A DNA stretch of 64,000 bases. It comes from Alphaproteobacteria bacterium. Lineage in GTDB: Bacteria > Pseudomonadota > Alphaproteobacteria > Bin95. Numbering within the stretch: the first letter of the stretch is position 1; every line of letters starts with the position of its first letter. The position numbers were made by a program, and so were the translations under genes. Shown here piece after piece: positions 1 to 64,000 of this stretch. Under the pieces are notes generated by a model. The model was not told the origin of the DNA, made no database searches, and saw nothing but the letters and a program-made list of their open reading frames with translations. The stretch spans positions 1-64,000 of the forward strand of contig CAXXWS020000001.1 of NCBI GenBank assembly GCA_963665325.3, read 5' to 3'.

Positions 1-1
1 C

Positions 2-3000
2 GTGACGGCCATGAGCGCGTTCGCATGGCTGCGCCGGCGGGGCCGTCCGTCCTCACCGCCTGAGTCTCTTTCCTCCGCCCGCACGGCTGCGGGCATCCGC
101 CATGCCACCCGCCGCCTGCGGCACGGCCTGCGCCCCGTCCTTGCCTCCGCGCTGCTTGCCCTTCCCCTGCTCGCCGGCCTGCCGACCGGGGCGCAGGCCC
201 AGGTCGCGTGCAGCACGGCCAATGCCGACGGCTCCTATGACGTTCCCTTCGACTGGGCGCTGAAGCCCTCCGGTCTCGCCGCCGACAGCAAGTTCCGCCT
301 GCTGTTCGCCACCTCGACGGTGCGCACCGCCACGGCGACCGACATCGCGACCTACAACACGTACGTGCAGACCCGCGCCAAGGCGGGCCACAGCGCGATC
401 TCCGACAGCTGCGGCAACCTCTTCAAGGTGGTGGCCTCGACCTCCGCGGTCGATGCCCGCGTCAACACCGACACCGAATCGACCGACACGGCGGCGCTCA
501 TCTACTGGCTGAACGGCGCCAAGGTCGCCGACAGCTACACCGACTTCTACGATGGAAGCTGGGACAGCCGTGCGCACAAGAACGAATCGGGAGGGACCAC
601 CTCTTTTCTGGTCGTAGCTACAGGAAGCAACCAGGACGGCACAAAGAGCTCCACTCCACTTGGTGCACCGTCGGTCAATACAACCTCTCTGAGTTCCGGT
701 AGTCCAATTTCTGGCGCCGGTGCTAGTACAAACACGAACAATTTTCGCTTCCTCGCCCTCTCCCCGATCTTCACGGTAGGCACGAAGCCGGTGGTGAGCA
801 TTTCGGCGGGCACTTCGCCGGTGACGGAGGGCACGGCGGCGAGTTTCACCCTGAGCGTCACCCCGGCCCCGTCGGCGCCCCTGGCCGTCACTGTGATCGT
901 CACCGACACCGGCGACTTCGTCGATGCGGCCGACGAGGGTGTCAAGACGGTCACGATCCCGGCCGGCGCCGCCACGCACGCCTTCACCGTCGCCACGGAC
1001 AACGACACCACGGACGAGGCCAACGGTTTTGTGACTGTGTCTCTGATCTCCGACGCGGGCTACACGAAAGGCACTTCGGGAACCGCCACGGTCGCGGTAT
1101 CGGACGACGACGCCACGCTTGTGAGCCTTGTGGCGACGTCGGACGTGACCTTCACGGAGGAGACCCCGTCGGACACGGCGGCGGTGACGGTGCGCCTGGC
1201 GCGGCGGCTCTACGCGGGCGAGAAGCTGGCGGTGCCGTTCGAGGTCACGGGAAGAGGGATTGCACTCCATGAGCAAGTGAATCCGAGCTACACCCTGTCC
1301 GTTTCGGGCAACGGAGCGACTGGAACGCTACTGACAAGTGCCACCACCTATGTACGCTTCACCGGCCACGACACCGACATCGTGCAGGAGGCCACGGTCA
1401 CCCTGACGCCGACGAACAACGACGACGGCGACACGGAGCCCGGCTCCGTCACGATAGGCATTTTGGATCTCTTTAGCGGCGACTGGACCCAGAGCTTCAC
1501 CACCGTCGGCGGCGGCGGCGCGCCCGGCCCGGACACCTCGGTGAGGCTGGTCTATGCCGACAACGACGGGACGTTCGAGGACCTGATCCTGCGCGACCTC
1601 CCCGGGCCGCGGATCCACCTGGACGTTCAGGCCTCGCCGGATGTGACCGGGAGCGGGCGCGACTGGACCCTTGAGGAGGGGGCCGACATCACGCTGCGGA
1701 TCAGCAACCTCACGGAGACCCTGCACACCCAGGACCTTACGGTGAACTACAACGTGAAGGGCGCCTACGCCCATGTCCCCGACGGCCACGGGGGGACCCG
1801 GCCGGTGACGCTTCCGGCGAACACGCGCTCGGTCCAGGTGACCCTTCCGACCGAGGCCACCACCGACGACGAGACCGACGTGTCGCTGTCGGTGCGGCTC
1901 CTGGCCGCGGACGTGCCGGGGACCTACACGACCAACTTCCAGCCGCTGAACTTCACGGTCACGGACGGTTCGGACGGAGGCACGGGCGTCATCACCCCGT
2001 TCGTCACGGTCGAGCGGTGGTGGCCCGGGTTTGCCGATCCGCGCGACGAAGGGGAGCATCTCCCGTTCGTGATTCGTTCCAATCCGGCGGCGCAGGTGCC
2101 GTTCCCGGTCTGGCTGAAGGTCGAGGAGACCGCGGGCGATTGCGTCGCGGCCGGGCAGGAGCGGGTGCACACGGTCCGGTTCACGCCCGGGACCGAGCTG
2201 CGGGTCCTGCGCGTGCCGACGGTGGACGACGACGTGGACGAGCCGGACTGCGAGGTGCGGGTGTCGCTGGTCAAGGACACCGCCGGCACGGTGCCCACGG
2301 TGATTGATATTGCGCTGACCGGGGGCCGCGGCGGCTACATCATCAATCCGGAGGTCGTGTCCACCCCCTATATCGATGAGACCACTCCGGAAAACTCGGT
2401 CCCCGTGGGCCGGGGAAGGGGGACCGCGACCGGGACGGTCTTCGACAACGACCCCGGCTCGTTCGATCGCGGCGGGCAGATCGGGCATAGCGAGTCCGAT
2501 GCGGCGGTGGACCCGGCGCTGGTGGCGGAGGTCCGTGTCCGGGCGGCGGAGACCCATCACGGCCAGGCGCATGTGGACCGCTGGCGGCGCGTTCTGGTGG
2601 CGTTCGGAGTGGAGACTTACGAGGGTCTTTCGCCGACGACGGCGGCGGAGGCGGCGGCGAACGCGAAGAAGTACAGCAGCCCGCTCTGGCCCCGGATCGC
2701 CACGGCGCTGGCGGCGCTGGAGGCGGGACCCGTGGTCCCGGTCCGGCCGGTGGTGACGATCGCGGCGGATGCGGAGCGGGTCGGCGAGGGCGGCGCCGTG
2801 ACCTTCACGCTGACGGCGGCGCCGGCGCCGGTGCGGGACCTCGCGGTGCACGTGGTGGCCGACGAGGAGATGGGCGCGGGGGACGACCTTGTGGGCAGCG
2901 GGCATATCGCCACGGTGACGATCCCGGCGGGGGAGAGTTCGGCGACGTGGACGGTGACGGCGATGTCGGACGAGGTGGAGCGGGCCGACGGCACGATGAC

Positions 3001-5986
3001 GGGCCGGGTGGTGGCGGGCGACGGCTACGCGCCGGGCGATCCGTCCGAGGTGACGCTGGCGCTGCTCGACGACGACGAGGCGGCGCTCGAGGTCACGGTC
3101 TCGGGCGGCGACGCGGTGACCGAGGGCGGCGACGCGGTGTTCACCTTCACGGCGAGCCCGGCCCCTGCATCGGACCTTGCGGTGAGCGTGACCGTGGCGG
3201 TCGAGGGCGACTACGGGATCGAGGGCGGCAAGCGGACCGTCACCATCCCGGCGGCGGGCAGCGCCACGCTGACGCTGGCGACGGCCAATGACGACGTTGA
3301 CGAGGCGGACGGCTCGATCACCCTGACGGTGGAGGACGGCGACGGCTACGCGGCGGGCGACCCGGCGTCGGGGACGGTCGCGGTGCGCGACGACGACGTG
3401 CCGGCGGTGAGCGTCGCGGCCGGGGATGCGGTGACCGAGGGCGGCGACGCGGCGTTCACGCTGACCGCGAGCCCGGCCCCGGCGGCGCCGCTGACCGTGA
3501 CGGTGACCGTGGCGGCCGCCGGCGACTACGGCGTGAGCGCGGGCACGCGGACGGTGACCGTCCCGATAACGGGCAGCGCCACGCTGACGCTGGCGACGGC
3601 GAACGACAAGGCGGACGAGGCCGACGGCTCGGTCACCCTGACGGTGGATGCGGGCAGCGGCTACACGGTGGGCGCGCCCGGCTCGGGCACGGTCGCGGTG
3701 CATGACGACGACGAGCCGGCGGTGAGCGTCGCGGCCGGGGATGCGGTGACCGAGGGCGGCGACGCGGTGTTCACCTTCACGGCGGATCCCGCCCCGGCAT
3801 CGGACCTGACCGTGACGGTAACGGTGGCGGCCGAGGGCGAGTACGGCGTGACCGCGGGCGAGCGGACCGTCACCGTCCCGGTGACGGGCAGCGCGGAGCT
3901 GACGCTGGCGACGACAAACGACGAGGCGGACGAGCCGGACGGCTCGGTCACCCTGACGGTGGATGCGGGCGACGGCTACACGGTGGGCGACCCGGCGTCG
4001 GGGACGGTCGCGGTGCGCGACGACGACGAGCCGCTGCCGCTGGTGATCTCGGTGGCCGACGCGACGGTGACGGAGGGCGACGGCGCCTCGCTGATGTGGT
4101 TCACGGTGCGCCTGTCGGAGCCTTCGGCGGAGACGGTGACGGCGCGGGCGGACACGCGCCCCTCGACCCCGGTATCGGCGAAGCCGCGGGAGGACTACTG
4201 GCCGGTGCGGTCCGGGCTGGTTCGGTTCAGGCCGGGCGAGACCGAGTGGCGCGTGGCGGTCTACATCGCCGACGACAATCACGACGAGGACGCGGAGACG
4301 TTCGAGCTGGTGCTGTCGGCCGCCGACGGCGCGCGGATCGGCGACGGGGTTGCGGTTGGGACGATCGTGAACGACGACCCGATGCCGGCGGCGTGGCTGG
4401 CGCGGTTCGGGCGCACGGTTGCGGAGCAGGCGCTCGACGGGATCGCGGGCCGGATGGCGGCGCCGCGCACGCCGGGCATGCAGGGCGCGATCGCCGGTCA
4501 GGCGCTCTCGTTCGGCGCACCCGCCAACGACAATGCGGCTGCGGGCCATGTTGCGGCCGGGTCCTCGACACTCGGCGTGACCGGGTCTCCGGCGCTGGCC
4601 GATGTCGCGCAGGCGTTCGGCGGGCACTCCGACCGATTCGGCGCGGGCGATTCCGGTCATGACGCGGCCGGCTTCGGTGCCGGCCCCGGCTCGTTGTCCG
4701 GGGCGGGCTTCTCGCAATCGCGGACCATGACGGCCCGCGACGCGCTGCTGGGCAGCAGTTTCTCGCTGACCGGCGCGGCGGACGGCTCGGGCGGCAGCAT
4801 GGCGTTCTGGGGCCGGGCGGCGCAGGGCGGCTTCGACGGCCGCGAGGGGACGTTCTCGCTCGACGGCACGGTCACCACCGGCATGTTGGGCGCGGACTAT
4901 GCGCGCGGCAAGTGGCTGGTGGGGCTGGCGCTTGCGCAGAGCGCGGGCGAGGGCGACTACCGCGATACCGATGCCGATCCCCGTCCCGACAGCCAGACCT
5001 GTCCCGCGATTGACGGACAGGAGATGCCGGAGTGGTGCAACGAGGCCGTGCGCGCGGGCGACGGCAGTGTGGAGGCGTCGCTGACGGCGGCGATCCCCTA
5101 TGCGGCGTTGCAGGCGTCGGAGCGCCTCAAGCTCTGGGGCGCGGCGGGTTACGGCACGGGCGAAGTGACGCTCAAGACCGCGCTCGGCGGCAGCTACAAG
5201 TCCGACACCACCTGGAGCATGGCGGCGGCGGGGCTCAGGGGCGACCTGCTGGCGCCCCCCGCTGAGGGCAGCGGTCCCGCCCTGGCGGTGACCTCGGACG
5301 CGCTGTGGACGCGGAGCTCGTCGGAGAAGACCCGCGACCTCGCGGCGTCGGAGTCCGACGCGACCCGGCTCAGGCTCGGGCTGGAGGGCAGCTACCGCAT
5401 GGCGCTGGAGGGCGGCGGTCATCTGACGCCGAAGCTGGAGGTCGGCGCGCGCCATGACGGCGGCGACGCGGAGACCGGCTTCGGGGTCGAGCTCGGCGGC
5501 GGCATCGCCTGGGTCGATCCGGGCCTCGGGCTGTCGCTCGACGTCTCGGGCCGCACGCTGATCGCGCACGGCAACGACGACCTGAAGGACCGGGGCTATG
5601 CGGCGTCGCTCGCTTTCGATCCGGACCCGGCGACGCGGCGGGGTCCGTCGCTGAGCCTGCGCCAGGAGTTCGGCGGGCAGGCCAATGGCGGACTGGATGC
5701 GCTGTTCCAGCCGGCGACGCTGGAGGACCGCACGGGCGGCGAGGCGACGAGCCGCTGGGCGATGGAGGCGGCCTACGGCTTCCCGGCCTTCGGCGGGCGC
5801 TGGACCGGCAGCCCGCATGTCGGATTGGGGCTGGCGGCGGCTGCGCGCGACTACAGCGTCGGCTGGCGGCTCGCGCCGGAGACCAACGCGCCCGACCTCT
5901 CCTTCGGGGTGAAGGCGAGTCGTCGGGAGACCGATACGGACGCGCCGGAGCATACGGTCGGGTTCGAGGTCCGCGCCCGCTGGTGA
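2..5986 (+). CDS. Large surface adhesin/autotransporter: signal peptide, N-terminal lectin-like module, Calx-beta/Ig-like repeats, C-terminal beta-barrel
   Basis: 1994-aa ORF with signal-like LLALPLLAGLPTGAQA. Repeated VTEGxxAxFT...DDD Calx-beta-like units. C-terminal barrel motifs (LRLGLEGS, RHDGGDAETGFG) and terminal W. The true start may be ATG at 11. Confidence 0.85.
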   Translation: MTAMSAFAWLRRRGRPSSPPESLSSARTAAGIRHATRRLRHGLRPVLASALLALPLLAGLPTGAQAQVACSTANADGSYDVPFDWALKPSGLAADSKFRLLFATSTVRTATATDIATYNTYVQTRAKAGHSAISDSCGNLFKVVASTSAVDARVNTDTESTDTAALIYWLNGAKVADSYTDFYDGSWDSRAHKNESGGTTSFLVVATGSNQDGTKSSTPLGAPSVNTTSLSSGSPISGAGASTNTNNFRFLALSPIFTVGTKPVVSISAGTSPVTEGTAASFTLSVTPAPSAPLAVTVIVTDTGDFVDAADEGVKTVTIPAGAATHAFTVATDNDTTDEANGFVTVSLISDAGYTKGTSGTATVAVSDDDATLVSLVATSDVTFTEETPSDTAAVTVRLARRLYAGEKLAVPFEVTGRGIALHEQVNPSYTLSVSGNGATGTLLTSATTYVRFTGHDTDIVQEATVTLTPTNNDDGDTEPGSVTIGILDLFSGDWTQSFTTVGGGGAPGPDTSVRLVYADNDGTFEDLILRDLPGPRIHLDVQASPDVTGSGRDWTLEEGADITLRISNLTETLHTQDLTVNYNVKGAYAHVPDGHGGTRPVTLPANTRSVQVTLPTEATTDDETDVSLSVRLLAADVPGTYTTNFQPLNFTVTDGSDGGTGVITPFVTVERWWPGFADPRDEGEHLPFVIRSNPAAQVPFPVWLKVEETAGDCVAAGQERVHTVRFTPGTELRVLRVPTVDDDVDEPDCEVRVSLVKDTAGTVPTVIDIALTGGRGGYIINPEVVSTPYIDETTPENSVPVGRGRGTATGTVFDNDPGSFDRGGQIGHSESDAAVDPALVAEVRVRAAETHHGQAHVDRWRRVLVAFGVETYEGLSPTTAAEAAANAKKYSSPLWPRIATALAALEAGPVVPVRPVVTIAADAERVGEGGAVTFTLTAAPAPVRDLAVHVVADEEMGAGDDLVGSGHIATVTIPAGESSATWTVTAMSDEVERADGTMTGRVVAGDGYAPGDPSEVTLALLDDDEAALEVTVSGGDAVTEGGDAVFTFTASPAPASDLAVSVTVAVEGDYGIEGGKRTVTIPAAGSATLTLATANDDVDEADGSITLTVEDGDGYAAGDPASGTVAVRDDDVPAVSVAAGDAVTEGGDAAFTLTASPAPAAPLTVTVTVAAAGDYGVSAGTRTVTVPITGSATLTLATANDKADEADGSVTLTVDAGSGYTVGAPGSGTVAVHDDDEPAVSVAAGDAVTEGGDAVFTFTADPAPASDLTVTVTVAAEGEYGVTAGERTVTVPVTGSAELTLATTNDEADEPDGSVTLTVDAGDGYTVGDPASGTVAVRDDDEPLPLVISVADATVTEGDGASLMWFTVRLSEPSAETVTARADTRPSTPVSAKPREDYWPVRSGLVRFRPGETEWRVAVYIADDNHDEDAETFELVLSAADGARIGDGVAVGTIVNDDPMPAAWLARFGRTVAEQALDGIAGRMAAPRTPGMQGAIAGQALSFGAPANDNAAAGHVAAGSSTLGVTGSPALADVAQAFGGHSDRFGAGDSGHDAAGFGAGPGSLSGAGFSQSRTMTARDALLGSSFSLTGAADGSGGSMAFWGRAAQGGFDGREGTFSLDGTVTTGMLGADYARGKWLVGLALAQSAGEGDYRDTDADPRPDSQTCPAIDGQEMPEWCNEAVRAGDGSVEASLTAAIPYAALQASERLKLWGAAGYGTGEVTLKTALGGSYKSDTTWSMAAAGLRGDLLAPPAEGSGPALAVTSDALWTRSSSEKTRDLAASESDATRLRLGLEGSYRMALEGGGHLTPKLEVGARHDGGDAETGFGVELGGGIAWVDPGLGLSLDVSGRTLIAHGNDDLKDRGYAASLAFDPDPATRRGPSLSLRQEFGGQANGGLDALFQPATLEDRTGGEATSRWAMEAAYGFPAFGGRWTGSPHVGLGLAAAARDYSVGWRLAPETNAPDLSFGVKASRRETDTDAPEHTVGFEVRARW
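3092..4030 (+). repeat. Three tandem ~315-bp (105-aa) intragenic repeats
   Basis: GA(C/T)GCGGTGACCGAGGGCGGCGACGCG recurs at 3110, 3425 and 3740. Boundaries are approximate. Confidence 0.9.
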
Positions 5987-6564
5987 GCGCGGCGCGCGCG
6001 TTGACCATGGCGGGATCCGGCCGGAAGCTGCCCGAGGACGGCGGGGTGTGGGCGTGGCAGGTGCTGCGGGACCGGGAGGACTACCGCGAGGCGTGGGCGG
6101 CCCGTGCGGGTTGTGCCGCCGCGCCCGATCTCGAGCCGGCGCCCTTTCCGGTCCGCGTCCAGTCGGCGGCCGATCTCGATGCGGCGCGCTGGGGCCTGCT
6201 CGCCTGGGAGGACCCGGAGGCGGTGGACGGGCCGGGCTCCGCGTTCTGGTCGGACGCTCCGATGCTGGTCTGCGCGCTCGGCGAGGGCGAGCCGGCGCTT
6301 GTCGACCTGCTCGAGGAGGCCGGGTCCACGGTGAGCGGGCTGCGGCTCGCGGGCGGGGCGCTGATCCTGAAGATCGAGCGCGGTCCCGATGCGGTGCAGC
6401 TGCGGCTGGCCGATGCGGCGGCGTTCCCCGGGGGCGGCGGCATCGAGCTGCGGCACGGCATTGCAGGTCTGCCGGCGACGGCGGCGCGGGAGCTGGAGCT
6501 GTGGGCGCTTGCCGGCGAGGCGGCTCCCCCTCCCGGGGGCGATATCGGGGGGCGGGGCACGTGA
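5983..6564 (+). CDS. FseA-like conjugation activator, N-terminal/middle part (DUF6499-like)
   Basis: WAWQVLRDREDYREAW and WGLLAWEDP motifs resemble DUF6499/FseA. Lies upstream of an rdfS-like gene. Alternative ATG start at 6007. Confidence 0.65.
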   Translation: MSAARALTMAGSGRKLPEDGGVWAWQVLRDREDYREAWAARAGCAAAPDLEPAPFPVRVQSAADLDAARWGLLAWEDPEAVDGPGSAFWSDAPMLVCALGEGEPALVDLLEEAGSTVSGLRLAGGALILKIERGPDAVQLRLADAAAFPGGGGIELRHGIAGLPATAARELELWALAGEAAPPPGGDIGGRGT

Positions 6565-6769
6565 GCTCCTGATTGCGCTGAACGGACGGCGGGCGAAGAG
6601 GGACGCCCGCGCCATCGCCGTCGAGCTTTACGGCGCGAAGCTGGCGGCGGAGTGGGAGACCGACGGCTGGCTGCGTTCGCGCACGCGGCGTCAGCTGCGC
6701 AAGGCGAAGCGGTTCGTGGAAGAGCGGCGGGGCTGGGACTACCGCGCGATGGCGGCGCGGCCGGGCTGA
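6563..6769 (+). CDS. DUF2285-like HTH domain (C-terminal part of the FseA-like protein), in the +1 frame
   Basis: ELLIALNG...RAIAVELYG...EW..DGWLRSRTRR...DYRAM fits the DUF2285 pattern. No convincing start codon of its own, so the start coordinate is approximate. Confidence 0.6.
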   Translation, partial: ELLIALNGRRAKRDARAIAVELYGAKLAAEWETDGWLRSRTRRQLRKAKRFVEERRGWDYRAMAARPG

Positions 6770-7062
6770 GCCGCCGGGCGCCCGGACCGGGCGAAGCCGC
6801 CGATGTTCGCCGCTGCCGGGTGCGGGCCCCGGTGTGTGCGGCCGCGCCCCGGAGCCCGCTCTCCCATGCCGTGTCCGTCATCCGTCACCGTCATGGACGG
6901 GGCGCCGGATGCGCCTGCAGGTCGCCGGGGAGCGGCCCCGGCGCCTGACGGAGGCTGGCATCGTGTGCCGCAATATTCGCCCGGGTTGACGATCCCCGCG
7001 ATTGCGGCGGGCTGTGCCATCCGGCTGAACCGCGATCCGGTATTGCCGATGTTCCGTAATCC

Positions 7063-7090
7063 GGCTGACGGCTGACGGCTGACGGCTGAC
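7063..7090. repeat. Heptamer tandem repeat (GGCTGAC)x4
   Basis: Read directly from the sequence. Confidence 0.95.
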
Positions 7091-7337
7091 GGCCGTCCGC
7101 CGCACCCGCCGCCCGCGGGCCGGTGACGCGCAATCGCAACCGTCCCTCCACCGCCGGCGCCGGTCCCGCAAACGCCCTCCCGCCCGGTCTGCCGGATCGC
7201 ACCGTTCCGGCGCGGTCCGCCGCCCGATTCGCGATTTCGCCGCCGTGCTCCGGCCCGTGCCGTGGACGGCGTACGCGCCCGGCCGCGGCGATGTCGGCGC
7301 CTGGCGGCCCGTGGCGGTTCCTGGCGGCTCCTGCGGG

Positions 7338-7365
7338 GGGTCGTTTTCGACTCGCAAAACGACCC
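7338..7365. promoter_or_regulatory. Perfect 10-bp inverted repeat upstream of rdfS/tra (candidate operator or oriT hairpin)
   Basis: GGGTCGTTTT-N8-AAAACGACCC about 100 bp before the rdfS ATG. The repeat is seen; its function is inferred. Confidence 0.5.
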
Positions 7366-7463
7366 TCCCCCCGCGCCCGGTTCTTCGCTTCGATCGCCCG
7401 GCGGATGCGCCCGGAACGGCCCGGGCGGTCCTCGGACCGAGGCAAGGGAGAAGGGGGAACGGG

Positions 7464-7718
7464 ATGGCGAAGAAGACCAGGTATCTGAAGACCCGCAAGG
7501 CGGCGAAGCATCTCGGGATGTCGGTCCGCACGCTGGAGCGCTACCGGCTGTCGGGGGGCGGGCCGGTGTTCCACCGCTTCCGGAGCGGGGTGCGCTACCT
7601 GCGCGCGGACCTCGATTCGTGGGCGGCGACGCGGCGGCGCAATTCGACCTCGGACGACGGTCCGGGGGAGCGCCCCGGTCCGGGGAAGGATCCCGCACCG
7701 CCGGGGTCCGGGCGATGA
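7464..7718 (+). CDS. rdfS: RdfS-like recombination directionality factor/excisionase (HTH_17/AlpA-type)
   Basis: RYLKTRKAAKHLGMSVRTLERYR..GGGPVF....VRY...DLDSWA...STSD. Purine-rich RBS. ATGA overlap with the pilin gene. Confidence 0.75.
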   Translation: MAKKTRYLKTRKAAKHLGMSVRTLERYRLSGGGPVFHRFRSGVRYLRADLDSWAATRRRNSTSDDGPGERPGPGKDPAPPGSGR

Positions 7719-8029
7719 GGGGCGCAGGCGATGCCGGCGCCGCGCGCCTTGCCGCCGTCATGGCGCTCGCCGCGGCGGCGGTGCTGGCGGGACCGGATAT
7801 CGCGCTGGCGAGCACCGACACGACCTTCGGCGATCCGCTGGATACGGTCGAGGGGATCGTCGGCGGCACCGGCGGGCAGCTCGCGGCGGCGCTCGCCGTC
7901 GGCGCGGCCCTGGTCGGCTCGGTGCTGCGCTTCAACGCGATGCAGCTGATGGGCGCGGTCGGGGTCGGCATAGCGGCCGGCGCCGGCACCGGCATCGTGA
8001 CCGGCCTGGTCGGCACGGCGATCGTCTGA
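7715..8029 (+). CDS. traA: Conjugative pilin
   Basis: Small protein with a signal peptide and two hydrophobic segments, directly before traL. Confidence 0.75.
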   Translation: MRGAGDAGAARLAAVMALAAAAVLAGPDIALASTDTTFGDPLDTVEGIVGGTGGQLAAALAVGAALVGSVLRFNAMQLMGAVGVGIAAGAGTGIVTGLVGTAIV

Positions 8030-8322
8030 TGAACGACACCGCGCGCCACACCATCCCGCGCCGTCTCGACGACCCGGAGCGCTGGCTGTTCTGGACCGTC
8101 GACGAGGCGGCGGCGCTGATGGGCCCGGCGCTCCTCGGGCTTGCCGCCAACCAGTTCGTGCCGGGGCTGGTGGCCGGCGTCGGCGGCTGGCTGCTGCTCA
8201 GGCGCGTGAAGCGCGGCGGCGGGGCCAACATCGCGCGCTACGCGCTCTACTGGTTCCTGCCGGACTTCGTGCTGCGTCTTGAACGCACGCCGCCGAGCCA
8301 TCTGCGGCGCTTCGCCGGCTGA
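8029..8322 (+). CDS. traL: F-type T4SS TraL
   Basis: IPRRLDDPER.LFWTVDE and LYWFLP motifs. Confidence 0.92.
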   Translation: MNDTARHTIPRRLDDPERWLFWTVDEAAALMGPALLGLAANQFVPGLVAGVGGWLLLRRVKRGGGANIARYALYWFLPDFVLRLERTPPSHLRRFAG

Positions 8323-8344
8323 GGCGCGGAGCGGGGACGGGGCC

Positions 8345-8917
8345 ATGAACCGCGCTTTCATGGAGACCGGCATCCGGCGCGCCCGCGATATCCGGGTGGC
8401 GCTGGCCGGGCTGCTGGCGCTGTCGATGACCGCGAACCTGGCGCTGACCGTGGGCTTCGCCGGGCGCGAGACGGCGACCGTGCTGGTGCCGGCGGCGGCG
8501 GGGCCTTCCTGGGCGGTGGGCGGCGGCGGCGCCGGCGAGGGCCGCGCCGGCGCGCGCTATCTGGAGGACATGGCGCGCACGGTGGCGGTGACGCTGCTGA
8601 CGCTGACGCCGGAGAACGCGGCCCATGTCCGCCTTGCGGCGGCGCGCCTGGCGCACCCGTCCGCGCGCGGCGCCATCGGCGCCTGGGTCGAGGCCGAGGC
8701 CGCGCGCATGGCCGGGCGCGACCTCGCGAGCGCGTTCTATCCCGACAGTATCGAGGCCGACCCGGCGCGGCTCGGCGTCGAGGTCGCGGGCGAGCTGGTG
8801 ACCTGGATCGGGCGCGAGGAGGCCTCGCGCGAGGACCGGCGCTACCGGCTCGCGTTCCGCATCGACGCCGGGCGCATCGGCCTGTTGCGCTTCGAACAGA
8901 TGGAGACCGGAAAATGA
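8345..8917 (+). CDS. traE: F-type T4SS TraE
   Basis: N-terminal TM segment, TVLVP, YLEDMA, LTLTPEN; expected position. Confidence 0.88.
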   Translation: MNRAFMETGIRRARDIRVALAGLLALSMTANLALTVGFAGRETATVLVPAAAGPSWAVGGGGAGEGRAGARYLEDMARTVAVTLLTLTPENAAHVRLAAARLAHPSARGAIGAWVEAEAARMAGRDLASAFYPDSIEADPARLGVEVAGELVTWIGREEASREDRRYRLAFRIDAGRIGLLRFEQMETGK

Positions 8918-9714
8918 CATTCATCGACCGATTGCGGCCGCTTGCGGTCCTGATTGCGATACCCCTTCTTTGCATGGGCGGGCTCGCGGCGTCCGCCCCG
9001 GCGGCGGCGATGCAGATCCTGGAGGCGGCCGACCACGCCGAGCTCGCCGCCGAAATCTCCGCGAGGGAGGTCAGCCGGATCGCGCTTGCACGCGACCGGA
9101 TCGCGCGGGTGGTGCGCTCGCCGGACGGCTTCGCGGCCGAGCACGACGCCGCCTCGGGCGACCTCTATCTCAGGCCCGCGGACGCGGCGAACCCGGCCGC
9201 GGCCCACGCCCCGGTCACGCTGTTCATCGGCACCGAGCGGGGCTTCACCTACCGGCTGACGCTGACGCCGGCCGAGCGGGGATCGGCGCAGATCCTGATC
9301 CGCAACCCCGGGGCCATGCCGGGCGCGGCGGAGGGCGTCGATGGCGCCGGCCCGGCATTGGCGGGCGATCCGCGGATCGCGGCGCTGGTCCGCCTGGTCC
9401 GCGCGGTGGCGCGGCGCGAGCCGCTGCCGGGGTATGCCATCCATGCCGGGGCCATCCATGCCGGGACCATGCCGGCCGGGCTCAGGCTCATCGAGACCTG
9501 GCGGGGTCCGCGTTACCGGGCGCTGGTGCTGGAAACGGGGCGCCTCCCCTCCGCCGGCACGCCGGATGCGGCGGGCCTCGCCGGGACCATCGGAGCGCTT
9601 GCGGGCGCCGGGCGCGTCGCGGCGCTGTGGCTGGCGGCGCCGGGCACCGGCCCCTCCGGCGGGCGGCTCGCGGTGGCGGTGACGGAAGGCGCCGCGACCG
9701 GAGAGCCGCGATGA
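8914..9714 (+). CDS. traK: F-type T4SS TraK
   Basis: Signal peptide, SRIAL..DRI, GDLYLRP, LFIGTERGFTY. Confidence 0.88.
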   Translation: MTFIDRLRPLAVLIAIPLLCMGGLAASAPAAAMQILEAADHAELAAEISAREVSRIALARDRIARVVRSPDGFAAEHDAASGDLYLRPADAANPAAAHAPVTLFIGTERGFTYRLTLTPAERGSAQILIRNPGAMPGAAEGVDGAGPALAGDPRIAALVRLVRAVARREPLPGYAIHAGAIHAGTMPAGLRLIETWRGPRYRALVLETGRLPSAGTPDAAGLAGTIGALAGAGRVAALWLAAPGTGPSGGRLAVAVTEGAATGEPR

Positions 9715-11048
9715 ACGCGCAACGGGATGCCCGGGACGGCGCCGATCCCGGGACGGTGCGCCGGCGCCAGCTGCTGCTGTTCTCGGGCGTCGCGGCGCTC
9801 GTGCTGGTCGCGGTGGCGGCGTGGCTCGGCATGGGCGGCGGCAAGGCCCCGGCGCCGCGCAGCGGCATCGAGGCCGGGATCGCCGGACCGGACACGGCCG
9901 AGAAGGTGTGGACGCGGCGCTCCGAGGCCCGGCTCGGCGGGATCGAGACCAAGCTGCGCGAGATGGAGCGGGAAGCCCGCTGGCTCGCCGCCGACAACGA
10001 CCGGCTGCGCGCGAAGCTGGAGACCGGCGCCGCCGATGCGCGCACCGTCATCGACCGCCAGGCGGCGATGATCGGCGAGCTGGAACGCCGCCTTCAGCCG
10101 CCCGGGCAGACGGGCAATGGCCCGGGCAATGCGCCGGGTGGAGACGGGTATTTCCGGGTGCCGGCGACGGCGCCCTCGACCGGCGGCCACGGACAGACGC
10201 AGCCCGTCGCGCCCCCGGCTCGGGGGCCGGGGCAGGCGGCGCGCATGATCGAGACCTTCGAGCTGACGGACAGCCCGCGGTCCTCGGCGCACGATCCCCG
10301 GAACGGGGTCCGGGGCAGGCCCCGCAGCGGCCCGGAACTGGTCGCCGATGCGGTGGCGAAGCCGGTCTCGGCCTGGCTGCCGGCGGGCGCGCATGCCGAG
10401 GCCGTGGTACTCGCGGGCGTCGACGCCTCGGCCGGCATCTCCTCGCAGGGCGATCCCCGCCCGGTGCTGATGCGCATCACGGGTCCCGCCTGGACGGCGG
10501 CCGAGGATGGCATGGCCATGCAGGTCGACATCGACGGCTGCACCGTCACGGGCGCGGCCCATGGCGACCTTTCGTCCGAGAAGGTCTACGTCCGTTTCCG
10601 CACCATGACCTGTGCCGGGCCGCGGCCGGGCACGGTGGTCGAGACGCCGGTGGCGGGGTTCGTCGCGGGCTCGGGCAAGACCGGGGTGCGCGGCCCGGTG
10701 GTGAGCCGCGAGGGGGCGCTGGTCGAGAAGGCCTTCCTCGCCGGCACGATCTCCGGCGTCGGCCAGGGCGTGGCCCAGGCGTTCCAGCCGCAGGCGGTGG
10801 CGGCCGGCGGGGGCGCCGCGGTCGCCAACACCGCGCTCGGCGACATCGGCCGCGCCGGTCTCGGCGCCGGGGCGTCGTCGGCCGGGCAGAAGGTCGCCGA
10901 CTACATGATCCGGCGCGCCGAGCAGTACCAGCCGGTGATCCAGCTCCAGGCCGGCACGAAGGTGACGCTGGTGTTCCTCGAAGGCGCGCGCATCGACGGG
11001 CGCGCCGTGCAACCCCGACAGACGCAAACCTCCCGGGGAGGGAAATGA
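9711..11048 (+). CDS. traB: F-type T4SS TraB (VirB10-like)
   Basis: TM plus coiled coil, GVDASAG, GDLSSEKVYVR, GVRGPVVSREG, RAEQYQPVI. Confidence 0.92.
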   Translation: MNAQRDARDGADPGTVRRRQLLLFSGVAALVLVAVAAWLGMGGGKAPAPRSGIEAGIAGPDTAEKVWTRRSEARLGGIETKLREMEREARWLAADNDRLRAKLETGAADARTVIDRQAAMIGELERRLQPPGQTGNGPGNAPGGDGYFRVPATAPSTGGHGQTQPVAPPARGPGQAARMIETFELTDSPRSSAHDPRNGVRGRPRSGPELVADAVAKPVSAWLPAGAHAEAVVLAGVDASAGISSQGDPRPVLMRITGPAWTAAEDGMAMQVDIDGCTVTGAAHGDLSSEKVYVRFRTMTCAGPRPGTVVETPVAGFVAGSGKTGVRGPVVSREGALVEKAFLAGTISGVGQGVAQAFQPQAVAAGGGAAVANTALGDIGRAGLGAGASSAGQKVADYMIRRAEQYQPVIQLQAGTKVTLVFLEGARIDGRAVQPRQTQTSRGGK

Positions 11049-11049
11049 C

Positions 11050-11730
11050 ATGACGCACGAAACGAACCACGCGCGGCATCGGTCGGCAATCCCGGCCGTC
11101 GCGCTCGCGGCCCTGCTGCTGGCGGGCTGCTCGTCGGGGCATGTCGGCGAGGACTGGCAGTGCCCGCTGGCCGCGGGCGGCGCCTGCGCCAGCGTCGCCG
11201 CGGCCGATCCGGCAGTGCCGGACCCGGGCAAGGCCGGAAACGCGGCCCTCGCGGAGCCGCTCTACCGGGTGCGGGATGGCGTCGGCAGAGCCGGCGCGCC
11301 GCCGCCGGCGCCCTGCGCGGCGGAATGCGGCGCGGGGCTCGATCCCCTTGGCTGGCTCGCCCGCTTGTTCGGAGCGGAGGATGGCGGCGGCGCGCGCAGC
11401 GGCCAAGAGCCTGGCACGGTCGCGCGGACGGGTGCCGGGGACTCCCCGAACCCGGGCGTCTCCGGACCGGGCGACGTGCAGCCCGGACCGGGCGCATCGG
11501 CATCGTCCCCGGCTCCCGGCCCCTCGAAGCCGGGGACCGAGGAAACGTCGGCTGGGTCGCAACGGGTCGAAACCGCGTCGACCGGTCACGATGCGGGCGG
11601 CGACGATCTCCGCAGCGGCGAAGTCGTCGCGCGCGTCTGGATCGCGCCCTTCGTCGATGCCGACGGCGTCTATCGCGAGGCGTCCCATGTCCGGGTGGTG
11701 CTGGAGCCGGCCGGCTGGAGGTTGAAGTGA
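11050..11730 (+). CDS. traV: F-type T4SS lipoprotein TraV
   Basis: Lipobox LAGC, WQC...G.C, C-terminal RVWIAPFVDADG. Long low-complexity linker. Confidence 0.88.
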   Translation: MTHETNHARHRSAIPAVALAALLLAGCSSGHVGEDWQCPLAAGGACASVAAADPAVPDPGKAGNAALAEPLYRVRDGVGRAGAPPPAPCAAECGAGLDPLGWLARLFGAEDGGGARSGQEPGTVARTGAGDSPNPGVSGPGDVQPGPGASASSPAPGPSKPGTEETSAGSQRVETASTGHDAGGDDLRSGEVVARVWIAPFVDADGVYREASHVRVVLEPAGWRLK

Positions 11731-14276
11731 GCCCGCCCGCCGCCGGGCCCGGACGCCTGCTGGAGCTGTTCGAGGGGCCGGAGGCGCCCGGCCCGTGGAC
11801 GCCGCCGGCGATGCCGGCGGCGCTGCACGCGCTGCTGCCCTGGCGCGCCTTCGACGAGGCGAGCGAACTCCATGTCAACGCCGCCAGCACCGGCTTCGTG
11901 CTGGAGCTGCCGCCCTTCGCCGGCATCGACGCCGAGACCCTGGGCGCGCTCTCGGGCACGCTCGCCGACGCCGCGCCCGAGCGCTGCACGGTCCAGATCG
12001 TCCACTGGGCGAGCCCGCGCTTCGGCGCGGCAAGCCGGGCCTGGGCGGAGCCGCGCGGCGACGCCGGGGGCGCGCTCGCCAGGATGGGTTCGCGCCGCCG
12101 CGACCTGCTCGCCCCGGGCGGCTGGCGGCGGCTGCATGAAGGAGGGCCGCCCTTCACCCTCTCGGACTACCGGGTGTTCGTCACCGCCTGCCTGGCGGGC
12201 GGTCCCGGCCCGGCCGCGGAGACCGCGCTCGGCGCCTTTCGCCGCGCACTCGAAGGTACGCTGGCCTCCGCAGGCGCGCAGACCCGCCGGCTGGACCCGG
12301 ACGCGCTGCTCTCGCTCGCGGCCGAGTTGGTCGTGCCCGATGTGCATGGCGAGCGCGACGGCGGGACCGAGCGCCCGGCGCGGCGCTGGTCGCCGCGTGA
12401 CCCGCTGCACGAGCAATGCATCGCCCCCGGCCGCGCGCTCACCGTGACGCCGACCGGCCTCACCTTCCATCATCCGGACGGAGAAGACATTGCCGTCCGG
12501 GTGCTGTCGGCGATCGCCTTCCCCGAGGTCTGGCCGGGCTGGCGCGGCAATGCGCTGATCGGCGACTTCCACCGCGACTTCCTCCAGCCCGGCTGCCCGG
12601 TGCTGACCTGCCTCACCGTGATGACCGGCGACGAGGCGGCGGGCGAGAAGGCGTTCCTGAAGTCCGCGCGGGCCACCCAGCAGGCCGGCACCGGCATCGC
12701 GAGATACCTGCCCGGCCTGCCCGAGAAGGCGCGCGACTGGCAGGCGGTCACCGAGCGGCTCAAGGACGGCGAGCGGCTGGTCCGCGCCTGCTACATGGCG
12801 GCGGTCTATGCCCCGCTGGACGCGCTCGACGAGGCCGAGCAGGCGGTGCGGGCGATCTATCACGGCCAGGGCTGGCGGGTGAACGCCGAGCGCTACATGC
12901 AGCTGCCGTCATGGCTCGCCTGCCTGCCCATGGCCTCGGCCGGCGGCCTCGACGCCGATCTCGAACGCATGGGCCGGATGAAGACGCTGCTGACCGCCTC
13001 GGCGGTCAATCTGGCGCCGATCCACGGCGAATGGCGCGGCCAGCCGATGAATCCCGACAATCCGCCCGCCCTCTTTCTCATAGGCCGGCGCGGCCAGCCG
13101 GCCTGCTGGTCGCCCTTCGCCAACGAGGCCGGCAACTACAACGTGGCGGTCACGGGCAAGTCGGGCTCGGGCAAGTCGGTGCTGATGCAGGAACTGGTGA
13201 CCGGGCTCATCGGCGCCGGCGGCGAGGCCGTGGTGATCGACGACGGACGCTCCTTCCAGCACACGGCGGAGGCCCTGGGCGGCGCCTTCATCGCCTTCGG
13301 CAAGGACCCGGCCTGCCTCAACCCCTTCGCCATGATCGATGCCGGAACCGCCAACCATGACGGCGACTACCGCGAGGAGTGCTTCGCCATGCTCGCGGGC
13401 GTCATCGGGCGCATGGCAAGGCGCCGGGGCGGGATCGACGACATCGAGGCGGCGCTTATTGCCGAAGCGATTGCGTCGGCCTGGGACGAGGCCGGCAACG
13501 AAGCCGATCTCGGCACGGTGCGCCAGAAGCTCGAAGCCCGCGACGACCGCCGGGCGAAGGACATGGCGACCGCGCTCGGCCCCTGGTGTCCGGGCGGCGC
13601 CATGGGGCGGCTGTTCGCGGGCTCGAACGTCCCCGACCTTGAGAACGCCATGACGGTGTTCGAGCTCGCCGAACTCAAGGGGCGCGGCGACGTCCAGGCC
13701 GTCGTGCTGATGCTGGTGGTCTTCCTTGCCACCCAGCGCATGTATCACGGCCCGCGCACGCGGGCGAAGGCGATCGTCATCGACGAGGCCTGGGACCTGC
13801 TTTCGGGCGAGGACAGCCGCGCCTTCCTGGAAGGCGCCGCCCGCCGCGCCAGAAAATACCGCGGCGCGCTGGTCACCGGCACGCAGAGCGTCAACGACTA
13901 CTACGCCAACCCCGCTGCCCGTGCCGCGTGGGAGAACTCGGACTGGGTGATCTTCCTCGCCCAGAAGGACGAGTCGGTCGAGCTGCTGAAATCCGAGAAG
14001 CGCATCCACTGCGATCCGGGCATGGAGCGGGCCTTGAAGAGCCTGACCACCGCCGACGGGCGCTATGCCGAGCTGGTGCTGCACGGCCCCGACGGCTGGC
14101 GGGTCGCACGCCTGGTGCTGGATGCCTGGTCGGTCGCGCTGTTCTCCTCGCGCGGCCCCGCCTTCGCCGCGGTCGAGACGCTGAAGGCCGAGGGGCTCTC
14201 CACCGTCCAGGCCATCGACCGGCTCGCGGGCGACGGACACTCCGAAACCGCCGAACCGAAGGGAGGAAACGAATGA
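11727..14276 (+). CDS. traC: F-type T4SS ATPase TraC (VirB4-like)
   Basis: Walker A GKSGSGKS, IDEAW, RRARKY. GTG start overlaps the traV stop. Confidence 0.95.
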   Translation: MSPPAAGPGRLLELFEGPEAPGPWTPPAMPAALHALLPWRAFDEASELHVNAASTGFVLELPPFAGIDAETLGALSGTLADAAPERCTVQIVHWASPRFGAASRAWAEPRGDAGGALARMGSRRRDLLAPGGWRRLHEGGPPFTLSDYRVFVTACLAGGPGPAAETALGAFRRALEGTLASAGAQTRRLDPDALLSLAAELVVPDVHGERDGGTERPARRWSPRDPLHEQCIAPGRALTVTPTGLTFHHPDGEDIAVRVLSAIAFPEVWPGWRGNALIGDFHRDFLQPGCPVLTCLTVMTGDEAAGEKAFLKSARATQQAGTGIARYLPGLPEKARDWQAVTERLKDGERLVRACYMAAVYAPLDALDEAEQAVRAIYHGQGWRVNAERYMQLPSWLACLPMASAGGLDADLERMGRMKTLLTASAVNLAPIHGEWRGQPMNPDNPPALFLIGRRGQPACWSPFANEAGNYNVAVTGKSGSGKSVLMQELVTGLIGAGGEAVVIDDGRSFQHTAEALGGAFIAFGKDPACLNPFAMIDAGTANHDGDYREECFAMLAGVIGRMARRRGGIDDIEAALIAEAIASAWDEAGNEADLGTVRQKLEARDDRRAKDMATALGPWCPGGAMGRLFAGSNVPDLENAMTVFELAELKGRGDVQAVVLMLVVFLATQRMYHGPRTRAKAIVIDEAWDLLSGEDSRAFLEGAARRARKYRGALVTGTQSVNDYYANPAARAAWENSDWVIFLAQKDESVELLKSEKRIHCDPGMERALKSLTTADGRYAELVLHGPDGWRVARLVLDAWSVALFSSRGPAFAAVETLKAEGLSTVQAIDRLAGDGHSETAEPKGGNE

Positions 14277-14914
14277 CGGCAAGAACCGCAAATGCCGATG
14301 CTGAACGCCCGCTCAACTGGCCGGGCGACCCGGAGAATGTCACCGCCGTCGATATCGACTTCAGCGCGCTGGCGCATGTTCTCGCCAATACCTGCCGCCG
14401 GGGCGGCTGCTGCCGGCAGTACCACTCGATCGCCGCCCATGCGGTGATCGTCTCGGAGGAGATCGAGGCGCTCGACGGTCTCGCGGACGAAGACCGGCGG
14501 GTACTGGCGCTGTATGCGCTGCTTGCGGACGCGCCGTCGGCCTGGCTCCGGGGCCGCCTGCCCGATTCGCAGCGGGCAGCAGAGCGTGCCGGAAGGCTGG
14601 CCACGGGGATCGAGGCCGCAGTGCGCGAGGCCGCCGGGCTCGGTGCGGTGCTGGACGAGGAACATGGCGAGCTTCTGCGATTCGTGACCCGCATGGCGGC
14701 CGCCGCCGAGCGCCGCGACGTTATGGACGGGAATGCCGCCGCGGGCGCCGGCGTGGCCTTCCCGCCGCTGAAGCGGCGCATCCGCGGCATGGCCCCCGAC
14801 AGGGCGGCGGAGGCCTGGCTCGCCCGCTTCCGGGCGCTGGCGGGAGACAGGGCTTCGGCTCCGCGCGTTGGCGGCGCTCCGGCGGAGGACAGTGCGGATG
14901 CGCCGGCGTCCTGA
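14273..14914 (+). CDS. YfdR-like HD-superfamily protein with degenerate HD motif
   Basis: LAHVLANTCR.GG...YHSIAAHAVIVS...ALYALLADA resembles YfdR/YfbR-type hydrolases, but HD reads AD. Confidence 0.65.
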   Translation: MTARTANADAERPLNWPGDPENVTAVDIDFSALAHVLANTCRRGGCCRQYHSIAAHAVIVSEEIEALDGLADEDRRVLALYALLADAPSAWLRGRLPDSQRAAERAGRLATGIEAAVREAAGLGAVLDEEHGELLRFVTRMAAAAERRDVMDGNAAAGAGVAFPPLKRRIRGMAPDRAAEAWLARFRALAGDRASAPRVGGAPAEDSADAPAS

Positions 14915-15308
14915 AGCTGACGGGCGGTCCGATCCGGCCTGGCCGGCGATGGTGTCCGCGGTGCTGCTCTCGGGCGCGGTGGCGGCGGCGGTCGCGGCGG
15001 CAACGCTGCGCTACGGGATCGAATCGCCGCCGGGCATCGCCGGCGTCCGGCTTGCGCAGATGACTGCGGCCTGGACGACGCGGGCGGCAGCCGAAGGCCG
15101 GTCGGCGGCGGAGGTGCGCGCCTGGGGCGCGGCGCTGGAGACCGCGCTGGACCGGGTGGCGCACGATCACGGCGTGGTGCTGCTGCCGGCCCGGGCGGTC
15201 GCCGCCGGGGCGCCGGACCTGACGCCGCAGGTCGAGGCGGCGCTCGCCGAAACCCTTGCGCGGAAGCCGGGCGGGGAAGCCGGCGCCCCGCGGGGAGCGG
15301 TCCGGTGA
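14898..15308 (+). CDS. trbI: F-type TrbI
   Basis: TM segment, VVLLPARAVAAGAPDLT; position before the peptidase and traW. Confidence 0.78.
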   Translation: MRRRPEADGRSDPAWPAMVSAVLLSGAVAAAVAAATLRYGIESPPGIAGVRLAQMTAAWTTRAAAEGRSAAEVRAWGAALETALDRVAHDHGVVLLPARAVAAGAPDLTPQVEAALAETLARKPGGEAGAPRGAVR

Positions 15309-15892
15309 GCGCGCCGCGCCCGATATTCAACCTGCGGGCGGACAGGCAGCGCCGCCGCCATGTAGGCCTGGTGGTCATGATCGCCCTGGCGGCACTCTGG
15401 ATCGGCCTCGCCTCGCGCGTGCATGTCAACGCCAGCTGGTCGGACGAAGCCTGGGGCTATGCCGCCCTGCCGCTGTTCGGCGAAGACCCGGAGATCGGCG
15501 ACCGGGTGCTGTTCGATCCTCCCGAAGCGCTGGAATCCCGGGTTCCGTATCTGAAGACCGTGCGCGGCGTGCCGGGCATGGCGGTCGCGGTCGCGGAAGA
15601 CGGGACGGTCAGTCTCGACGGCGTCGCGGTCGGCCGCGCAAAGACCAATGCCCTCGACGGGCGCCCGCTCGCGGCGGTCGCGCCGGGGATCGTTCCGCCC
15701 GGATATTACTTCCTTCACGCCGACCATCGCGACAGTCACGACAGCCGCTACGCCGAAATCGGCCTGGTGCCGCGTTCGCGCATTCTCGGCCGCGCGATTG
15801 CCCTGCCGAACCTGCCCTGGCTCGGCCTCAAGGGGCCGCTGGTCGGGCCGGAAGATGTCCGGCCGGACCCGAAACCGGAGGCGTGGCGATGA
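15305..15892 (+). CDS. trhF: S26 family conjugative signal peptidase (TrhF-like)
   Basis: NASWS (Ser), YLKTVRGVPG (Lys), SHDSRY..IG. Confidence 0.85.
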   Translation: MSAPRPIFNLRADRQRRRHVGLVVMIALAALWIGLASRVHVNASWSDEAWGYAALPLFGEDPEIGDRVLFDPPEALESRVPYLKTVRGVPGMAVAVAEDGTVSLDGVAVGRAKTNALDGRPLAAVAPGIVPPGYYFLHADHRDSHDSRYAEIGLVPRSRILGRAIALPNLPWLGLKGPLVGPEDVRPDPKPEAWR

Positions 15893-16596
15893 GACGGTCG
15901 GCAACCCTGTTGCTTGCTGCCCTGCTCGCGGCGCCGGCACCAGGCGCATCGGCGAAGGACCTGGGCGTGCGCGGCGCGACCTGGCCGGTGGCGGAGCCCG
16001 ACCTGCTGCTCGAAATAGAGACGCGGCTCCTGAAGATGCAGCGCTCGGGCGAGCTGGCGCGGCTGGAGGACGAGGCCCGCACCCGCGCCCGCCGGAAGCT
16101 GGAGACGCCGGACCCGGTTCCCGGTATCGCGCCGGCGCGGGAGCAACGCAGCCGCCTGTTCGATTCCTCGATCGCGGTCGCGCAGGACATCCGCACGCCG
16201 GACGGCACTCTCATCGCCGCCGCCGGCACGAGGGTCAACCCGCTGGAGCGCTTGCCGCTGACGCGCGACCTGATCTTCGTCGACGGCAGGCGCGAGGCGG
16301 AGATCGCCTGGGCGCTCGGCCATGACCGGCCCGCGAAGATCGTGCTGCTCGCCGGGCGCCCGCTCGACCTGATGCGCCGCCATCGTCGGCCCTTCTTCTT
16401 CGATACCGGCGGCAGGCTCGCCGCGCGCTTCGGTATCGCCGCGACGCCCACGCTGGTCCAACAGGATGGCGTTCGACTGCGCCTTACCGAAATCCCGGTT
16501 GTGGGTCGGGCGGGGCCGCAGTCCGGCCAATGCGATGGCGATACGCAACCCACCGAATCATTGAAACCGACAGCGAGGGGAGAAAAGCCATGCTGA
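15889..16596 (+). CDS. traW: F-type T4SS TraW
   Basis: DLGVRGATWPVAEPDLL, GTRVNPL, FFFDTGG. Confidence 0.92.
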   Translation: MRRSATLLLAALLAAPAPGASAKDLGVRGATWPVAEPDLLLEIETRLLKMQRSGELARLEDEARTRARRKLETPDPVPGIAPAREQRSRLFDSSIAVAQDIRTPDGTLIAAAGTRVNPLERLPLTRDLIFVDGRREAEIAWALGHDRPAKIVLLAGRPLDLMRRHRRPFFFDTGGRLAARFGIAATPTLVQQDGVRLRLTEIPVVGRAGPQSGQCDGDTQPTESLKPTARGEKPC

Positions 16597-16976
16597 CCGT
16601 GAACCGCGCGACCCTGGTGGGCCATGCCGGGCGCGACCCCGAGATCCGTTCCCTGCCGAACGGCGGCAGGGCGGCGACCTTCCCGCTCGCCACCGCCGAA
16701 AAATGGACCGACCGGGAGGGCAAGCCCGTGGAGGCCACCGACTGGCATCGCATCGTGGTCTACGGCGCGGCCGTCGAGATCGTCGGGACCATGCTGCGCA
16801 GGGGCGATCCGGTCATGGTCGAGGGCCGCATCGTTACCCGGCAATATCAGGATCGCGAGGGTGCCGACCGCACCGTCACCGAAATCGTCGTCGCCGGGCC
16901 CCAGGGCATGGTCAACATCCTCAGCCCGAGGAAGGCGGAGCATGGCGACGCCGCGGCAACCGGGTCCATCGCATGA
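16590..16976 (+). CDS. ssb: Single-stranded DNA-binding protein
   Basis: VNRATLVGHAGRDPEIR, TDWHRIVVYG, VEGRIVTRQY. Confidence 0.92.
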   Translation: MLTVNRATLVGHAGRDPEIRSLPNGGRAATFPLATAEKWTDREGKPVEATDWHRIVVYGAAVEIVGTMLRRGDPVMVEGRIVTRQYQDREGADRTVTEIVVAGPQGMVNILSPRKAEHGDAAATGSIA

Positions 16977-17974
16977 TCCGCCGCTTCCTCGCCGTCTGCG
17001 CGGTCGTGCTGGCGTCCGCCCTGTGGGCCGGCCCGGCCTCGGCGCAGAGCTGCACCGGCCGGTTCGTGAACCCGATCTCGGACGTCTGCTGGGAATGCCT
17101 GTTCCCGATCTCGATCGGCCCGCTCACCATCGGCAGCACCGGCGGCGTCACGGATACGCCGAACCCGTCCTCGCCGATCTGCTTCTGCGGCTCCCCCATC
17201 CCCCGCATCGGCCTCTCGCTCGGGGTGTGGGAGCCGGCACGGCTGGTCGATGTCACCAGAACCCCCTGGTGCTTCCCCAATCTGGGCGGCCTCACCATCG
17301 ATCCCGGCCTGCCCGCCGCGCGGGGCCGCACCGGGTCGTCGGGCGGCGACGGGGCGAAGGGCTCGGTCTGGCATGCGCACTATTACATGTATCCGCTCTT
17401 GTCCTGGATCGGCGTGCTGCTCGATCTCGGCTGCCTGGAAGGCGGAAGCCTCGACATCGCCTGGGTCTCGGAACTCGACCCGGCCTGGCTCGACGACGAG
17501 CTGTCGTTCCTGCTCAACCCGGAGGCGGCGCTGTTCGCCAACCTGCCGGCGCAGGCGGCCTGCGCCGCCGACTGCGCGGCGGCCTCGGTCGGCCTGCCGC
17601 AGGACGGTCTGTTCTGGTGCGCGGGCTGCCAGGGCGGGATGTATCCGCTGACCGGCAACGTGGCGGCCCATGTGGGCGGCGTGCAGGCCTCGCTGCTGGC
17701 GGCCCAGCGCCTGGTCTACCGCCTGCACCGCGCCGGCCTCGCCTGGGGCACCTCGGGCTCGGCCGCGCTCTGCGGTCGCTACCCGATGCCGGTGATGAAG
17801 AAGTCGCAGTACCGCTGGCAGATGACCGAGCCGGTGCCGGCGACCACGCCCGCGACCGGCTGCAACCCGACCGGACGCTCCTCGGTGCTCTGGGAATCGC
17901 TCCGCGAGCTGCCGGTCTCCGGCGAGAGCTTCGGCTACCTGCTGTGGAGAAAACGATCGTGCTGTCTTTTGTGA
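16973..17974 (+). CDS. traU: F-type T4SS TraU
   Basis: FVNPISDVCWECLFPISIG, WEPAR, SELDP, WCAGCQG, LWRKRSCC. Confidence 0.95.
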   Translation: MIRRFLAVCAVVLASALWAGPASAQSCTGRFVNPISDVCWECLFPISIGPLTIGSTGGVTDTPNPSSPICFCGSPIPRIGLSLGVWEPARLVDVTRTPWCFPNLGGLTIDPGLPAARGRTGSSGGDGAKGSVWHAHYYMYPLLSWIGVLLDLGCLEGGSLDIAWVSELDPAWLDDELSFLLNPEAALFANLPAQAACAADCAAASVGLPQDGLFWCAGCQGGMYPLTGNVAAHVGGVQASLLAAQRLVYRLHRAGLAWGTSGSAALCGRYPMPVMKKSQYRWQMTEPVPATTPATGCNPTGRSSVLWESLRELPVSGESFGYLLWRKRSCCLL

Positions 17975-18015
17975 ACCCGATGAAACGCAATGACAGACAC
18001 GACCCTGAAAAGACC

Positions 18016-18744
18016 ATGACGACGCTCTCTTCACCCTTCCGGACCGCCCTCCTGCTCACGGCCATGCTGGCGCTCGGCGCCTGCGCCTGTCCGGCGCGGG
18101 CCGGCGAAATGCCCGCCGCAGGCCCCGAAGCCGAGGCATCGCGCCTCGTTGAGGAGGTCATGCGCAAGGCGGGAGACGACTCGCTCGGGGCCTGGACGCG
18201 TTCCATCATCGACCGCGCACTGAAACGCGCCGGGGAGTCCGCGCGGCGGACGGTTCCCGGACAGGCCGTACCCCTTCCGGCCGAACGCCATGCGCGTGCA
18301 TTGACTACCCGGCGGCCGTCCACGGCGGAAGTGCTCATCTTCACCAGCCTTTCGGTCCCGGCGGCGAGCTGGCGGCAATGGGCGAATGACGCGGCCCGGA
18401 CGGCTGTGCCGCTGGTGCTGCGCGGTGTCGGTGCGGGCGGTCTGCGGCAGACGGCCGGGGTGATCGGCGCCCGGCTCGGTGGCCACGATCCGGGCATCGC
18501 GATCGATCCGCGCCTGTTCCGCCTGTTCGGCGTCGAACGGGTGCCCGCCGTTGTCGTCGTGCCCGGCGGCGTGCCGCCCTGCGAGAGCCGCGGCTGCTCA
18601 GAGGACCCTGCCCCGCCGCACGATCTGATCGCCGGCAATATCGGTCTCGTCGCCGCGCTGGAGGCGGTCGCCGCGGAAGGCGATGCCGGTCGCGCGGCCG
18701 CGAAAAGGCATCTCGAACGGCTGAGAAAGGGAAACGGGCCATGA
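18016..18744 (+). CDS. trbC: F-type TrbC
   Basis: IFTSLSVP, LVLRGV, IDPRLFRLFGVERVPAVVV. Start could also be 17971 or 17980. Confidence 0.88.
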   Translation: MTTLSSPFRTALLLTAMLALGACACPARAGEMPAAGPEAEASRLVEEVMRKAGDDSLGAWTRSIIDRALKRAGESARRTVPGQAVPLPAERHARALTTRRPSTAEVLIFTSLSVPAASWRQWANDAARTAVPLVLRGVGAGGLRQTAGVIGARLGGHDPGIAIDPRLFRLFGVERVPAVVVVPGGVPPCESRGCSEDPAPPHDLIAGNIGLVAALEAVAAEGDAGRAAAKRHLERLRKGNGP

Positions 18745-19862
18745 CCCGGAGGCCGATATTCCGGAGAGCGCGCGCTCCCCTGGCGATGCGCGCGGTGGGC
18801 TGGGCGCTCATGGCGGCGGTCCTGGGCTTGCTGCTCTGGATCGTCTTGGGCGGAGTTGCTCACTCCGGCGATCCGAAGGCAGAAGCGCGTGCCATCGGCA
18901 ATGCGGGTACGGCCACCGCGCGCGCAATTGCAAGGGACGCCTCGAAGGCCGCCGCCGTGCCGGGCTATGCCGGCACGAACATCCCGGAGCGCAATATCGG
19001 CGCGAATGCCCTGGAGGACGAAGGCCGGGCCCGGCTCGCCGACCCGGACGATCCCGGCGGGCAGGCGGGACGCAGCGTCGTCGAGGGCGTGACGGTCCGG
19101 CCCCACGTGCCGGTGACGGTGAGCGATCCCGGCATCGCGCGCGGCAAGGCCGTCTCCGCCGATCCCGGCAATGCCGCCCATGGCGCCGACAATCTCGCCT
19201 CGGGCAGCGTTTCCGACTGCGGCGCGGGATTGCAGGACGCGCAGGACGGCGGGGCTTGCGGCTCGGTCCGCTGGTGCGTCGGCGCCGGCTGCGAGACGGT
19301 GGAGCCGGAGGCCAATACCGGCTTCGTCGAGGCCACGACCCGGCTCAACATGACGCTGGAGCTGGGCGGCGAGGAGTTCGACCGCGAGAACCTGCGCTTC
19401 TTCGCCGGCAAGCGGCGGCGCTGCCACATCCATTTCGGGGGGCTCGCGAACTGCTGCAGGAACTCGGGGCTCCTGGTCGGGCTCGCCAACTGCTCGGCCT
19501 CGGAGCGCGAGCTGGCGAAGGAGCGCAACGCCGGCAACACCCACTATCTCGGCCGATACTGCTCGAAGCGCGTCTTCGGCGTCTGCATCCGCCGGTCGCG
19601 GGCCTGGTGCGTGTTCGGCTCGAAGCTCGGACGCATCCTCCAGCAGCAGGCGCGGCCCCAGCTCGGGATCGGCTGGGGCAGCTGCCGGGGTTTCTCGGTG
19701 GCCGAGGTCGAGCGCATCGATTTCGCGAGCCTCGATCTCTCCGAGTTCACGCAGGACCTGATGGACGGCTCGAAGGAGCCGGCGGTGACCCTGCCCGACG
19801 CCGGCGACACGCAGTCGGTCATGCGCGACCGGGTGCGCGACTTCTACGGGAGAAGCCCGTGA
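18741..19862 (+). CDS. traN: Mating-pair stabilisation protein TraN (short form)
   Basis: Cys-rich C-terminus: NCC, HYLGRYCS, CVFGSKLGRILQQQAR.QL, IDFASLDLSEF. Confidence 0.9.
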   Translation: MTRRPIFRRARAPLAMRAVGWALMAAVLGLLLWIVLGGVAHSGDPKAEARAIGNAGTATARAIARDASKAAAVPGYAGTNIPERNIGANALEDEGRARLADPDDPGGQAGRSVVEGVTVRPHVPVTVSDPGIARGKAVSADPGNAAHGADNLASGSVSDCGAGLQDAQDGGACGSVRWCVGAGCETVEPEANTGFVEATTRLNMTLELGGEEFDRENLRFFAGKRRRCHIHFGGLANCCRNSGLLVGLANCSASERELAKERNAGNTHYLGRYCSKRVFGVCIRRSRAWCVFGSKLGRILQQQARPQLGIGWGSCRGFSVAEVERIDFASLDLSEFTQDLMDGSKEPAVTLPDAGDTQSVMRDRVRDFYGRSP

Positions 19863-20719
19863 TGGCGGTCGCGGCGAAGCTCACCCTCTTGCGCGCCCTG
19901 GGACGCGTCCTTGCGGCGATCGGCATATGGGCGGCGCTCGGCGCCCCGGCGGCGGGCGGGGACACTCGTGCCGGAGAATGGCGGTCCTGGTGCACCGATC
20001 CGGGCTCCGGCGCCTCGCTCGGCTGGCACTTCTACTGCGACCGGGAGGAAGAGCGGCGGGAAGCCGAACCGGCGCCGGCGCAGCCGGAACCGTCTGCCGC
20101 CAAGGATGCGCAATCGGCCACCGAGCGCATCATGGCGCTGCGCCGCGCTCTGGAGGAGGCCCGCGCCGAGGCGATCCTCGATCCAACGCCGGCGAAGGTG
20201 ACCGCCTATCTGCGGCTTCAGCAGAAGACCCTGCAACGGGCCGCTGTCTTCTCCGACGCCTTCCGGCGCACGGTCTGGGCGACGCCGGAGCTCGACTACA
20301 CGCTGAAGCGCCCGGTCGGCGCGCTCGCCAAGCAGGTCTGGTCGGACGAACGGCGCGAGGCCCGCGACCGGGCATTGGCGAGCCTGAAGGACCGCTACGG
20401 GCTGATCTATCTGGGCCATGCCGGCTGTGCGGGCTGCAAGGTGTTCGGCCCGCTGCTGCGCGCCTTCGCCATGCGCCACGGCCTCGACGTGCTGGCCGTG
20501 TCGCTCACCGGCGCGGCGCTGGAGGGCTGGCCCGAGGCGGTCGCCGACAACGGGCGCGCCGCCCGGCTCGGCCTCGGCAACGCCCCGGTGCCAGCGCTGG
20601 TGCTGTTCGACACGAGGACGAAGCGCGTCCTGCCGGTCGGCTTCGGCGTGATGGCCGAGGACGAGATGGCCGAGCGCATCTTCGCGCTCACCGCCCTGGA
20701 GCCCGGACATGACTATTGA
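19862..20719 (+). CDS. traF: F-type TraF (thioredoxin-like)
   Basis: GWHFYCD, AILDPT, CAGC, VPALVL. Confidence 0.9.
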   Translation: MAVAAKLTLLRALGRVLAAIGIWAALGAPAAGGDTRAGEWRSWCTDPGSGASLGWHFYCDREEERREAEPAPAQPEPSAAKDAQSATERIMALRRALEEARAEAILDPTPAKVTAYLRLQQKTLQRAAVFSDAFRRTVWATPELDYTLKRPVGALAKQVWSDERREARDRALASLKDRYGLIYLGHAGCAGCKVFGPLLRAFAMRHGLDVLAVSLTGAALEGWPEAVADNGRAARLGLGNAPVPALVLFDTRTKRVLPVGFGVMAEDEMAERIFALTALEPGHDY

Positions 20720-22181
20720 GAATGCTCGCCCTCATATCGGCGGTATCCAGCTCCGGCTGCGCCGGATCGCTCTCGGCATGCTGCCGCACGCCATGATAGC
20801 CGCGACCGTGTTCGCCACCGCGCCGGCGAACGCGGACGTCCTCTCGGAGATGAACCGCTTCTGGCAGGGCGCGGCGGTCAATGTCACCGGCCCGACCGCG
20901 TTCAACGGTCAGGCCTCCGGCCATTGGACGCTGGGCAATCTCTATCTCCGCGCGCCCGTGCGCTCCGAGCAGGTCGCCACCGTGAGCCTGCCCTCCTTCC
21001 GCGCCGGCTGCGGCGGCATCGACGCCTTCGCCGGGGCGTTCTCGTTCATCAACTCGGACCAGCTGATCGCCTTCGGGCGCGCGGTCGCCCAGAACGCCGC
21101 CGGCTTCGCCTTCGAGCTGGCCCTGGAAACCATCTCGCCGGTGATCGCCGAGACCATGGCCAAGCTCAGGGCGCTGGCGCAATGGGTCAACTCGCAGAAC
21201 CTCAACTCCTGCGAGACCGCCCAGGCGCTGGTCGGCGCGCTCTGGTCGAAGAACGACCGGGCGAGCGCGTCGATCTGCGCCGCCATCGGCACCAGCCAGG
21301 GCATCTTCTCCGACTATGCCGCCGCGAAGCACGGCTGCGGCGCCGACGGCAAGCGGAACTCCACCCTCGCCTCGGCCTCCGGGGCGATGGCCGACCAGGT
21401 GCCGGTCAACGTCAACTATGCCTGGAAGGCGATCAGGGCGTCGTCGTTCCTCTCGGGCGACACCCAGCTTGCGGAGTTCGCCATGGCGGTGACCGGCACG
21501 CTGATCGTCACGGCGCCCACCTCCGACGGCGACGCGTCGGGACCGCGGGTGCGCATCCTGGAGCCGCTGGCGCTCGACCGCCGGGTGACGGAAGTGCTGA
21601 TGGAGGGCGGCGGCAGCCTGCCGGTCTATCGCTGCGATACGCCCGACCGCTGCCTCAACCCCACGCTCGGCACGGTATCGATCCCGGCCGACCGGGGCTT
21701 CCGGGCGCGGGTGGCGGAGCTGCTGCGCGACCTCGTCGATGCGGTCAGGAACGATACCGCCCCGCCGGCCGCCGCGCTCGGTCTGGTCAATCTCACCACC
21801 CTGCCGGTCTACCGGGTCGCCAATGCGGCAGCGGCCTATCGCGGCGCGGTGGTCGACCAGGAAATGGACGCGCTCGCCGAGGCCGTGGCGCTGGACGTCA
21901 TGCAGGTCTGGCTCTCCGACCTCCACCGCACGGTCGAGGAACGCGCCGGAACCCTCGACATCGCCGACGGCGAGCAACTCCAGCGTTGGCGCGAGGGTCT
22001 CAGGACCAACCGCATCGCTCTGGCCCGGCACCGCAACGAGGGCTTGGCTCGCTTCAACACCGCGCTCGCCGTGGTCGAGAAGCTGCGCCTGATCGAGACC
22101 GAGCTCGCCGGGGCCCTCTCCGCCGATCTCCGCGCCGCACTCGCCTTCGCACGCGGCGGCGCCGGGGCCGGGTCCCGCTGA
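20709..22181 (+). CDS. traH: F-type TraH
   Basis: LPSFRAGCGGIDAFAGAFSFIN, NSCETAQ. Confidence 0.95.
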   Translation: MTIENARPHIGGIQLRLRRIALGMLPHAMIAATVFATAPANADVLSEMNRFWQGAAVNVTGPTAFNGQASGHWTLGNLYLRAPVRSEQVATVSLPSFRAGCGGIDAFAGAFSFINSDQLIAFGRAVAQNAAGFAFELALETISPVIAETMAKLRALAQWVNSQNLNSCETAQALVGALWSKNDRASASICAAIGTSQGIFSDYAAAKHGCGADGKRNSTLASASGAMADQVPVNVNYAWKAIRASSFLSGDTQLAEFAMAVTGTLIVTAPTSDGDASGPRVRILEPLALDRRVTEVLMEGGGSLPVYRCDTPDRCLNPTLGTVSIPADRGFRARVAELLRDLVDAVRNDTAPPAAALGLVNLTTLPVYRVANAAAAYRGAVVDQEMDALAEAVALDVMQVWLSDLHRTVEERAGTLDIADGEQLQRWREGLRTNRIALARHRNEGLARFNTALAVVEKLRLIETELAGALSADLRAALAFARGGAGAGSR

Positions 22182-22206
22182 CCCGTGAACGGGTGACACC
22201 TTAACT

Positions 22207-25125
22207 ATGTACGAGCTCTTCACCCTCGGCGGCGGCGCCTACCTGGTCGACCTGCTGAACGCGGTGGCCGCCATTACCGGCGGCGGGGCGTTTATCAATC
22301 TCGCGCAGCTGGCCGGCATGGCGGGTCTCGCCTGGGTCCTGTTCCGCACCGCCTTCGGCGGCTCGTGGAAGGACAACGCGAAGTGGATGCTGCTCTTCGC
22401 CGCCGTCTGGGGCGCGATGATCGTGCCGAAGGCGACGGTCAGGGTGGTCGACCGGCTCGATCCGGCGCTGGCGCCGGCGGTGGTCGCCAACGTCCCCATC
22501 GGGCTCGCGCTGTTCGCGTCATTGACCAGCCAGGTCGGCGACGGTCTGACGCGCCTGACCGAACAGGCCTTCGCGCTGCCGAACGATCTCGCCTACCGGC
22601 GCCACGGGCTGATCTTCGGGGCGCGGCTGGCCGGCAAGGCGACCCGGCTCGAAGTGACCGACGCGGTGTTCGCAAGGAACATCCGCAACTATGCCCGCCA
22701 GTGCGTCTTCCCCGCCCTGCTGCTGGGCCATGTCTCGGCGGACGATCTCAGGGAGAGCACCGACATCTGGCGGCTGGTGACCGCCACGGGCACGCCGTCG
22801 GCCGGGGCCTCGCCCGCGCGCATGGTCGAGTTCGCCACCAGGCAGGCCGCCTCCGGCACCGGCGCCACCACCGTAGACCGGACCATCGTCACCTGCCGGG
22901 ATGCGGCGGGCAGGCTGAATGCGCAGTGGAACGCCGAGATCGCGCGGGCCGGCACCATCTTCGGGCGGCGCATCTTCCCCGATGCCAGGACCGATGCGCT
23001 GGCCAGGGCGGAGCTTCTGGCGTCGCTGCCGGCCGCGCACGACTTCCTCATAGGGGCCTCGCGCTCGGCGGGCGAGATCATGCGCCAGCAGATGGTGCTG
23101 AACGCGGTCCACGACGCCGGCGAGCAATGGGCGGCGGAAGCCGGCAACGCCGCCGCCTTGCGGGCCTACACCGAGGCCAGGGCCGAAGCCCAGACCGTCT
23201 CCGCCTACAGGGCGATCGGGCGCCAGGCCGAGACCTGGGTGCCGCTGCTGCGCATCGTCTTCGAGTGCCTCTATGTCGGCGCGTTCCCGATGGCGGTGCT
23301 GCTCATGCTGACGCCTGCCGGGGCGACGATATTCCGGTCGTATGTGACCGGGCTGGTCTGGCTCCAGTCCTGGGGACCGCTCTATGCGGTGCTGCACCGG
23401 ATCAGCATGGGGGAGGCGGCGGAACGCATGTCGGCCGCCGCCGCGATGCCGAACGGCGAGATCGGCATCTCGCTGGTCGCCCAGGCCGGCATCCGGGCGG
23501 TCGCCGCCGATGTCGCGGTGATGTCGGGCTACCTCTCGATGTCGGTGCCCTTCCTCGCCGCCGCGCTCGCCTATGGATTGTCGAAAGCCACGGTGCTCGC
23601 GACCTCGGTGCTGGCCGTGGGCCAGGACGCGGCCAGCTCGGCGGCGCATGAGGGCACGACCGGCAATCTGAGTCTGGCCAACACGGGCTACGACACGCAC
23701 CGCTTCGCGACGCTGGAGGGCCGCCAGATCCGCACCTCGGCCCACGTCGACAGCGACCGCTATACCGGCTATGCGCCGGCGGGCGCGGGCGTCACGGTGA
23801 CCGGGGACGGCACCGTCGTCGCCGATGCGGGACAGGCCACCAGCCGCATCCCGGCGGCGGGCGTGCGGCTGTCGGAGGCGGTCGCGACCAGGTTCGAGCA
23901 GCGGGCCGACCATTCGCGGTCGCTCTCGCGGCACTGGTCGGCCGAGACCGGCATGGCGCGCAACGCCGCCGTCACCGACGCCACCGCGCTGATGGAGCGC
24001 TACAGCCACGACGTCTCCACGGGCGAGGCGTTTGCGCGCGGGGTCACGGAGAGCGAGAGCGCGCAGGCGCAGGCGCTGGAATCGCATTACGAGAAGATGG
24101 CGGAGACGGCCGGCATCACGAAGGACCAGGCGGCGGTGCTGACCGGCCAGGCGAAGGTCGGCGGCAGCTGGGACTTCATCGTCACGGTCGGGGCGGAAGG
24201 CTCGGTCAGGTGGCGCGGCCAGACCATCGAATCCGACGCGTGGAACCGGGTGAAGGAATACGACCGCCAGCACGGCGTCACCGAGACCTGGTCGCAGGTT
24301 GCCGAGGCATCGAGACGGTATTCCACGAACACGGGCGACAGCGAGCTCGCGAGCCTCGACGAGAGCCTGTCGGCCAACCTGACGCGCATGCGCAGCTACC
24401 AGGAGCGGGCCTCGCTGGCGCGCCAGGAGGCGGAGAGCTGGTCCGAGCAGGCGTCGCAGGCGGGCTCGAACGTCCAGGCGGTCGAGCGCGACCTGAGCCA
24501 GCCCTTCTTCGCCTGGCTCTCTGAGAGGGAAGGCGCCGACGGGCGCGCGATCGGCTCGGCCGGCGCGCTGCGCATCGTCCAGCCGCGGACCGCGGAGGAC
24601 GCCGAGCAGCTCCGGGAATACGCCGACGCCTTCGTTGCGGAAAAATTCCCCGCGCCCGCCGGCCCCGATCCGGCGGCGGTCGGCGGAGAGGCGGAGTACG
24701 GCGCCGCCACGGGCGAATTGCGCGACGCCTATGGCCGCGAGACCGCGGCGGGGTACGGCGGCTGGTCGGAGGGGGTGCGCGACCGCGCCGGCGCGGCGGG
24801 CGCGCCCCGGCCGGGCGAGACGGAGCTGCGGGCGATGGAGGAACGGGTCGAGACGAAGACCGACCTCGTGATGAAGGGCACGGCGCGCGAGGCCCGGCAG
24901 ACCGTGACGGGCCGGGAGATCGCCGGGGGCCGCGCCGGCGCCTCGGCCGAGACGAGCAAGCCGTTCGAGCGGCATGTGACGGAGAGCCTGCCGGTGGCCG
25001 GCGACTGGCTCGCGGGCAAGCTGTTCGGCAGCGCGAAGAACGCCGTGCCGGACGCCGCGCCCGGCGGCGCCGGGAGCGCCGGACGGCGGCAGGACGAGAA
25101 GGGCTGGGAGGACTCCTCGCCGTGA
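22207..25125 (+). CDS. traG: F-type TraG (VirB6-like N-terminal domain)
   Basis: MYELFTLGGG..L...NAVAA, VANVPIGL, WLQSWGPLYAVL; long C-terminal region. Confidence 0.92.
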   Translation: MYELFTLGGGAYLVDLLNAVAAITGGGAFINLAQLAGMAGLAWVLFRTAFGGSWKDNAKWMLLFAAVWGAMIVPKATVRVVDRLDPALAPAVVANVPIGLALFASLTSQVGDGLTRLTEQAFALPNDLAYRRHGLIFGARLAGKATRLEVTDAVFARNIRNYARQCVFPALLLGHVSADDLRESTDIWRLVTATGTPSAGASPARMVEFATRQAASGTGATTVDRTIVTCRDAAGRLNAQWNAEIARAGTIFGRRIFPDARTDALARAELLASLPAAHDFLIGASRSAGEIMRQQMVLNAVHDAGEQWAAEAGNAAALRAYTEARAEAQTVSAYRAIGRQAETWVPLLRIVFECLYVGAFPMAVLLMLTPAGATIFRSYVTGLVWLQSWGPLYAVLHRISMGEAAERMSAAAAMPNGEIGISLVAQAGIRAVAADVAVMSGYLSMSVPFLAAALAYGLSKATVLATSVLAVGQDAASSAAHEGTTGNLSLANTGYDTHRFATLEGRQIRTSAHVDSDRYTGYAPAGAGVTVTGDGTVVADAGQATSRIPAAGVRLSEAVATRFEQRADHSRSLSRHWSAETGMARNAAVTDATALMERYSHDVSTGEAFARGVTESESAQAQALESHYEKMAETAGITKDQAAVLTGQAKVGGSWDFIVTVGAEGSVRWRGQTIESDAWNRVKEYDRQHGVTETWSQVAEASRRYSTNTGDSELASLDESLSANLTRMRSYQERASLARQEAESWSEQASQAGSNVQAVERDLSQPFFAWLSEREGADGRAIGSAGALRIVQPRTAEDAEQLREYADAFVAEKFPAPAGPDPAAVGGEAEYGAATGELRDAYGRETAAGYGGWSEGVRDRAGAAGAPRPGETELRAMEERVETKTDLVMKGTAREARQTVTGREIAGGRAGASAETSKPFERHVTESLPVAGDWLAGKLFGSAKNAVPDAAPGGAGSAGRRQDEKGWEDSSP

Positions 25126-25149
25126 GGCGGGACGCGGAAACCCCGGTCT

Positions 25150-25282
25150 CAATCCCTGCGCGTCAGCCGTTCGTTCTCCTCGGCGATGCGCAGATGGGTG
25201 TAGGACCCGCTCTTCGTGGACCACTCGATCGTATCGCGGTTGTCGAACGGTTCGACACGGTGAAACGCCCGCCAGTCGCCGT
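25150..25282 (-). pseudogene. Possible transposase C-terminal remnant (ISKra4-like)
   Basis: Minus strand reads NGDWRAF...HLRIAEENERL*. GGGTGTAGG at ~25196 resembles an IS end. Weak, from recollection of the family only. Confidence 0.3.
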
Positions 25283-25366
25283 TGAGTGTGCTCTCGGTAT
25301 CTGATGGCGGGATGGTCACGTTGTTCGATGGTTTTCAGGCGTCGGGCCGGGCGTGACGGCGGGGGT

Positions 25367-25453
25367 GTCGGACGGCCGTCGGCGCGTCAAGCCGCTTCGC
25401 GGCTCCTGCGCTGCGCTCCGGCCCTTCGGGTGACCCGCCGCCGTCCCTCCGAC
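25367..25453. repeat. Long imperfect inverted repeat with inner hairpins (cruciform)
   Basis: GTCGGACGGCCGTCGGCGCGTCA pairs with TGACCCGCCGCCGTCCCTCCGAC at 19/23 positions and encloses GCCGC-TTC-GCGGC. Confidence 0.7.
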
Positions 25454-25528
25454 GGAGTGCATCCATGGCCGTAAGCAAGCTTCCGGCCACGGGCCGGCCG
25501 CTTTACGCAGTGTGACAATGGGAGCGGT

Positions 25529-25590
25529 GTTACCCGTTACCGTTACCCTCTCTCCCTAGGGGTTCGAGGCGGTAACGGTTTTCGGTAACG
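25529..25590. repeat. GTTACC x3 and inverted GGTAAC x2 around the helicase stop codon (ori-like iterons)
   Basis: GTTACC at 25529, 25536 and 25542; GGTAAC at 25571 and 25584. Confidence 0.8.
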
Positions 25591-26554
25591 TGTCCCTGCG
25601 GTCGTTGCCGTTGAGGGCGGCGAGGCGGTATCCGCCTTCGGATGCGCGCTCGACGCGTCCTTCGCGGACGAGCCTGTGCAGCGCCTCGGCGACGGTTGCG
25701 GGCCGGGTTGCCGCGCGCTCGCGGATCCGGCGCTGGGAGAGCGGCGCGTCGGCGTCGGCGAGGGCCTGCAGGATGCGCCGTTCGGGGGTATCCGGCTCCG
25801 GCGCCTGGTCTTCCGGCGTCTCGCGCAACCGCAGGGCGGGGCGCTCGTCGTCGTCGGCGAGTTCGATCTCGAGGTCTTCGAGGCCAGGGGCGTCGCGATG
25901 CTCGACGGTCATGAGGATCTGGCGGTCTCGCCGGCGCAGGTACAGATTCGAATCGCCCCAGGCGTGAAGTTCGCTGCTGCCGCGCAGCGCCTGCCCGGGC
26001 CGGGAGCCGCCGCTCTTTCGTGCGTGATGGACGAGGAGGACGGCGGTTTCGAAGCGGCGCTGTATGTCGCGCAGGAAGCCCAGCATGGGGGCGACCTCGG
26101 CGACGGTATTTTCGTCGACGCCGTGCAGGCGCACGAGGGGGTCGAGGACGACGAGGCGGGGTGAGACGCGCTCCACCGTCTCGACCAGGCGCTGGCGATC
26201 GGCGCGATGGTCGAGACGCAGCGTGGGCACGTCGATGACGGCGATGTCGAGGGTCTCGAACGCGGTGCCTGCCGCCTTTGCGATGCCCTGGAGGCGTGCG
26301 CGCACGATATGGCCGGCGTCCTCGGCGGCGAACAGCAGCACGGGGCCGCTTGCGGCGGGACGGAAGTGGCGCAGGCAGGGGACGCCGGCGGCGACCGCGA
26401 CGGCGATGTCGAGTGCGAGGAAGGATTTGCCGCACTTGGGCTCGCCGCCGACGATGCCGACGCCCTGCTCGGACCACAACGCCTCGACCATCCAGCGGCG
26501 CGCCTGGGGGCGCTCTTCGAGCTCCGCCGGCGCCCGTGTCGGGAAGCCCTTCAC
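25556..26554 (-). CDS. AAA_25/RSF1010 RepA-like SF4 helicase with C-terminal winged HTH
   Basis: Walker A GEPKCGKS, AAED, Walker B LVVLDP, LLVHHARK, LRGSS. GTG start overlaps the upstream stop. Confidence 0.82.
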   Translation of the reverse strand: MKGFPTRAPAELEERPQARRWMVEALWSEQGVGIVGGEPKCGKSFLALDIAVAVAAGVPCLRHFRPAASGPVLLFAAEDAGHIVRARLQGIAKAAGTAFETLDIAVIDVPTLRLDHRADRQRLVETVERVSPRLVVLDPLVRLHGVDENTVAEVAPMLGFLRDIQRRFETAVLLVHHARKSGGSRPGQALRGSSELHAWGDSNLYLRRRDRQILMTVEHRDAPGLEDLEIELADDDERPALRLRETPEDQAPEPDTPERRILQALADADAPLSQRRIRERAATRPATVAEALHRLVREGRVERASEGGYRLAALNGNDRRDTLPKTVTASNP

Positions 26555-27384
26555 CGCCGCGCCCTCCTCGGCTTGGCGGGTTCGCCCAGGGTCTCGATGA
26601 AGAGCTTCTCGTCGAGGACCTCGCGCTCCTTCTCGGCGGCGGCGGCGAGCAGGGCGTCGGCCATGACGGTGAGCGCCCGCGGGTTGCCGTCGGCATGGGC
26701 GACCAGGGTGTCCTTGAGGCCCGCGGTCATGAGGCCGGGATTGCCGGCCTGCTCGATCAGATGGTCGAGCAGGGCCGCGAGGTCGCCGGCCTCGGCCTTG
26801 GTCATGACCAGGCGCTGGCGGATGCGCGAGGCGATGGGCTGCAGATCGGGCTGGCGGAGCTTGTCGAGCAGGCGCGTGTCGCCGGCGAGGACGACCGAGA
26901 GGATGGCGCGCGAGTCGAAGTCGGTCGAAGCCAGCAGGCGGATCTCGGAGAACACCGAGGGCAGCAGCTCCTGGGCCTCGTCGACGAGCACGACGGGGCG
27001 CATGCGGGTATCGTCGACATGGGCGAGCCAGCGCTCGCGCAGGCTTTTGAAGCTGGCCCAGCGGTTGTTGTACATCAGGTCGACGCCGAACATCTCGCCG
27101 ATCTCGCGGTAGAAGTCGGACAGCCGGGAGGAGGGATGGGTGATGGCGGCGATGCTGAGCCCCTCGCAGCGGCCGAGACGGTCGGCGAGCAGGCGCAACG
27201 CCACACTCTTTCCGGCGCCGGGCTCGCCGGCGATCAAGGCGAAGCCGCCCTGGCGCACCAGGTGGCGCTCGATCCTGAGGCAGAAGCTGTCGACGGCAGG
27301 CGTCGCCATGAGACTGTCGACCGGCAGGTCGGTGGCGAAGGGGTTCCACTTGAGCCCGTAGAAGGTGAGCAGTTCCCGGTTCAT
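26551..27384 (-). CDS. ExeA/TnsC-like AAA+ ATPase (transposition helper)
   Basis: FYGLKWNPF, Walker A GEPGAGKS, Walker B VLVDEAQ, GNPRAL. Confidence 0.88.
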   Translation of the reverse strand: MNRELLTFYGLKWNPFATDLPVDSLMATPAVDSFCLRIERHLVRQGGFALIAGEPGAGKSVALRLLADRLGRCEGLSIAAITHPSSRLSDFYREIGEMFGVDLMYNNRWASFKSLRERWLAHVDDTRMRPVVLVDEAQELLPSVFSEIRLLASTDFDSRAILSVVLAGDTRLLDKLRQPDLQPIASRIRQRLVMTKAEAGDLAALLDHLIEQAGNPGLMTAGLKDTLVAHADGNPRALTVMADALLAAAAEKEREVLDEKLFIETLGEPAKPRRARR

Positions 27385-28856
27385 GGCGCATCTCCCCGAT
27401 CTTCGTCCTCGCCCGGACCGGGCGTCTTGTCATGGGGCAGCCAGGCCGGCGGCAGGCCGGTTGCGGCCTGGGCGTCGAGCATGCCCTTGAGCAGCGGCGG
27501 AAGTTCCCCCGTCCCCGCGCCGCCATTGCCATCGTTGCCGCCGGGGCCGGCGGGACGGCGCACGCCATCGGCGTTGCCGCGCTTGTCGAGGGGGTACAGC
27601 GTGCACAGGCGCTCGCCGCCTCGACCGTCGATCAGATCGACGCTGGCGAGGTTCCAGCGCGCGTAACGGATCCAGGCCTCGCGCAGGTGGCGCCACGGCT
27701 GTGGCACCTGGTAGCGGATGCCCTCGACCGAGACGGTGCCGTCCGAGCGCCTGAGCGTGCGCTTCCTGGTGATGCGGAAGGCCGCCTTGAGCTCGGCCGA
27801 GCCGGGGCAGGATCTCGACGCGTCGACGCTCCCGGCCAGGCGTTGATGCGGCGTCATGCCGAGCTCGCGGTGCTTGCGGCGGTGATAGTCCTGCTCCAGC
27901 CAGGCGATGGTGGCGTCGTTGAGCATCTTCAAGGTAAGCGCGTCGACGCCTTCGAGCTGAGCCATCAGGCGCGATTCGACCGTGCCCCAGAACGACTCGA
28001 TCTTGCCGTTCTGATGGGGGCTGTAAGCGAGCGTCGTGACCCCCGCGATGCCGAGCCGGTGCAACCCCTCCTCGACCTCGCCCGCGGTCATCGCCGCGCC
28101 GTTGTCGGTCAGCAGGGACCTCGGCAGACCGCGCTTCATGAAGGCCTGGCAAAGGCCGTGGACGAACACCTCGGCGGTCTCGGCGAGGTACCACTGAAGG
28201 TGGCAGCCGAGGCGCGAGTGGTCGTCGAGGAAGCCGAGCAGGATCGGCGTCTTCCACTCGCCCGAGGCGGTCAGCACGCGACGCTTGGCGCTGTGCATGT
28301 CGGCGTGCCACAGGGCGTGAGAGCGCGAGACCTCGTAGCTCAATACCTCGCGGGCTTCGACCGCCGGCCTGGCCTCGCTCTCATGCCACTTGCGCCGGCG
28401 CTTGCGTACCAGCCCGCGAGCCCGCATCGCCCGGGTCAGCGTCGCGTAGGACGGTATCGGGCCGAGCTCGGGATCGGCCTCGACCCGCGCGGCCAGATTC
28501 TCGTGATGAAGCTGCGCCGACCACGACGGATGCGCCCGGTACTGCTCGTGCAGCGCCTCGATCAGCGTCGGCGACATCGCGCGCGGGCGCCCGGCATCGG
28601 CGCGCGGGCGCCGCTTGAGCGCCCCCACCGGATCGTTGTCCGCCGCCCGCGCCTGGTAGTACCAGCGCTCGATCGTGGACACCGCGAAGCGCACCCGGCC
28701 CTTGCCGGACGGGTGATCCCACTCGCGTTCGGCAAGCCGCTCAAGCTCGGCGTGCAGCCGCCCCGCCGGCGGCGGCGAGGCCAGAAGCGGCCCGACCACC
28801 GCGAAGCGCAACCGCGCCCACCGGTCGCGACGCTCGCTCCCGTCGTTGCTGTTCAT
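27381..28856 (-). CDS. DDE transposase/integrase (rve core, IS481/Mu-like)
   Basis: N-terminal HTH (STIERWY), WHAD, FLDDHSR, LTDNG, QNGKIESFW, Mu-like C-terminus DGTVSVEGIRYQVP. Confidence 0.92.
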   Translation of the reverse strand: MNSNDGSERRDRWARLRFAVVGPLLASPPPAGRLHAELERLAEREWDHPSGKGRVRFAVSTIERWYYQARAADNDPVGALKRRPRADAGRPRAMSPTLIEALHEQYRAHPSWSAQLHHENLAARVEADPELGPIPSYATLTRAMRARGLVRKRRRKWHESEARPAVEAREVLSYEVSRSHALWHADMHSAKRRVLTASGEWKTPILLGFLDDHSRLGCHLQWYLAETAEVFVHGLCQAFMKRGLPRSLLTDNGAAMTAGEVEEGLHRLGIAGVTTLAYSPHQNGKIESFWGTVESRLMAQLEGVDALTLKMLNDATIAWLEQDYHRRKHRELGMTPHQRLAGSVDASRSCPGSAELKAAFRITRKRTLRRSDGTVSVEGIRYQVPQPWRHLREAWIRYARWNLASVDLIDGRGGERLCTLYPLDKRGNADGVRRPAGPGGNDGNGGAGTGELPPLLKGMLDAQAATGLPPAWLPHDKTPGPGEDEDRGDAP

Positions 28857-28904
28857 TCCGGCATCCCCCTCGCTGCTTCGTGGAGGTGCCGATGATGCGG
28901 TGCC

Positions 28905-29519
28905 CTATCCGTGCATCATAGAAACGCTTTCTGCGGGCGAAGCCGGACCTGCGCCGAGCGCGCAAAAGCCGGTCCACGGCATCAGCCAGACCAGGCTCCG
29001 CAGCAGCCGCGAGCGGAAGCCACGGCCCCGCATGATGCGCAGCAGCCGGCGCAGCGGCGCCTCTTCGGGCGGCGCCGCCAGCTCGCCCCGTCTCGCCTGC
29101 CACTCCCGGGTCAGCGGGAAGGCTTCCAGCCACCAGCGCCGCCAGCGCTTCAGCGTCGAGGCCGGAACCCCGCACCGCCGCGCGATCGTCTGCAACCGCG
29201 CGCCGCCGGCCACAGCCAGCGCACTCACCACAAGGAACAGCGCCCCGACGTAAAAGCGCCTGCCGAAGAAACGCACCGACGGCGGCTTCACGCGGCGTCG
29301 GCACACCGAACAGCACAGGCTGAAGCGCCGAACGTCGTTCCGAAGATTCGCCGCCAGACCGTGCGGCTTGCGCGGGTAGCTCGCGCTGTGAAGCGCGCCG
29401 CCGCAGCGCGGGCAACCCGCCGCCCGGCACGCCTCCGCCTCGGCCGCGTCGACCTGCTTCAGAAAATCCCAAACCCGGGCGTTGGAGAGATTGGAGTGCC
29501 GGAACAGCTTGTGCGACAT
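28905..29519 (-). CDS. Zn-finger/HTH transposon-associated protein (DUF6431-like)
   Basis: CPRCGG and CCSVCRRR Cys pairs, PPSVRFFGRR, HTH-like GVPASTLKRWRRWW. Confidence 0.7.
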   Translation of the reverse strand: MSHKLFRHSNLSNARVWDFLKQVDAAEAEACRAAGCPRCGGALHSASYPRKPHGLAANLRNDVRRFSLCCSVCRRRVKPPSVRFFGRRFYVGALFLVVSALAVAGGARLQTIARRCGVPASTLKRWRRWWLEAFPLTREWQARRGELAAPPEEAPLRRLLRIMRGRGFRSRLLRSLVWLMPWTGFCALGAGPASPAESVSMMHG

Positions 29520-29666
29520 TGGGGCCGTCTCAGGTTGATGTCACTGTCACCGAGACAAGCCCTCCGGCGGCCTTCTTGCAAGATCGCCGGGGGGCACCCA
29601 ATCCAAAACCTCGATTAATCCGAGCCGATCAGCCCCTGATCGCCGCTGAAAGCCTGCGCCCGCTCA

Positions 29667-30417
29667 GGTCGGACTGGAGGGGACGTGGCGCGGTCTCGGA
29701 ACGGCGGGCGGCGGTTCGTTCCTGCCTGCCCTGGAGATCGGCCTGCGCCATGACGGCGGCGACGCGGAGACGGGGCTCGGCGCTGACATCGGCGCCGGTC
29801 TGGTCTGGACGGACCCGTCGCGCGGGCTTTCGGCCGAGCTCAACGCGCGGGGCCTGCTGACCCATGAGGCGAGCGGGTTCCGGGAGCGGGGCTTCGCGGG
29901 CTCGATCGTCTGGGACCCGGAACCGCGCTCGGACCGCGGTCCGTCGTTGACCCTCTCGCAAACGGTGGGCGCGGCTGCCAAGGGCGGGGTCGAGGCGCTG
30001 CTCAGGCCGGAAACGGCGCGGACGTTGGACGCAGCGAATGACAATGAGGACAGCGACCAGCGCAGCCGCCGCCTTGAGGCGAAGCTCGACTATGGATGGC
30101 CTGTATTCGCCGGCCGCTTCACGGCGGCGCCGGAGATCGGGTTCAGGCTGTCGGAGTCGGACCGCGAGTATATCCATGGTTGGCGCCTGGCGGAGGCAAA
30201 ACGCTCCGGGCTGGCGTTCGGGCTGGATGTGGAGGCGGCGCGGCGCGAGCCGATGACGGATGATGCAGCGCCGGAGCACCGGCTCGGGTTCGGGCTCGGC
30301 TGGCGCCGCGACGACTCCACGTTCGAGTTCCGTCTCGAAGGCTCGCGTCTGCAGCCGGTCAACGACAACCGGGCGGCCGAACACCGCATCGGCCTCTCGC
30401 TGAGCGCGCGATGGTGA
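29667..30417 (+). pseudogene. 5'-truncated autotransporter beta-barrel remnant, paralogous to the C-terminus of 2..5986
   Basis: GLEGTW...LEIGLRHDGGDAETGLG...RGPSLTLSQ...EHRIGLSLSARW*. Begins abruptly at the candidate transposon end. Confidence 0.85.
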
Positions 30418-30526
30418 TGGGCCGGCGCAGCAGAGAAGCGGGCGCATGAGGACAGGAAAGACGGATCGCGCTGGCGGCGGCGATGGCCGTCGCCGTGGGT
30501 GGAGCGGCGCAAGTACAGGGTCCGAG

Positions 30527-30644
30527 GGGGACAGCCATGCGCAGGCGCTCGCCGCGCGGGGCCCAGCCATGGCTGCGGGCCATGTTGGTCTTGGCCCATG
30601 TCTCGTCGATGAACACCAGCCGGTCGGGGTCGAGACCGGGCTGG
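30527..30644 (-). pseudogene. IS630-family transposase fragment
   Basis: QPGLDPDRLVFIDETWAKTNMARSHGWAPRGERL. Confidence 0.8.
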
Positions 30645-31670
30645 CTATCGCGCCTCGCGCATCCGCAGCGACGCGAACACCGGATGATGGTCGGTGTGGA
30701 GGAAGCCGAGATCCGTGGTCTTGACCCGCTCGATGGAGACGTTGGGCGACAGCAGAAAGCCGTCGACCACGGTCACGTAGTTGACTCCCGCTTCATAGGG
30801 CCGGTGCAGCGTTCGCACGCTGGGCACCGACGGGTCGATCCCGAAAGTCCATCCTTCGGGGACGGTCCGGTGGGGGAAGTCGTGAATCCACGAGAGGAAA
30901 CGCTTCTCGGTCTCGTGGGGAAACGAGGTGTCGACCAGCCGCATGTTCCAGTCGCCGCCGACCACGACATGCGCGCCGCGGCGGTACTCGGCCTCGGCCA
31001 ACTCCAGCAGCGCCGCAACCTGTCTGGCCCTGACTCTTCCCCCGTCGTCGAAGGCGGACAGATGGACGTTCAGGATCGACCATTCTCGCCCGTCGTCAGT
31101 CGGGATCCGGATAGCGAGGGCGCCGTAATGCTTCTTGAGGAAGCCGAAGCGGAAGCCCGGCTCCTGCGGCAGGGCGCGCGCCGTGCATTCCGGGACCGAA
31201 ACGCGCGAAAGCGTCATCATGCCGTTGGAGATATCGAAGGGCGGCGGCAGCATCGTCGTCGCAAAGTCCTCCCAGAAGGCGGCGCGGTAGCCTTCCAACC
31301 GCCGGAGCACGCTGCCTTTAACGTCGATGCTGCGGGTGGCGAAGCTTGCCGCGGCCATCTCCTGCAGTAGAACCAGATCCGCATCGAGGTCCGCCAGGGT
31401 TTCGCCGACGGCTTCCGCCGCGGCGGCGATGCTGCTGCGGCCGATGGAGCGAACGCTGCGCCCCCCGTCTGCCACGAAATCGGCGCCCGCCCCCAGCGAT
31501 CCGTAGCCGATGTTCCAGGTGACGATCCTCAGTGCGGGACCGGCCGTCGTCGCCCGGTCCGGACCGGCGAACGGGACGCCGCCGTAGCGCGGCGACTTCG
31601 ACCGGTTGGCCAGGACCACGACGCCCGCCGCAACGACCATAAGGAGCAGGACCGCGACCGCGACGGTCAT
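30645..31670 (-). CDS. Membrane-anchored endonuclease/exonuclease/phosphatase family protein
   Basis: N-terminal TM, TWNIGY, LLQE, NVHLSAFD, GGDWN, DGFL, TDHHPV. Confidence 0.88.
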   Translation of the reverse strand: MTVAVAVLLLMVVAAGVVVLANRSKSPRYGGVPFAGPDRATTAGPALRIVTWNIGYGSLGAGADFVADGGRSVRSIGRSSIAAAAEAVGETLADLDADLVLLQEMAAASFATRSIDVKGSVLRRLEGYRAAFWEDFATTMLPPPFDISNGMMTLSRVSVPECTARALPQEPGFRFGFLKKHYGALAIRIPTDDGREWSILNVHLSAFDDGGRVRARQVAALLELAEAEYRRGAHVVVGGDWNMRLVDTSFPHETEKRFLSWIHDFPHRTVPEGWTFGIDPSVPSVRTLHRPYEAGVNYVTVVDGFLLSPNVSIERVKTTDLGFLHTDHHPVFASLRMREAR

Positions 31671-32803
31671 CGGTTCGCCCGTTCCATCAGGCCGCGCGCG
31701 CCGGACGCCGCCTGCTGGGCGACGCCCACCACGATCACGAGAAACACCGTTTCGGAGAGCAGCGCCCTGAAGAACCCGCTGAACCGGCCTGCTACCTTCA
31801 CCTCGCCGTAGATCTCCGAGTACCTCATGTAATGTTCGATATCGGTGGCAGGCCATCCCTTCATCCGCGAGAGCGCGTCGACGAGTTCGCGCGAGGCGAC
31901 GGTGGCGTGCAGGAAGTAGCTGCCGAGCGATATCCCCAGCAGCACCACGACCGCGGTCACCGAGACGATCGAGCCCAGCCGGCGCGCGCCGACCTGATAC
32001 GCGTCCTTGATCGGTGTCGCCGAGATCGCAAGCGCCATCGCCATGACGTAGAGGAACAGGAAGGCGATCGGCTCGACCTGGACGAGCACGTTGCTCAGCA
32101 ATTCCCGGAACGATATGAAGGCCCGTTCGACCTCGACGATGGCATCGAGGTCGAACGCCATGGGGCGGATGGCGAGCAGCGCCTCGGCCTCTTCGACCAG
32201 TCGCCGCGAGGCCGCCTCGTTGCGCTTCCAGTCGTGGCCGAACTGCAGCGCGACCTTGGCAAGCGCGAGACCGCCGAGGCCGAACAGGATGCAGGAATAG
32301 ACATTGTAGGTGCGATAGCCGTTCCGCAAATCCCGCTCGACGCCTTCGGGATCCGCGGGGTCGCCGGCGTTGGATGGGGCGTTGTCCTCGTCGGTATCGA
32401 CCGTGTCGTCGGCTTTTGCTGGCGGCGCGTCGTTCTCCTCGCGGGACCGGTCGTTGTTCCCGCCCGGTTTGCTTTTGCTCTTCGAGTACACGTGGACGCC
32501 GCCATAGACACCGGCAAACCAGAGGATGACTAGGGCGAACGCCGGACCGTCGGCATGGTAGAGCGGGACGTCCGGGCAAAAGACGATCACGATGCCCACC
32601 GCCCCGGCCGCCATGGCCAAAACCGCGAACTCGGCGAACAAGCCGCTATAGGGGTGCGGCGACAACTTGCCGCCGATGCGGACCGAATGGCGTTCGCGCC
32701 AGGTACCCCCGCCCAACAGGTAGCCGGCCCCCAGCGCGAGCGCGCCTACGCCGAACAGCAGGAGCGTGGGGAAGACCTCATCCCAAAGGGGAACCTGAAA
32801 CAT
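31667..32803 (-). CDS. Hypothetical multi-pass membrane protein
   Basis: Several hydrophobic segments; ATGA-coupled to the EEP gene. Start uncertain. Confidence 0.65.
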   Translation of the reverse strand: MFQVPLWDEVFPTLLLFGVGALALGAGYLLGGGTWRERHSVRIGGKLSPHPYSGLFAEFAVLAMAAGAVGIVIVFCPDVPLYHADGPAFALVILWFAGVYGGVHVYSKSKSKPGGNNDRSREENDAPPAKADDTVDTDEDNAPSNAGDPADPEGVERDLRNGYRTYNVYSCILFGLGGLALAKVALQFGHDWKRNEAASRRLVEEAEALLAIRPMAFDLDAIVEVERAFISFRELLSNVLVQVEPIAFLFLYVMAMALAISATPIKDAYQVGARRLGSIVSVTAVVVLLGISLGSYFLHATVASRELVDALSRMKGWPATDIEHYMRYSEIYGEVKVAGRFSGFFRALLSETVFLVIVVGVAQQAASGARGLMERANR

Positions 32804-33165
32804 TCGGCGGAACGCTATCGCGGCGGAGATGCCGGCTGGCGTGGCGGCGTTCTTCGCGGCCGGATGCCGGTCGTGGCGGCACTGATTTTCCTGGACGAAT
32901 CCATGACGTAGCCCTTACCCCGGAAGGACGCGCGAAGCCCTTCACCCATCTCGCTGAGGGCGGTTCCGATGCCCATCGCCGCGCCGGACTATTCAACCCG
33001 TTCGACCGCGGGGGATCAACTTGTGGTGGCGAGCGGTCGTTCCGGACGGCTGCCCGGCATCGCTACGCTCCGCCGGCCATCCAGCTTGGGCGACAAACCG
33101 GCATGCACCAGCATTCGAGCCGGACCAACCAGTGGGGGCTGGTCACGCCGGCGGGAGCCGATTTG

Positions 33166-33906
33166 CTATGCCGACGCAGCGCCCATCAGGTCCTGGCGCG
33201 CCTTCTCCAGATGCTCGTTGATGTGCTTGATCGCAGAGATCATGTCCCGGTGTTCGATCGCTTCGAACACGGCACGATGCTGGCGGTTGTATTCGTCGAT
33301 CTCTTCCGGAGACAGGATCTTGTTTCTCATGGCGACCCACTGGTCGTGGCCGCGAACCGCGTTGATCTGCTGGTAGAGGTGGAGCAGCAGGGGATTCTTG
33401 GAGCTCCTGGCAAGCCATTCGTGGAACATGCTGTCGTGCCGGGTAAAGGCTTCCTTGTCGTTCCGGCACTGCTCGAGATCTTCCAGTATCGATCCCAGCA
33501 TCTTGATTTCGTTGCCGGTCGCGTTGAGCACTGCCAGACGGATCATGTGCGGCTCGACCGCCAGGCGTGCTTCGATCAGCTCCAGCGGGCTGACGCGGCT
33601 GACGATGTCTTGTGCGGCGCTCATCGACATGTCGTCGCTCTTGACGAACGTGCCGCTGCCGACCCGTCGTTCGATCAGTCCGTCGGTCTCCAGATTGAGC
33701 AGAACCTTGCGGATGGTGCTGCGCGCGGTGTCGAAACGCTCGGCGAGTTCACGCTCGGCGGGCAGCTGGTCTCCGTTCACGTAGAATCCGTTGCGAATGG
33801 CCTCGCGCAACTGGGCCGTGATTTGGCCGACATGGCGGCCGCGCTCCCCTTGGCCCGGTCCGGGAACCGGCTGGAATTCCTGTGCGGACCCGCGTGTGTC
33901 GTCCAT
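33166..33906 (-). CDS. GntR/FadR-family regulator (FCD domain), TmoR-like by context
   Basis: LPAERELAERF..ARSTIR, GSGTFV, FCD motifs D..FH and NPLL. Confidence 0.9.
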   Translation of the reverse strand: MDDTRGSAQEFQPVPGPGQGERGRHVGQITAQLREAIRNGFYVNGDQLPAERELAERFDTARSTIRKVLLNLETDGLIERRVGSGTFVKSDDMSMSAAQDIVSRVSPLELIEARLAVEPHMIRLAVLNATGNEIKMLGSILEDLEQCRNDKEAFTRHDSMFHEWLARSSKNPLLLHLYQQINAVRGHDQWVAMRNKILSPEEIDEYNRQHRAVFEAIEHRDMISAIKHINEHLEKARQDLMGAASA

Positions 33907-33950
33907 GACGGCACCCTCCCGAATTGACCCAAAACGCCACCGCCGGGCTA

Positions 33951-33986
33951 ATTGGTTGACATTGGCACTATTGGTTTGCAATTGGT
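33951..33986. promoter_or_regulatory. AWTGGT direct-repeat operator candidate (gntR promoter)
   Basis: ATTGGT at 33951, ATTGGC at 33961, ATTGGT at 33970 and 33981. Confidence 0.7.
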
Positions 33987-34127
33987 CACGAAGCAGTACA
34001 AAATAGAAATCGTTCAGTCCGGCCGTGTTGTCGGTCTGAAACGGTTGTCAAACTCGCAAATGCCAATGACACCATGGTCCTTCGATGCCTACTATGCTAG
34101 CCAACGCCATTCGTTCGGGGCAAGTGT

Positions 34128-34143
34128 AATGGTTCGTATTGGT
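34128..34143. promoter_or_regulatory. AWTGGT-N4-AWTGGT operator candidate (gmaS-mgs promoter)
   Basis: AATGGT-TCGT-ATTGGT. Confidence 0.7.
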
Positions 34144-34205
34144 CACGTCAACGGCCCGAGCGATGCGACAAGCTTTGGGAAATCGCGCGAGGAGGGGACG
34201 ACGAT

Positions 34206-35675
34206 ATGATGGATATCGAGGCCTTTGTGCAACAGGACGGCCGCGACGAATTGGTCAGGCGGGTGCGCGAGATGATCGACGAGAAGGGGGTCCAGTACCT
34301 GTATCTCCAGTTCGTGTCGATCACCGGCCGGATATGCGGCAAGGGCATTCCGGCGGACCACTGGGAAACGGTGGCCGAACGAGGCTTCCAGCTGGTCTAC
34401 GGCGCGACCGTCAACCTGTTCCTGAACAGACATGGCGAATATCTGGGCTATGGACCGCAGGAAAAGGAGCTGGTCGGCATTCCGGAGCCCGAAACATTCT
34501 GCCAGCTGGCCTGGGACAAGCGGGTCGCCCGGATCTGGTGCACCCTGTTTCGCAACCGGGAAGAACGTGAGAATCCCGGCGCCTTCCTGACCTCCGACGG
34601 CCGCGGCAATTTGCGCCGCATCCACGCGCAATTCCAAGAAGACCATGACGGCCTGCATCTGCGCCACGGCACCGAGCCGGAGATGATGTGGCTGAAACGG
34701 GACGAGGACGGCAAGCCCGACGGCGGCTTCTCCAAGCCCTATTGCTACCATATCGACCAGTTCGAGAGCCTGCGTCCCGTCTATATGCGGGTGATCGAAT
34801 ATTCGCGGGCGATGGGACTGGACATGATCCAGGGGGATCACGAGGACGCGCCCGGCCAGCTCGAACTCAACTTCACCTTCGACGACGCGCTGCGCACCGC
34901 CGACCGGCTGACGACCTACCGCCAGATCTGCGCCCAGGTCGCACGCGAGTTCAACCTGATCGCCTGCTTCATGACGAAGCCGTTCATGGGCGTGTCGGCT
35001 TCGGGTTGCCACCACAATATTTCGCTGTGGCGCGGCGGCGAGGAGGTGGTGAAGCCCCTCGGCAACGATCCGTTGCCGGGCATGGAGAACAATTTTACCT
35101 ATCTGAGGGGCGGCGAGAACACCTTCATGCCCGATACCGACGATGTGCAGCTGCCCGGCAAGGTGGGCCTGCAGGTGGTCGGCGGCATCGTCAAGCATCT
35201 GGGCGCGCTGACGGCTATCGGCGCATCCACCGTCAACTCCTATCGCCGGCTATGGGATACCGGCTTCTGGGCGCCGGTCTTCGCGGACTGGGGCTACCAG
35301 AACCGCACGACCGGGCTGCGCATATCCGCGCCGGGCCGCTTCGAATACCGGTCGGTGGATTCGATGGTAAACCCGTATCTGATGGCAGGCGCGATCCTCA
35401 AGGCGGCCGATGACGGCATCAATAACGACATCGACCCGGGCCCGCCGGAAGACCGCAACATTTACCAGGCCATGGAGGCCGGCAAGCAGGTCAAGAAACT
35501 GCCCATGACGCTCGGCGCCGCACTGGATGCGCTTGCCGAGGACGAGGTGATCCAGTCCGCCATGCCGGGCGACATGTACCGCCTGTACGAGGAGTACAAG
35601 CGGGACGAGTGGGAGCGTTTCCTGCACACCACGACCGAGTGGGACATGGACACCTATCTGAATTGCCTGCCTTAG
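34206..35675 (+). CDS. gmaS: Glutamine-synthetase-like ligase, probable gamma-glutamylmethylamide synthetase
   Basis: GTEPE, DHEDAPGQLE, KPF...SGCHHN, NRT, RFEYR. First gene of the mgsABC operon. Confidence 0.72.
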   Translation: MMDIEAFVQQDGRDELVRRVREMIDEKGVQYLYLQFVSITGRICGKGIPADHWETVAERGFQLVYGATVNLFLNRHGEYLGYGPQEKELVGIPEPETFCQLAWDKRVARIWCTLFRNREERENPGAFLTSDGRGNLRRIHAQFQEDHDGLHLRHGTEPEMMWLKRDEDGKPDGGFSKPYCYHIDQFESLRPVYMRVIEYSRAMGLDMIQGDHEDAPGQLELNFTFDDALRTADRLTTYRQICAQVAREFNLIACFMTKPFMGVSASGCHHNISLWRGGEEVVKPLGNDPLPGMENNFTYLRGGENTFMPDTDDVQLPGKVGLQVVGGIVKHLGALTAIGASTVNSYRRLWDTGFWAPVFADWGYQNRTTGLRISAPGRFEYRSVDSMVNPYLMAGAILKAADDGINNDIDPGPPEDRNIYQAMEAGKQVKKLPMTLGAALDALAEDEVIQSAMPGDMYRLYEEYKRDEWERFLHTTTEWDMDTYLNCLP

Positions 35676-35703
35676 GGTCAGCGCTGGAAGGGAGAGACAT
35701 TCT

Positions 35704-36639
35704 ATGTGCGGTATTGCAGGACTGATCTACCGCGATGGCGCCCGCAATATCGGCGGGGAAATGACCGCCATGCTGCAGGCGCTGAAGCATCGCGGCCCGG
35801 ATTCGACCGGGTTCGCGGTCTATGGCGAGCCCGGACCGAACGAGTACATCTTGCGGTTCAAGGTGGCCGAGCAGGAAGACTTGGGCCGCGGGAGGAAAAT
35901 CCGCCGGGCGATCGCCGAACGTAAGGCGGCGGTCGACGAGTTGCTGGAGGAACTCGGCGTAGCCGTCCTCGATTTGGACGGGCCGACGGAATATGCGAGC
36001 CGTTATCGCATCTCCTACGACGGCGACATGAAGGACCTTGCCGACCAGATGGAGGAGATCGAGGGTACGGAGATCCTGTCGATCGGCAACGCCCTGGAAC
36101 TGGTCAAGGATCTGGGCGACGCGGCCGACGTGTCCGGCGCTTACGACCTCGGCGGGTTCAGGGGAACTCACGGCATCGGCCATACGAGGATGGCCACCGA
36201 GTCGGATGTCGATATTCGTTCCGCCCACCCTTACTGGGCCTATCCGTATAACGACATCGCGGTCGTCCACAACGGCCAGATCACCAACTACTGGCTGATG
36301 CGCCGGCAGCTCGAGCGCAGCGGACAGCGCTTCGTCAGCAACTGCGATTCGGAACTTCTGGCGGTCTACACTGCGGTCAATCTCGAAAGGGGCATGACCC
36401 TGGAGGACTCCCTTCAGAGGTCGATCCACGAGATCGACGGGGTATTCACCTATCTGATCACCACGCGGAACGAACTCGGCATGGCCAAGGACACCATGGC
36501 CGCGAAGCCGATGGTTCTCTACGAGGCGGATGACATGGTGGCGCTGGCTTCCGAGGAAGTCGCGATCAGGGCGATCATCCCGCACGAGATCGACACCACC
36601 GACCCGTATGACGAGGAGGTCCGGGTATGGCAGGCGTGA
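35704..36639 (+). CDS. mgsA: N-methylglutamate synthase subunit A (class II amidotransferase, GlxB)
   Basis: MCGI, HRGPDSTG, GHTRMATES, HNGQITN. Confidence 0.85.
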   Translation: MCGIAGLIYRDGARNIGGEMTAMLQALKHRGPDSTGFAVYGEPGPNEYILRFKVAEQEDLGRGRKIRRAIAERKAAVDELLEELGVAVLDLDGPTEYASRYRISYDGDMKDLADQMEEIEGTEILSIGNALELVKDLGDAADVSGAYDLGGFRGTHGIGHTRMATESDVDIRSAHPYWAYPYNDIAVVHNGQITNYWLMRRQLERSGQRFVSNCDSELLAVYTAVNLERGMTLEDSLQRSIHEIDGVFTYLITTRNELGMAKDTMAAKPMVLYEADDMVALASEEVAIRAIIPHEIDTTDPYDEEVRVWQA

Positions 36640-37469
36640 GCGACTCCGTCTCCACACAGATGGGCATGCATACCGAGCCCCTGACGGGCCGGGACATCAA
36701 GACCAAGTTCACGCTCCGGAACGAGGGCGGTTTCGCTTACCACTTCGCGCGGGATGTCGACTTCAACCGGCGCGCCGAAATCGACTGCGCCGAGCTGGAG
36801 CCGTCGGAAATCAACCGGAAGATACGTGACCTGATGGATGCCGGTCACGGCAGCATCGTGCTCAGGAATCCGGGCGCGAAACATTCTCTGATCGTCGGCA
36901 TCCTCAACCGGATGAACATCATTGTCGAAGGCAGCCTGGGTTATTTCGGCTGCGGCCTGCTCGACGGGCCGAATGTCCGGATTTCCGGCCGGGTCGGCTG
37001 GTCGTTCGGCGAGAACATGATGGCCGGGGTATGCGTGATCGAGAAGAACGCCGGCTCCACGTTCGGGGCGGCGCTGCGCGGAGGCGATCTGGTGTGCAAG
37101 GGCTCGGTCGGCTCGCGCACCGGAATCGACCAGAAGGGCGGCACCATCATCGTCGGCGGCGATACCGGCGCGTTTTCCGGATTCATGATGCAGCGCGGGC
37201 GCATCGTGGTCTGCGGCAATGCTGGAAAGAACCTCGGCGACTCGATGTATGACGGCACCATCTATATCGGCGGCGAGATCCAGGACCTGGGCGTCGATGC
37301 GGTCCCGGCGGAGCTGACCGACCTCGACCGCGCCTGGCTGACCCGCAAGCTGACCATGTACGAATTGCTGCCCGAGAACGGCGTCGATCACTTCACCAAG
37401 ATCGTCGCCGGCAAGCAGCTCTGGAGCTACGACAATCTCGAACCGACGGAGAAGAAGCTGGTCCTCTAG
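36627..37469 (+). CDS. mgsB: N-methylglutamate synthase subunit B (GXGXG, GlxC)
   Basis: GSLGYFG, ENMMAG, GIDQKGG, FMMQRG, LGDSMYDG. Confidence 0.85.
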   Translation: MAGVSDSVSTQMGMHTEPLTGRDIKTKFTLRNEGGFAYHFARDVDFNRRAEIDCAELEPSEINRKIRDLMDAGHGSIVLRNPGAKHSLIVGILNRMNIIVEGSLGYFGCGLLDGPNVRISGRVGWSFGENMMAGVCVIEKNAGSTFGAALRGGDLVCKGSVGSRTGIDQKGGTIIVGGDTGAFSGFMMQRGRIVVCGNAGKNLGDSMYDGTIYIGGEIQDLGVDAVPAELTDLDRAWLTRKLTMYELLPENGVDHFTKIVAGKQLWSYDNLEPTEKKLVL

Positions 37470-37517
37470 GCAGGGCCCGCTTTGCGAATCGCCGTCGAAC
37501 CGCAGGAAGAGACCGAT

Positions 37518-38894
37518 ATGCTGGACGATCCGACCCCGGGCGACACCGGCCATTCCAAGCTGGAAGTCGAGGAAAAGTACATTCTTGGCAAGAGCCGGAT
37601 TTTCACGCCGGAAGTCATCAACGACATCCATGTGAAGTCGGAGCTCGGCCGCTACCGGATGCGCGGGTTCTCGCTGTTCAAGAAGATTCCGCACTGGGAC
37701 GACCTGACCTTCCTGCCCGGTACGCTGACGCGTTTCGTGATCGAGGGCTATCGCGAGAAGTGCGAGACCAGGACGGTGATCGGCCCGCGCGCGAAGCGGC
37801 CGCTGGAACTGGACATTCCGGTCTACATAACCGGCATGAGCTTCGGCGCACTCTCGTTCGAGGCCAAGACGGCGCTCGCCCGCGGCGCCACCATGGCCGG
37901 CACCGCCACCTGTTCCGGCGAAGGCGGCATGATCCCCGACGAACGGCGCTATTCGTCCAAATGGTTCTACCAGTGCATCCAGTCGCGCTACGGCTTCAAC
38001 CCGCACCATCTGCTGCTGGCGGACGGGTGCGAATTCTTCATCGGCCAGGGCTGCAAGGTCGGGCTCGGAGGCCATCTAATGGGCCAGAAGGTGACCGACC
38101 AGGTGGCGGAGATGCGCTCGCTGCCTGCCGGTATCGACCAGCGCTCGCCGGCTCGCCATCCCGACTGGCTGGGGCCGGACGACCTGGCCTTGAAGATCCT
38201 GGAAATCAGGGAAGCCACCGACTGGCAGATTCCGATCCAGCTCAAGCTCGGCGCTGCACGCGTGTATGACGATGTTCGCATGGCGGTGAAGTGCGATCCG
38301 GATTCGATCTATATCGACGGCATGGAAGGCGGCACCGGCGCCGGTCCGCATCTGGCGACCGAGGAGACCGGCGTGCCGGGCATCGCCGCGATCCGGCAGG
38401 CCCGGCGGGCAATCGACGATCTCGGCAAACGGGGCGAGATTTCGCTGGTCTATGCCGGCGGCATTCGCAATGGCGGCGATGTGGCCAAGGCGCTCGCGCT
38501 TGGCGCGGACGCTATCGCGATCGGCCATTCGGCGCTGATGGCCCTCAACTGCAACAAGGACATTCCCGAAGCCGACTACCCGTCGGAGATGGGGGTTCGG
38601 CCCGGCGCTTGCTATCACTGCCACACCGGCCGCTGCCCGGTCGGCGTCGCCACCCAGGATCCGGATTTGCGCAGGCGGCTCAATCCGGACGAGGCGGCGG
38701 AGCGCGTCTACAACTTCCTGCACACGCTGACCATGGAAGCGCAGATGATGGCCCGTGCCTGCGGCAAGACCGACATCCACAGCCTCGAGCCCGAAGACCT
38801 GGCCGCGCTGACGATGGAAGCTTCCGCAATCGCGCAGGTTCCGCTTGCCGGCACCGACTACACAATCGGTGTCAAAGATTATCACCACATCTAG
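37518..38894 (+). CDS. mgsC: N-methylglutamate synthase subunit C (FMN-binding, GlxD)
   Basis: MSFGALS, SGEGG, RHPDW, GGIRNG, CYHCHTGRCPVG. Confidence 0.88.
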   Translation: MLDDPTPGDTGHSKLEVEEKYILGKSRIFTPEVINDIHVKSELGRYRMRGFSLFKKIPHWDDLTFLPGTLTRFVIEGYREKCETRTVIGPRAKRPLELDIPVYITGMSFGALSFEAKTALARGATMAGTATCSGEGGMIPDERRYSSKWFYQCIQSRYGFNPHHLLLADGCEFFIGQGCKVGLGGHLMGQKVTDQVAEMRSLPAGIDQRSPARHPDWLGPDDLALKILEIREATDWQIPIQLKLGAARVYDDVRMAVKCDPDSIYIDGMEGGTGAGPHLATEETGVPGIAAIRQARRAIDDLGKRGEISLVYAGGIRNGGDVAKALALGADAIAIGHSALMALNCNKDIPEADYPSEMGVRPGACYHCHTGRCPVGVATQDPDLRRRLNPDEAAERVYNFLHTLTMEAQMMARACGKTDIHSLEPEDLAALTMEASAIAQVPLAGTDYTIGVKDYHHI

Positions 38895-38911
38895 ACGGAA
38901 GGGCTCGCAAG

Positions 38912-39322
38912 ATGGCCGGATCCGGATACAAGGGCGCCAAGATCGACGATGTCGATCATTTCCTGAAAGGCGGCGGGCTCGATTCAGAGCGCGAGCAGAC
39001 CATCGGGCAGCACATCGGCTACCGCTACGATGTCAACCTGCTACCCGACTACGACAGGCTTACCCCGTTTCTGAGGGACTATCTGGAGTTCATGGGCTGG
39101 GATGACCTGAATTGGCTGGAAGATGTCCATATGGGCTATGACGACGGTCAGGCTGCGGTGTTCGACAGGAACATCAACGGCTGGGTCGCGATCCCCGAGG
39201 ACATGGATTTACCGGACAACCAGCAGGACCGGGACATGATCGCCAGGGAAATGCTGATCAAGTTCCAGATGTCGCCCGACCATCCGATGGTGGACCTGTA
39301 CAAGGCGTATCGGAAGTTCTGA
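38912..39322 (+). CDS. Hypothetical acidic protein at the end of the mgs operon
   Basis: 136-aa ORF with host-like codon usage, 17 bp after mgsC. Confidence 0.78.
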   Translation: MAGSGYKGAKIDDVDHFLKGGGLDSEREQTIGQHIGYRYDVNLLPDYDRLTPFLRDYLEFMGWDDLNWLEDVHMGYDDGQAAVFDRNINGWVAIPEDMDLPDNQQDRDMIAREMLIKFQMSPDHPMVDLYKAYRKF

Positions 39323-39326
39323 GGCT

Positions 39327-39887
39327 TCAGTCGGCCCGGACCAGGAGCGAGAGGGCTGCCGTCCAGTCCGGTTTGAAACCCAGAATGCGCACACCGTCCG
39401 ACAGCTGGGTGTTGAACAGCCGGTTGTGCCACAGCGTGTTGCGGTACGCCGGCTCCTCGGGCGCCATCTCGCGCACGGCCGAGGGCAGTCGGTAGGACTG
39501 GCCGAACTGCCGGAACTCCAGCCGACAGGCCCCAAGCTCCGCCAACAGGGCCGCAAGCCGGGACTCCGACAGGAAGAGGGCGGTCAGCTCGTCCGAGAAC
39601 CAGTTGGCCCGTTGGTAGTGGGTCGATTGCAGGAAGGTGAGGCCTTTCTGGTAGACCTCGTTGGGGTCGTGGTTTTTCCGGACCTGGAATTCGAAAAAGT
39701 CCGAGCTTTCCGACGGGTCGCTGCGGACCAGCAGGACGATCGTGCCTTCGGAGAGGGTGCGGCCATCGGGAGACAGGATCACCGGCCGCATCCCCTCGGA
39801 CGGTCGCCCGCCATCCTCGCGCATGGCGATCTGGCGCAGCCGGCACTGCCAGATGAGGAACTGTTGGCGCAGGGTTTCCGGGGTCAC
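39327..39887 (-). CDS. Hypothetical protein
   Basis: 186-aa ORF downstream of a GlxA regulator, convergent with the mgs operon. Confidence 0.7.
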   Translation of the reverse strand: MTPETLRQQFLIWQCRLRQIAMREDGGRPSEGMRPVILSPDGRTLSEGTIVLLVRSDPSESSDFFEFQVRKNHDPNEVYQKGLTFLQSTHYQRANWFSDELTALFLSESRLAALLAELGACRLEFRQFGQSYRLPSAVREMAPEEPAYRNTLWHNRLFNTQLSDGVRILGFKPDWTAALSLLVRAD

Positions 39888-39944
39888 GATGCTCGCCCTG
39901 TCTCGTTTGCGGGCAGCGACGTTAGCAAGGCGGCAGACGGGTTG

Positions 39945-40916
39945 CTAGACGCCGCGGCGCCACTGTCCCGGCGTCGTGCCACGACGCTGCTTGAGGTGCC
40001 GGCCCAAGTGGGACGCCGACTGGAATCCGCAGCCGACGGCGATTTCCGAAACGCTCATGCCGGTCTGCCGGAGCAGGCTGGCGGCGCGGTCGATCCGCAG
40101 ATCGAGATAGAACTGCCCCGGCGGCCGCCCGAGCCGGCTGCGGAACAGCCTCGTGAGCTGCCGGGCCGAAAGCCCGACCGCGGCGGCGATCCTGTCCAGG
40201 GACAAGGTGTCTTCGAGATTCCGTTCCATGAGCAGGATGGCCTCGGCGAGATGCGGGTTGCGGCCGGCCATGCGGATTGCGGCGGTCACATGCCGTTCCT
40301 GCCCGGCCTCGCGAATCCGGTCGTGGACGTAGTTTTCCGCCACTAGGGACGCGGTCTCTCCGCCATGGGCCTCCATGATGAAGGTCAGCATGAGGTCCAG
40401 GCTGGTGGTTCCCCCGGCGCAGCTGAACCGGTTGCGGTCGATCTCGTAGATCGAGGTGCGGATATCGAGATCGGGAAACCGCTCCCGGTAGCTGTCCAGG
40501 CATTTCCAGTGGATGGTCGAGCGATGACCGTCGAACAGTCCGGCGGCGGCGACCGGGAAGGCGCCGTCCGATATCGACCCGATCCGGGCGCCGCCGCCTG
40601 CGGCCTGCGCCAACGCTGCCGCAAGCGCCTGCGACTCGTAGTTGTGAGATCGTTCACCGCCGACAACGGCAATCAGATCGGGCGCCTCTCCGGCTCCGCG
40701 CCCTTTGACCAAAGATGCCGCCGGCAACCGGATATGGCTGGAAGAAGGGATCGGATCTCCAGCCGGAGGATCGCCCAGATCGGCGGTGAGGCGCCATTCA
40801 TAGGCGCTGCGGCCGAGCACCAGATTGGTTGCCCGCAGGGCATCGACCGCGCAGGACAGGGCGAGCAGCGAAAAGCCCGGAACCAGGGCGAACTCCACCC
40901 TAACCGGCTCTTCCAT
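39945..40916 (-). CDS. GlxA/GbdR-type AraC regulator (DJ-1-like + AraC HTH)
   Basis: GFSLLA...DALR, TIHW, CAGG...DLML, SARQLTRLF, IAVGCGF. Confidence 0.9.
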   Translation of the reverse strand: MEEPVRVEFALVPGFSLLALSCAVDALRATNLVLGRSAYEWRLTADLGDPPAGDPIPSSSHIRLPAASLVKGRGAGEAPDLIAVVGGERSHNYESQALAAALAQAAGGGARIGSISDGAFPVAAAGLFDGHRSTIHWKCLDSYRERFPDLDIRTSIYEIDRNRFSCAGGTTSLDLMLTFIMEAHGGETASLVAENYVHDRIREAGQERHVTAAIRMAGRNPHLAEAILLMERNLEDTLSLDRIAAAVGLSARQLTRLFRSRLGRPPGQFYLDLRIDRAASLLRQTGMSVSEIAVGCGFQSASHLGRHLKQRRGTTPGQWRRGV

Positions 40917-41057
40917 CGCTTTCGACCTCCCGGGGAGCACAGCGCAATTCCGGCAAAATAGTATCTTTTTCTGTCTGCCAGGTTGTTTTTCTTGTGTGCC
41001 AAGGGACGCAGGATTCGATGACGCCGCTCTTCCAATCCTGTTCGAAAGGTATGCCCC

Positions 41058-42401
41058 ATGAGCTTTCCGACCCATGCGCGCCATGTCGTCATCGGCGCTG
41101 GAATCCACGGCCTGTCGACCGCCTGGCGGTTGGCCGAACGCCTGCGGGCGGCCGGCAAGGGCAGCGGCGCCGACATCCTTGTGCTCGACAAGTCGGCCAT
41201 CGCCGCGGGCGCGAGCGGAATCGCCTGCGGTGTGGTCCGCAACAACTATTTCCAGCCGGCGATGCGCGAGCTGATGGCGCACAGCGTGGATGTCTGGGAA
41301 ACCGACCCGAAGGGTTTCAGCTACCACCCCGTGGGCTACATGCAGGTCAGCCACGAGGCCATGCGCGAGGATGTGACGAGCATCTACGAACAGCAGAAGG
41401 AGATCGGCTATCCCTCCGAATTCATCGAGGGTGAGAAGGACTGTATGACCTATATGAAGGGTCTGCTGTCCGATTGGCGGGCCGAAGGCGTCACCTCCGT
41501 CCTGCACGAGAAGAAAGGCGGTTACGCCAACAATACCGCCGCCATTTACGGCCTCGCCAACAAGGCGGAGGCTCAGGGCGTCCGAATCATAACCGGCGTG
41601 ACGGTGACCGGCTTCGAGCGAGGCAGCAATTCCGATGCGGTCTCAGCCGTCGTCACCGACCGGGGAACCATCGAATGCGACCGGGTCGTTGTCGCGGTCG
41701 GTCCCTGGGTCAAGACGATCTGGGACATGCTCGACCTGCCGCGCGAGGTGTCGATCAAGGGACCCGACGGCAGAATGCATCGCGGCATCCCGACCTGGCG
41801 CTACTGGTGCCTGGAGGAAGGCGTCATCGGCGTCGATCCCGACCTGCAGAAGCTCAATGACGGAGGCATGCCCCCGGTCATCCATGTCGATACAGATGCG
41901 CCGCTGCGCTCGGACGTCGACGGGTCGGTCATTACCGAGAAACCGTGGGGCATCTACTACAAGCCGGATCTCCAATTCGACGGTGTCCAGGGAGGCGCCA
42001 TGCCCTATGAGGTGAAAACGCCCGCCGACGACGTGGCGATCGATCCCTACGGCCCGGGATCGCCGGAGTTCGTCGTAGGCGACGATTTCGCCCACATGTG
42101 GTGCTCGGCGCTGGCCTTCTGCCAAGAGCGCTTCTCCGGCCAGATCGGCAAATTCAGAAAGGAGCCGTCGGGCGGTCTGGGCTGCTTCACACCGGACAGC
42201 TTCCCGGTGTTCGACACCTTCTGCGAGAACGTCCACATCATCGCAGACAGCAACCACGGTTTCAAAATGATTGGCGTCGGCCACCTGGTTGCGGGAGAAA
42301 TGATGGGTGACAAGCAGGCCCTGCTCGAACCGTTCCGTTTCAGCCGCTACGCCGAGGGCAGGCTGCACCCGACGAGCAAGAGCCCGTTCCCCTGGAGCTG
42401 A
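41058..42401 (+). CDS. FAD-dependent (DAO/SoxB-like) amine oxidoreductase, stand-alone
   Basis: GAGIHG, GASGIACGVVRNNY, FTPDSFP, SNHGFKM. Confidence 0.85.
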   Translation: MSFPTHARHVVIGAGIHGLSTAWRLAERLRAAGKGSGADILVLDKSAIAAGASGIACGVVRNNYFQPAMRELMAHSVDVWETDPKGFSYHPVGYMQVSHEAMREDVTSIYEQQKEIGYPSEFIEGEKDCMTYMKGLLSDWRAEGVTSVLHEKKGGYANNTAAIYGLANKAEAQGVRIITGVTVTGFERGSNSDAVSAVVTDRGTIECDRVVVAVGPWVKTIWDMLDLPREVSIKGPDGRMHRGIPTWRYWCLEEGVIGVDPDLQKLNDGGMPPVIHVDTDAPLRSDVDGSVITEKPWGIYYKPDLQFDGVQGGAMPYEVKTPADDVAIDPYGPGSPEFVVGDDFAHMWCSALAFCQERFSGQIGKFRKEPSGGLGCFTPDSFPVFDTFCENVHIIADSNHGFKMIGVGHLVAGEMMGDKQALLEPFRFSRYAEGRLHPTSKSPFPWS

Positions 42402-42421
42402 TCCAGGGAAGGACAACGAAA

Positions 42422-42451
42422 AAGCCCCCGCCAGTCTCCCGGCGGGGGCTT
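42422..42451. terminator. Intrinsic terminator between convergent genes
   Basis: AAGCCCCCGCC-N8-GGCGGGGGCTT with an A-run on the left. Confidence 0.8.
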
Positions 42452-42479
42452 GTTCGTTGGGTTGCGCCCCTGGTCGCGG

Positions 42480-42698
42480 TCAGTCGCCTTCGAGGGCCTC
42501 GTTGATCGAGCCTTCGTCGCCGTGCCGGCTGACAATTCCCTCATAGTCGGCTTTCTCGGCCCGGATCTGCAGGACGTGCCAGCCGAGCCACAGAACCACG
42601 CCGATAATCAGAAACAGCCCTTCCGTGCCCTGGAAGGGGTAAAGGGCGCCGATGTCTTTCAGATCGACCGCCCAGCTCTCGATGCCTGTCGTTGACAT
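42480..42698 (-). CDS. Small single-TM protein downstream of amt
   Basis: 72 aa, AGGAG RBS, YPF.G.E followed by a TM segment ending WHV.Q. Confidence 0.75.
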   Translation of the reverse strand: MSTTGIESWAVDLKDIGALYPFQGTEGLFLIIGVVLWLGWHVLQIRAEKADYEGIVSRHGDEGSINEALEGD

Positions 42699-42775
42699 GC
42701 TTCTTTCTCCTTTCCGGCCTCCGGTCCGCCGGCGTCGAGGCGCCGGTGGATGTCGGTGCGAATGGGGTCAACCCG

Positions 42776-44128
42776 TCAGACGGCTGCCTTCTCGGTTGCG
42801 CGGACATCGGCCGCTGCGGCCTGTTCGTCGCGGTTGGTCGCGAAGTCCAGTCCCAGCAGTTCGATCTGCTTGGGAATTCGCAGCATTCCCGCTGCGGCAA
42901 GGATCTTGGCGACCACCCAGCCCGGCAGGAAACCGAGCACGAAGAACATGATGATCGCGCCGGCGAACTGGCCGAGCGGGTTGATCGTGGCGTAGCCTTC
43001 GTAGGGCGAACTCGGATGGCCCCACAGCACGAAGCCGCAGACGACCAGGCCGATGAAGCCGGCATAGCCGTGGACCGCCACGGCGCCGACGGCATCGTCG
43101 ATCTTGAACTTCCGCTCCACCCAGAAGTGCAGCTTGTAGGCACAGAATGTGCCGAAGCCGCCGATGATCATGGCGTGGATGGGATGGTACAGATCGTTGC
43201 CGGCCGATGCTGTGATGATGCCTGCCAGACCGCCGGAATAGGTCCAGAAGGCATTGCCCTTGGAGACCAGATAGCCGGCCAGCAGACCGCCTGAGAGCGA
43301 CATCAGGAAGTTTACCGTGATGGCGCCGAGCGTCGTCGGCGTCAGGTAGATGGTCGTCGCCGTCCAAGTATCGCCCGTGATCTGGCCGCCGATAGTCCCA
43401 GGGTCGATGAGCGGCACATTGCAGGCAACGTAGAAGCCCCAGAAGCCGGCATAGATCAGGAACAGGCCGATGCACACCATCCACGGGTTATGGGGATTGA
43501 TGTCCCGCGGCGTGCCGTCGGGTGCGAACTTGCCGAGCCGTGGCCCCAGTACCACCAGGATGCCGAGCGCGAACCCGCCGGCGATCGCGTGGATCACGCC
43601 GGAAGCGTAGGCGTCGTGATAGCCCAGCAGTTGGACCATCCAGCCGCCGTAATGCCAGCCCCAGGCCGCGTCGATGATCCAGGCGCCCGATCCGATCACG
43701 ACCGCGAGAATCCAGAAGGCGCCCGAATTGATCCGCTCGATCACCGAACCGGACACGATGGAGGCCGCCGTCCACGAGAACAGCAGGAAGGCCGCCCAGA
43801 ACACGCCGGTGATCCGGTCGCCGGCGTTCGGGCCCATGGTCTCCGACCAGGGCGTGTTGGCCTCACCCATCGCAAGATCGAGGCCTCCCGTAATCCACGG
43901 CCCGTTCGGCATGGCCCAGTAAAGCCACCAGCCGAAGAAGAAGAACGTGATCGTCACCAGCGGGATCAGCATCGTGTTCTTCATCAGGGTGTGCATGTGG
44001 TTGCGCCGCCGGCTCGCGCCGACTTCGTACATGCAGAACCCGATATGGATGAAGAACATCAACGGTATGGTCGCCCAGTAGTAGAACTCGGTGAATACCG
44101 TCGTCAGGGCGTTGAGATTGCCTTCCAT
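42776..44128 (-). CDS. amt: Amt-family (methyl)ammonium transporter
   Basis: SGSVIER, twin His (SGVIH, AVHG), GPRLGKF, IDDAVG. Confidence 0.9.
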   Translation of the reverse strand: MEGNLNALTTVFTEFYYWATIPLMFFIHIGFCMYEVGASRRRNHMHTLMKNTMLIPLVTITFFFFGWWLYWAMPNGPWITGGLDLAMGEANTPWSETMGPNAGDRITGVFWAAFLLFSWTAASIVSGSVIERINSGAFWILAVVIGSGAWIIDAAWGWHYGGWMVQLLGYHDAYASGVIHAIAGGFALGILVVLGPRLGKFAPDGTPRDINPHNPWMVCIGLFLIYAGFWGFYVACNVPLIDPGTIGGQITGDTWTATTIYLTPTTLGAITVNFLMSLSGGLLAGYLVSKGNAFWTYSGGLAGIITASAGNDLYHPIHAMIIGGFGTFCAYKLHFWVERKFKIDDAVGAVAVHGYAGFIGLVVCGFVLWGHPSSPYEGYATINPLGQFAGAIIMFFVLGFLPGWVVAKILAAAGMLRIPKQIELLGLDFATNRDEQAAAADVRATEKAAV

Positions 44129-44278
44129 GGCTCTGGCTCTCCGAACGGTTGTCTCTTGGCGCCGGTCGGCGGCAAGACCGGTTCGAACCAATTTCTCCCG
44201 GCCGGCGACCGCCCAGTCCAATGAAGCATGGCGGTTTTTCCGGAATGTTTCAATAATTTTGACGACCATTCGATTCTA

Positions 44279-44294
44279 ATTGGTCAAGAATGGT
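44279..44294. promoter_or_regulatory. AWTGGT-N4-AWTGGT operator candidate (amt promoter)
   Basis: ATTGGT-CAAG-AATGGT, plus an inverted ACCATT at 44265. Confidence 0.7.
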
Positions 44295-44313
44295 TCAATA
44301 GAACATTAAGCAG

Positions 44314-45294
44314 TCAACGCCTGTGAAGCACTTCAAGGCGATGGTGCGACGGTGTTTCGCCAAACCGCTTCCGGTAGGCGGTGGCGAAATGGGCGGCGCC
44401 GGAAAAGCCTGTGGCAATTGCAATTTCGAGTATGGGCAGGTCGGTCTGGCGTAATAGTTCGCGGGATTTCTCCAGCCGCAGGTCGCGATAGAACGCCCCG
44501 GCGCTGCGGCCCAGCCCGGCGCGGAATTGCCGATTCAGATGACGCGCGCTCACGCCGGCAATTTGGCCAAGGTCGGAAAGCGGCAGCGGGTCGGCGATAT
44601 GGTTTTCCATTGCCTCTATAGCGGCCAGTACGGCGTGTCGGTTCGTGCCGTAACGCTCCGCGAGGCCGGCCCGCTGCGGACCGCCGGCGGGACGCACATC
44701 GGTATGCATGAACCAGTCGCTGACCCTCCGCGCGAAGTCCGCACCGTGATGCTCGGCGATAAGGGCGTGCATCATGTCCAGCGGCGCCGTCCCGCCGGCG
44801 CAGGTGATGCGGTCGCGGTCCACGACATAAAGGGTACGCTCCAGGAGGAGGCCGGGGTGCCGCTCGGCCAGGGCGGCGGCGTGCTCCCAGTGAAGCGTCA
44901 TCCGCCGGTTTTCCATGATGCCGGCATTGGCGAGTACCGCCGGCCCGCCGGAGACGCCGCCCAGCATGCGGCCATGCCGGGCCTGATGCCGCAGCCATTG
45001 AAACACCCGGTCGTCCTGAAAGCCGACCGGGTCGCCGCCGGCGACGACGAATGCGAGGTCGTATGCACCGGTCGCTTCCCCGAGCCCGGCGACCGCGACC
45101 GAAGCCGCGGACGAACTGTTCAGCAGCTCCGCCGTCTTCGGCCCGGCGGCGAAATGGAAGACTTCGTATAGCCGTCTGCCGGCCAGCAGATTGGCGGCGC
45201 GCAACGGTTCGCTCACGGCGGCGAACGACATCAGCGCAAAACCCTCGACAAGGACGAACGCAACCCGGCGGACGGGAAGAGTCGGTTCAAGCAT
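44314..45294 (-). CDS. GlxA/SouR-type AraC regulator
   Basis: EPLRAAN, TLHWEH, TCAGGTAPLDMM; divergent from soxBDAG. Confidence 0.9.
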   Translation of the reverse strand: MLEPTLPVRRVAFVLVEGFALMSFAAVSEPLRAANLLAGRRLYEVFHFAAGPKTAELLNSSSAASVAVAGLGEATGAYDLAFVVAGGDPVGFQDDRVFQWLRHQARHGRMLGGVSGGPAVLANAGIMENRRMTLHWEHAAALAERHPGLLLERTLYVVDRDRITCAGGTAPLDMMHALIAEHHGADFARRVSDWFMHTDVRPAGGPQRAGLAERYGTNRHAVLAAIEAMENHIADPLPLSDLGQIAGVSARHLNRQFRAGLGRSAGAFYRDLRLEKSRELLRQTDLPILEIAIATGFSGAAHFATAYRKRFGETPSHHRLEVLHRR

Positions 45295-45380
45295 GTCTTG
45301 ATTATTAAAGAATACGTCCACAAACGGGAAGCGTAGAATTGGAGATCGGCGCATCAATCGGGCGTTGGACCGAGGACGCC

Positions 45381-46631
45381 ATGCGCTATTCCGTATTGCA
45401 AATCCTCAGGCAGGGCCTGACAGGCAATCGCGGCTGGAAGCCGGTCTGGCGCGAGCCGGAACCGAAGCGGCACTACGACACCATCGTTGTCGGCGGCGGC
45501 GGGCACGGCCTCGCCACAGCCTACTATCTGGCCTCGGTGCACGGCCTGACCGATGTCGCGGTGCTTGAAAAGGGCTGGCTCGGCTCCGGCAATGTCGGCC
45601 GCAACACGACGATCGTCCGCTCCAACTATCTGCTGCCCGGCAACGAGCCCTTCTACGAACTGTCGATGAAGCTGTGGGAAGGCCTGGAGCAGGACGTCAA
45701 CTACAACGCCATGGTCTCGCAGCGCGGGATCATCAACCTGTACCACAGCGACGGTCAGCGCGATGCCGCCGCCCGGCGCGGCAATGCCATGATCCTCGCC
45801 GGAGCCGATGCAGTCCTGCTCGACCGCGAGGCGTTGCAAAGGAAATGCCCCTACCTGGACTTCGACAACGAACGCTTCCCGATCAAGGGTGGGCTGTGGC
45901 AGCCGCGCGGCGGCACGGTGCGCCACGATGCGGTCGCCTGGGGTTATGCCCGCGGCGCCGACCGGCGCGGCGTGGATTTGATCCAGAACTGCGAAGTGAC
46001 CGGCTTCGACATTCGTAACGGCGTGTGCCACGGCGTCGAGACGCCGCGCGGCACGATCGGGGCCGACAGGGTGGCGGTCTGCGTTGCCGGTTCCTCCGGC
46101 CGGGTCATGGGCTATGCCGGTCTGCGCCTGCCGATCGAAAGCCATGTCCTGCAGGCCTTCGTCACCGAAGGGCTGAAACCCGCCATTCCCGGTGTCATCA
46201 CTTACGGGGCCGGGCACTTCTATGTCAGCCAGTCCGACAAGGGCGGCCTGGTCTTCGGCGGCGATATCGACGGCTACAACTCCTACGCCCAGCGCGGCAA
46301 CCTGCCGATGGTCGAGGATGTCTGCGAGGGCGGCATGGCGCTGATGCCGATGATCGGCCGGGCGCGGGTGCTGCGCATGTGGGGCGGCCTGGTCGACATG
46401 TCGATGGACGGCTCGCCCTTCATCGACAAGACGCCGGTCGAGGGGCTCTATTTCAACGGCGGCTGGAACTATGGCGGCTTCAAGGCGACTCCGGCGAGCG
46501 GCTACTGCTACGCCCACCTGATTGCGACCGGCGCGCCGCACCCGGTCGCCGCCGAGATGCGGCTGGACCGTTTCGAGCGCGGCGCCCCGATCGACGAAAA
46601 GGGCGTCGGCGCCCAGCCGAACCTGCATTAG
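45381..46631 (+). CDS. soxB: Heterotetrameric sarcosine oxidase/N-methylglutamate dehydrogenase beta subunit
   Basis: GGGGHGLATAYYL, GRNTTIVRSNY, RHDAVAWGYAR. Confidence 0.92.
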   Translation: MRYSVLQILRQGLTGNRGWKPVWREPEPKRHYDTIVVGGGGHGLATAYYLASVHGLTDVAVLEKGWLGSGNVGRNTTIVRSNYLLPGNEPFYELSMKLWEGLEQDVNYNAMVSQRGIINLYHSDGQRDAAARRGNAMILAGADAVLLDREALQRKCPYLDFDNERFPIKGGLWQPRGGTVRHDAVAWGYARGADRRGVDLIQNCEVTGFDIRNGVCHGVETPRGTIGADRVAVCVAGSSGRVMGYAGLRLPIESHVLQAFVTEGLKPAIPGVITYGAGHFYVSQSDKGGLVFGGDIDGYNSYAQRGNLPMVEDVCEGGMALMPMIGRARVLRMWGGLVDMSMDGSPFIDKTPVEGLYFNGGWNYGGFKATPASGYCYAHLIATGAPHPVAAEMRLDRFERGAPIDEKGVGAQPNLH

Positions 46632-46641
46632 GGCGCGCGGG

Positions 46642-46929
46642 ATGATTATCGACCATCCGCTCCTCGGCCCGCGCGACGCGCAGGAGTTCGTCATTCTTGG
46701 CGATGCGAGCCTGATCGACCGGCCCGACTGGCAGGCCGAGGACGCCGCGCAACTCTTCCACGACTATCTGCACCTGCGGGACAACCCGGCCGGCGAGCAT
46801 CGGGAGCTGTGGTTCCACGAGCAGGGCGACCGCTCCTGGCTGGTCGTCACCCGCAGCACGCTGACCCACGAGGTCCTCAAGGTCGAACTGGCGCGCGATG
46901 TCGCCGTTGCCCGGGGGCGAGACCGGTGA
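46642..46929 (+). CDS. soxD: Sarcosine oxidase/Mgd delta subunit
   Basis: HPLLGPRDAQEF, LRDNPAG, WLVVTR. Confidence 0.9.
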   Translation: MIIDHPLLGPRDAQEFVILGDASLIDRPDWQAEDAAQLFHDYLHLRDNPAGEHRELWFHEQGDRSWLVVTRSTLTHEVLKVELARDVAVARGRDR

Positions 46930-49871
46930 GCGGGCCGTTCCGCCTCGATGGCGGCCGGGTCGACCGGAGCGCGAGCCTCGATTTCCGGTTCGATGGCCGG
47001 AGCCTTTCGGGCCATCCCGGCGATACGCTGGCCTCGGCGCTACTCGCCAACGGGGTTCGGCTGGTCGGCCGGAGCTTCAAGTATCACCGGCCTCGCGGTG
47101 TCTTCACCGCCGGTTCGGAAGAGCCCAGTGCGTTGGTCGAGCTGCGCGGCGGCGCCTGGCGCGAGCCGAATACGAGGGCGACCGTCGCGGAGCTGTTCGA
47201 CGGGCTGGAGGCGTTCAGCCAGAACTATCGCGGTTCGCTGCGCCGCGACCTGCTGGCGGTCAACGATCTGCTCGCCCCCTTCCTGTCGGCCGGCTTCTAT
47301 TACAAGACCTTCATGTGGCCGAAATCCTTCTGGGAGCGGGTCTATGAGCCGGCCATCCGGGCCTCGGCCGGTCTCGGCCGCTTGTCCGGCGAGGCCGATC
47401 CGGACAGCTACGACAAGGGTTTCCTGCATTGCGACCTGCTGATCGTCGGCGCAGGTCCCGCCGGGCTTGCCGCCGCGCTGGCGGCCGGGCGCAGCGGCGC
47501 GCGGGTCATACTGGCCGACGAGGACTTCGTCATGGGCGGGCGGCTCAACGCCGAGACCCATGAGGTGAACGGTCGGTCCGGCGCGGATTGGGCCACCGAA
47601 GCCGTGCGCGAACTGGCGTCCATGAACCGGGTCCGTCTCCTCCCGCGGACCACGGTCACCGGCGCCTACGACCACGGCGTTTACAGTGCGCTAGAGCGCC
47701 GGACCGACCATCTGGCCACCGCCAACGGCAAGCCGCGTCAGATCCTGTGGCGGATCTACAGCAAGCGGGCGATCCTGGCCGCCGGCGCCACGGAACGGCC
47801 CATTGCATTCGGCGGCAACGACCGGCCCGGCGTGATGCTGGCCGGGGCGGTGCGCGCTTACGCCAACCGGTTCGCCGTCGGCGCCGGCCAGCGCGTCGGC
47901 CTGTTCACCAACAATGACGACGGCTGGCGCACGGCCGCCGATCTCGCCCGGAAGGGAGTCGAGGTCACAGCGATTATCGACGCGCGGGACCGCGAATCCG
48001 TCGCCGAGGTGCCGGGCGCCCGGATCGTAATGGGCGGCCGCGTGACGGCGACCCGGGGGCGCCACGGTTTGAAGGGGATCGCCTTGGCGACCGGCGAGTG
48101 GATCGCGCTGGACTGCCTTGCGGTTTCCGGCGGCTGGAACCCCAACGTCCATCTGACCTGCCATCATGGCGGCAAGCCGGTCTGGCGCGACGGGATCGCC
48201 GCCTTCGTGCCCGGCGACCTGCCGCCCGGCATGACCGTTGCCGGCGCGGCGGGCGGCGCTTTCACTACCGCAGCCGCGCTGATCGAGGGGCATCGGGCGG
48301 CGGTCGAGGCGCTTGGCGAACTTGGACTTCCGGCCGACGCAGGCGATGCGCCGGGGGCGAGCGACGAGGCAGCCGACGTTGCGCCCTTCTGGCATGTCGC
48401 GGAGAGCCGGGGCCGGGCGTGGCTTGACCTGCAGAACGATGTGACGGTGAAGGACGTCGTGCAGGCGCATGGCGAGGGCTTCCGCTCGGTCGAGCACCTG
48501 AAGCGCTACACCACGCTCGGCATGGCGACCGACCAGGGCAAGACCGCGAATGTCGGCGCGCTCGCCATCATGGCCGAGCAGACCGGCCGCACCATCGCCG
48601 AGACCGGCACCACGATGTTCCGCCCGCCCTATACGCCCGTGCCGATCGCCGCCTTCGCCGGGCGTTCGCGCGGCATGGAGTTCCGCCCGACCCGCCTGAC
48701 GCCGAGCCACGACTGGGCGGCGAAGCGGAGCGCCGTCTTCGTCGAGGCCGGCGCGTGGTTGCGCGCCCAGTGGTTCCCCCGGCCCGGCGAGACCTACTGG
48801 CGGCAGTCGGTTGACCGGGAGGTCCTGCAGACCCGGGGCTCGGTCGGCATCTGCGATGTCACGACGCTCGGCAAGATCGATATCCAGGGGCGCGATGCGC
48901 AAGAATTCCTCAACCGCATCTATGCCAACGGCTTCGCCACGCTGGCGGTCGGCAAGGTGCGCTACGGTCTGATGCTGCGGGAGGACGGCATCGCCTACGA
49001 TGACGGCACGACCGCACGGCTCGGCGAAAACCATTTCGTCATGACGACGACGACGGTGAACGCCGTGCTGGTGTTCCGCAACATGGAGTTCGCCCGCCAA
49101 TGCCTGTGGCCGGGGCTGGACGTCCATCTGATCTCGGTCACCGAACAATGGGCGCAGTTCGCCGTGGCCGGCCCCAATTCGCGCGCGCTGCTTGGGAAGA
49201 TCGTCGATCCGGAGCACGACATCTCCAACGAGGCCTTCCCCTTCATGGCCTGCGGCGAGGTCGGCGTGTGCGGCGGCGCCCCGGCCCGGCTGTTCCGCAT
49301 TTCCTTCTCCGGCGAGCTGGCCTACGAGCTTGCGGTGCCGGCGCGTTACGGCGAAGCCCTGATGGAAGCGCTGATGGCAGCGGGCGAGGAGTTCGACGCG
49401 GTCGCCTACGGCACCGAGGCGCTCGGCGTCATGCGGATCGAAAAGGGACACGCGGCAGCTAACGAGCTGAACGGCCAGACCACGGCGCGCATGCTCGGCA
49501 TGCAGCGCATGGTGTCGAAGAGGAAGGACTGCATCGGCAATATCCTGTCCGAACGCCCCGAAATGAACCGCGAGGACGGACTGGAGCTGGTGGGCTTCAG
49601 GCCGGTAAACCGTTCGGAGGAATTGCCCTCCGGCGCCCACTTCCTCTCAATCGGCGCCGAGGCGGCGATGGCGAATGACGAGGGCTGGATGACATCGGTC
49701 GCCTGGTCGCCGGAACTGGGCCATTCGATCGGCCTCGGGTTCATCCGCAACGGCCACGCCCGGATCGGCGAAACCGTGCGCGCCTGGGACGGGGTACGCG
49801 GCAGGGACGTGGCGGTCGAAATCGTCTCGGCGCATTTCCTCGATCCGGACGGGGAGCGGCTCCGTGGCTGA
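46926..49871 (+). CDS. soxA: Sarcosine oxidase/Mgd alpha subunit
   Basis: GRSFKYHRPRG, GFYYKTFMWP, KRYTTLGMATDQGK, GcvT-like C-terminus. Confidence 0.92.
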   Translation: MSGPFRLDGGRVDRSASLDFRFDGRSLSGHPGDTLASALLANGVRLVGRSFKYHRPRGVFTAGSEEPSALVELRGGAWREPNTRATVAELFDGLEAFSQNYRGSLRRDLLAVNDLLAPFLSAGFYYKTFMWPKSFWERVYEPAIRASAGLGRLSGEADPDSYDKGFLHCDLLIVGAGPAGLAAALAAGRSGARVILADEDFVMGGRLNAETHEVNGRSGADWATEAVRELASMNRVRLLPRTTVTGAYDHGVYSALERRTDHLATANGKPRQILWRIYSKRAILAAGATERPIAFGGNDRPGVMLAGAVRAYANRFAVGAGQRVGLFTNNDDGWRTAADLARKGVEVTAIIDARDRESVAEVPGARIVMGGRVTATRGRHGLKGIALATGEWIALDCLAVSGGWNPNVHLTCHHGGKPVWRDGIAAFVPGDLPPGMTVAGAAGGAFTTAAALIEGHRAAVEALGELGLPADAGDAPGASDEAADVAPFWHVAESRGRAWLDLQNDVTVKDVVQAHGEGFRSVEHLKRYTTLGMATDQGKTANVGALAIMAEQTGRTIAETGTTMFRPPYTPVPIAAFAGRSRGMEFRPTRLTPSHDWAAKRSAVFVEAGAWLRAQWFPRPGETYWRQSVDREVLQTRGSVGICDVTTLGKIDIQGRDAQEFLNRIYANGFATLAVGKVRYGLMLREDGIAYDDGTTARLGENHFVMTTTTVNAVLVFRNMEFARQCLWPGLDVHLISVTEQWAQFAVAGPNSRALLGKIVDPEHDISNEAFPFMACGEVGVCGGAPARLFRISFSGELAYELAVPARYGEALMEALMAAGEEFDAVAYGTEALGVMRIEKGHAAANELNGQTTARMLGMQRMVSKRKDCIGNILSERPEMNREDGLELVGFRPVNRSEELPSGAHFLSIGAEAAMANDEGWMTSVAWSPELGHSIGLGFIRNGHARIGETVRAWDGVRGRDVAVEIVSAHFLDPDGERLRG

Positions 49872-50439
49872 GACCCCTCTCAGGGCCCGACCGGCGCTCG
49901 ACGGCTACAACCGGACGGTCGGCCCGGTAGCGCTCGCCGAGGTTTCCGGCCTGGCGCTGGTGTCGGCGGCGGTGCCGCAGGGCGGGGACGAGGCCTTCGC
50001 CGCGGCGCTGGCCGAAGGCTTGGGCGCCTCCCGCCCGGCGACCGGCGACTCGACTCCCGGCGACCGGCACATGGCACGAATCCTTGGCATGCAACCCGAC
50101 CAGTTGTTCATCCTGTTCGAATCGCCGGACCCGGACCGTCCAGCCGAATCGGTGCTGGCGGCGCTCGGCGGAGCCGCCTACGTCACCGACCAGACCGACA
50201 GCTGGGCCATGCTGCGCATCGCCGGCGCCGGCGTCCGCAGCGCGCTCGAGCGCATCTGCATGCTCGACCTCGCCGACGAAGCTTTCCCCGAAGGCCGGGT
50301 GGCGCGCACCGTTATGGAGCATCTGGCGGTCATTATCCTGCGGGACGGTGCCGACAGCTTCCTGCTGATGAGTCCGCGCTCCTCCGCCCGCTCTTTCCTG
50401 CATGCGGTGGAACTGTCGGTCCTGAACCTGTCCGAATAG
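49864..50439 (+). CDS. soxG: Sarcosine oxidase/Mgd gamma subunit
   Basis: YVTDQTDSW, LERICMLDL, ARTVMEHL, RSSARSF. Confidence 0.88.
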   Translation: MAETPLRARPALDGYNRTVGPVALAEVSGLALVSAAVPQGGDEAFAAALAEGLGASRPATGDSTPGDRHMARILGMQPDQLFILFESPDPDRPAESVLAALGGAAYVTDQTDSWAMLRIAGAGVRSALERICMLDLADEAFPEGRVARTVMEHLAVIILRDGADSFLLMSPRSSARSFLHAVELSVLNLSE

Positions 50440-50540
50440 CGATCCGGTGCCGGCGCGGCTTCAGGCGTCCGAGGCGACGATTTCGTACCTGGCCCGAAAT
50501 GCTGTGCAATCCGAAACGTGTTCGCCCATCCAGCAGCCTG

Positions 50541-50812
50541 CTAGCCCGCATTTCTCACCAGGGTCACGGCCTGCGTCGCTGTCCAGGCGTTCGCTCCGCA
50601 AGGAGCGGGCCGAAAAGCGTAGCGGTGCCTACGGTTGAGGCCCGCGACGCCGCGGGCGGACGCCTGGGCGCGACCCGAAGGGCGGTGCTGTCGGGCCGAC
50701 AGGGTGCGTCGAGCCGCTTGCCCGATGCCCCGCATCGCGCTGCACGGCTCTCCTACCCTGCCGGCCCGACAGCACCGCGCAGACCATGACCCTGGTGAGA
50801 AATGCGGGCTAG
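50541..50812. mobile_element. MITE-like non-autonomous element, 272 bp
   Basis: Perfect 26-bp terminal inverted repeat CTAGCCCGCATTTCTCACCAGGGTCA (includes CTAG at both ends). Inner 24-bp IR 50682-50705/50755-50778. Confidence 0.82.
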
Positions 50813-53181
50813 GCCCGAACCCGGGACTTCGTCGGATCGTAGAAGGGGAAGGGCACCACCCGGGCAGGGATGCGTTTCTGGTGGCCGTCGAGCTTGCCGA
50901 CTTCGACCGTCGTTCCTTCCGTCGATGCCGTCACGTCCATCCGGCACAGCGCGATATTCTTGCGCAGGATGGGTGAGCGCATGCCGCTCGTGATGACACC
51001 GACCTGGGCACGGCCGATATGCACGCAGTCGCCGTGCGCAGCCGCCTCCTGCCCTTCCAGTTCCAGACCGACCAGCTTGCGCTGCGGCGATTCCTTGCGC
51101 CGGATCAGGGCTTCCCGCCCTATAAAGTCATCCTCCTTCGTCTTTAGTGGCACGGTGAAGCCGATACCGGCCTCGAAGGGGTCGGTCTGATCGTCGAACT
51201 CGTGGTTGGCGAAAACCAGGCCGGCCTCGATCCGCACCATGTCGAGCGCTTCCAGACCGAAGGGCGAGAGCCCATGCGGTTCGCCGGCCGCCCAGATGGC
51301 GTCCCACACGCCCGCGGCGTCACGCGGATGGCACCATACCTCGAACCCAAGCTCGCCGGTATAGCCGGTGCGGGAGACAACGATCGGGATCCCGGCATGA
51401 TCGCCGATCCGTCCGATCGCAAACCGGAACCAGCCGAGCTCCTCGATCGAGGGCTGGGCGGGGGGCGTCCACACGACCTCCTTCAGGATGTCCCGGCTCT
51501 TGGGACCCTGGACGGCCACGTTATGCAGCTGGTCGGTAGAAGAGCGAACCCAGACATTGAGGCCCAGCTTTCCGGCCTGCTCGCGCATCCATTCACCACC
51601 ATAGTCGGAGCCCCCGATCCAGCGGAAATTGTCGTCGCCGAGGCGGAAGGCGGTGCCGTCGTCGATCATGCCGCCGGTCTCGTAGCACATGGCGGAATAG
51701 ACCACTTGGCCGGTCGCCAGCCGGCGCATGTTCCGGGTGAGCACCCATTGCAACAGGCGTTCGGCATCCGGCCCCAGCACCTCGAATTTCCGCAGCGGCG
51801 ACAGGTCCATGATGACCGCCCGCTCGCGACACGCCCAGTATTCGTCCAGCGCGCCCCGGTTGGTGAAACTGTTGGCTAGCCAGTAGCCGTTATATTCGGT
51901 GAAGTTCCGCGTGTGTGTGGAAAACCGGGCATGGAAACCGGTTTCCTTGGTCAGCTTGGGATCGGCGTCGGGAGTCATACGAAAAGCCACCGCTTTGGAA
52001 AACAGGTTCTCGCGCGGGTAGACCCGCACATGGATGTCGGTCGGGTTCCAGCCATTGGCTGCGTCGATATCGTCCGGACAGGCGGACGATACGCAGACCA
52101 AGTCGGTCAAGGCCTGCAACAGCACGTAGTCGCCTGGCCGAGACCAGGGATTGTCGTGGAATCCCTGGTTGGCATCGTCGAACCCGGTGTTGAAGAAAAA
52201 GTTCAGCGCCATCCAGCCGCGCCGCGGCGCAACCCCGAACGGCGCCAGCACCCGGTTGAAGTTGTCGGTGCAGTTGACGTGGCCGGGATATCCCGTGTCG
52301 TCGTAGTACTTTGCCGTGCAGGCATACAGGAAACTGTCGTGGCGACCGCAGGTGTCGCGGATGACTTCGACCATCGGCTGGAGATCCTGGTCGAAGCATT
52401 TCGACAGCAGGCCCGGCGCCGGATAGGCGCTGCCCATCAAGGTGCGGGTGGCCGTCGCGTCCAGGCAGAGTTCGTGCCCTCCGTCCAGACCGGCGGCGGT
52501 GAAGGCTTGGAAGTCGGAACACTGCCGACCCTGCACGTCGATGATCTGGATGAACTCTCCGGCCTTGACCTCGTAGGCCTCGGCCGTACTGGCGGCGATG
52601 CGCAGGTCGAGACCCGGATCGGTCAGGGGCTCCGGTACCGGGTGCTCGGTGTGCGCAACCGGGTTGGTATGGGTCACGAAAATCTCGATGCGGGTCGGCG
52701 GGTCCTGCCGGTCGACGCGCATGGCGGGTCCCGGCGCCGCGACGAAACACACCAGCGGCCGCTCGGCGACGAACATTGCCTCATCGCCCGGGCGCGACTC
52801 GCCGCCAAGAACGTCGATGGACCGCGCCGCGGCGATATCGAGGCCGCGTCGCTGCAGGGAACCGGCGAGCGACCGGGCGGCCTCGTCATTGCTGCCCAGT
52901 ATCGCCTTCAGGCCCTCGGCGGTTCCGTTCGACGCGGCGCCCAGCGCCTCCGTGTCCGCGGAGCCGCTTGGCGCGAATGCAGCGATCTGAGCGGCCTGTC
53001 GCCCTTCCCGGTCGCGAACCGTGACGCTGTCGCCCGGCTCAAGTGAAAATACGGTCGCGCCACCGCCCTCGGCGACATACCGCTCGACCCCGAAGCCCAG
53101 GGTGGGCACACCGGGAAGCAGCACGGCGCCGGCGGTCGAGGGCCGTTGCGCGAGTGCCGGTATGCGTGTCTCGTCGGTCAT
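50809..53181 (-). CDS. tdm: TMAO demethylase (DUF1989 + GcvT-like aminomethyltransferase)
   Basis: QCSDF, HDSF..AC, HVNCTDN, SSACPDDID, then GcvT motifs RTGYTGELGFE and RIEAGL. Adjacent to the tmo transporter. Confidence 0.9.
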   Translation of the reverse strand: MTDETRIPALAQRPSTAGAVLLPGVPTLGFGVERYVAEGGGATVFSLEPGDSVTVRDREGRQAAQIAAFAPSGSADTEALGAASNGTAEGLKAILGSNDEAARSLAGSLQRRGLDIAAARSIDVLGGESRPGDEAMFVAERPLVCFVAAPGPAMRVDRQDPPTRIEIFVTHTNPVAHTEHPVPEPLTDPGLDLRIAASTAEAYEVKAGEFIQIIDVQGRQCSDFQAFTAAGLDGGHELCLDATATRTLMGSAYPAPGLLSKCFDQDLQPMVEVIRDTCGRHDSFLYACTAKYYDDTGYPGHVNCTDNFNRVLAPFGVAPRRGWMALNFFFNTGFDDANQGFHDNPWSRPGDYVLLQALTDLVCVSSACPDDIDAANGWNPTDIHVRVYPRENLFSKAVAFRMTPDADPKLTKETGFHARFSTHTRNFTEYNGYWLANSFTNRGALDEYWACRERAVIMDLSPLRKFEVLGPDAERLLQWVLTRNMRRLATGQVVYSAMCYETGGMIDDGTAFRLGDDNFRWIGGSDYGGEWMREQAGKLGLNVWVRSSTDQLHNVAVQGPKSRDILKEVVWTPPAQPSIEELGWFRFAIGRIGDHAGIPIVVSRTGYTGELGFEVWCHPRDAAGVWDAIWAAGEPHGLSPFGLEALDMVRIEAGLVFANHEFDDQTDPFEAGIGFTVPLKTKEDDFIGREALIRRKESPQRKLVGLELEGQEAAAHGDCVHIGRAQVGVITSGMRSPILRKNIALCRMDVTASTEGTTVEVGKLDGHQKRIPARVVPFPFYDPTKSRVRA

Positions 53182-55172
53182 TCCAGCCCCAACACTTTCT
53201 TGCGTTCCCGGGCCCAGGCGTTGATCAGCTGATCGGCGATCAGGCCCAGGAAGGCGATGCACAGCCCGACGACCAGAGACTGGCCGGCATTGTTATCGGC
53301 CTTGGACCGGAAAATCTCCTGGCCGAGATCCGTGGTGCCGATGAAGGCGGCGATCACCACCATGAACAGCGCGTACATGATCGTCTGGTTGATGCCCAGC
53401 ATGATCGCCGGGAAGGCGAGCGGCATGCGCACCTTCCACAACACTTGGCGCGGCGTGCAGCCCGACGTGATTGCCGCCTCGACAATCTCGTGCGGCACTG
53501 TCCGCAACCCGAAGATCGTCAACCGGGTCGTCGGGATCGTCGCGTAGATCACGATCGCCATGATGGCAGCGAAGTCGTTGACGCTGAACAGCATGATCGC
53601 CGGGATGAGGTAGATGAAGGACGGGAAGGTCTGGAAGGTGTCCAGGATCAGCTCCACAACCCTCGTTCGCCTGGGCCCGGCCGCCGCCCAGATGCCGACG
53701 ATGGACCCGAAGATCACGCAGACGACCACGGCGAAGCTGACCATGTAGGCGGTGATCAACGTCCGCTCCCAATAGCCGGCGAAGGCGAGATAGAGGACAA
53801 ACAGCGCCTGGATGCCGGCGACCTGCCAGCCGCCGTAATACCATCCGAGCGTGACCGCGAAGACCAGCAGCGCCGACCAGGGAAGCATCAGGTACAGGTC
53901 GCGCATCGGGATCAGGACATGGACAAGAAGCGTGTCCTTGATCAGCTCCAGATAGTCGAAGGCGTAGATGATGATGTCGTCGATCAGCGCGTCCCACAGC
54001 GGCGCGGTGGTGATCGACAGCGATTTCGGCCAGAGCTGCAGCGCGGGAATGAACGCCGCCAGAATATAGGAGACGGCGACGACCGCGGCGCCGGCGGTAA
54101 GGAAGGGATGGCGGACGTGGAACGGCCCTTCCCGCATACGCTCCGGTTCCTTGCGCGCCCAGGCCTGGCTCAGCCGGTCGAGGATGATCGCCATGAACAC
54201 GATCACCACGCCGATCTCCAGCGCTTGGCCGATCCACAGCGAACGCAGCCGGTTCAGGAGATCGTGCCCCAGCCCCTTGGCGCCGACGAAGGATGCGAGG
54301 ACGACCATCGCCAGACACAGCATGATGACCTGATTGACGCCGACCATCAGGGTCGGCCGCGCCGCCGGCAGTTCGACCTTCCACAGCATCTGGCGCCTGG
54401 TGCAGCCGGCCATGATGCCGGCCTCCCGCACCTCCGGCGACACCCCCTTCAGCCCCAGAAGGGTCAGCCGCGCCATCACCGGGAAGGCGAAGATGATGGT
54501 GGCGATCGTGCCGGCTTTGTGGCCGATGCCGATGAAGATGGCGACCGGGATCATGTATGAGAAGTGCGGCAGCGCCTGCATGACGTTCAGGATCGGCCAC
54601 AGCAGTGCCTCGAACCAGCGCGTCTTGTAGGCCATGATGCCGAGCACTACCCCGATCGCGCCGGCAATCGGTGCTGCCACCAGGACCACCGACAGGGTAA
54701 CCATCGACAGTTCCCATTTGCCGAAGATCGCCATATAGGCGAAGCAGAACCCGGCGATGATTCCGAGCTGGCGGCCCTGCAGATGCCAGCCGAGGACGAC
54801 CGCCAGCCCGGTCACCGCTATCCAGGGCAGTCCCGGAACCGACTCTGAGAAACCGGCGACCAGAACGGCCTCGACGAAATCCAGCGGGAAATCGATCAGG
54901 TTGGCTATGGCCCGGGTCATGTCCCGGAAGGTGAGGAGGCCGAATATCTCCTCCTTTCGCAGGACTTCAACCGCTGCGTTAATCCACCCGACGAACGGCG
55001 CCGACCACTCCTGCGGGACGATTCTCAGCCAGTCAGGCAGAAACGGGCCGATCAACAGGACGAACACGGCCGGCGCCAGCAGGAAGACCGCGACGCGGAG
55101 ACCGGATTGCCCTGCGCCAACGACCCAGCGGCGGACCGTGAGTTCGCCGCTCAGGACCGCTGCTTCAGCCAC
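53178..55172 (-). CDS. tmoV: ABC permease, fused double ProW-like (TMAO transporter)
   Basis: Two EAA-type loops, MQALPHFSY and FQTFPSFIY. Start uncertain. Confidence 0.82.
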   Translation of the reverse strand: MAEAAVLSGELTVRRWVVGAGQSGLRVAVFLLAPAVFVLLIGPFLPDWLRIVPQEWSAPFVGWINAAVEVLRKEEIFGLLTFRDMTRAIANLIDFPLDFVEAVLVAGFSESVPGLPWIAVTGLAVVLGWHLQGRQLGIIAGFCFAYMAIFGKWELSMVTLSVVLVAAPIAGAIGVVLGIMAYKTRWFEALLWPILNVMQALPHFSYMIPVAIFIGIGHKAGTIATIIFAFPVMARLTLLGLKGVSPEVREAGIMAGCTRRQMLWKVELPAARPTLMVGVNQVIMLCLAMVVLASFVGAKGLGHDLLNRLRSLWIGQALEIGVVIVFMAIILDRLSQAWARKEPERMREGPFHVRHPFLTAGAAVVAVSYILAAFIPALQLWPKSLSITTAPLWDALIDDIIIYAFDYLELIKDTLLVHVLIPMRDLYLMLPWSALLVFAVTLGWYYGGWQVAGIQALFVLYLAFAGYWERTLITAYMVSFAVVVCVIFGSIVGIWAAAGPRRTRVVELILDTFQTFPSFIYLIPAIMLFSVNDFAAIMAIVIYATIPTTRLTIFGLRTVPHEIVEAAITSGCTPRQVLWKVRMPLAFPAIMLGINQTIMYALFMVVIAAFIGTTDLGQEIFRSKADNNAGQSLVVGLCIAFLGLIADQLINAWARERKKVLGLE

Positions 55173-56214
55173 CGGAGTCCGGCTCCCGGGAGAACAGCAC
55201 ATCGAGGATGCGGGTACGGCTCACCACCCCGACGATCCGGTCGCTGTCGTCGGCGACCTGCAGGGGACGCTCGCTGTCGACGATCATCCGCGCGACGTCG
55301 GCCACCTTGTCGGTCTGGCGCACCGTGCGATCCGACACTGGCTGTCCCTCCGCCGGCGCTTGCATGACCGAGGCGATTGTCAGCAGCTTTTCGCGGGCGA
55401 CGTCGCGGGTGAAGTTGGCGACATAGCCGTCGGCGGGCCGTGTCACCAGTTCTTCCGGTGTGCCGATCTGCACGATCCGGCCTTCGTTCATGATCGCGAT
55501 GCGGTCGGCAAGCCGGATCGCTTCGTCGAAATCGTGGGTGATGAACGCAATCGTTTTCTGCAGCATCGTTTGCAGGCGCAGGAACTCGTCCTGCATTTCG
55601 CGCCGGATCAGCGGGTCGAGCGCCGAGAAGGGTTCGTCGAGAAACCAGACATCCGGCTCGACCGCCAGCGACCTCGCGATGCCGACACGCTGCTGCTGGC
55701 CGCCCGACAGCTCGCGCGGATAGTAGCGGTCGCGCCCTTTGAGCCCGACCAGCTCGATGATCTCCAGCGCCCGCTTCTCCCGCGTCGTGCGGTCGACGCC
55801 CTGCACCTCCAGCGGGAAAGCGACATTCTGCAATACCGTCCGGTGGGGCAGCAGGGCGAAATGCTGGAACACCATCCCCATCTTGTGACGGCGGATTTCG
55901 ATCAGCTCCCGGGCGGGAATCTTCAGCAGGTCCTGGCCGTCGAACAGCACTTCGCCGGCGGTCGGTTCGATCAGTCGGGACAGGCAGCGCACCAGCGTCG
56001 ACTTGCCGGAGCCGCTGAGCCCCATGATGACGAGGATTTCGCCGGGAAAGACCTCCAGGCTGGCATGGCGCACGGCGGGAATGTAGCCATCGGCCTCAAT
56101 GGCGCCGTCCGGAGGATCGCCGCCATGCGCGGCAAGAAAACCTTCTGGGTCCCTGCCGTACAGCTTCCAGATGCTTCGGCAGGCGATCTTGGCGTCCAAA
56201 ATCTTCCTCTCCAT
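55165..56214 (-). CDS. tmoW: ABC ATP-binding subunit, ProV-like
   Basis: GLSGSGKS, LSGGQQQR, DEPFSALD. Confidence 0.85.
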   Translation of the reverse strand: MERKILDAKIACRSIWKLYGRDPEGFLAAHGGDPPDGAIEADGYIPAVRHASLEVFPGEILVIMGLSGSGKSTLVRCLSRLIEPTAGEVLFDGQDLLKIPARELIEIRRHKMGMVFQHFALLPHRTVLQNVAFPLEVQGVDRTTREKRALEIIELVGLKGRDRYYPRELSGGQQQRVGIARSLAVEPDVWFLDEPFSALDPLIRREMQDEFLRLQTMLQKTIAFITHDFDEAIRLADRIAIMNEGRIVQIGTPEELVTRPADGYVANFTRDVAREKLLTIASVMQAPAEGQPVSDRTVRQTDKVADVARMIVDSERPLQVADDSDRIVGVVSRTRILDVLFSREPDSGG

Positions 56215-56299
56215 TCGGCCGCCCCGAAGCGGGAGGATCACGGTACGACTTTTTCCCGGATCGGGAAACGCCGTACCGTCCCCGGCCCGGAACGATAAC

Positions 56300-56325
56300 G
56301 CCATTACGAACCATTACCAACCATT
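56300..56325. promoter_or_regulatory. Operator candidate (tmoWV-tdm promoter)
   Basis: GCCATT/ACCATT/ACCATT at 56300, 56310 and 56320, i.e. AATGGY on the minus strand at exact 10-bp period. Confidence 0.7.
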
Positions 56326-56409
56326 TATCACTGTTGCTGACCTCTATAATCGGTTGACAGCTTGTATTTGAGGTGAATGATGGATCAAGAGCGTCGACGA
56401 GCCCGCACA

Positions 56410-56425
56410 ATTGGTGCAAATTGGT
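56410..56425. promoter_or_regulatory. Operator candidate (tmoX promoter)
   Basis: ATTGGT-GCAA-ATTGGT. Confidence 0.7.
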
Positions 56426-56455
56426 TCGACGCCAAACGACCGAGGGAGAATCCTG

Positions 56456-57400
56456 ATGCGAAAGATGGCGAAAGCGGCCGGTGCGGCCGTATTGCTGATC
56501 GCAGGCGCCCAGGCCGCCACGGCCGAAACGATCAACATTCCACTCCACAACTGGTCGAGCCAGCTTGTGGGCGCCCGTATCGTGGGCAACATGCTGGAGA
56601 TGGTGGGCGAGAAGGTCGCCTATGTGTCGGCGGACAGCCAGGTGGTCTACACCTCGATGTGCGAAGGCGACATCCACCTCGTGCACGAGGTTTGGCAGGG
56701 CGCATTCGGCGTCAGCTACGAGAAGCAGCTGAATGCGGGCTGCGTGGTCACGGCGGCGACCCATGAGGCCAAGACCCGCGAGGAATGGTGGTATCCCGAC
56801 TATGTCGAGGAGGCCTGCCCCGGCCTGCCCGACTGGGAGGCGCTGAACAAGTGCGCCGAGATGTTCGCGACAGCCGCGACCAAGCCGCAGGGCCGCTTCC
56901 TTGCCGGTCCCGTGGACTGGCTGAAGCACGACCAGGAGCGCGTCGACGGGCTTGGAATGAACTTCAAGGTGGTGAACGCGGGCTCGGCCGCCGCGCTCTG
57001 GGCGGAGTTGAAATCGGCCAGCAAGCGCAAGGCGCCGATCGTGCTGTTCAACTGGACGCCGAACTTCATCGAGGCCCTGTACGAGGGCAAGTTCGTGGAG
57101 TTCCCGACCTATGATGAGGCTTGCCGCAAAGATCCTGCATGGGGCCTGAACCCTGACAAGGCTTATGACTGCGGCAACCCGAAGGACGGCTATCTGAAGC
57201 TTGGCGTGTGGAAGGGCTTCGCCGAGAAATGGCCGAAGGCCTACAAGGTGCTGCAGAAGATGAGCTTCTCGAACCTCGACATCGCCGTCATGGCCAAGCT
57301 GGTCGACGTCGACAAGATGGAGGCGGATGCCGCAGCGGCCAAATGGATGGAAGACAACAAGGCCAAATGGGAGCCTTGGGTGGCTGCGGCCACGATGTAA
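56456..57400 (+). CDS. tmoX: TMAO-binding periplasmic protein (ProX-like)
   Basis: Signal peptide, HNWSSQ, HEVWQG, TREEWWYP, FNWTPN, YDCGNP. Confidence 0.85.
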   Translation: MRKMAKAAGAAVLLIAGAQAATAETINIPLHNWSSQLVGARIVGNMLEMVGEKVAYVSADSQVVYTSMCEGDIHLVHEVWQGAFGVSYEKQLNAGCVVTAATHEAKTREEWWYPDYVEEACPGLPDWEALNKCAEMFATAATKPQGRFLAGPVDWLKHDQERVDGLGMNFKVVNAGSAAALWAELKSASKRKAPIVLFNWTPNFIEALYEGKFVEFPTYDEACRKDPAWGLNPDKAYDCGNPKDGYLKLGVWKGFAEKWPKAYKVLQKMSFSNLDIAVMAKLVDVDKMEADAAAAKWMEDNKAKWEPWVAAATM

Positions 57401-57430
57401 ATTCGGGCCGGAAGCTCGATACCGCGATCG

Positions 57431-57460
57431 GGGCCCGCCAGCGATGGCGGGCCCTTTTCT
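57431..57460 (+). terminator. Intrinsic terminator after tmoX
   Basis: GGGCCCGCCA-GCGA-TGGCGGGCCC-TTTTCT. Confidence 0.85.
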
Positions 57461-57490
57461 TGCGCGTTTCAACCGACAGGGCACTGGATC

Positions 57491-58942
57491 ATGACGGTAC
57501 TGCTGGAAACTCGGGCCGATCTCACGCTCGAAACCGCCCGGCGGGTAGCCTGGGATGGCGAAGGTGTCGAACTCGGCGCCACGGCCCTCGCGGCGATGCA
57601 GCAGGGGCGGGATCGGCTGGAACGCATTCTCGACCATGACCCCGAGGTCACGATCTATGGCGTGACGACCGGTTACGGCCAGTTCGCCCGCAAGCGGCTC
57701 ACGCCGGAGGAGCGCGAACAGTGGGCCGGCATGTCACCGGCCCGCATCGCCGCGTCGTGGGGCGATCCGCTGCCCGAACGCGTCGTGCGCGCCATCGTCC
57801 TGGCGCGCCTGGCCAACTTCGTGGAAGGACATGCTGCGATATCGCCGGAAGTCGCCCTGGGTGTCGCTGCCATGCTGGACGGGGACAGCTTGCCGGCCGT
57901 CCCGGCGCAGGGTCAGGGTGGGGCGGGCGAGATCCTCTCGCTGAGCCACCTGTTTACCGGTCTGGCGGAAAGGATGAAACCCGCGGCTAAGGACGTGTTG
58001 TGCCTGATCAATGGATCGCCGGCGGCCACGGGCCTTGTCGTCGACGCCGCGCTTGCCGCGGACAGGCGCTTCGATATGGCGGCGCGGGTCTTTGCGCTCT
58101 CCTTCGAGGCCTTCAACGCGCCGCTGGGCCATCTCGATCCCGCGCTGGACGGTTACTGGAACAACCCCCATGACAGCTGGGCGCTTCGGCGTCTTCGCGA
58201 ACTGGTGGGCGACGGTCACGGCGGAGAAAGGCGTCCCTATCAGGCGCCCGTAAGCTATCGCATCGTGCCGCGGATGCTGGGCCAGGCGCGGCGGGCAGCG
58301 GCCATGGCCGCGGAGGTCGCGGCCGAGTCGCTCCAGGCGGTGACGGACAACCCGGTATGGATCGATGCCGTCGACGGGGACCACCCCTTCGGTCGCTTCA
58401 TATCGACGGGCGGCTATCACAACCCCCATGCGGCGCTCGCCATGGACGCCCTGACCGCCGCCTGCGCCAATCTCTGCGTTCTTGCCGGACGTCAGGGCGC
58501 CAAGCTTCTGGACGGCGCCGTTTCGCTGCTTCCCGATCAGCTCACTGCCGGCGAACCCGGCGGCGAGGGCCGCCGGGCCCATATGGGAGGCCTGCCGATG
58601 GCCCAGACCGGATATGAAGAGGAAGCCCGTCTCTACGCCCAGCCGACATTGCTCCCCGGCGGGGAATCCGGCGGTTTCGGCCAGAACGACGTCGCCAGCC
58701 CCGTGTTCCTGGCGTGGTCCAAGCAGGACCGCGCCGGGCGGTGTCTCGACATGGCGCTCGCCAGTCTCGTGCCGATCGCCCTGCGTGCGCTCGACGTCAC
58801 CGACCGTCCCGTTCCGCCGCGACTGGCCGGACTCGAGGCCGCAGTCCGGGAGATCGAGCCCGACTTTACGCGGCCCATGGCGTTGGGGCCCGTGGTGGCA
58901 TCGATTGCCGGGGCCCTGCGCCACGACATCTATCCGCAGTGA
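57491..58942 (+). CDS. Aromatic amino acid lyase (HAL/PAL) family protein lacking the MIO-forming Ala-Ser-Gly
   Basis: IYGVTTGYG, LING, YQAPVSYR, TDNP, GGYH. The MIO loop reads GQGGAGEI. Confidence 0.85.
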   Translation: MTVLLETRADLTLETARRVAWDGEGVELGATALAAMQQGRDRLERILDHDPEVTIYGVTTGYGQFARKRLTPEEREQWAGMSPARIAASWGDPLPERVVRAIVLARLANFVEGHAAISPEVALGVAAMLDGDSLPAVPAQGQGGAGEILSLSHLFTGLAERMKPAAKDVLCLINGSPAATGLVVDAALAADRRFDMAARVFALSFEAFNAPLGHLDPALDGYWNNPHDSWALRRLRELVGDGHGGERRPYQAPVSYRIVPRMLGQARRAAAMAAEVAAESLQAVTDNPVWIDAVDGDHPFGRFISTGGYHNPHAALAMDALTAACANLCVLAGRQGAKLLDGAVSLLPDQLTAGEPGGEGRRAHMGGLPMAQTGYEEEARLYAQPTLLPGGESGGFGQNDVASPVFLAWSKQDRAGRCLDMALASLVPIALRALDVTDRPVPPRLAGLEAAVREIEPDFTRPMALGPVVASIAGALRHDIYPQ

Positions 58943-58966
58943 TGCGAACGAAGCGGCGCGGCCCCG

Positions 58967-59701
58967 CTACAGAAAATCCCGTTCGTGTACGATTGCCGTC
59001 AGATAGCCTGCGGCCAGAAGCCGGCGGGTGTCGGTCATCTCCAGCGGCTGCTCCCGGCGCCAGATGTCGAGCACATCGCGCGCACGGTTCCCGGCAGCGG
59101 CCTGGATCTTGGCGTCGTACAAAGCCATCCGGGCATCGTCCCCGGCGGCATCGGCCCGGCCGGACAGCACCCGCGCGATTTCGACGACTTCCGTGTTGTT
59201 CGGCCCGAACGCCTGCTCGCGTTCGGCGAGCGCGGCTGTGAGCAGGGCGTCGGCCGTTTCGTCGTCGTCCAGGAAAAGCCGGGCAATCGCGAGGTTGAAG
59301 CGGGTCAGGGCCGCCGCACCGGTCAGGAACTCGCGGTGCCGCGCACGCCGGACGTCGCCATAGGCCGCGACATGGCGCTGTTCCATGCGCTGGTGGAAAA
59401 GCGAACTGCGAGCCGCGGCGCTGACCGCCATGCTTTGCGTCCACTCCATCGCGGCGTCCCACGAGGCTAGCGCTGACGACAGGGCGGGGACCGCGCCGTT
59501 GTGGTCCTGATCGATCAGGAGGGCGAGCGCGCTGTTGTTCTCGCTGGCGGCCCGGCGCGGATCCCCCTCCGGAAAGCCCCGCGCCAAGGTGCCCGCCTGG
59601 CGCCACAGGTGGACCGCCTCCTCACGCCGCGCCGAGCGGTAAGCGTCGAGCGCCGCCGCTGAAAGGGCATCCCACTCCCATTCCGCCGTCACCTCGGCCA
59701 T
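58967..59701 (-). CDS. TPR-like helical protein downstream of tmm
   Basis: DPRRAASENN, ARSSLFHQRME, Ala-rich helices; 20 bp after the tmm stop. Confidence 0.72.
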   Translation of the reverse strand: MAEVTAEWEWDALSAAALDAYRSARREEAVHLWRQAGTLARGFPEGDPRRAASENNSALALLIDQDHNGAVPALSSALASWDAAMEWTQSMAVSAAARSSLFHQRMEQRHVAAYGDVRRARHREFLTGAAALTRFNLAIARLFLDDDETADALLTAALAEREQAFGPNNTEVVEIARVLSGRADAAGDDARMALYDAKIQAAAGNRARDVLDIWRREQPLEMTDTRRLLAAGYLTAIVHERDFL

Positions 59702-59721
59702 GGCCGGGGGTCCGAACAGCG

Positions 59722-61065
59722 TCAATCCTCCCGGAGATAGCTCTCCATCGAATCGTCCATGGCATCGACCCAGGCGGTGTGGTGGGTCGGGGCCATCGTG
59801 CCGGTCATCACCGACTTGTACGCGTTGTCCCGGAATGTCATGATGTTCTGCTTCTTGTGCTTCTTCCACTGGAAGAAGGCGTCGTTCGCGCCGTCCACAT
59901 CGAAACTCGGATAGTCGGTCTCGGCGATCAATTCCCTGACATAGTCGCCCTGGTAGCGGATCGCGCCATAGTCGTCTTCGAGGGCGTCTTCCGCGGCCAC
60001 CCGATCGACGACGTCGGCTGCCCGGGCGTCACGGTCCGGCACCTGAATGCGGTCCATGACGATGTCCCGGACATACCAAGCCTGAGCGTCGAACATGTTG
60101 AAGGTGTACCACTGGTCCTGCATGCCGAGATAGAACAGCTTCGGATTGTCCACCCACGCAACACCCTTGTAGAGGTCGGCCGTCGCCAGCCGGTTGGCGC
60201 TCCGAAGGCGCAGCTCCGGCGCCATGAACGGGAAGTGGAGCAGATAGCCCGTGCACAGGATGATGGCATCGACGTTGGCCGTCGAGCCGTCCTTGAATGT
60301 GCAGGTATTGCCCTCGACCTTCTGCAGCAGAGGCACCTCTTTCCAGTTGTCCGGCCAGTCGAAGCCCATGGCCGCGGTGCGGTGACTGACGGTGACGGAC
60401 CTGCAGCCGTACTTCCAGCACTGGGAGCCGATGTCCTCGGCCGAATAGCTGGTGCCGATGATCAGGATGTCCTTGTCCTTGAACTCAACGGCGTCGCGAA
60501 AATCGTGGGCGTGCAGCACGCGGCCGTTGAACCGGTCCAGACCGTCGAAATGCGGCACGTTCGGGGTCGAGAAATGACCGGTCGCGACGACGACATGATC
60601 GAAGCTCTCGGTGGTCTCCTCGTCGGTCGTGAGATTCTGCGCCGTGACGGCGAAGAGGCCCGTCGCGTCGTCATAGTCGACCCGCCGGACAGCCGTAAGG
60701 AAGCGAATTGCATCGCGCACGCCCGCCCTCTTTACCCGGCCCTCGATGTAATCAAACAGCACTTCACGCGGCGGATAGGAGGCGATCTGCTTTCCGAAAT
60801 GCTCCTCGAACGTATAGTCCGCAAACTCCAGTCCCTCTTTGGGCCCGTTCGACCACAAGTACCGGTACATGGAGCAGTGGACCGGTTCGCCGTATTCATC
60901 CAGCCCGGTCCGCCAAGTGTAGTTCCACAAGCCGCCCCAGTCCGCCTGCTTCTCGTAGCAGACGATCTCCGGAACGTCCGCGCCGCCGGCCTTTGCCGAC
61001 TGGAACGCCCTCAGCTGGGCGAGGCCGGACGGCCCTGCACCGATCACAGCAACTCGTTTACTCAT
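59722..61065 (-). CDS. tmm: Trimethylamine monooxygenase (bacterial FMO)
   Basis: [22 protein letters not shown] motif [31 protein letters not shown]. Confidence 0.93.
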
Positions 61066-61146
61066 GGTTTCGCTCACTGTTCTGGCCGGCGGTCGGGACT
61101 GGCCCGAATCGCCCGCACGGTTTCATGACATGTCTCGGTAGCCGAA

Positions 61147-61182
61147 ACCAATTTTTACCAATCTACACCACTTTGTGCCACC
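61147..61182. promoter_or_regulatory. Operator candidate (tmm promoter)
   Basis: ACCAAT at 61147 and 61157, ACCACT at 61167, GCCACC at 61177 (10-bp period). Confidence 0.7.
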
Positions 61183-61350
61183 TTATCCCCATGTGGATTC
61201 GATTTCCAGCGGCAATTCGGCTCGTCGGGATTGGGCGCAAACAATTGCATTCGCGGGGTTAATGCAACTTTCTCTTGTATCCAGTCCCTGATTTGTCATA
61301 CTGTACGGGATTGGCCGCAATCGTGCAAATTCGGGCGATCCGCCGTACGA

Positions 61351-61366
61351 ATTGGTCAAAATTGGT
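61351..61366. promoter_or_regulatory. Operator candidate (Liv-type ABC promoter)
   Basis: ATTGGT-CAAA-ATTGGT. Confidence 0.7.
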
Positions 61367-61495
61367 CTTGGAGTAGACGGATCGGCCTCCGATTGCGGAC
61401 GCGCAGACCTTGCAGTGCGTTACTGGGCTGCCCTTCGGCCCCTTGGCGACACCGCGGGGCAACGGACGCCGGCGTAGCAATTCTGGGAGGCAGGT

Positions 61496-62806
61496 ATGTC
61501 GCGCAAGTCACTTGACCGCAAAATCAGCAGGCGGAAATTTCTGGGGACCACGGCAGCGTCGGGGACGGCGCTGGCAGCGATGGGCAGCGGCCTGTCGCGC
61601 GTCGCCTTCGCCGACAGCCACACCATCAAGATTGGCTTCCTGGCCCCGCTCACGGGCCCGGTGTCGGCCTGGGGCAAGCCCGGCCTGGACGGCTGCCTGA
61701 TCTGGGCGGACTGGGTCAACGCCAAGGGCGGGGTCAACATCGGCGGCCAGTCCTACAACATCGAATTCGTCGGCTATGACAACGAGTACGACGCCGCCAA
61801 GGCGCGCACCGGCGCCACCAAGCTGATCAAGGAAGACGGCGTCAAGTTCGTCATGATGCTGGGCGGCGACACCTGGCCCGGCGTGCAGAAGATCGCCGAA
61901 CGCGAAGGCATGCTGTTCTCGACGCTGCTGCCGAGCGACCTGTCGCCCGACAGCACAACCCTAGTGGCGCCCTGTGAGGTGCATCCCATCTACAATGTGA
62001 CCGGCGTCGAATGGCTGGCGGAAAACAAGCCAGAACTGAAGACCGCCGCCATGTGCGCGCAGGACGATGCCCTCGGAAAGCCATCGGTGGCGACTTATCT
62101 GGCAGCCTTCGAGGCGGCCGGGATCGAGATGCAGGACGAGCCCCTGTTCTTCGACCCGGCGACCACGGACTTCGCGCCGGTCATGACCAAGCTGCTGGCC
62201 GGGAACCCGGACATCCTCTGTCTGGACACCTGCTACGCCGACTATGTCCATCCGCTCTGCGAACAGGCGTTCCAGCAGGGTTACAAGGGGCAGATCATTT
62301 CCTGTACCGCCGACTTCTACCAGAAGATCATCGAGAAGACGTCGGCGGAGTTCATGGAAGGCTTCATCTTCCAGTTCCCGGACTTCGACGACCCGGCGCT
62401 GAACAGCGAGGGGGTGAACTTCGTCAACCCGAACGAGTTCTACGCGGAATACGCCAAGCGTTACGGTGCCTCGGAATGGGGCGCCGTTTCCTGGGAGTAC
62501 GCCTCGATCATGGATCTGTGGGCCGACGCCGCGGGCAAGGCGGGCAGCGCCGAGCCGGCGGCCGTCCTGGAGGCAATGAAGGCGGGCGGCACCGGCAAGC
62601 ACGCTTTCGGCACCGCCGACTGGTGGGGCACGGAGCTGTTCGGCATCGACAACGCCCTGGTCGGCAACTGGCCGGTCGTGGCGATCGAAGGCGGCAAGGC
62701 CACGATCAAGGAGTTCAGGTCCATTCCCGCCTGGTGGGACAAGCACAAGGACCTGATGATCAAGCACATGACGGCTCTCGGCCAGATGTGGAACCAGCGC
62801 GGATAA
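61496..62806 (+). CDS. LivJ-type ABC substrate-binding protein with Tat signal
   Basis: SRRKFL twin-arginine motif, IKIGFLAPLTGP, VNAKGG. Confidence 0.9.
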   Translation: MSRKSLDRKISRRKFLGTTAASGTALAAMGSGLSRVAFADSHTIKIGFLAPLTGPVSAWGKPGLDGCLIWADWVNAKGGVNIGGQSYNIEFVGYDNEYDAAKARTGATKLIKEDGVKFVMMLGGDTWPGVQKIAEREGMLFSTLLPSDLSPDSTTLVAPCEVHPIYNVTGVEWLAENKPELKTAAMCAQDDALGKPSVATYLAAFEAAGIEMQDEPLFFDPATTDFAPVMTKLLAGNPDILCLDTCYADYVHPLCEQAFQQGYKGQIISCTADFYQKIIEKTSAEFMEGFIFQFPDFDDPALNSEGVNFVNPNEFYAEYAKRYGASEWGAVSWEYASIMDLWADAAGKAGSAEPAAVLEAMKAGGTGKHAFGTADWWGTELFGIDNALVGNWPVVAIEGGKATIKEFRSIPAWWDKHKDLMIKHMTALGQMWNQRG

Positions 62807-62913
62807 CCCTCCGCGTTCCGCATGGCTGCGCCGCCATGCTACCAATGGCAGCCGGGGCCGGGCACCGCCCGGTCCCGGCATCGTTTGTCCGCCCCGGCCG
62901 TTGAGACACGCTG

Positions 62914-63777
62914 ATGGACCTGCTGTGGCAGACCGCCGTCAACGCGACCTATGCCGCCAGCTACATGGCGCTGATCGCGGTCGGGCTGGTCATGATCTTC
63001 GGCGTGATGGGCGTCATCAACTTCGCCCATGGCGAGCTCTACATGGTGGGCGCTTATTGCGTGGTGTTCCTGTACGCCCAGGAGAACTTCCCCTTCCTGC
63101 TAGCAGTCGCAGCCGGCCTCGTCTTCGTCGGCCTCGTCGGCGTCGTCATGGAACGGACGATGTTCCGTCCGCTGCGCGACAATCCGCTGGGCGGCCTTAT
63201 CGCCTCCATCGGATTCCTGCTGATCCTGCAAACGCTGGTCGTGTTCGGCTTCGGCCGGCGTATGGGCCATGTACCGCCCTCGACCCAGGGCAAGCTCGAG
63301 ATATTCGGTGCCATCCTGACCTATCAGAGGCTTTTTGTGGTTGTCGCCGCCATCCTGTTGCTCGCCGCTCTATGGGCCTTCCTCAGGCGCTCGAAATTCG
63401 GCCGGGCATTGCGCGCCTGCGCCCAGGACGCCGAAGCTGCCTCCCTCCAGGGCATCTCGATGAACCAGACGGCGCGCATCGCCATGTTCATCGGCGCCGG
63501 ACTGGCAGGCGTGGCCGGCGCCCTGACGGCGCCCCTGGTCAGCCCGACACCCTATATCGGCCACTCGATCATCGTCACGGCCTTCATCATCATCATCGTC
63601 GGCGGTGTAGGCAGCCTTGAAGGCGCCGTCATTGCGGCGGTGCTCTATGCCTTCGTCCACACCTTCGTCACCACTTTCTTCGACGGGGTGATCGCTAACA
63701 TCGTCGGGCTGGCCCTGATGCTCTCTGTGCTGGTGGTCCGGCCGACCGGTCTGTTCGGAGCGAGGGAACGTGCCTGA
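62914..63777 (+). CDS. LivH-like ABC permease
   Basis: GVMGVINFAHGE, GRALRA.AQD, GGVGS, VRPTGLFG. Confidence 0.9.
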   Translation: MDLLWQTAVNATYAASYMALIAVGLVMIFGVMGVINFAHGELYMVGAYCVVFLYAQENFPFLLAVAAGLVFVGLVGVVMERTMFRPLRDNPLGGLIASIGFLLILQTLVVFGFGRRMGHVPPSTQGKLEIFGAILTYQRLFVVVAAILLLAALWAFLRRSKFGRALRACAQDAEAASLQGISMNQTARIAMFIGAGLAGVAGALTAPLVSPTPYIGHSIIVTAFIIIIVGGVGSLEGAVIAAVLYAFVHTFVTTFFDGVIANIVGLALMLSVLVVRPTGLFGARERA

Positions 63778-64000
63778 ACCGGTGGGCGCCATGCCGGCAA
63801 CCGGGACCGGCGGTTCGATCGGACGGATCGCATGGCGGCTGCGGCCGGTCTTCCTGTTCGCGGCGCTGGCGGCACTGCCCTACCTGCTGAGCTACTCGCA
63901 GCAGGAAATCGCGGTCCTCCTCGTCATCAACGTCCTCCTGGTTTCCAGCTACCGGCTGTTGACGCTGACCGGCGAATGGTCGCTCGGCCACGTCGTCATC
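63770..64000 (+). CDS. LivM-like ABC permease (partial, runs off the window)
   Basis: GTG overlaps the livH stop; ...LLTLTGEWSLGHVVI. Confidence 0.8.
   Translation, partial: MPEPVGAMPATGTGGSIGRIAWRLRPVFLFAALAALPYLLSYSQQEIAVLLVINVLLVSSYRLLTLTGEWSLGHVVI

Follow-up and report, generated by a model that had tools for sequence, protein, structure and literature searches.

A Hypervariable, A/T-Shifted Patch in the Endostatin-Like Domain of a Giant Bacterial Surface Protein and Its Probable Origin by Selection and Segmental Recombination

Introduction

What holds the third codon positions of bacteria GC-rich is a long-standing question, for which biased gene conversion, codon selection and mutation are the candidate causes. 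The locus described here raises this question on the scale of a single protein domain. At the start of the analysed window (the whole stretch of DNA under study, 64,000 nucleotides long), the GC content at third positions (GC3) of a gene for a giant surface protein passes within approximately 600 bp from 0.97 to 0.51 and back to 0.9. Which process diversified this short patch, and why did its codons shift toward A/T endings? A preliminary description had proposed a variable region made by targeted hypermutation or cassette exchange. We consider that the patch has probably been diversified by selection together with segmental recombination, and that the A/T shift is a by-product of a weakened GC-restoring force. 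The contrast in GC3 is repeated through a gene family and offers an unusually clean natural setting for this question. The family itself, for which neither Pfam nor NCBIfam holds a model, brings the fold of animal collagen endostatin onto giant microbial surface proteins.

An Endostatin-Like Domain at the Tip of a Putative Adhesin

The gene (positions 11 to 5986, forward strand) is an open reading frame of 1991 codons encoding an autotransporter-type surface protein, a putative adhesin. Its conserved leader (11 to 205, forward strand), as read from the translation, is a long signal-peptide-like N-terminus (MSAFAWLRR...LLAGLPTGAQA) with a hydrophobic stretch that ends in AQA, and every octanucleotide array of the genome precedes this same leader. 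LapA and Calx-beta matches are found in the middle part of the protein (Pfam, 44 bits for Calx-beta). The last 544 residues (4352 to 5983) match the autotransporter barrel model TIGR01414 at 28.5 bits (E 7.7e-7), where the cut-off is 16, best at 4784 to 4972 of the forward strand (residues 145-207 of this piece), and have no match in Pfam; the C-terminus is accordingly predicted to be a type Va autotransporter beta-barrel. Neither a sigma-70-like promoter nor a terminator-like site was found in 1-2400, and no direct or inverted repeat within 1-6000 involves 551-745.

Positions 251 to 775 (forward strand) correspond to residues 21-195 of a 203-residue AlphaFold2 model (pLDDT 92.7) with an endostatin fold. 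All top five Foldseek matches of the domain model are endostatins (E 2e-6 to 5.5e-5), and with VIA-align five endostatin chains superpose with Z 15.4-16.4, rmsd 2.5-3.0, 150-163 aligned residues and TM 0.60-0.72, the next fold being that of C-type lectins (Z at most 4.9). The lectin-like domain of the preliminary description is thus an endostatin fold, which is C-type-lectin-like, with the patch in its C-terminal part. Sequence searches gave no such assignment: no Pfam family was matched at E <= 10 by 200-790 or by the C1 paralogue, PF06482 and PF07588 included, no NCBIfam model matched the domain, and a PDB profile search returned no endostatin and no relevant solved structure. The nearest ESM-Atlas clusters, which serve as leads only, are labelled DUF1554 or Endostatin (scores 0.82-0.84).

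Within the domain, the conserved core (251 to 550, forward strand; GC3 0.97) is 82-95% identical in nucleotides among the paralogues of the genome, and metagenome depth is maximal at 481-560. The patch (551 to 745, forward strand; GC3 0.51) is the hypervariable C-terminal third, model residues 121-185, and the conserved motifs DGSW and F-x-x-LSP bracket the variable stretch. The endostatin-like domain probably serves in binding and is a candidate mimic of the host matrix or of a host receptor; a literature search on endostatin in sponge symbionts returned nothing relevant.

Size, Borders and Rarity of the Codon-Usage Dip

The hand counts on which the patch was originally recognized were reproduced, with 32 of 65 codons ending in A/T in 551-745 versus 3 of 100 in 251-550 (Fisher's test, p = 7e-13). 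Such endings occur in 169 of the 1926 codons of the rest of the gene, at which rate the binomial tail for at least 32 of 65 is 2.9e-17. The 65-codon window richest in A/T endings gene-wide begins exactly at nucleotide 551, and the best window clear of the patch holds 16. By codon position (1/2/3), GC amounts to 0.46/0.65/0.51 for the patch and 0.52/0.53/0.97 for the core, and fourfold-site GC is 0.45 and 0.98, respectively. The dip is therefore neither a frame artefact, it being GC3 that is shifted while GC1 and GC2 count as unchanged, nor an effect of amino-acid composition. Comparable internal dips (a 50-codon stretch with GC3 <= 0.6 between 60-codon flanks both >= 0.85) are found in 14 of the 2003 long high-GC3 open reading frames of the genome, where this gene and its C1 paralogue rank second and third.

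The patch had been called sharply bounded, which holds for its 3' border near 745; the 5' border is graded, with successive 20-codon GC3 values across it and the patch of 0.70, 0.47 and 0.35, followed by 0.85. An assembly chimera can be dismissed, since short-read contigs from three public runs, which may be the sample of origin, cross both borders (511-775, 518-775 and 523-775) with 0 differences, although such contigs cannot reveal rare variants within the population. Two weaker dips are found downstream on the forward strand: one at 1031 to 1090 (GC3 0.75, and 0.63 in C1), in a block diverging between the paralogues, and one at 1232 to 1351 (GC3 0.60-0.70), which coincides with a diverged allelic block of the same length at 1243-1333, seen in runs X1-X3 as a joint from 1242 to 1334. 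Note also that GC3 in the patch (0.51, and 0.45 at fourfold sites) is below the level of intergenic-like DNA (0.64), as would be expected if non-coding DNA too is driven toward GC.

Substitutions and Mosaic Alleles in the Patch

That the patch is a variable region is borne out by comparison with orthologues. It is the densest cluster of their differences, holding 11 of 52 differing columns, at residues 212-241, versus 1.7 expected (p 8e-7). The most variable block (647 to 745, forward strand; residues 213-245) has been exchanged between near-identical orthologues: the orthologue P0056 has 0.70 identity to the present protein in this block, 0.98-1.00 before it (core and first patch half) and 0.93-0.99 after it, and its block is 0.88 identical to those of P0066, P0072 and P0076. 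These mosaic alleles, known at the protein level, fit the exchange of short blocks of approximately 33 codons.

Substitutions suggest selection as well. In the four unsaturated pairs, the patch has NG86 dN/dS ratios of 0.8-3.8. Between C5 and G011_c, patch dN is 0.199 and dS 0.052, versus 0.019/0.011 and 0.021/0.021 in the two flanks, and between C2 and C1 dS is 0.36 in the patch and 0.06-0.07 in both flanks. When polarised with L032, the G011_c lineage has acquired 28 patch substitutions (11/13/4 at the three codon positions) and only 5 in 183 flank codons, a 15-fold local excess that includes 7 two-base codon changes. The C5 and L032 lineages have 3 patch substitutions each, and in L032 the patch is slower than its flanks (3/207 versus 25/549 nucleotides). 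Third positions share in the excess of the burst (4 in 69 patch codons versus 1 in 183 flank codons), and their part in it (4 of 28) cannot be clearly told apart from the 14 of 50 seen between C2 and C1 (20/16/14 by codon position). Instead of a series of in situ substitutions, this single burst could represent an import by recombination. The pattern of A/T-ending codons of the patch is retained between orthologues of two species.

Absence of a Recognizable Mutation Machinery

A dedicated machine of targeted diversification, be it similar to diversity-generating retroelements (DGRs), another enzyme or an AT-biased local mutagenesis such as deamination, would account for the location of the patch, which resembles that of classical DGR targets at the C-terminal end of a C-type-lectin-like fold between conserved motifs, and for the local excess of the G011_c burst with its two-base and third-position changes. 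We regard such a machine as very improbable. The single RVT_1 match in the 100%-complete genome G000 is a truncated group-II-type open reading frame beside an integrase. Of the five other carrier genomes, two contain no RVT_1 match and three do: G011, G064 and G061, the last with a 520-residue and a 97-residue frame. The frames that were classed, those of G011 and G064, carry (Y/F)ADD and maturase motifs and belong to the group-II type. Among the matches classed in G000 and these carrier genomes there was no DGR-type reverse transcriptase. The template copy that the preliminary description suggested looking for did not appear in G000 or in G011, where the C2 patch (E <= 10) and the G011_c patch (E <= 1), respectively, have no matches other than paralogous genes. 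A single template could not serve the paralogues in any case, because between their patches every codon position varies and indels occur.

The changes themselves point in the same direction. Those of the burst start from A in 12 of 28 cases and from G, T and C in 6, 5 and 5, and with 6 GC>AT versus 13 AT>GC changes they are without AT bias; they are also specific to one lineage, its sisters being static, and the patch letters are identical in the contigs of the three runs, at a contig level that is blind to rare variants. A DGR is largely dismissed, there being no DGR-type reverse transcriptase among the matches classed, no template in G000 or G011 and no confinement of the changes to adenines, and targeted hypermutation in general agrees poorly with A/T-ending codons that are conserved between species and with a burst that is neither steady nor AT-biased. 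As for cassettes, tblastn and blastn detect six copies of the domain in the genome: five lie in long open reading frames, all headed by the domain (three with leader and repeat array, C2 with leader at the contig start), and C4 is a domain-only gene of 217 residues. A bank of silent partial cassettes was not found in the genome by these searches. Of the mechanisms originally proposed, the exchange of short blocks is therefore the part that fits the mosaic alleles; targeted hypermutation and a silent-cassette bank are not borne out. For sequence scans the locus carries a caution, in that DGR-like anatomy can come about without any DGR.

The Dip in the Domain Family and the Origin of Its Composition

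The family of this domain is unnamed and very large, with 6415 clusters (50% identity, E <= 1e-3), and its carriers are bacteria and archaea from many phyla, several records of which have sponge-derived names; the domain is found anywhere in the protein, in up to 14 copies each. Core protein identity between phyla is 60-75%, and the synonymous sites of the core are unsaturated and resemble one another between phyla beyond what their composition would give (in one comparison 0.70, with 0.47 expected); judging by these sequences, the domain is spread among microbes of many phyla by gene transfer.

All 5 large paralogues of the genome dip in the same aligned stretch, with GC3 of 0.49-0.63 in the patch and 0.92-0.98 in the core. 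The dip is present in 75 of 79 homologous loci from metagenome-assembled genomes of many phyla, with a mean difference of 0.18 that exceeds 0.3 in 16 of them, and GC3 recovers downstream; these loci are linked by gene transfer and so not independent. Part of the family-wide dip could be inherited rather than maintained, given this dependence and the similarity of core synonymous sites across phyla. Dip size correlates with the excess of patch over core divergence (Spearman 0.45, p 3e-5, 79 loci with a near neighbour), and in subfamilies with conserved patches (G009/L058/L061/L074, L089/92/94 and L048/53) dips are between -0.08 and 0.04. Low GC3 acts on the patch as a region, the invariant columns inside it being low as well (0.78 versus 0.87 family-wide, 0.50 versus 0.94 in this gene). 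A general rule that divergent sequence has low GC3 was not found within this gene: windows as divergent between C2 and C1 as the patch still have GC3 of 0.85-1.0, the correlation over 73 windows being 0.09 and not significant, and outside the patch GC3 declines with variability merely from 0.936 to 0.842.

An import of the patch from lower-GC donors via the conserved flanks, either repeated or ancient, with a composition not yet adjusted to the host, is unlikely in our view. The gene-transfer history of the family would favour it, as would the F-type conjugation genes that adjoin the surface-protein gene, the block replacement observed at the protein level between orthologues and the high patch dS between C2 and C1. 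However, low-GC hosts dip too (flank/patch/flank GC3 of 0.62/0.34/0.67 in L075, 0.67/0.47/0.59 in L079 and 0.73/0.47/0.69 in L047), whereas a shared donor pool would at times be GC-richer than the host, and patch GC3 follows that of the host instead of being constant. Moreover, among 4278 locus pairs no patch has clearly been transferred onto a foreign core, with the possible exception of L087/L099 (core identity 0.89, patch 0.987); patch identity exceeds core identity in 20 of 200 pairs with core identity of at least 0.8, by small margins except in that pair. The preliminary description had stated that its view would fall if one ancient recombination had brought in the patch from a low-GC donor; the family-wide recurrence of the dip is at odds with such an event.

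Selection for rare A/T-ending codons, through slower translation or a looser mRNA structure that might aid export or folding, would explain why the position of the dip within the domain is conserved family-wide and why paralogues retain A/T endings at some invariant residues (the Gly of DGSW, encoded by GGA, is one). This is doubtful, and we rate it below import, since the subfamilies with conserved patches share the domain yet not the dip, although a need in folding or export should apply there too. A link with the signal peptide is unlikely because the domain is not tied to one place in the protein and can be repeated up to 14 times; besides, in autotransporter proteins export precedes folding.

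Proposed Explanation

Selection and segmental recombination, which we favour, would act as follows. The patch is the hypervariable part of an endostatin-like domain, probably a binding domain, at the N-terminal tip of an autotransporter-type protein, in which the first approximately 100 codons of the domain stay nearly constant and the last approximately 65 are diversified. Diversification would take two routes: episodic bursts of mainly amino-acid-changing point substitutions under diversifying selection, and homologous recombination in which the conserved flanks supply the homology and short blocks change places among alleles and paralogues. Patch alleles too divergent to pair, and repeatedly swept, would experience only weakly the force that holds third positions at G/C, be it GC-biased gene conversion, codon selection or both. 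We infer that it is this weakening that caused the A/T shift; synonymous sites of the patch would then drift to an AT-biased mutational equilibrium, and the A/T endings would be a footprint that calls for no mutator. One published study (PMC4450053) argues that recombination and GC content are linked in bacteria.

A bolder scheme, a built-in cassette exchange without reverse transcriptase, has in our estimate a small yet real chance, somewhat above that of import. Here the conserved, GC3-saturated flanks would be portable homology arms for an AT-shifted block of approximately 100-200 bp that encodes the binding loops of the endostatin mimic; because the flank peptides are near-invariant and their codons near-deterministic, flank DNA would be almost the same across paralogues, plasmids and even phyla. 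If true, cassette swapping would allow the members of a host-associated community (apparently that of sponges) to pool and recombine their host-binding specificities, the A/T shift would mark DNA that never enters a mismatch-repaired heteroduplex, and the family would provide a natural within-gene assay of GC-biased gene conversion in bacteria and archaea.

Comparison With Known Systems

In classical DGR targets, such as Mtd of Bordetella phage and TvpA of Treponema, the variable stretch is located at the C-terminal end of a C-type-lectin fold. The patch shares with them a hypervariable C-terminal end of approximately 40-65 codons in a C-type-lectin-like fold of a surface or binding protein, and conserved residues that frame the variable stretch. 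It differs in having no reverse transcriptase and no template repeat, in changes that are not adenine-specific and affect third positions, and in paralogues with unrelated patch sequences. With the endostatin of collagens XVIII/XV and with bacterial DUF1554 (PF07588) the likeness is one of fold over the whole domain. Unlike these, the present domain has no sequence match in Pfam, NCBIfam or the PDB (identity is 14-18% in the structural alignments), is bacterial or archaeal, forms the tip of adhesins or is repeated in tandem up to 14 times, and is hypervariable in its C-terminal third.

Recombination-based surface variation is well known from Neisseria pilE/pilS, Borrelia vlsE and Anaplasma msp2. 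Conserved flanks around a variable block, mosaic alleles and several paralogues per genome are common to these systems and the present one. Here, however, the genome has no store of silent partial copies, and exchange appears to take place in the course of evolution, between strains and species, and not as a program run inside a clone. A literature search on diversifying selection and codon usage at divergent loci (pyoverdine) gave nothing on this point. In high-GC bacteria, diversifying selection and atypical codon usage do go together at highly divergent loci, as in the pyoverdine region, pilA and the O-antigen genes of Pseudomonas aeruginosa. There too, GC3 is low within a GC-rich genome where the alleles for a surface or receptor function are extremely divergent. 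In the present case, by contrast, the dip occupies approximately 200 bp of a single domain, directly after a stretch with GC3 of 0.97, and it recurs through a gene family in many phyla.

Codon usage within the adhesin gene

The gene for the putative adhesin, an open reading frame of 1991 codons at 11 to 5986 on the + strand, belongs to a genome of 5.58 Mb (five contigs, 67% GC), base 1 of the window being the start of contig C2. A preliminary description had counted 32 A/T-ending codons among the 65 of the stretch 551-745 (the patch) and 3 among the 100 of 251-550 (the core, the conserved part of the same domain). Our third-position count reproduced both figures exactly; the remainder of the gene has 169 of 1926, and the binomial tail for the excess in the patch is 2.9e-17. 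The A/T-richest 65-codon window across the gene begins at nt 551. The first and second codon positions were judged unchanged in GC (0.46 and 0.65 in the patch, 0.52 and 0.53 in the core), whereas GC at fourfold sites drops from 0.98 in the core to 0.45, so that the dip in GC3 is caused by synonymous codon choice, and an effect of frame or of amino-acid composition is ruled out. The patch had also been called sharply bounded, which is true of its 3′ edge, but GC3 changes by degrees at the 5′ edge (0.70, 0.47 and 0.35, followed by 0.85, in consecutive 20-codon windows). Contigs from three public runs, possibly the sample of origin, span 511, 518 or 523 to 775 with zero differences; since they bridge both borders, the junctions are real. 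When 2003 long ORFs with GC3 of at least 0.8 were scanned for an internal 50-codon stretch of GC3 0.6 or less between flanks both at 0.85 or more, only 14 were retained, the gene and its closest paralogue ranking second and third. Two weaker dips, at 1031-1090 and 1232-1351, fall on blocks in which alleles or paralogues have diverged.

An endostatin-like domain and its distribution

The autotransporter barrel is recognized by an NCBIfam model in the C-terminal 544 residues (28.5 bits, cut-off 16), and LapA and Calx-beta domains occupy the middle of the protein. No Pfam or NCBIfam model was hit by the N-terminal 200 residues past the leader, even with thresholds relaxed to E <= 10 and E <= 1. 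A 40-sequence alignment yielded a confident AlphaFold2 model of this domain (251-775; pLDDT 92.7, pTM 0.90), and the five PDB structures that match it best are without exception endostatin domains, from collagens XVIII and XV (Foldseek E 2e-6 to 5.5e-5, TM 0.60-0.72; VIA-align Z 15.4-16.4, rmsd 2.5-3.0 Å over 150-163 aligned residues); the next fold in VIA-align, C-type lectins, reaches Z <= 4.9. The nearest ESM-Atlas clusters are annotated DUF1554 or Endostatin (scores 0.82-0.84, leads only). The patch corresponds to model residues 121-185, the C-terminal third of the domain, where four short strands are predicted with pLDDT 82-98; this folded model excludes a disordered linker. The domain represents an unnamed endostatin-like family, and the patch is its hypervariable, putatively binding face.

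A profile search over 1.84 billion representatives retrieved 6415 proteins at E <= 1e-3, 4795 at E <= 1e-10 and 1700 at E <= 1e-30, with up to 14 domain copies per protein. The best 80 of 221 relatives in one-genome-per-species contigs are nearly all MAGs, labelled Alpha- and Gammaproteobacteria, Acidimicrobiia, Dehalococcoidia, Prochlorococcaceae cyanobacterium, Thermodesulfobacteriota, Nitrospira, Nitrosopumilus, Candidatus Poriferihabitaceae and Poriferisodalis. Judging from record names and two small-share 'sponge metagenome' runs, the carriers are apparently sponge-associated. Between phyla the core is 60-75% identical at the protein level, and its synonymous sites are more alike than composition predicts, as between the gene and the cyanobacterial copy (0.70 observed, 0.47 expected). 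Gene transfer has therefore spread the domain, so that the loci cannot count as independent samples. L032, a homologous locus in a record labelled as a Pseudomonadales MAG, shares 95% core and 94% patch protein identity with paralogue C5 (contig C5:40982-41593 of the source genome). Paralogue C5 has alphaproteobacterial-labelled relatives, and the patch of its same-genus orthologue G011_c, in carrier genome G011, is much more diverged than that of L032. Such near-identity points to a recent inter-class transfer, or to a problem of binning or labelling.

Modes of change in the patch

The orthologue P0056 differs from the protein at 52 of 1991 columns, and 11 of these fall within residues 212-241, against an expectation of 1.7 (p 8e-7). 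The two proteins are 0.98 identical over the core and 1.00 over the first patch half; the figure falls to 0.70 for the second half and returns to 0.93-0.99 downstream. The second half in P0056 is 0.88 identical to those of P0066, P0072 and P0076, all otherwise more distant, and a 'type A' block is shared by four proteins at 0.97 identity although their passenger regions differ. At the protein level, these patterns suggest block exchange in the second half of the patch. At the DNA level, C1 and the gene's own copy, C2, show patch dS of 0.36 and dN of 0.30, against dS of 0.06-0.07 in the bordering flanks.

Point substitution also contributes. With L032 as the third, polarising sequence for C5 and G011_c, the G011_c lineage acquired 28 substitutions across the 69 codons of the patch (11 at first, 13 at second and 4 at third positions) and 5 across 183 codons of the flanks, while the C5 and L032 lineages acquired 3 patch substitutions each; the patch of L032 is even slower than its own flanks (3/207 nt against 25/549). 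Pairwise, C5 and G011_c have patch dN of 0.199 and dS of 0.052 (ratio 3.8), with values near 0.02 in the flanks. Point substitution in the patch thus appears to be episodic rather than steady. The burst is neither AT-biased (6 GC>AT, 13 AT>GC) nor adenine-specific (12 of 28 changes from A), and A/T-ending codons are conserved between the two species compared. Two adhesin heads on different contigs of G011 (C2:379526-380113 and C3:234630-235217) are identical over the 280 codons compared, which indicates a very recent duplication, later than the burst.

In four metagenome runs, summed contig depth is 779-4868 over 481-560, in the conserved core, and 8-65 over 641-720; position 534 is covered by as many as 44 contigs, with many unlike continuations past about 564-568. 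These samples contain dozens of family members with a common core that diverge at the patch border.

Search for dedicated machinery

The source genome, 100% complete by marker genes, contains one RVT_1 match, a truncated group-II-intron-type reverse transcriptase ORF of 317 aa (in the locus C1:449537-452968) that stops before the YADD motif. It adjoins a tyrosine-integrase-like ORF, an octanucleotide array and a truncated leader ORF. Of five further carriers, two genomes with large dips lack any RVT_1 match and three (G011, G061 and G064) have matches; those of G011 and G064, the two classified, are of group-II type. The patches of the gene and of G011_c match only paralogous genes in their own genomes, and no promoter-like site, terminator-like site or repeat was found inside the patch. 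Targeted hypermutation, suggested earlier, is thus not supported, given the lack of a DGR-type reverse transcriptase in the source genome, G011, G064 and the two carriers without a match, the lack of a template in the source genome and G011, and the spectrum of the burst; a targeted process of some other kind acting on the patch seems very improbable. The accompanying proposals of a variable region and of cassette exchange are partly supported, as the patch is hypervariable and blocks are apparently exchanged among orthologues, but the genome, with six domain copies, holds no bank of silent cassettes.

Genomic neighbourhood

Directly after the adhesin gene, at 8279-25125 of the window, comes an F-type conjugation cluster (TraE, TrbI-like, TraC, TrbI_Ftype, TraU, TraN, TraH and TraG_N), and contig C2, 196 kb long, resembles a conjugative plasmid or chromid. 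Further on, a lower-GC block (33169-62803, GC 0.60-0.65) encodes a GntR regulator, glutamine-synthetase-like, GATase, GXGXG and glutamate-synthase-like proteins, an ammonium transporter, sarcosine-oxidase-like and GCV_T proteins, a glycine-betaine-type ABC transporter and an FMO-like monooxygenase, which we take to be a candidate pathway of methylated-amine catabolism.

The octanucleotide GCCGG(A/G)TC forms seven tandem arrays of 9-37 units in the genome (among them C1:452791-453046, C1:576871-576982, C3:1001721-1002000, C3:1020481-1020776, C4:41795-41898 and, on the - strand, C5:41827-42097). Within about 30 nt after every array begins an ORF with a common leader (M-x-x-x-AWLRR...RPSSPPE...); the arrays lead into three endostatin-domain paralogues, two other giant surface proteins and one truncated ORF. 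Contig C2 begins 10 nt ahead of this leader (window 1-10), the point where an array would end. Array and leader together form a candidate module for slipped-strand phase variation.

The dip follows hypervariability across the family

Over the aligned stretch that corresponds to the patch (DGSW ... F-x-x-LSP), GC3 is 0.49-0.63 in the five large paralogues of the genome, against 0.92-0.98 in the core; the short domain-only gene has 0.78 against 0.85. Nucleotide similarity to the gene ends at the patch border in three large paralogues and in the short gene (query 1-118 of 451-850), whereas the fourth large paralogue, C1, matches along the entire query. Across 79 homologous loci, related by gene transfer, core GC3 exceeds patch GC3 in 75 (mean difference 0.18, with 44 loci above 0.15 and 16 above 0.3), and GC3 rises again over the next 60 codons. 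Import of the patch from AT-richer donors is an unlikely rival explanation; low-GC hosts also dip, as in Nitrosopumilus (0.62, 0.34 and 0.67 in core, patch and downstream).

The dip is larger the more the patch's divergence from its nearest relative exceeds that of the core (Spearman 0.45, p 3e-5, over 79 related loci), and it is gone (-0.08 to 0.04) in subfamilies that conserve patch and core equally. Selection for rare codons is a still less probable explanation. Family-wide, invariant columns have GC3 of 0.78 in the patch and 0.87 in the core, and the most variable columns 0.62 in the patch, 0.83 in the core and 0.82 downstream; in the gene itself, patch columns invariant among ten close alleles have 0.50, against 0.94 elsewhere. 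The dip is thus regional, not site-by-site, and is a family property tied to hypervariability. Along the gene, divergence by itself is no predictor of low GC3 (correlation 0.09, 73 windows), and several very divergent windows retain GC3 of 0.85-1.0.

A possible origin of the AT shift

Bacterial mutation is AT-biased. With GC3 of 0.51 (0.45 at fourfold sites), below the 0.64 GC of intergenic-like DNA in the genome, the patch looks nearer to mutational equilibrium than anything else nearby. A GC-favouring force tied to recombination has been proposed (PMC4450053). Patch alleles may be too divergent to yield a repaired heteroduplex, and local sweeps may recur at the patch; both would weaken the GC-favouring force inside it, while the conserved flanks, at GC3 0.97 against a gene mean of 0.90, would recombine freely. 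This weakening is our preferred explanation of the AT shift, as it would account for the regional nature of the dip, the tie to hypervariability, the occurrence in hosts whatever their GC content and the loss where the patch is conserved.

The patch would be a hypervariable binding face held diverse by selection and recombination, with an unusually sharp compositional footprint, and the observation extends beyond the gene, the dip being general across the family. A hypervariable binding face under selection and recombination is of a kind already known; this one sits in an unnamed family of endostatin-like domains.

Follow-up and report, generated by a model that had tools for sequence, protein, structure and literature searches.

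The analysed stretch of DNA (the window) comprised 64 000 nucleotides of contig CAXXWS020000001.1 (assembly GCA_963665325.3) from an alphaproteobacterium. Positions 25283–29666 are occupied by exactly one transposon of 4384 bp, the four genes of which are co-directional on the minus strand and overlap or abut. Genes were delimited by GC3 frame analysis and by listing of open reading frames. The features are as follows.

25283–29666, minus strand: whole transposon (4384 bp).
29652–29666: gene-proximal terminus (left in gene sense), the plus strand reading ...GCCTGCGCCCGCTCA.
28905–29519, minus strand: orf1, 204 aa, cysteine-cluster (Zn-ribbon-like) plus HTH protein.
27381–28856, minus strand: orf2, 491 aa, DDE (rve) transposase.
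26551–27384, minus strand: orf3, 277 aa, AAA_22 ATPase (MuB/TniB-like partner, the 'gspA' of Tn6049).
25556–26560, minus strand: orf4, 334 aa from the GTG (a database protein of 350 aa starts 16 codons upstream), RepA/DnaB-like AAA_25 ATPase plus C-terminal winged helix.
25530–25589: long imperfect palindrome of hexamer repeats (GTTACC x2–3 ... CTAG ... GGTAAC x3) spanning the orf4 stop codon.
25362–25476, minus strand: conserved structured motif consisting of a variable long stem closed by GUCA/UGAC, an invariant CCCGAAGGG hairpin, AGCGNAGCGNAGGAG, a variable hairpin and then CUUGAC.
25283–25297: helicase-proximal terminus (right in gene sense), the plus strand reading TGAGTGTGCTCTCGG.

The ends were established by a blastn search of the genome with 25283–29666, which returned 24 copies: 21 at 100% identity over 4384 bp, two with one gap and one interrupted by another IS. 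All copies begin TGAGTGTGCTCTCGG and end GCCTGCGCCCGCTCA; relatives begin TGAGCRNGCGC in gene sense. Target duplications were found for 20 of the 24 copies (ten of 5 bp, eight of 4 bp and two of 6 bp). An uninterrupted paralogous site (C4:66278–66307; C1 and C4 are sequences of the genome) shows a precise insertion with a CCGT duplication. The right flank is the C-terminal part of an autotransporter-like barrel ORF, so that a neighbouring gene is cut. The observation made in the preliminary description, namely an operon of these four genes followed by repeats and bounded by TG...CA termini, was thus confirmed, and its coordinates are the exact ends of the element.

Domains were assigned with Pfam. 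Orf1 (GC3 of 0.85) matched HTH_23 (3.4e-6), and CxxC-type cysteine clusters were read from its sequence. It is 40% identical to the 181-aa first gene of Tn6049 and 45% identical to that of the PsJN element; the same position in more distant relatives is annotated DUF6431, while Pfam DUF6431 itself was not reported for orf1 at E <= 0.01. The TniQ-like role (regulator or target selector) proposed for orf1 in the preliminary description remains conjecture. Orf2 matched rve (4e-6), rve_3 and HTH_32, and D186, D251 and E287 are invariant in 23 DDE sequences. It is 51% identical over 468 aa (E = 3e-151) to the Tn6049 transposase and falls in a 100/100-supported clade with the loci L091/L092 in the DDE tree. 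Against the NCBIfam IS481 model it scored 123.9 bits, below the cut-off of 224 (a type B transposase, see below, scored 213.3); IS481 insertion sequences have a single gene and this element has four, so it was not assigned to that family. Orf3 overlaps orf2 by 4 nt and matched AAA_22 (5e-20) and PHROG 296 'DNA transposition protein' (1.4e-23); it is 52% identical over 278 aa to the Tn6049 ATPase and gave a weak PDB match to MuB (8xvb, E = 0.056). Its Walker A and B motifs were read from the sequence.

Orf4 matched AAA_25 (4e-36) and winged-helix families of the IclR/MarR/GntR type. Its only significant PDB sequence match was RSF1010 RepA (1g8y, 2.4e-8), with Walker A, the catalytic Glu, Walker B, the HHxxK motif and RGSS aligned. 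The AlphaFold model has a pLDDT of 91, and the top Foldseek hits were DnaB (4esv), RadA (8rxc) and RepA (1g8y/1nlf). K45, E80, D140 and R193 are invariant in 66 homologues of 35–85% identity, and H178/H179 are conserved in 90% or more of them; the sequence therefore has the RecA-like core with the Walker A Lys, catalytic Glu, Walker B Asp, H3 His and Arg finger of SF4 RepA/DnaB-type helicases. Orf4 also matched the helicase parts of phage primase-helicase families. AAA_25 proteins are RecA-fold ATPases and not all of them need be helicases, so that helicase is used here for a function predicted from sequence and modelled fold.

Linkage of orf4 to the transposon, which had been named beforehand as a condition that could refute the proposal, was examined in other genomes. 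The gene lies inside the mobile unit in all 24 copies. All 80 of 80 loci fetched with orf4 (16 assemblies, the titles of which name Alphaproteobacteria, Chloroflexota, Acidimicrobiales and Acidobacteria) have an AAA_22 gene directly upstream, and 79 of these 80 also have a DDE gene, although many of the 80 are copies within a few genomes and are not independent. The same order holds in the relatives labelled G283 (orf4 45–48% identical) and in G438, G538 and G601 (39–43%), where DDE and AAA_22 have diverged to 29–35%. In total, every orf4 relative of at least 40% identity that could be seen in context sits directly after a transposon AAA_22 gene (84 of 84 loci, at least four divergent lineages), whereas none of nine loci with relatives of 34% identity or less shows the linkage. 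Orf4 relatives are very numerous in metagenomes (more than 7600 cluster representatives at E <= 1e-5 and 489 clusters at 50% identity with E <= 1e-30), almost all annotated only as 'AAA family ATPase'.

The module has been exchanged between two backbones. Type A and type B backbones share only 32% (DDE) and 26% (ATPase) identity, yet orf4 is 78% identical; DNA similarity begins at the orf4 start and stops about 70 nt before the end. Type B orf4 nests inside type A orf4, and the DDE tree needs at least two gains. In sister lineages the helicase gene is followed by a primase gene: the G538/G438 lineage has a Zn_ribbon_DnaG plus Toprim_2 gene directly after it (PHROG 'DNA primase', 3e-32), and a type A subclade has a DUF3991 plus Toprim_2 gene there. 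Of the 80 loci, 64 carry the structured motif, 12 carry the Toprim gene, none carries both, two (L040 and L063) carry neither and two are too short.

The 115-nt motif is 86% identical between type A and type B elements. In an alignment of 46 distinct sequences 93.1% of cells were paired against 77.5% in shuffles, and the covariation score of 0.388 (against 0.125) was reached by none of 500 shuffles. No Rfam match was found up to E = 1 in 25200–29750 on either strand. The fold is only modestly more stable on the sense strand (32 of 45), so RNA and single-stranded DNA cannot be told apart. The motif was also found between a RecD2-like helicase gene and an SSB gene in a tyrosine-recombinase element, and beside IS30, IS110, IS21 and IS66 transposase genes and a relaxase gene; its role may therefore be unrelated to the helicase. 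Contigs in other runs match only 25362–25476. As the most conserved part of the noncoding DNA is shared with unrelated mobile elements, this DNA, regarded as ori-like in the preliminary description, is not a private origin. The separate palindrome is kept in type A and type B relatives with GTTACC/GGTAAC replaced by GTTCCC/GGGAAC, and in one copy another IS has inserted at its central CTAG.

The interpretation given in the preliminary description, an element that initiates replication of itself or of its circular intermediate, or unwinds targets, was only partly supported. The helicase-like gene is within the element, consistently linked and of the replicative RepA/DnaB type, and the primase genes of sister lineages point to a role in DNA replication. 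The architecture is, however, not without precedent, since orf1–orf3 are the Tn6049 backbone named in 2009–2010 (PMC2864759; PMC4739549). In the strongest form of the proposal a circle, excised or copied out, would replicate autonomously like a small plasmid with orf4 as initiator-helicase and the hexamers as iterons. A winged-helix helicase homologue next to inverted hexamer arrays resembles such an arrangement, primases occur in sister lineages, and the transposase is IS481/IS3-like by NCBIfam, families which form circles. Nevertheless, no end-to-end joint was listed in four runs and no head-to-tail junction was present in 248 loci or the genome (weak evidence, because only assembled contigs were available and contigs drop rare forms), no AT-rich unwinding stretch is visible in 25283–25555 (GC 0.70), and no copy is assembled as a separate small replicon. 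Plasmid-like replication is not shown and was considered unlikely.

Two further readings were considered. Firstly, the AAA_25–wHTH protein could be a regulator, a target selector or an immunity/remodelling ATPase of the transpososome (a TnsE/TniQ/ClpX-like role), or a selfish passenger spreading by recombination between elements. The backbone works without it, the module moves between backbones whose transposase and ATPase are only about 30% identical, which fits an autonomous cassette, the winged helix suggests sequence-specific DNA binding, and insertions are clustered (nine of 14 C1 copies lie in 1.98–2.34 Mb). On the other hand, in elements of 4.4–5.2 kb with no other cargo the gene has been kept through divergence to 40% identity with its catalytic residues invariant, its partners in sister lineages are primases, which a regulator or target selector would not need, and its structural neighbours are replicative helicases; this reading is doubtful. 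Secondly, the helicase with or without the Toprim gene could be anti-phage or anti-plasmid defence cargo, as transposons often carry defence genes (stated also in a paper on Tn7 cargo, PMC8649781) and Toprim plus helicase pairs occur in defence systems such as Gabija. Orf4 matched no PADLOC defence model, the Toprim proteins matched only the DnaG-like parts of DRT models, the G538 protein has a CHC2 DnaG zinc ribbon and matches phage 'DNA primase' families, and OLD-type nuclease features were not seen; this reading is very unlikely.

The preferred explanation (probability of approximately 0.58) is that the element is a compact, currently active transposon of the little-studied Tn6049 family which has gained a small replication module, a RepA/DnaB-type hexameric-helicase homologue fused to a winged helix together with downstream cis DNA, and that the helicase serves the replication step of transposition. 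In this view the DDE enzyme and its ATPase would carry out Mu-like strand transfer or IS3/IS481-like copy-out, either of which leaves a fork-like intermediate that must be replicated. The element's own helicase would be loaded there, possibly positioned by its winged helix on the hexamer repeats about 250–310 bp from one end. Priming would come from an element-encoded primase in some lineages; in most, including this one, it is only a guess that the 115-nt motif recruits a host priming enzyme. The replication step would thereby be less dependent on host restart proteins. The gene content, mobility, linkage, module exchange and the alternative of primase or motif were established by the analysis, whereas helicase activity (including ring hexamer formation and 5'–3' unwinding), the loading site, the priming role of the motif and the type of transposition were inferred. 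Against this explanation, the helicase is dispensable for this kind of transposition, since Tn6049 and other relatives (Cupriavidus, Paraburkholderia, Geobacillus, Acidithiobacillus) have a 65–71-aa ORF or nothing in fourth place and Tn6049 still reached 12 copies; two copies in relatives lack both motif and primase gene; and the element has no resolvase, which classical replicative transposons usually have.

A wider reading is tentative: a widespread family of compact DDE transposons would bring its own entry to the replisome, a self-loading RepA/DnaB-like helicase plus either a primase or a portable 115-nt priming or loading signal, so that the replication step no longer depends on host restart proteins. 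This would explain the bursts (24 or more identical copies) and the spread across phyla, and the signal would be shared as a module by the many unrelated mobile elements in or beside which the motif was found. The hand-over from transpososome to replisome is well understood mainly for phage Mu, where host PriA, DnaC and DnaB are needed; a natural family of 4.4–5.2 kb transposons encoding its own helicase, and in some lineages a primase, would be a minimal system for studying it, and could also explain how some transposons cross phylum boundaries and amplify explosively. The covarying motif is a separate lead to a new cis-acting signal or RNA.

The element was compared with four known systems. 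The insertion sequence excision enhancer IEE, which acts on copy-out-paste-in IS elements, is likewise a replication-type protein functionally tied to DDE insertion sequences that need a replication step (bioRxiv 10.1101/2023.06.07.543989). IEE is encoded outside the IS. It is a PrimPol plus a different helicase class. With the RSF1010/IncQ replication set (RepA helicase, RepB' primase, ssi sites) the element shares the match of orf4 to RepA, most of which is covered by the fold match (TM 0.70–0.75 by target), and the pairing of a predicted helicase with a primase or a hairpin element recalls, by analogy only, RepA, RepB' and ssiA/ssiB. It has no RepC-type initiator and no iteron-plus-AT-rich origin, orf4 carries its own winged helix and sits in a transposon rather than a plasmid, and identity is only about 20% in the structural alignments. 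With Mu, Tn552, Tn5053/Tn402 and Tn7 it shares an rve-fold DDE enzyme with an AAA+ partner, TG...CA termini and 4–5 bp duplications, and the type B transposase has a Mu-transpos_C domain; it has no TnsA, TniQ or resolvase, and its transposase is nearer by sequence to IS481/IS3 models. Those systems rely on host helicase loading (PriA/DnaB for Mu), whereas this family encodes a predicted helicase and in some lineages a primase. The closest system is Tn6049 of Cupriavidus metallidurans CH34 (12 copies; PMC2864759), also present on Pseudomonas aeruginosa pHS87a, which has the same first three genes in the same order, TG...CA ends (here TGAG...CTCA), short imperfect inverted repeats and a 4-bp duplication (PMC4739549). 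Its ends differ in sequence (TGTGCATAAGCA against TGAGCGGGCGC), and it is 3.5 kb in length with an unrelated 71-aa ORF where the present element has the 334-aa AAA_25–wHTH gene plus 273 bp of structured noncoding DNA. The backbone is therefore known, and the helicase module is the new part.

The window is GC-rich (about 70%), so that raw listings of open reading frames are full of false frames. Third-position GC content and a sliding frame plot single out four genes on the minus strand. Neighbouring genes overlap by 4 and 10 nt, so they form one operon. The features are as follows.

25283–29666, the whole element (4,384 bp), with its genes on the minus strand.
29519–28905, minus strand, orf1 (204 aa), with a Pfam HTH_23 match and cysteine clusters CxxxxCxxC and CCxxC read from the sequence.
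28856–27381, minus strand, orf2 (491 aa), with matches to rve, rve_3 and HTH_32.
27384–26551, minus strand, orf3 (277 aa), with a match to AAA_22.
26560–25556, minus strand, orf4 (334 aa from a GTG; a database protein of 350 aa starts 16 codons earlier), with a match to AAA_25 and a C-terminal winged helix (IclR, MarR and GntR models).
25362–25476, minus strand, a 115-nt structured block.
29668–30417, plus strand, the right flank, encoding the C-terminal part of an autotransporter-like β-barrel ending ...SLSARW.

Residues D186, D251 and E287 of orf2 are invariant in 23 transposases of this superfamily. Sequences 73–79% identical to the right flank occur at about 14 other places in the genome, three of them within 110–610 bp of other copies of the element. 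A scan for promoters and terminators gave no promoter-like sites and three terminator-like sites against 1.7 expected, and was uninformative.

The observation made in the preliminary description holds: the region is a mobile element, and the ends proposed there are exactly its ends. The genome to which the window belongs (five contigs, 5.58 Mb) contains 24 copies of 25283–29666, of which 21 are identical over 4,384 bp, two differ by one gap and one is split by a 2,070 bp insertion. All copies begin TGAGTGTGCTCTCGG and end GCCTGCGCCCGCTCA. The ends were defined by this comparison of copies, since a repeat finder detected no terminal inverted repeats beyond TGAG/CTCA. A direct target duplication is present in 20 of the 24 copies (ten of 5 bp, eight of 4 bp and two of 6 bp), and two more have a 5 bp duplication with one mismatch. 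The copy in the window and the copy at 930514–934897 on contig C4 have none, but their flanks match crosswise: the left flank of the window copy and the right flank of the C4 copy share CCGT, whereas the left flank of the C4 copy and the right flank of the window copy share GGTCG. An uninterrupted paralogue of this target at C4:65993–66692 (empty site at C4:66278–66307) joins the left flank of the window copy (100% identical) to the right flank of the C4 copy (98%) with a single CCGT. The insertion was thus precise and the two copies later recombined. These crosswise flanks on different contigs fit a cointegrate history, but they fit ordinary homologous recombination between 4.4 kb repeats equally well.

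The 2,070 bp insertion lies at 2290873–2292942 on contig C1, inside the element copy at C1:2290596–2297053. It is an insertion sequence with a 620-aa transposase reading frame and ends CCCAAGTTTAAC...GTTAAACTTGGG, is present in 12 full copies in the genome, and is inserted with a CTAG duplication exactly at the centre of the hexamer palindrome that follows orf4. Nine of the 14 copies of the element on C1 lie between 1.98 and 2.34 Mb, eight of them in one orientation, and part of this region (about 1.98–2.10 Mb) has an unusually strong positive GC skew (0.08–0.15 over 100 kb). A bias with respect to replication direction was looked for, but the GC skew of this genome gives no clean origin or terminus; 19 of the 24 copies agree in orientation with the sign of the local skew, but seven of these lie in one odd region and no conclusion was drawn.

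The preliminary description had suggested that the extra helicase and origin-like repeats allow the element to initiate replication of itself or of a circular intermediate, or to unwind targets; this interpretation is supported only in part. A circle junction and raised coverage, which had been proposed there as tests, were sought in assembled contigs (Logan) of four of the 24 sequencing runs found. No joint of 29666 to 25283 is listed. In one run (X1) contigs inside the element have a depth of 583–668, the right-flank contig has 24.7 and the left-flank contigs 100–112, the left flank being duplicated in the genome. This ratio equals the assembled copy number, but contig depth is not a copy number and contigs drop rare forms, so that it is no evidence either way. 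No head-to-tail junction pattern was found in 248 loci or in the genome. Near-identical sequence (45–90% of sampled words) occurs in runs labelled with five organisms and in sponge metagenomes (62–68%), and RNA libraries from sponge, coral and marine metagenomes hold 6–10% of the words. Among the RNA libraries, contigs were compared for one sponge run (X17) only; these are 90–95% alike over much of the element, which does not show transcription.

By sequence, the only significant match of orf4 among solved structures is the RSF1010 RepA helicase (E = 2.4e-8), with Walker A, the catalytic Glu, Walker B, the HHxxK motif and RGSS all aligned. In an alignment of 66 homologues of 35–85% identity K45, E80, D140 and R193 are invariant. 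The AlphaFold model built from this alignment has a mean pLDDT of 91, and its best Foldseek matches are DnaB (4esv), RadA helicase (8rxc) and RepA (1g8y and 1nlf; TM 0.70–0.75 by target), followed by Rad51/Dmc1. PHROG matches are to the helicase parts of phage primase-helicases. A reading of orf4 as a defence gene was considered, but it matches no PADLOC model. The family is very large: more than 7,600 cluster representatives match at E ≤ 1e-5, the top 120 of which are all at least 72% identical, and there are 489 clusters at 50% identity with E ≤ 1e-30. The few names given are 'AAA family ATPase'. Close relatives are absent from the plasmid and phage collections searched: the best match in 72,556 plasmids is 30% identical, and the best in IMG/VR is 33% identical over most of the ATPase domain, with one 52-residue stretch reaching 48%.

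A scan of one genome per species returned 80 loci from 16 assemblies, the titles of which name Alphaproteobacteria or Rhodospirillaceae, Chloroflexota or Dehalococcoidia, Acidimicrobiales and Acidobacteria. In all 80 an AAA_22 gene lies directly upstream of the orf4 relative, and in 79 a DDE gene lies before that, the one exception being a contig that starts inside the ATPase gene. Of these loci, 49 were termed type A (orf1–orf3 63–91% identical to the window) and 31 type B. In type B the DDE is 31–34% and the ATPase 25–28% identical, the first gene is a different 214-aa protein, the DDE has a Mu-transpos_C domain and the ends read TGTTGTCTC...GAAACAACA. Both types are about 4.4 kb, multi-copy and flanked by 4–5 bp duplications. 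In even samples of 400 genomes closer relatives are rare: only one genome (G283) has one in the class sample and only three (G438, G538 and G601) in the phylum sample. In all four, orf4 relatives of 39–48% identity again follow DDE and AAA_22 genes, which have diverged to 29–35%. Nine loci with relatives of 34% identity or less show no such neighbours within the 1.5–16 kb fetched, and the same-genus genome in the sample has no match. Three sampled genomes with a type-A-like transposase (G089, G138 and the unpublished G240) have no orf4 match, but their contigs are under 3 kb.

Between the element in the window and type B elements, DNA similarity (76–78%) starts at the first codons of orf4 (element position about 3100) and runs to about 70 nt before the end, with a stretch of 86% in the noncoding tail. 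In the orf4 tree (FastTree) the type B sequences nest inside type A diversity (local supports 0.94–1.0), whereas in the transposase tree the two backbones are separated by long branches. In the latter tree, in which the label 'none' for loci L104–L106 means only 'not seen', the helicase-bearing type A elements form one 100/100 clade inside the clade of Tn6049 (the closest named transposon, compared below), and the marked branches force at least two gains or losses.

In the G538/G438 lineage the gene right after the helicase gene encodes a 309-aa protein with a DnaG CHC2 zinc ribbon (4.8e-12) and Toprim_2 (6e-10), which also matches phage 'DNA primase' families (3e-32). In a type A subclade, which comprises the elements of CAXXVO, one CBDEUP element and loci L038, L046, L047 and L048, drawn from six assemblies, the fifth gene encodes a 289-aa DUF3991+Toprim_2 protein; the element is then 5.19 kb and ends ...GCGCACGCTCA. 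At locus L076 an IS110-family element (8612–10214; DEDD_Tnp_IS110, Transposase_20) interrupts the Toprim gene of a five-gene type A element, of which the sister copies L084 and L085 are intact. Of the 80 loci, 64 carry a conserved structured motif after orf4, 12 carry the Toprim gene, none carries both, two carry neither (L040 and L063) and two are too short to tell; these loci are not independent, because many are copies within one genome.

The noncoding tail begins with a long imperfect palindrome built of hexamers (GTTACC...CTAG...GGTAAC ×3) across the orf4 stop codon. Relatives keep it with both arms changed together to GTTCCC/GGGAAC, and the periodic hexamers fit protein-binding repeats as well as a hairpin. 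The 115-nt block follows (25362–25476, read on the gene strand) and consists of a long stem of variable sequence closed by GUCA/UGAC, an invariant CCCGAAGGG hairpin, AGCGNAGCGNAGGAG, a variable hairpin and CUUGAC. A scan of metagenome contigs with the 16-base core gave at least 120 stretches, many of which are chance matches; together with the element loci it yielded 46 distinct sequences with the extended core. On their alignment 18 predicted pairs are formed in 93.1% of cells against 77.5% in shuffles, and 11 pairs show changes on both sides. The covariation score is 0.388 against 0.125 (reached by 0 of 500 shuffles) and 0.05–0.09 for slid partners. The outer stem, which MAFFT does not align, pairs far better with its own partner (mean −34.2 kcal/mol) than with the partners of other sequences (−23.3, s.d. 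5.8). The fold is more stable on the gene strand in 32 of 45 sequences, and Rfam has no match.

In the genome of the window the motif occurs only inside the 24 copies, whereas contigs from other runs match only 25362–25476 and then diverge. Outside these transposons (loci L111–L225 and L145:9164–9314) it lies next to IS30, IS110, IS21 (IstB) and IS66 (TnpB) genes and a relaxase gene. At L145 it is part of a different mobile-looking unit (1414–9996), in which two adjacent tyrosine recombinase genes and two unassigned ORFs are followed by a RecD2-like helicase gene (AAA_30, UvrD_C_2), the motif and then an SSB gene. The motif could be a portable priming or loading signal, a stable RNA or an insertion hot spot.

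Taken together, the analysis shows an active Tn6049-type transposon, the fourth gene of which is a conserved RepA/DnaB-class ATPase with a DNA-binding domain, stably and repeatedly associated with this transposon superfamily and accompanied either by a primase gene or by a structured cis element. Its mode of action, including helicase activity itself, is inferred. Most likely, the helicase would act at the replication step that follows strand transfer (Mu-like) or copy-out (IS3/IS481-like), perhaps positioned by its winged helix on the hexamer repeats, and the primase, or a host enzyme recruited by the motif, would supply primers. A strict requirement for the helicase is opposed by the fact that Tn6049 and others amplify without one. 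Autonomous plasmid-like replication is opposed by the lack of an AT-rich origin and of any junction in assembled data, although the latter is weak evidence.

In the literature searched, which did not extend to ISfinder, TnCentral or supplementary files that might list such elements, no description was found of a DDE+AAA+ transposon with a RepA/DnaB-like helicase, with or without a primase. No paper in this literature combined a RepA-like helicase with a transposon, none of those on DDE transposases with AAA+ ATPases mentioned a DnaB-like helicase, and none on AAA_25 with transposases concerned such an element, as judged from titles and abstracts. The one paper in it that mentions replicative transposition, transposon-encoded functions, primase and helicase concerns Tn7 cargo (PMC8649781), and its passages do not describe this arrangement. 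The structured motif is a separate, possibly new, feature.

The backbone, in contrast, belongs to a named family, for which no mechanistic study was found. The best annotated relatives of orf2 are 'IS481 family transposases' on Cupriavidus metallidurans CH34 replicons (50% identity), although the transposase does not reach the NCBIfam IS481 cut-off (123.9 against 224). orf3 matches the phage 'DNA transposition protein' family and, weakly, MuB. More distant relatives, on Cupriavidus necator pBB2, a Geobacillus plasmid and an Acidithiobacillus megaplasmid, have a DUF6431 protein, then DDE, then AAA ATPase, followed by a small ORF or nothing. On pMOL30 of C. metallidurans the transposase gene is flanked by a 181-aa 'transposase', a 277-aa AAA ATPase and a 71-aa hypothetical protein. 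This is Tn6049, which is 3.5 kb long, is present in 12 copies in CH34 and has an ATPase gene named gspA (PMC2864759), with 12 bp imperfect inverted repeats beginning TG and a 4 bp duplication (PMC4739549). Its first three genes are 40%, 51% and 52% identical to orf1–orf3, whereas the 71-aa ORF is unrelated to orf4.

Follow-up and report, generated by a model that had tools for sequence, protein, structure and literature searches.

An open reading frame in the window (the whole stretch of 64,000 nucleotides of alphaproteobacterial DNA that was analysed) encodes a lyase of the PF00221 family which has lost the MIO triad and has kept the catalytic base and carboxylate ligands of histidine ammonia-lyase (HAL). 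This combination is conserved throughout its own family, which is associated across genomes with genes for histidine utilisation (hut) and for trimethylamine (TMA) oxidation. From these features we infer the substrate, both products and a metabolic coupling to trimethylamine monooxygenase (Tmm), and we propose, with our confidence about evenly balanced, that the protein is a cytoplasmic hercynine trimethylammonia-lyase which would give urocanate and TMA and belong to a lineage separate from ergothionase. The positions of the gene, its diagnostic loops and its neighbours are given in Table 1.

Table 1. Features of the window in the region of the MIO-less lyase gene.
Feature	Positions	Strand	Basis and remarks
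tdm, trimethylamine N-oxide demethylase	50809..53262	-	NF053776, 1245.7 bits (cut-off 1100)
tmoXWV-type transporter: ABC permease (53178-55202) and ATPase (55165-56304)	53178..56304	-	Labels read from translations
tmoX, TMAO-type substrate-binding protein (OpuAC family)	56411..57400	+	PF04069; E 2e-116 to PDB 4xz6
Terminator-like hairpin between tmoX stop and lyase start; 11 pairs, 9 of them G-C, T-rich tail	57430..57455	+	
MIO-less PF00221 lyase gene, candidate histidine-betaine trimethylammonia-lyase (483 aa)	57491..58942	+	ORF, Pfam, NCBIfam, alignments, AlphaFold2 model
IYGVTTG loop, residues 55-61; Tyr56 corresponds to HAL Tyr53, the beta-proton acceptor	57653..57673	+	Alignment with the genome's HutH
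GQGGAGEI loop, residues 141-148, replacing GSVGASGDL of HAL	57911..57934	+	Alignments
Conserved ORF with weak TPR match (TPR_12, below cut-off)	58967..59869	-	83-88% identical copies in three tmm-linked relatives only
tmm, trimethylamine monooxygenase	59722..61077	-	NF058570, 823.6 bits (cut-off 675)

The lyase gene starts with ATG and runs for 483 codons, internal stops being absent. Its product matches Pfam PF00221 in two stretches at 222.2 bits (gathering score 27.3) and falls below the cut-offs of both HutH models (TIGR01225, 149.7 bits, cut-off 539.15; NF006871, 154.1 bits, cut-off 524). The same genome carries a canonical HutH on contig 4 (TIGR01225, 665 bits; NF006871, 697 bits), and when the two proteins were aligned with MAFFT the lyase loop showed a gap of one residue, with Ala standing at the Ser143 position. 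A HMMER alignment with tyrosine aminomutase 2qve placed the residues AG opposite the MIO residue. Since the loop has no Ser and is one residue shorter, MIO cannot form; read from these alignments, the Ala-Ser-Gly triad is absent. An earlier note, made from the letters of this DNA, had claimed that GSVGASGDL is replaced by GQGGAGEI, making MIO impossible, and that the catalytic Tyr loop IYGVTTG is kept. The alignment with the genome's HutH bears out the replacement, and it sets the Tyr of the retained loop against HAL Tyr53.

HAL residue numbers are used here by tying the genome's HutH to P. putida HAL via the 1gkm alignment. The carboxylate-ligand set of the lyase comprises Asn174, Gln251, Arg257 and Asn287, equivalent to HAL Asn195, Gln277, Arg283 and Asn313. 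The equivalents of His83, Tyr280, Glu414 and Phe329 are Ile, Val, Asn and Tyr, respectively, and compared with the genome's HutH 23 residues are deleted directly after the GQGGAGEI loop. The imidazole-binding His and Glu of HAL are therefore Ile and Asn in the clade of the lyase, in an alignment at about 22% identity that may be shifted by one or two residues. A signal peptide was not seen on inspection by eye.

The family is widespread in uncultured Alphaproteobacteria. A word-indexed protein search gave 2066 matches at E ≤0.001 among 8000 scored candidates, many of them full-length and at 63-98% identity, and an exhaustive search of 50%-identity representatives gave 186 clusters at E ≤1e-30. 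Active-site columns were counted in 101 relatives taken from the fetched loci. At the Ser143 column Ala is found in 91 of these, Pro in eight and Ser in two, so that Ser is lost in 99/101, and the 23-residue deletion after the loop extends across the family. The equivalents of Tyr53, Asn195, Gln277 and Arg283 are kept in every relative and that of Asn313 in all but one (100/101). Tyr280 is replaced by Val in 100/101 and Phe329 by Tyr in 94/101, while the Glu414 column holds Asn in 88 and Asp in 11. At the His83 column the lyase's clade has Ile, and elsewhere this column is hypervariable, including within tandem arrays of paralogues. Y56, N174, Q251, R257 and N287 each reach 90% conservation or more in a 52-sequence alignment whose members go down to 26% identity. 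The family-wide loss of Ser143, with Tyr53 kept in 101/101, shows that the MIO-less loop is a trait of the family and not an error or the mark of a broken gene. A literature search for studies or assays of this family found none, the paper from which the NCBIfam S-methyl-thiourocanate models derive, and which may describe such a lyase, lying outside that search. A protein atlas look-up returned generic names only, and in the NCBIfam scans no ergothionase model appeared (there is no NF058528, and NF058533 is unrelated).

As to its affinities, the family profile scores E 8e-53 to 6e-47 against HALs (8e-53 to 1e-44 against HAL, tyrosine ammonia-lyase (TAL) and tyrosine aminomutase (TAM) together) and only 9e-34 against the ergothionase 6s7j, so that common descent with the characterised trimethylammonia-lyases was not found in the profile comparison. 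The sequence comparison with known trimethylammonia-lyases covered 6s7j, and the Shewanella enzymes were compared by their published description. The lyase itself is 18% identical to 6s7j (phmmer E 2e-4), and the genome's own HutH matches that ergothionase far better than the lyase family does (E 2e-55). Being closer to HAL, TAL and TAM than to 6s7j, the family forms a separate deep branch, which agrees with the suggestion of the earlier note that this might be a new subfamily. Since the family matches 6s7j weakly and the genome's HutH matches it strongly, the loss of MIO here was, on these comparisons, probably independent of that in ergothionase. Ergothionase proper was rejected as a label for the lyase on account of this weak relation and because the partner hydratase of its relatives is a canonical HutU. 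A confident AlphaFold2 model (pLDDT 92.9), for which the 52-sequence alignment served as input, superimposes on the HAL, TAL, TAM and ergothionase structures with TM scores of 0.83-0.87, and does so equally well on HAL, TAM and ergothionase (0.86-0.87). By Foldseek the model gave TM 0.87/0.85 and rmsd 3.0 with 6s7j and TM 0.87 with HAL; on fold, HAL and ergothionase are not told apart. In neither sequence nor fold does the family stand nearer to ergothionase than to HAL, TAL and TAM, a result which counts against the hercynine reading and does not support membership in the known TMA-lyase lineage.

According to the available parts of two preprints (bioRxiv 10.1101/2025.08.13.670108; 10.64898/2026.04.22.720169), the characterised MIO-less PF00221 enzymes are trimethylammonia-lyases acting on histidine betaines, namely ergothionase, the hercynine lyase Swoo_3913 and the N(pi)-methyl-hercynine lyase SO_3299; trimethylamine leaves readily enough for MIO to be unnecessary; and what these enzymes retain is the Tyr base, Gln/Arg/Asn as ligands of the carboxylate, and an imidazole-binding His and Glu. 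The earlier note had likewise described the MIO-independent members as trimethylammonia-lyases, in agreement with these accounts for those characterised. The window lyase has the Tyr and the residues for the carboxylate and lacks the His and Glu for the imidazole nitrogens (N-tau, N-pi). Its nearest functional parallel is Swoo_3913 of Shewanella woodyi, also a PF00221 protein without Ala-Ser-Gly in which Tyr and Gln/Arg/Asn are kept, and for which the conversion of hercynine to urocanate and TMA, the reaction proposed here, has been measured, as the part of the preprint available describes (bioRxiv 10.1101/2025.08.13.670108). By the same partial description Swoo_3913 is periplasmic and coupled genetically to a urocanate reductase for anaerobic respiration, whereas the window lyase has its links to hut and tmm; and for the imidazole nitrogens Swoo_3913 retains His117 and Glu467, where the window lyase has Ile and Asn together with the 23-residue deletion. 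Ile and Asn at the His83 and Glu414 positions tell against hercynine as the substrate, the two residues being kept in Swoo_3913 according to that preprint. Ergothionase Td_ETL of Treponema denticola (6s7j), which binds the thiolate through Lys384 and as an ergothionase is partnered by a thiourocanate hydratase, is likewise MIO-less and of the same fold; it differs in the low identity and the weaker profile match given above. HutH (P. putida 1gkm/1b8f and the genome's own) has the fold and the equivalents of Tyr53, Asn195, Gln277, Arg283 and Asn313 in common with the lyase, from which it is set apart by its Ala-Ser-Gly and by the changes Tyr280Val, His83Ile, Glu414Asn and Phe329Tyr and the deletion.

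In the proposed mechanism the substrate would be N-alpha-trimethylhistidine (hercynine), from which trimethylamine would be eliminated. With the carboxylate anchored by Asn174, Gln251, Arg257 and Asn287, the beta-proton would pass to Tyr56 and the quaternary ammonium group would depart without an electrophilic cofactor. Of the predicted products, urocanate would enter the pathway of the genome's canonical HutU, and TMA would be oxidised and demethylated by the adjacent Tmm and Tdm. The genome has one canonical hutU (951 bits), located on contig 4 and its sole urocanase-family gene, and with this and one hutH urocanate should be usable.

Gene neighbourhoods were compared in 80 related loci drawn from a genome-contig collection, with 10-kb flanks, and the neighbour counts are approximate, as the GC3-weighted ORF calling, done without a gene finder, failed to call the lyase in L040, L079, L085 and L096. 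In seven of the 80 loci (L038-L042, L044 and L104) the lyase gene lies directly 3' of hutU, with hutC, hutI or hutF nearby; the nearest relatives are in hutC-hutU-lyase operons, and in L038 the stop codon of hutU overlaps the start codon of the lyase gene in the sequence GTGA. The hutU beside the nearest relatives specifies a canonical urocanase, scoring 942.8 bits on TIGR01228 and below the cut-off on both thiourocanate models (701 bits against 930 for the thiourocanate hydratase model NF058530). A canonical HutH is absent from all five of the hut-linked genomes searched, which have only PF00221 matches of the MIO-less type; in the class sample described below just 7/106 hutU-positive genomes are without a hutH match. 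In the FastTree phylogeny, for which support means FastTree local support only, the window lyase falls in a 99% clade of six (four tmm-linked, two hut-linked) nested in a 99% clade of 14 (six hut-linked, four tmm-linked and four other), the hut-linked and tmm-linked lyases being one another's nearest relatives.

In a sample of the class, 15/401 genomes carry the lyase family, and hutU is present in 13/15 of these carriers as against 93/386 other genomes (Fisher p 1e-6), canonical-type hutH in 13/15 as against 98/386 (p 2e-6), and tmm in 6/15 as against 11/386 (p 9e-6) or, counted by genus, 4/12 as against 11/295 (p 0.0015), p values which overstate the case since related genomes are not independent. 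Fifty further genomes with an orthologue include 17 with tmm and 34 with hutU, and in the 13 genomes of the nearest clade these numbers are 10 and 12. The sister clade (13 members, about 80% identity) has residues identical to those of the window clade in all 13 active-site columns tabulated. That this clade is mostly without both genes (tmm 0/13, hutU 2/13) goes against hercynine as substrate. The genomes of L047-L049 and L052 have neither gene.

Other surroundings are varied. SoxA/SoxG-like genes are found upstream of the lyase in three loci, a BADH-like aldehyde dehydrogenase (ALDH) upstream in six, and an aminotransferase together with SnoaL in five. All-against-all clustering of neighbour ORFs, in search of a single conserved neighbour, gave no cluster present in more than 20/81 loci. 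Divergent urocanase paralogues in the ALDH-linked genomes were considered as thiourocanate hydratases and rejected, as their scores of 563-624 bits fall short of the 930-bit cut-off. In genome G103, distant paralogues (40-48% identity) are arranged in tandem, five in one array and six in another. Ahead of the five-gene array, whose members are at 45-48% identity, come a GlxA-type AraC regulator, a urocanase-family gene and a desulfurase-like gene, in that order, and ABC transporter genes follow it. The urocanase-family gene passes the S-methyl thiourocanate hydratase model NF058531 (890.8 bits, cut-off 880), and the desulfurase-like gene has S-methyl thiohydantoin desulfurase NF058532 as its best match, at 409 bits under the cut-off of 450. 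Judged by these model matches, these are the genes one would expect to find for breaking down a thio-histidine betaine, a pathway in which the lyase step would come from the present family. A parallel is offered by SO_3299 and SO_3057 of Shewanella oneidensis, the N(pi)-methyl histidine betaine lyase and the ergothionase, respectively, in the accessible part of a preprint (bioRxiv 10.64898/2026.04.22.720169). Each of these MIO-less paralogues is specialised for a histidine-betaine derivative of its own, which is what the G103 arrays suggest for their members too; the Shewanella pair are described there as periplasmic and coupled to flavocytochrome c reductases, and the likeness to the window lyase is drawn from that partial description.

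Within the window the lyase gene does lie beside tmoX and tmm, as the earlier note had it, and matches to models and structures confirm the identities of TmoX and Tmm as well as that of the nearby Tdm. The structure matched by TmoX, PDB 4xz6, is the TMAO-binding TmoX. A role for the tmoX-type binding protein as hercynine importer was considered and rejected on this match (E 2e-116). The conserved ORF downstream of the lyase probably starts later than listed, because it overlaps the end of tmm. Inspection of the 90-bp spacer by eye showed nothing resembling a HutC operator. The arrangement tmoX, lyase, conserved ORF and tmm recurs in 3/80 related loci (L036, L037 and L046), all close kin with lyases 88-91% identical to that of the window and neighbour genes 83-97% identical; permease and ATPase copies at 90-97% identity stand beside the lyase in L036 and L046. 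A Tdm-like fragment adjoins the lyase gene on the small contig L024, and a Tdm-like gene lies 5-6 kb from it in L081 and L101. Neither tmm nor tmoX was found within about 9 kb of the lyase gene at any of 14 loci of the 401-genome class sample. The conserved synteny with tmm which the earlier note expected is thus confined to kin at about 90% identity. The enrichment of tmm in carrier genomes agrees with the general reading of that note. Its further idea, that the lyase feeds Tmm and Tdm directly, does not find support in the form given: the linkage in three kin loci, the hairpin after tmoX and the opposite strand of tmm count against it, making direct feeding at best a lineage-specific arrangement. 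The position of the gene in a TMA-oxidation island is likewise lineage-specific, though suggestive. The small share of tmm/tmoX-linked loci and the 66/80 without a hut, tmm-cluster, Sox or Tdm-like link weigh against the hercynine reading, as do the hairpin separating tmoX from the lyase and the location of tmm on the other strand.

Embedding in hut operons, co-occurrence with hutU and the linkage of paralogues to an S-methyl-thiourocanate hydratase point to histidine betaines rather than betaines of aromatic amino acids. The two urocanase-family linkages, the tmm enrichment, the MIO-less chemistry and the precedent of three characterised enzymes together lead to a histidine-betaine trimethylammonia-lyase, and since the partner in the window's clade is a canonical HutU the reaction would be hercynine to urocanate and TMA. 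It is possible, if rather unlikely, that this MIO-independent enzyme has a substrate other than hercynine and frees TMA, or another group that leaves readily, from ergothioneine, S-methyl-ergothioneine, an N-methylated hercynine or the betaine of an amino acid other than histidine; the hut linkage would then stand for a urocanate-like product. The replacement of the imidazole-binding His and Glu by Ile and Asn would fit such a substrate, as would the hypervariability among paralogues of the His83-equivalent column, which corresponds to His89Phe of the TAL variant 2o78, a position that acts as a TAL/PAL selectivity switch. The S-methyl-thiourocanate-type genes of the paralogue arrays, the Sox, ALDH and aminotransferase contexts and the scarcity of hutU in the sister clade can be read in the same way. 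Hercynine is favoured over these substrates by the canonical nature both of the hutU adjoining the nearest relatives and of the only urocanase-family gene in the window genome, and by the presence of hutU in nearly all of the nearest clade.

A role outside methylated-amine cleavage altogether, be it another reaction, binding or regulation, with the position in the tmm island incidental, would accommodate the highly variable neighbourhood, the terminator-like hairpin upstream of the gene, and the many carrier genomes without tmm and hutU; we regard it as improbable, given the strict conservation of the catalytic Tyr and four carboxylate ligands down to 26% identity, the two independent urocanase-family linkages, and the significant co-occurrence with hutU and tmm. 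Very improbable, in our judgement, is a true MIO-independent histidine ammonia-lyase which by cofactor-free deamination has displaced HutH in some hut operons. In the hut-linked loci the gene does occupy the hutH slot directly after hutU, alongside hutC, hutI and hutF, and canonical HutH is missing from the genomes searched. Such an enzyme would however be without known precedent, and Ser143 mutants of HAL are inactive. Carriers in the class sample mostly retain canonical hutH, the window genome included, the enrichment of tmm would be left without explanation, and His83, Tyr280 and Glu414 have all been lost. Moreover, the MIO-less Swoo_3913 is reported, in the part of the preprint available, not to deaminate histidine (bioRxiv 10.1101/2025.08.13.670108).

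The significance of this family for TMA release rests on genomic association. Should the hercynine trimethylammonia-lyase reading be true, cofactor-free lyases that release trimethylamine would have evolved a second time, independently, in this family, which would tie hercynine breakdown to histidine utilisation and aerobic TMA oxidation. Marine and host-associated communities would then have a newly recognised biological source of TMA. Hut operons without hutH would be accounted for as well, and the lost imidazole ligands, with the hypervariable selectivity position in the tandem arrays of paralogues, would amount to a natural experiment in substrate switching.

Contigs from RNA libraries are no more than a hint that the lyase is expressed, since DNA carry-over is possible and the contigs show no transcript ends. 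The libraries are labelled 'metagenome' and 'sponge metagenome' and make up at most two data sets (X15 and X16 have identical tables, as do X17 and X18). They cover the lyase gene in pieces at 57416-57609, a stretch that takes in the terminator-like hairpin, 57858-58011 and 58206-58428, and include short parts of tmoX, of the conserved ORF at 58967-59869 and of tmm, at depths of 2-9.

At seven loci (L038-L042, L044 and L104), the MIO-less lyase takes the place of HutH in hut operons (hutC, hutU, hutI, hutF). This lyase is a relative of the one in the window; the Ala-Ser-Gly triad is missing from it, and we regard it, at about even odds, as a hercynine trimethylammonia-lyase. Canonical HutH was absent from all five genomes searched among those with such operons. 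Beside the hutU-lyase pair of L039 and L040 lie genes for a TRAP transporter and a TauD-family dioxygenase, which might form a module that imports or modifies the lyase substrate.

Divergent paralogues of the urocanase family, scoring ~590 and ~780 bits on hutU, occur in the genomes G438-G440, G444 and G448 (loci L118-L123); with the thiourocanate hydratase model they score below the cut-off. In G448 the divergent copy (~590 bits) is the only member of the family. The counterpart of G448 in the class sample, G210, has the identical contig and coordinates, and possesses no canonical hutH match.

Four lyases (L043, L045, L103 and L055) of the 14-gene clade to which the window lyase belongs have a different neighbourhood. 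Here the lyase is flanked on one side by a fatty-acid-desaturase-family membrane protein and an HTH regulator, and on the other by a ferredoxin-reductase-type flavoprotein; this arrangement suggests an oxygenase system. A single genome, G103, contains both tandem arrays of lyase paralogues, and almost every copy has a different residue at the position equivalent to the imidazole-binding His83 of HutH. The five-gene array is bordered by S-methyl-thiourocanate hydratase and desulfurase-like genes on one side and by ABC transporter genes on the other.

Features in the window and at loci carrying lyase relatives
Feature	Location	Strand	Remarks
Amt-type transporter, GlxA-type AraC regulator, heterotetrameric sarcosine-oxidase-like set (beta, alpha, gamma)	window 42776-50439		upstream of tdm; labels read from translations alone
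ORF, weak TPR match below cut-off	window 58967-59869	-	between lyase and tmm
TRAP transporter (DctP/Q/M), TauD-family dioxygenase	L039 11487-15655		adjoin hutU-lyase pair
Same	L040 323-7196		adjoin hutU-lyase pair
Five diverged lyase paralogues, tandem	L033 (G103:C1) 4555-11933
Six diverged lyase paralogues, tandem	L034 (G103:C2) 565-10985

Of the relatives, just the three linked to tmm have a conserved copy of the window ORF that lies downstream of the lyase; as called, this ORF overlaps the coding end of tmm by 148 nt. If the labels assigned upstream of tdm hold, the region including these genes would be a methylated-amine island. The window, which starts at base 1 of assembly contig 2, has a G+C content of 70-76% across ~2-30 kb, falling to 62-64% at 32-46 kb; from 46 kb to the end, the tdm-tmm island included, it is 62-70%.
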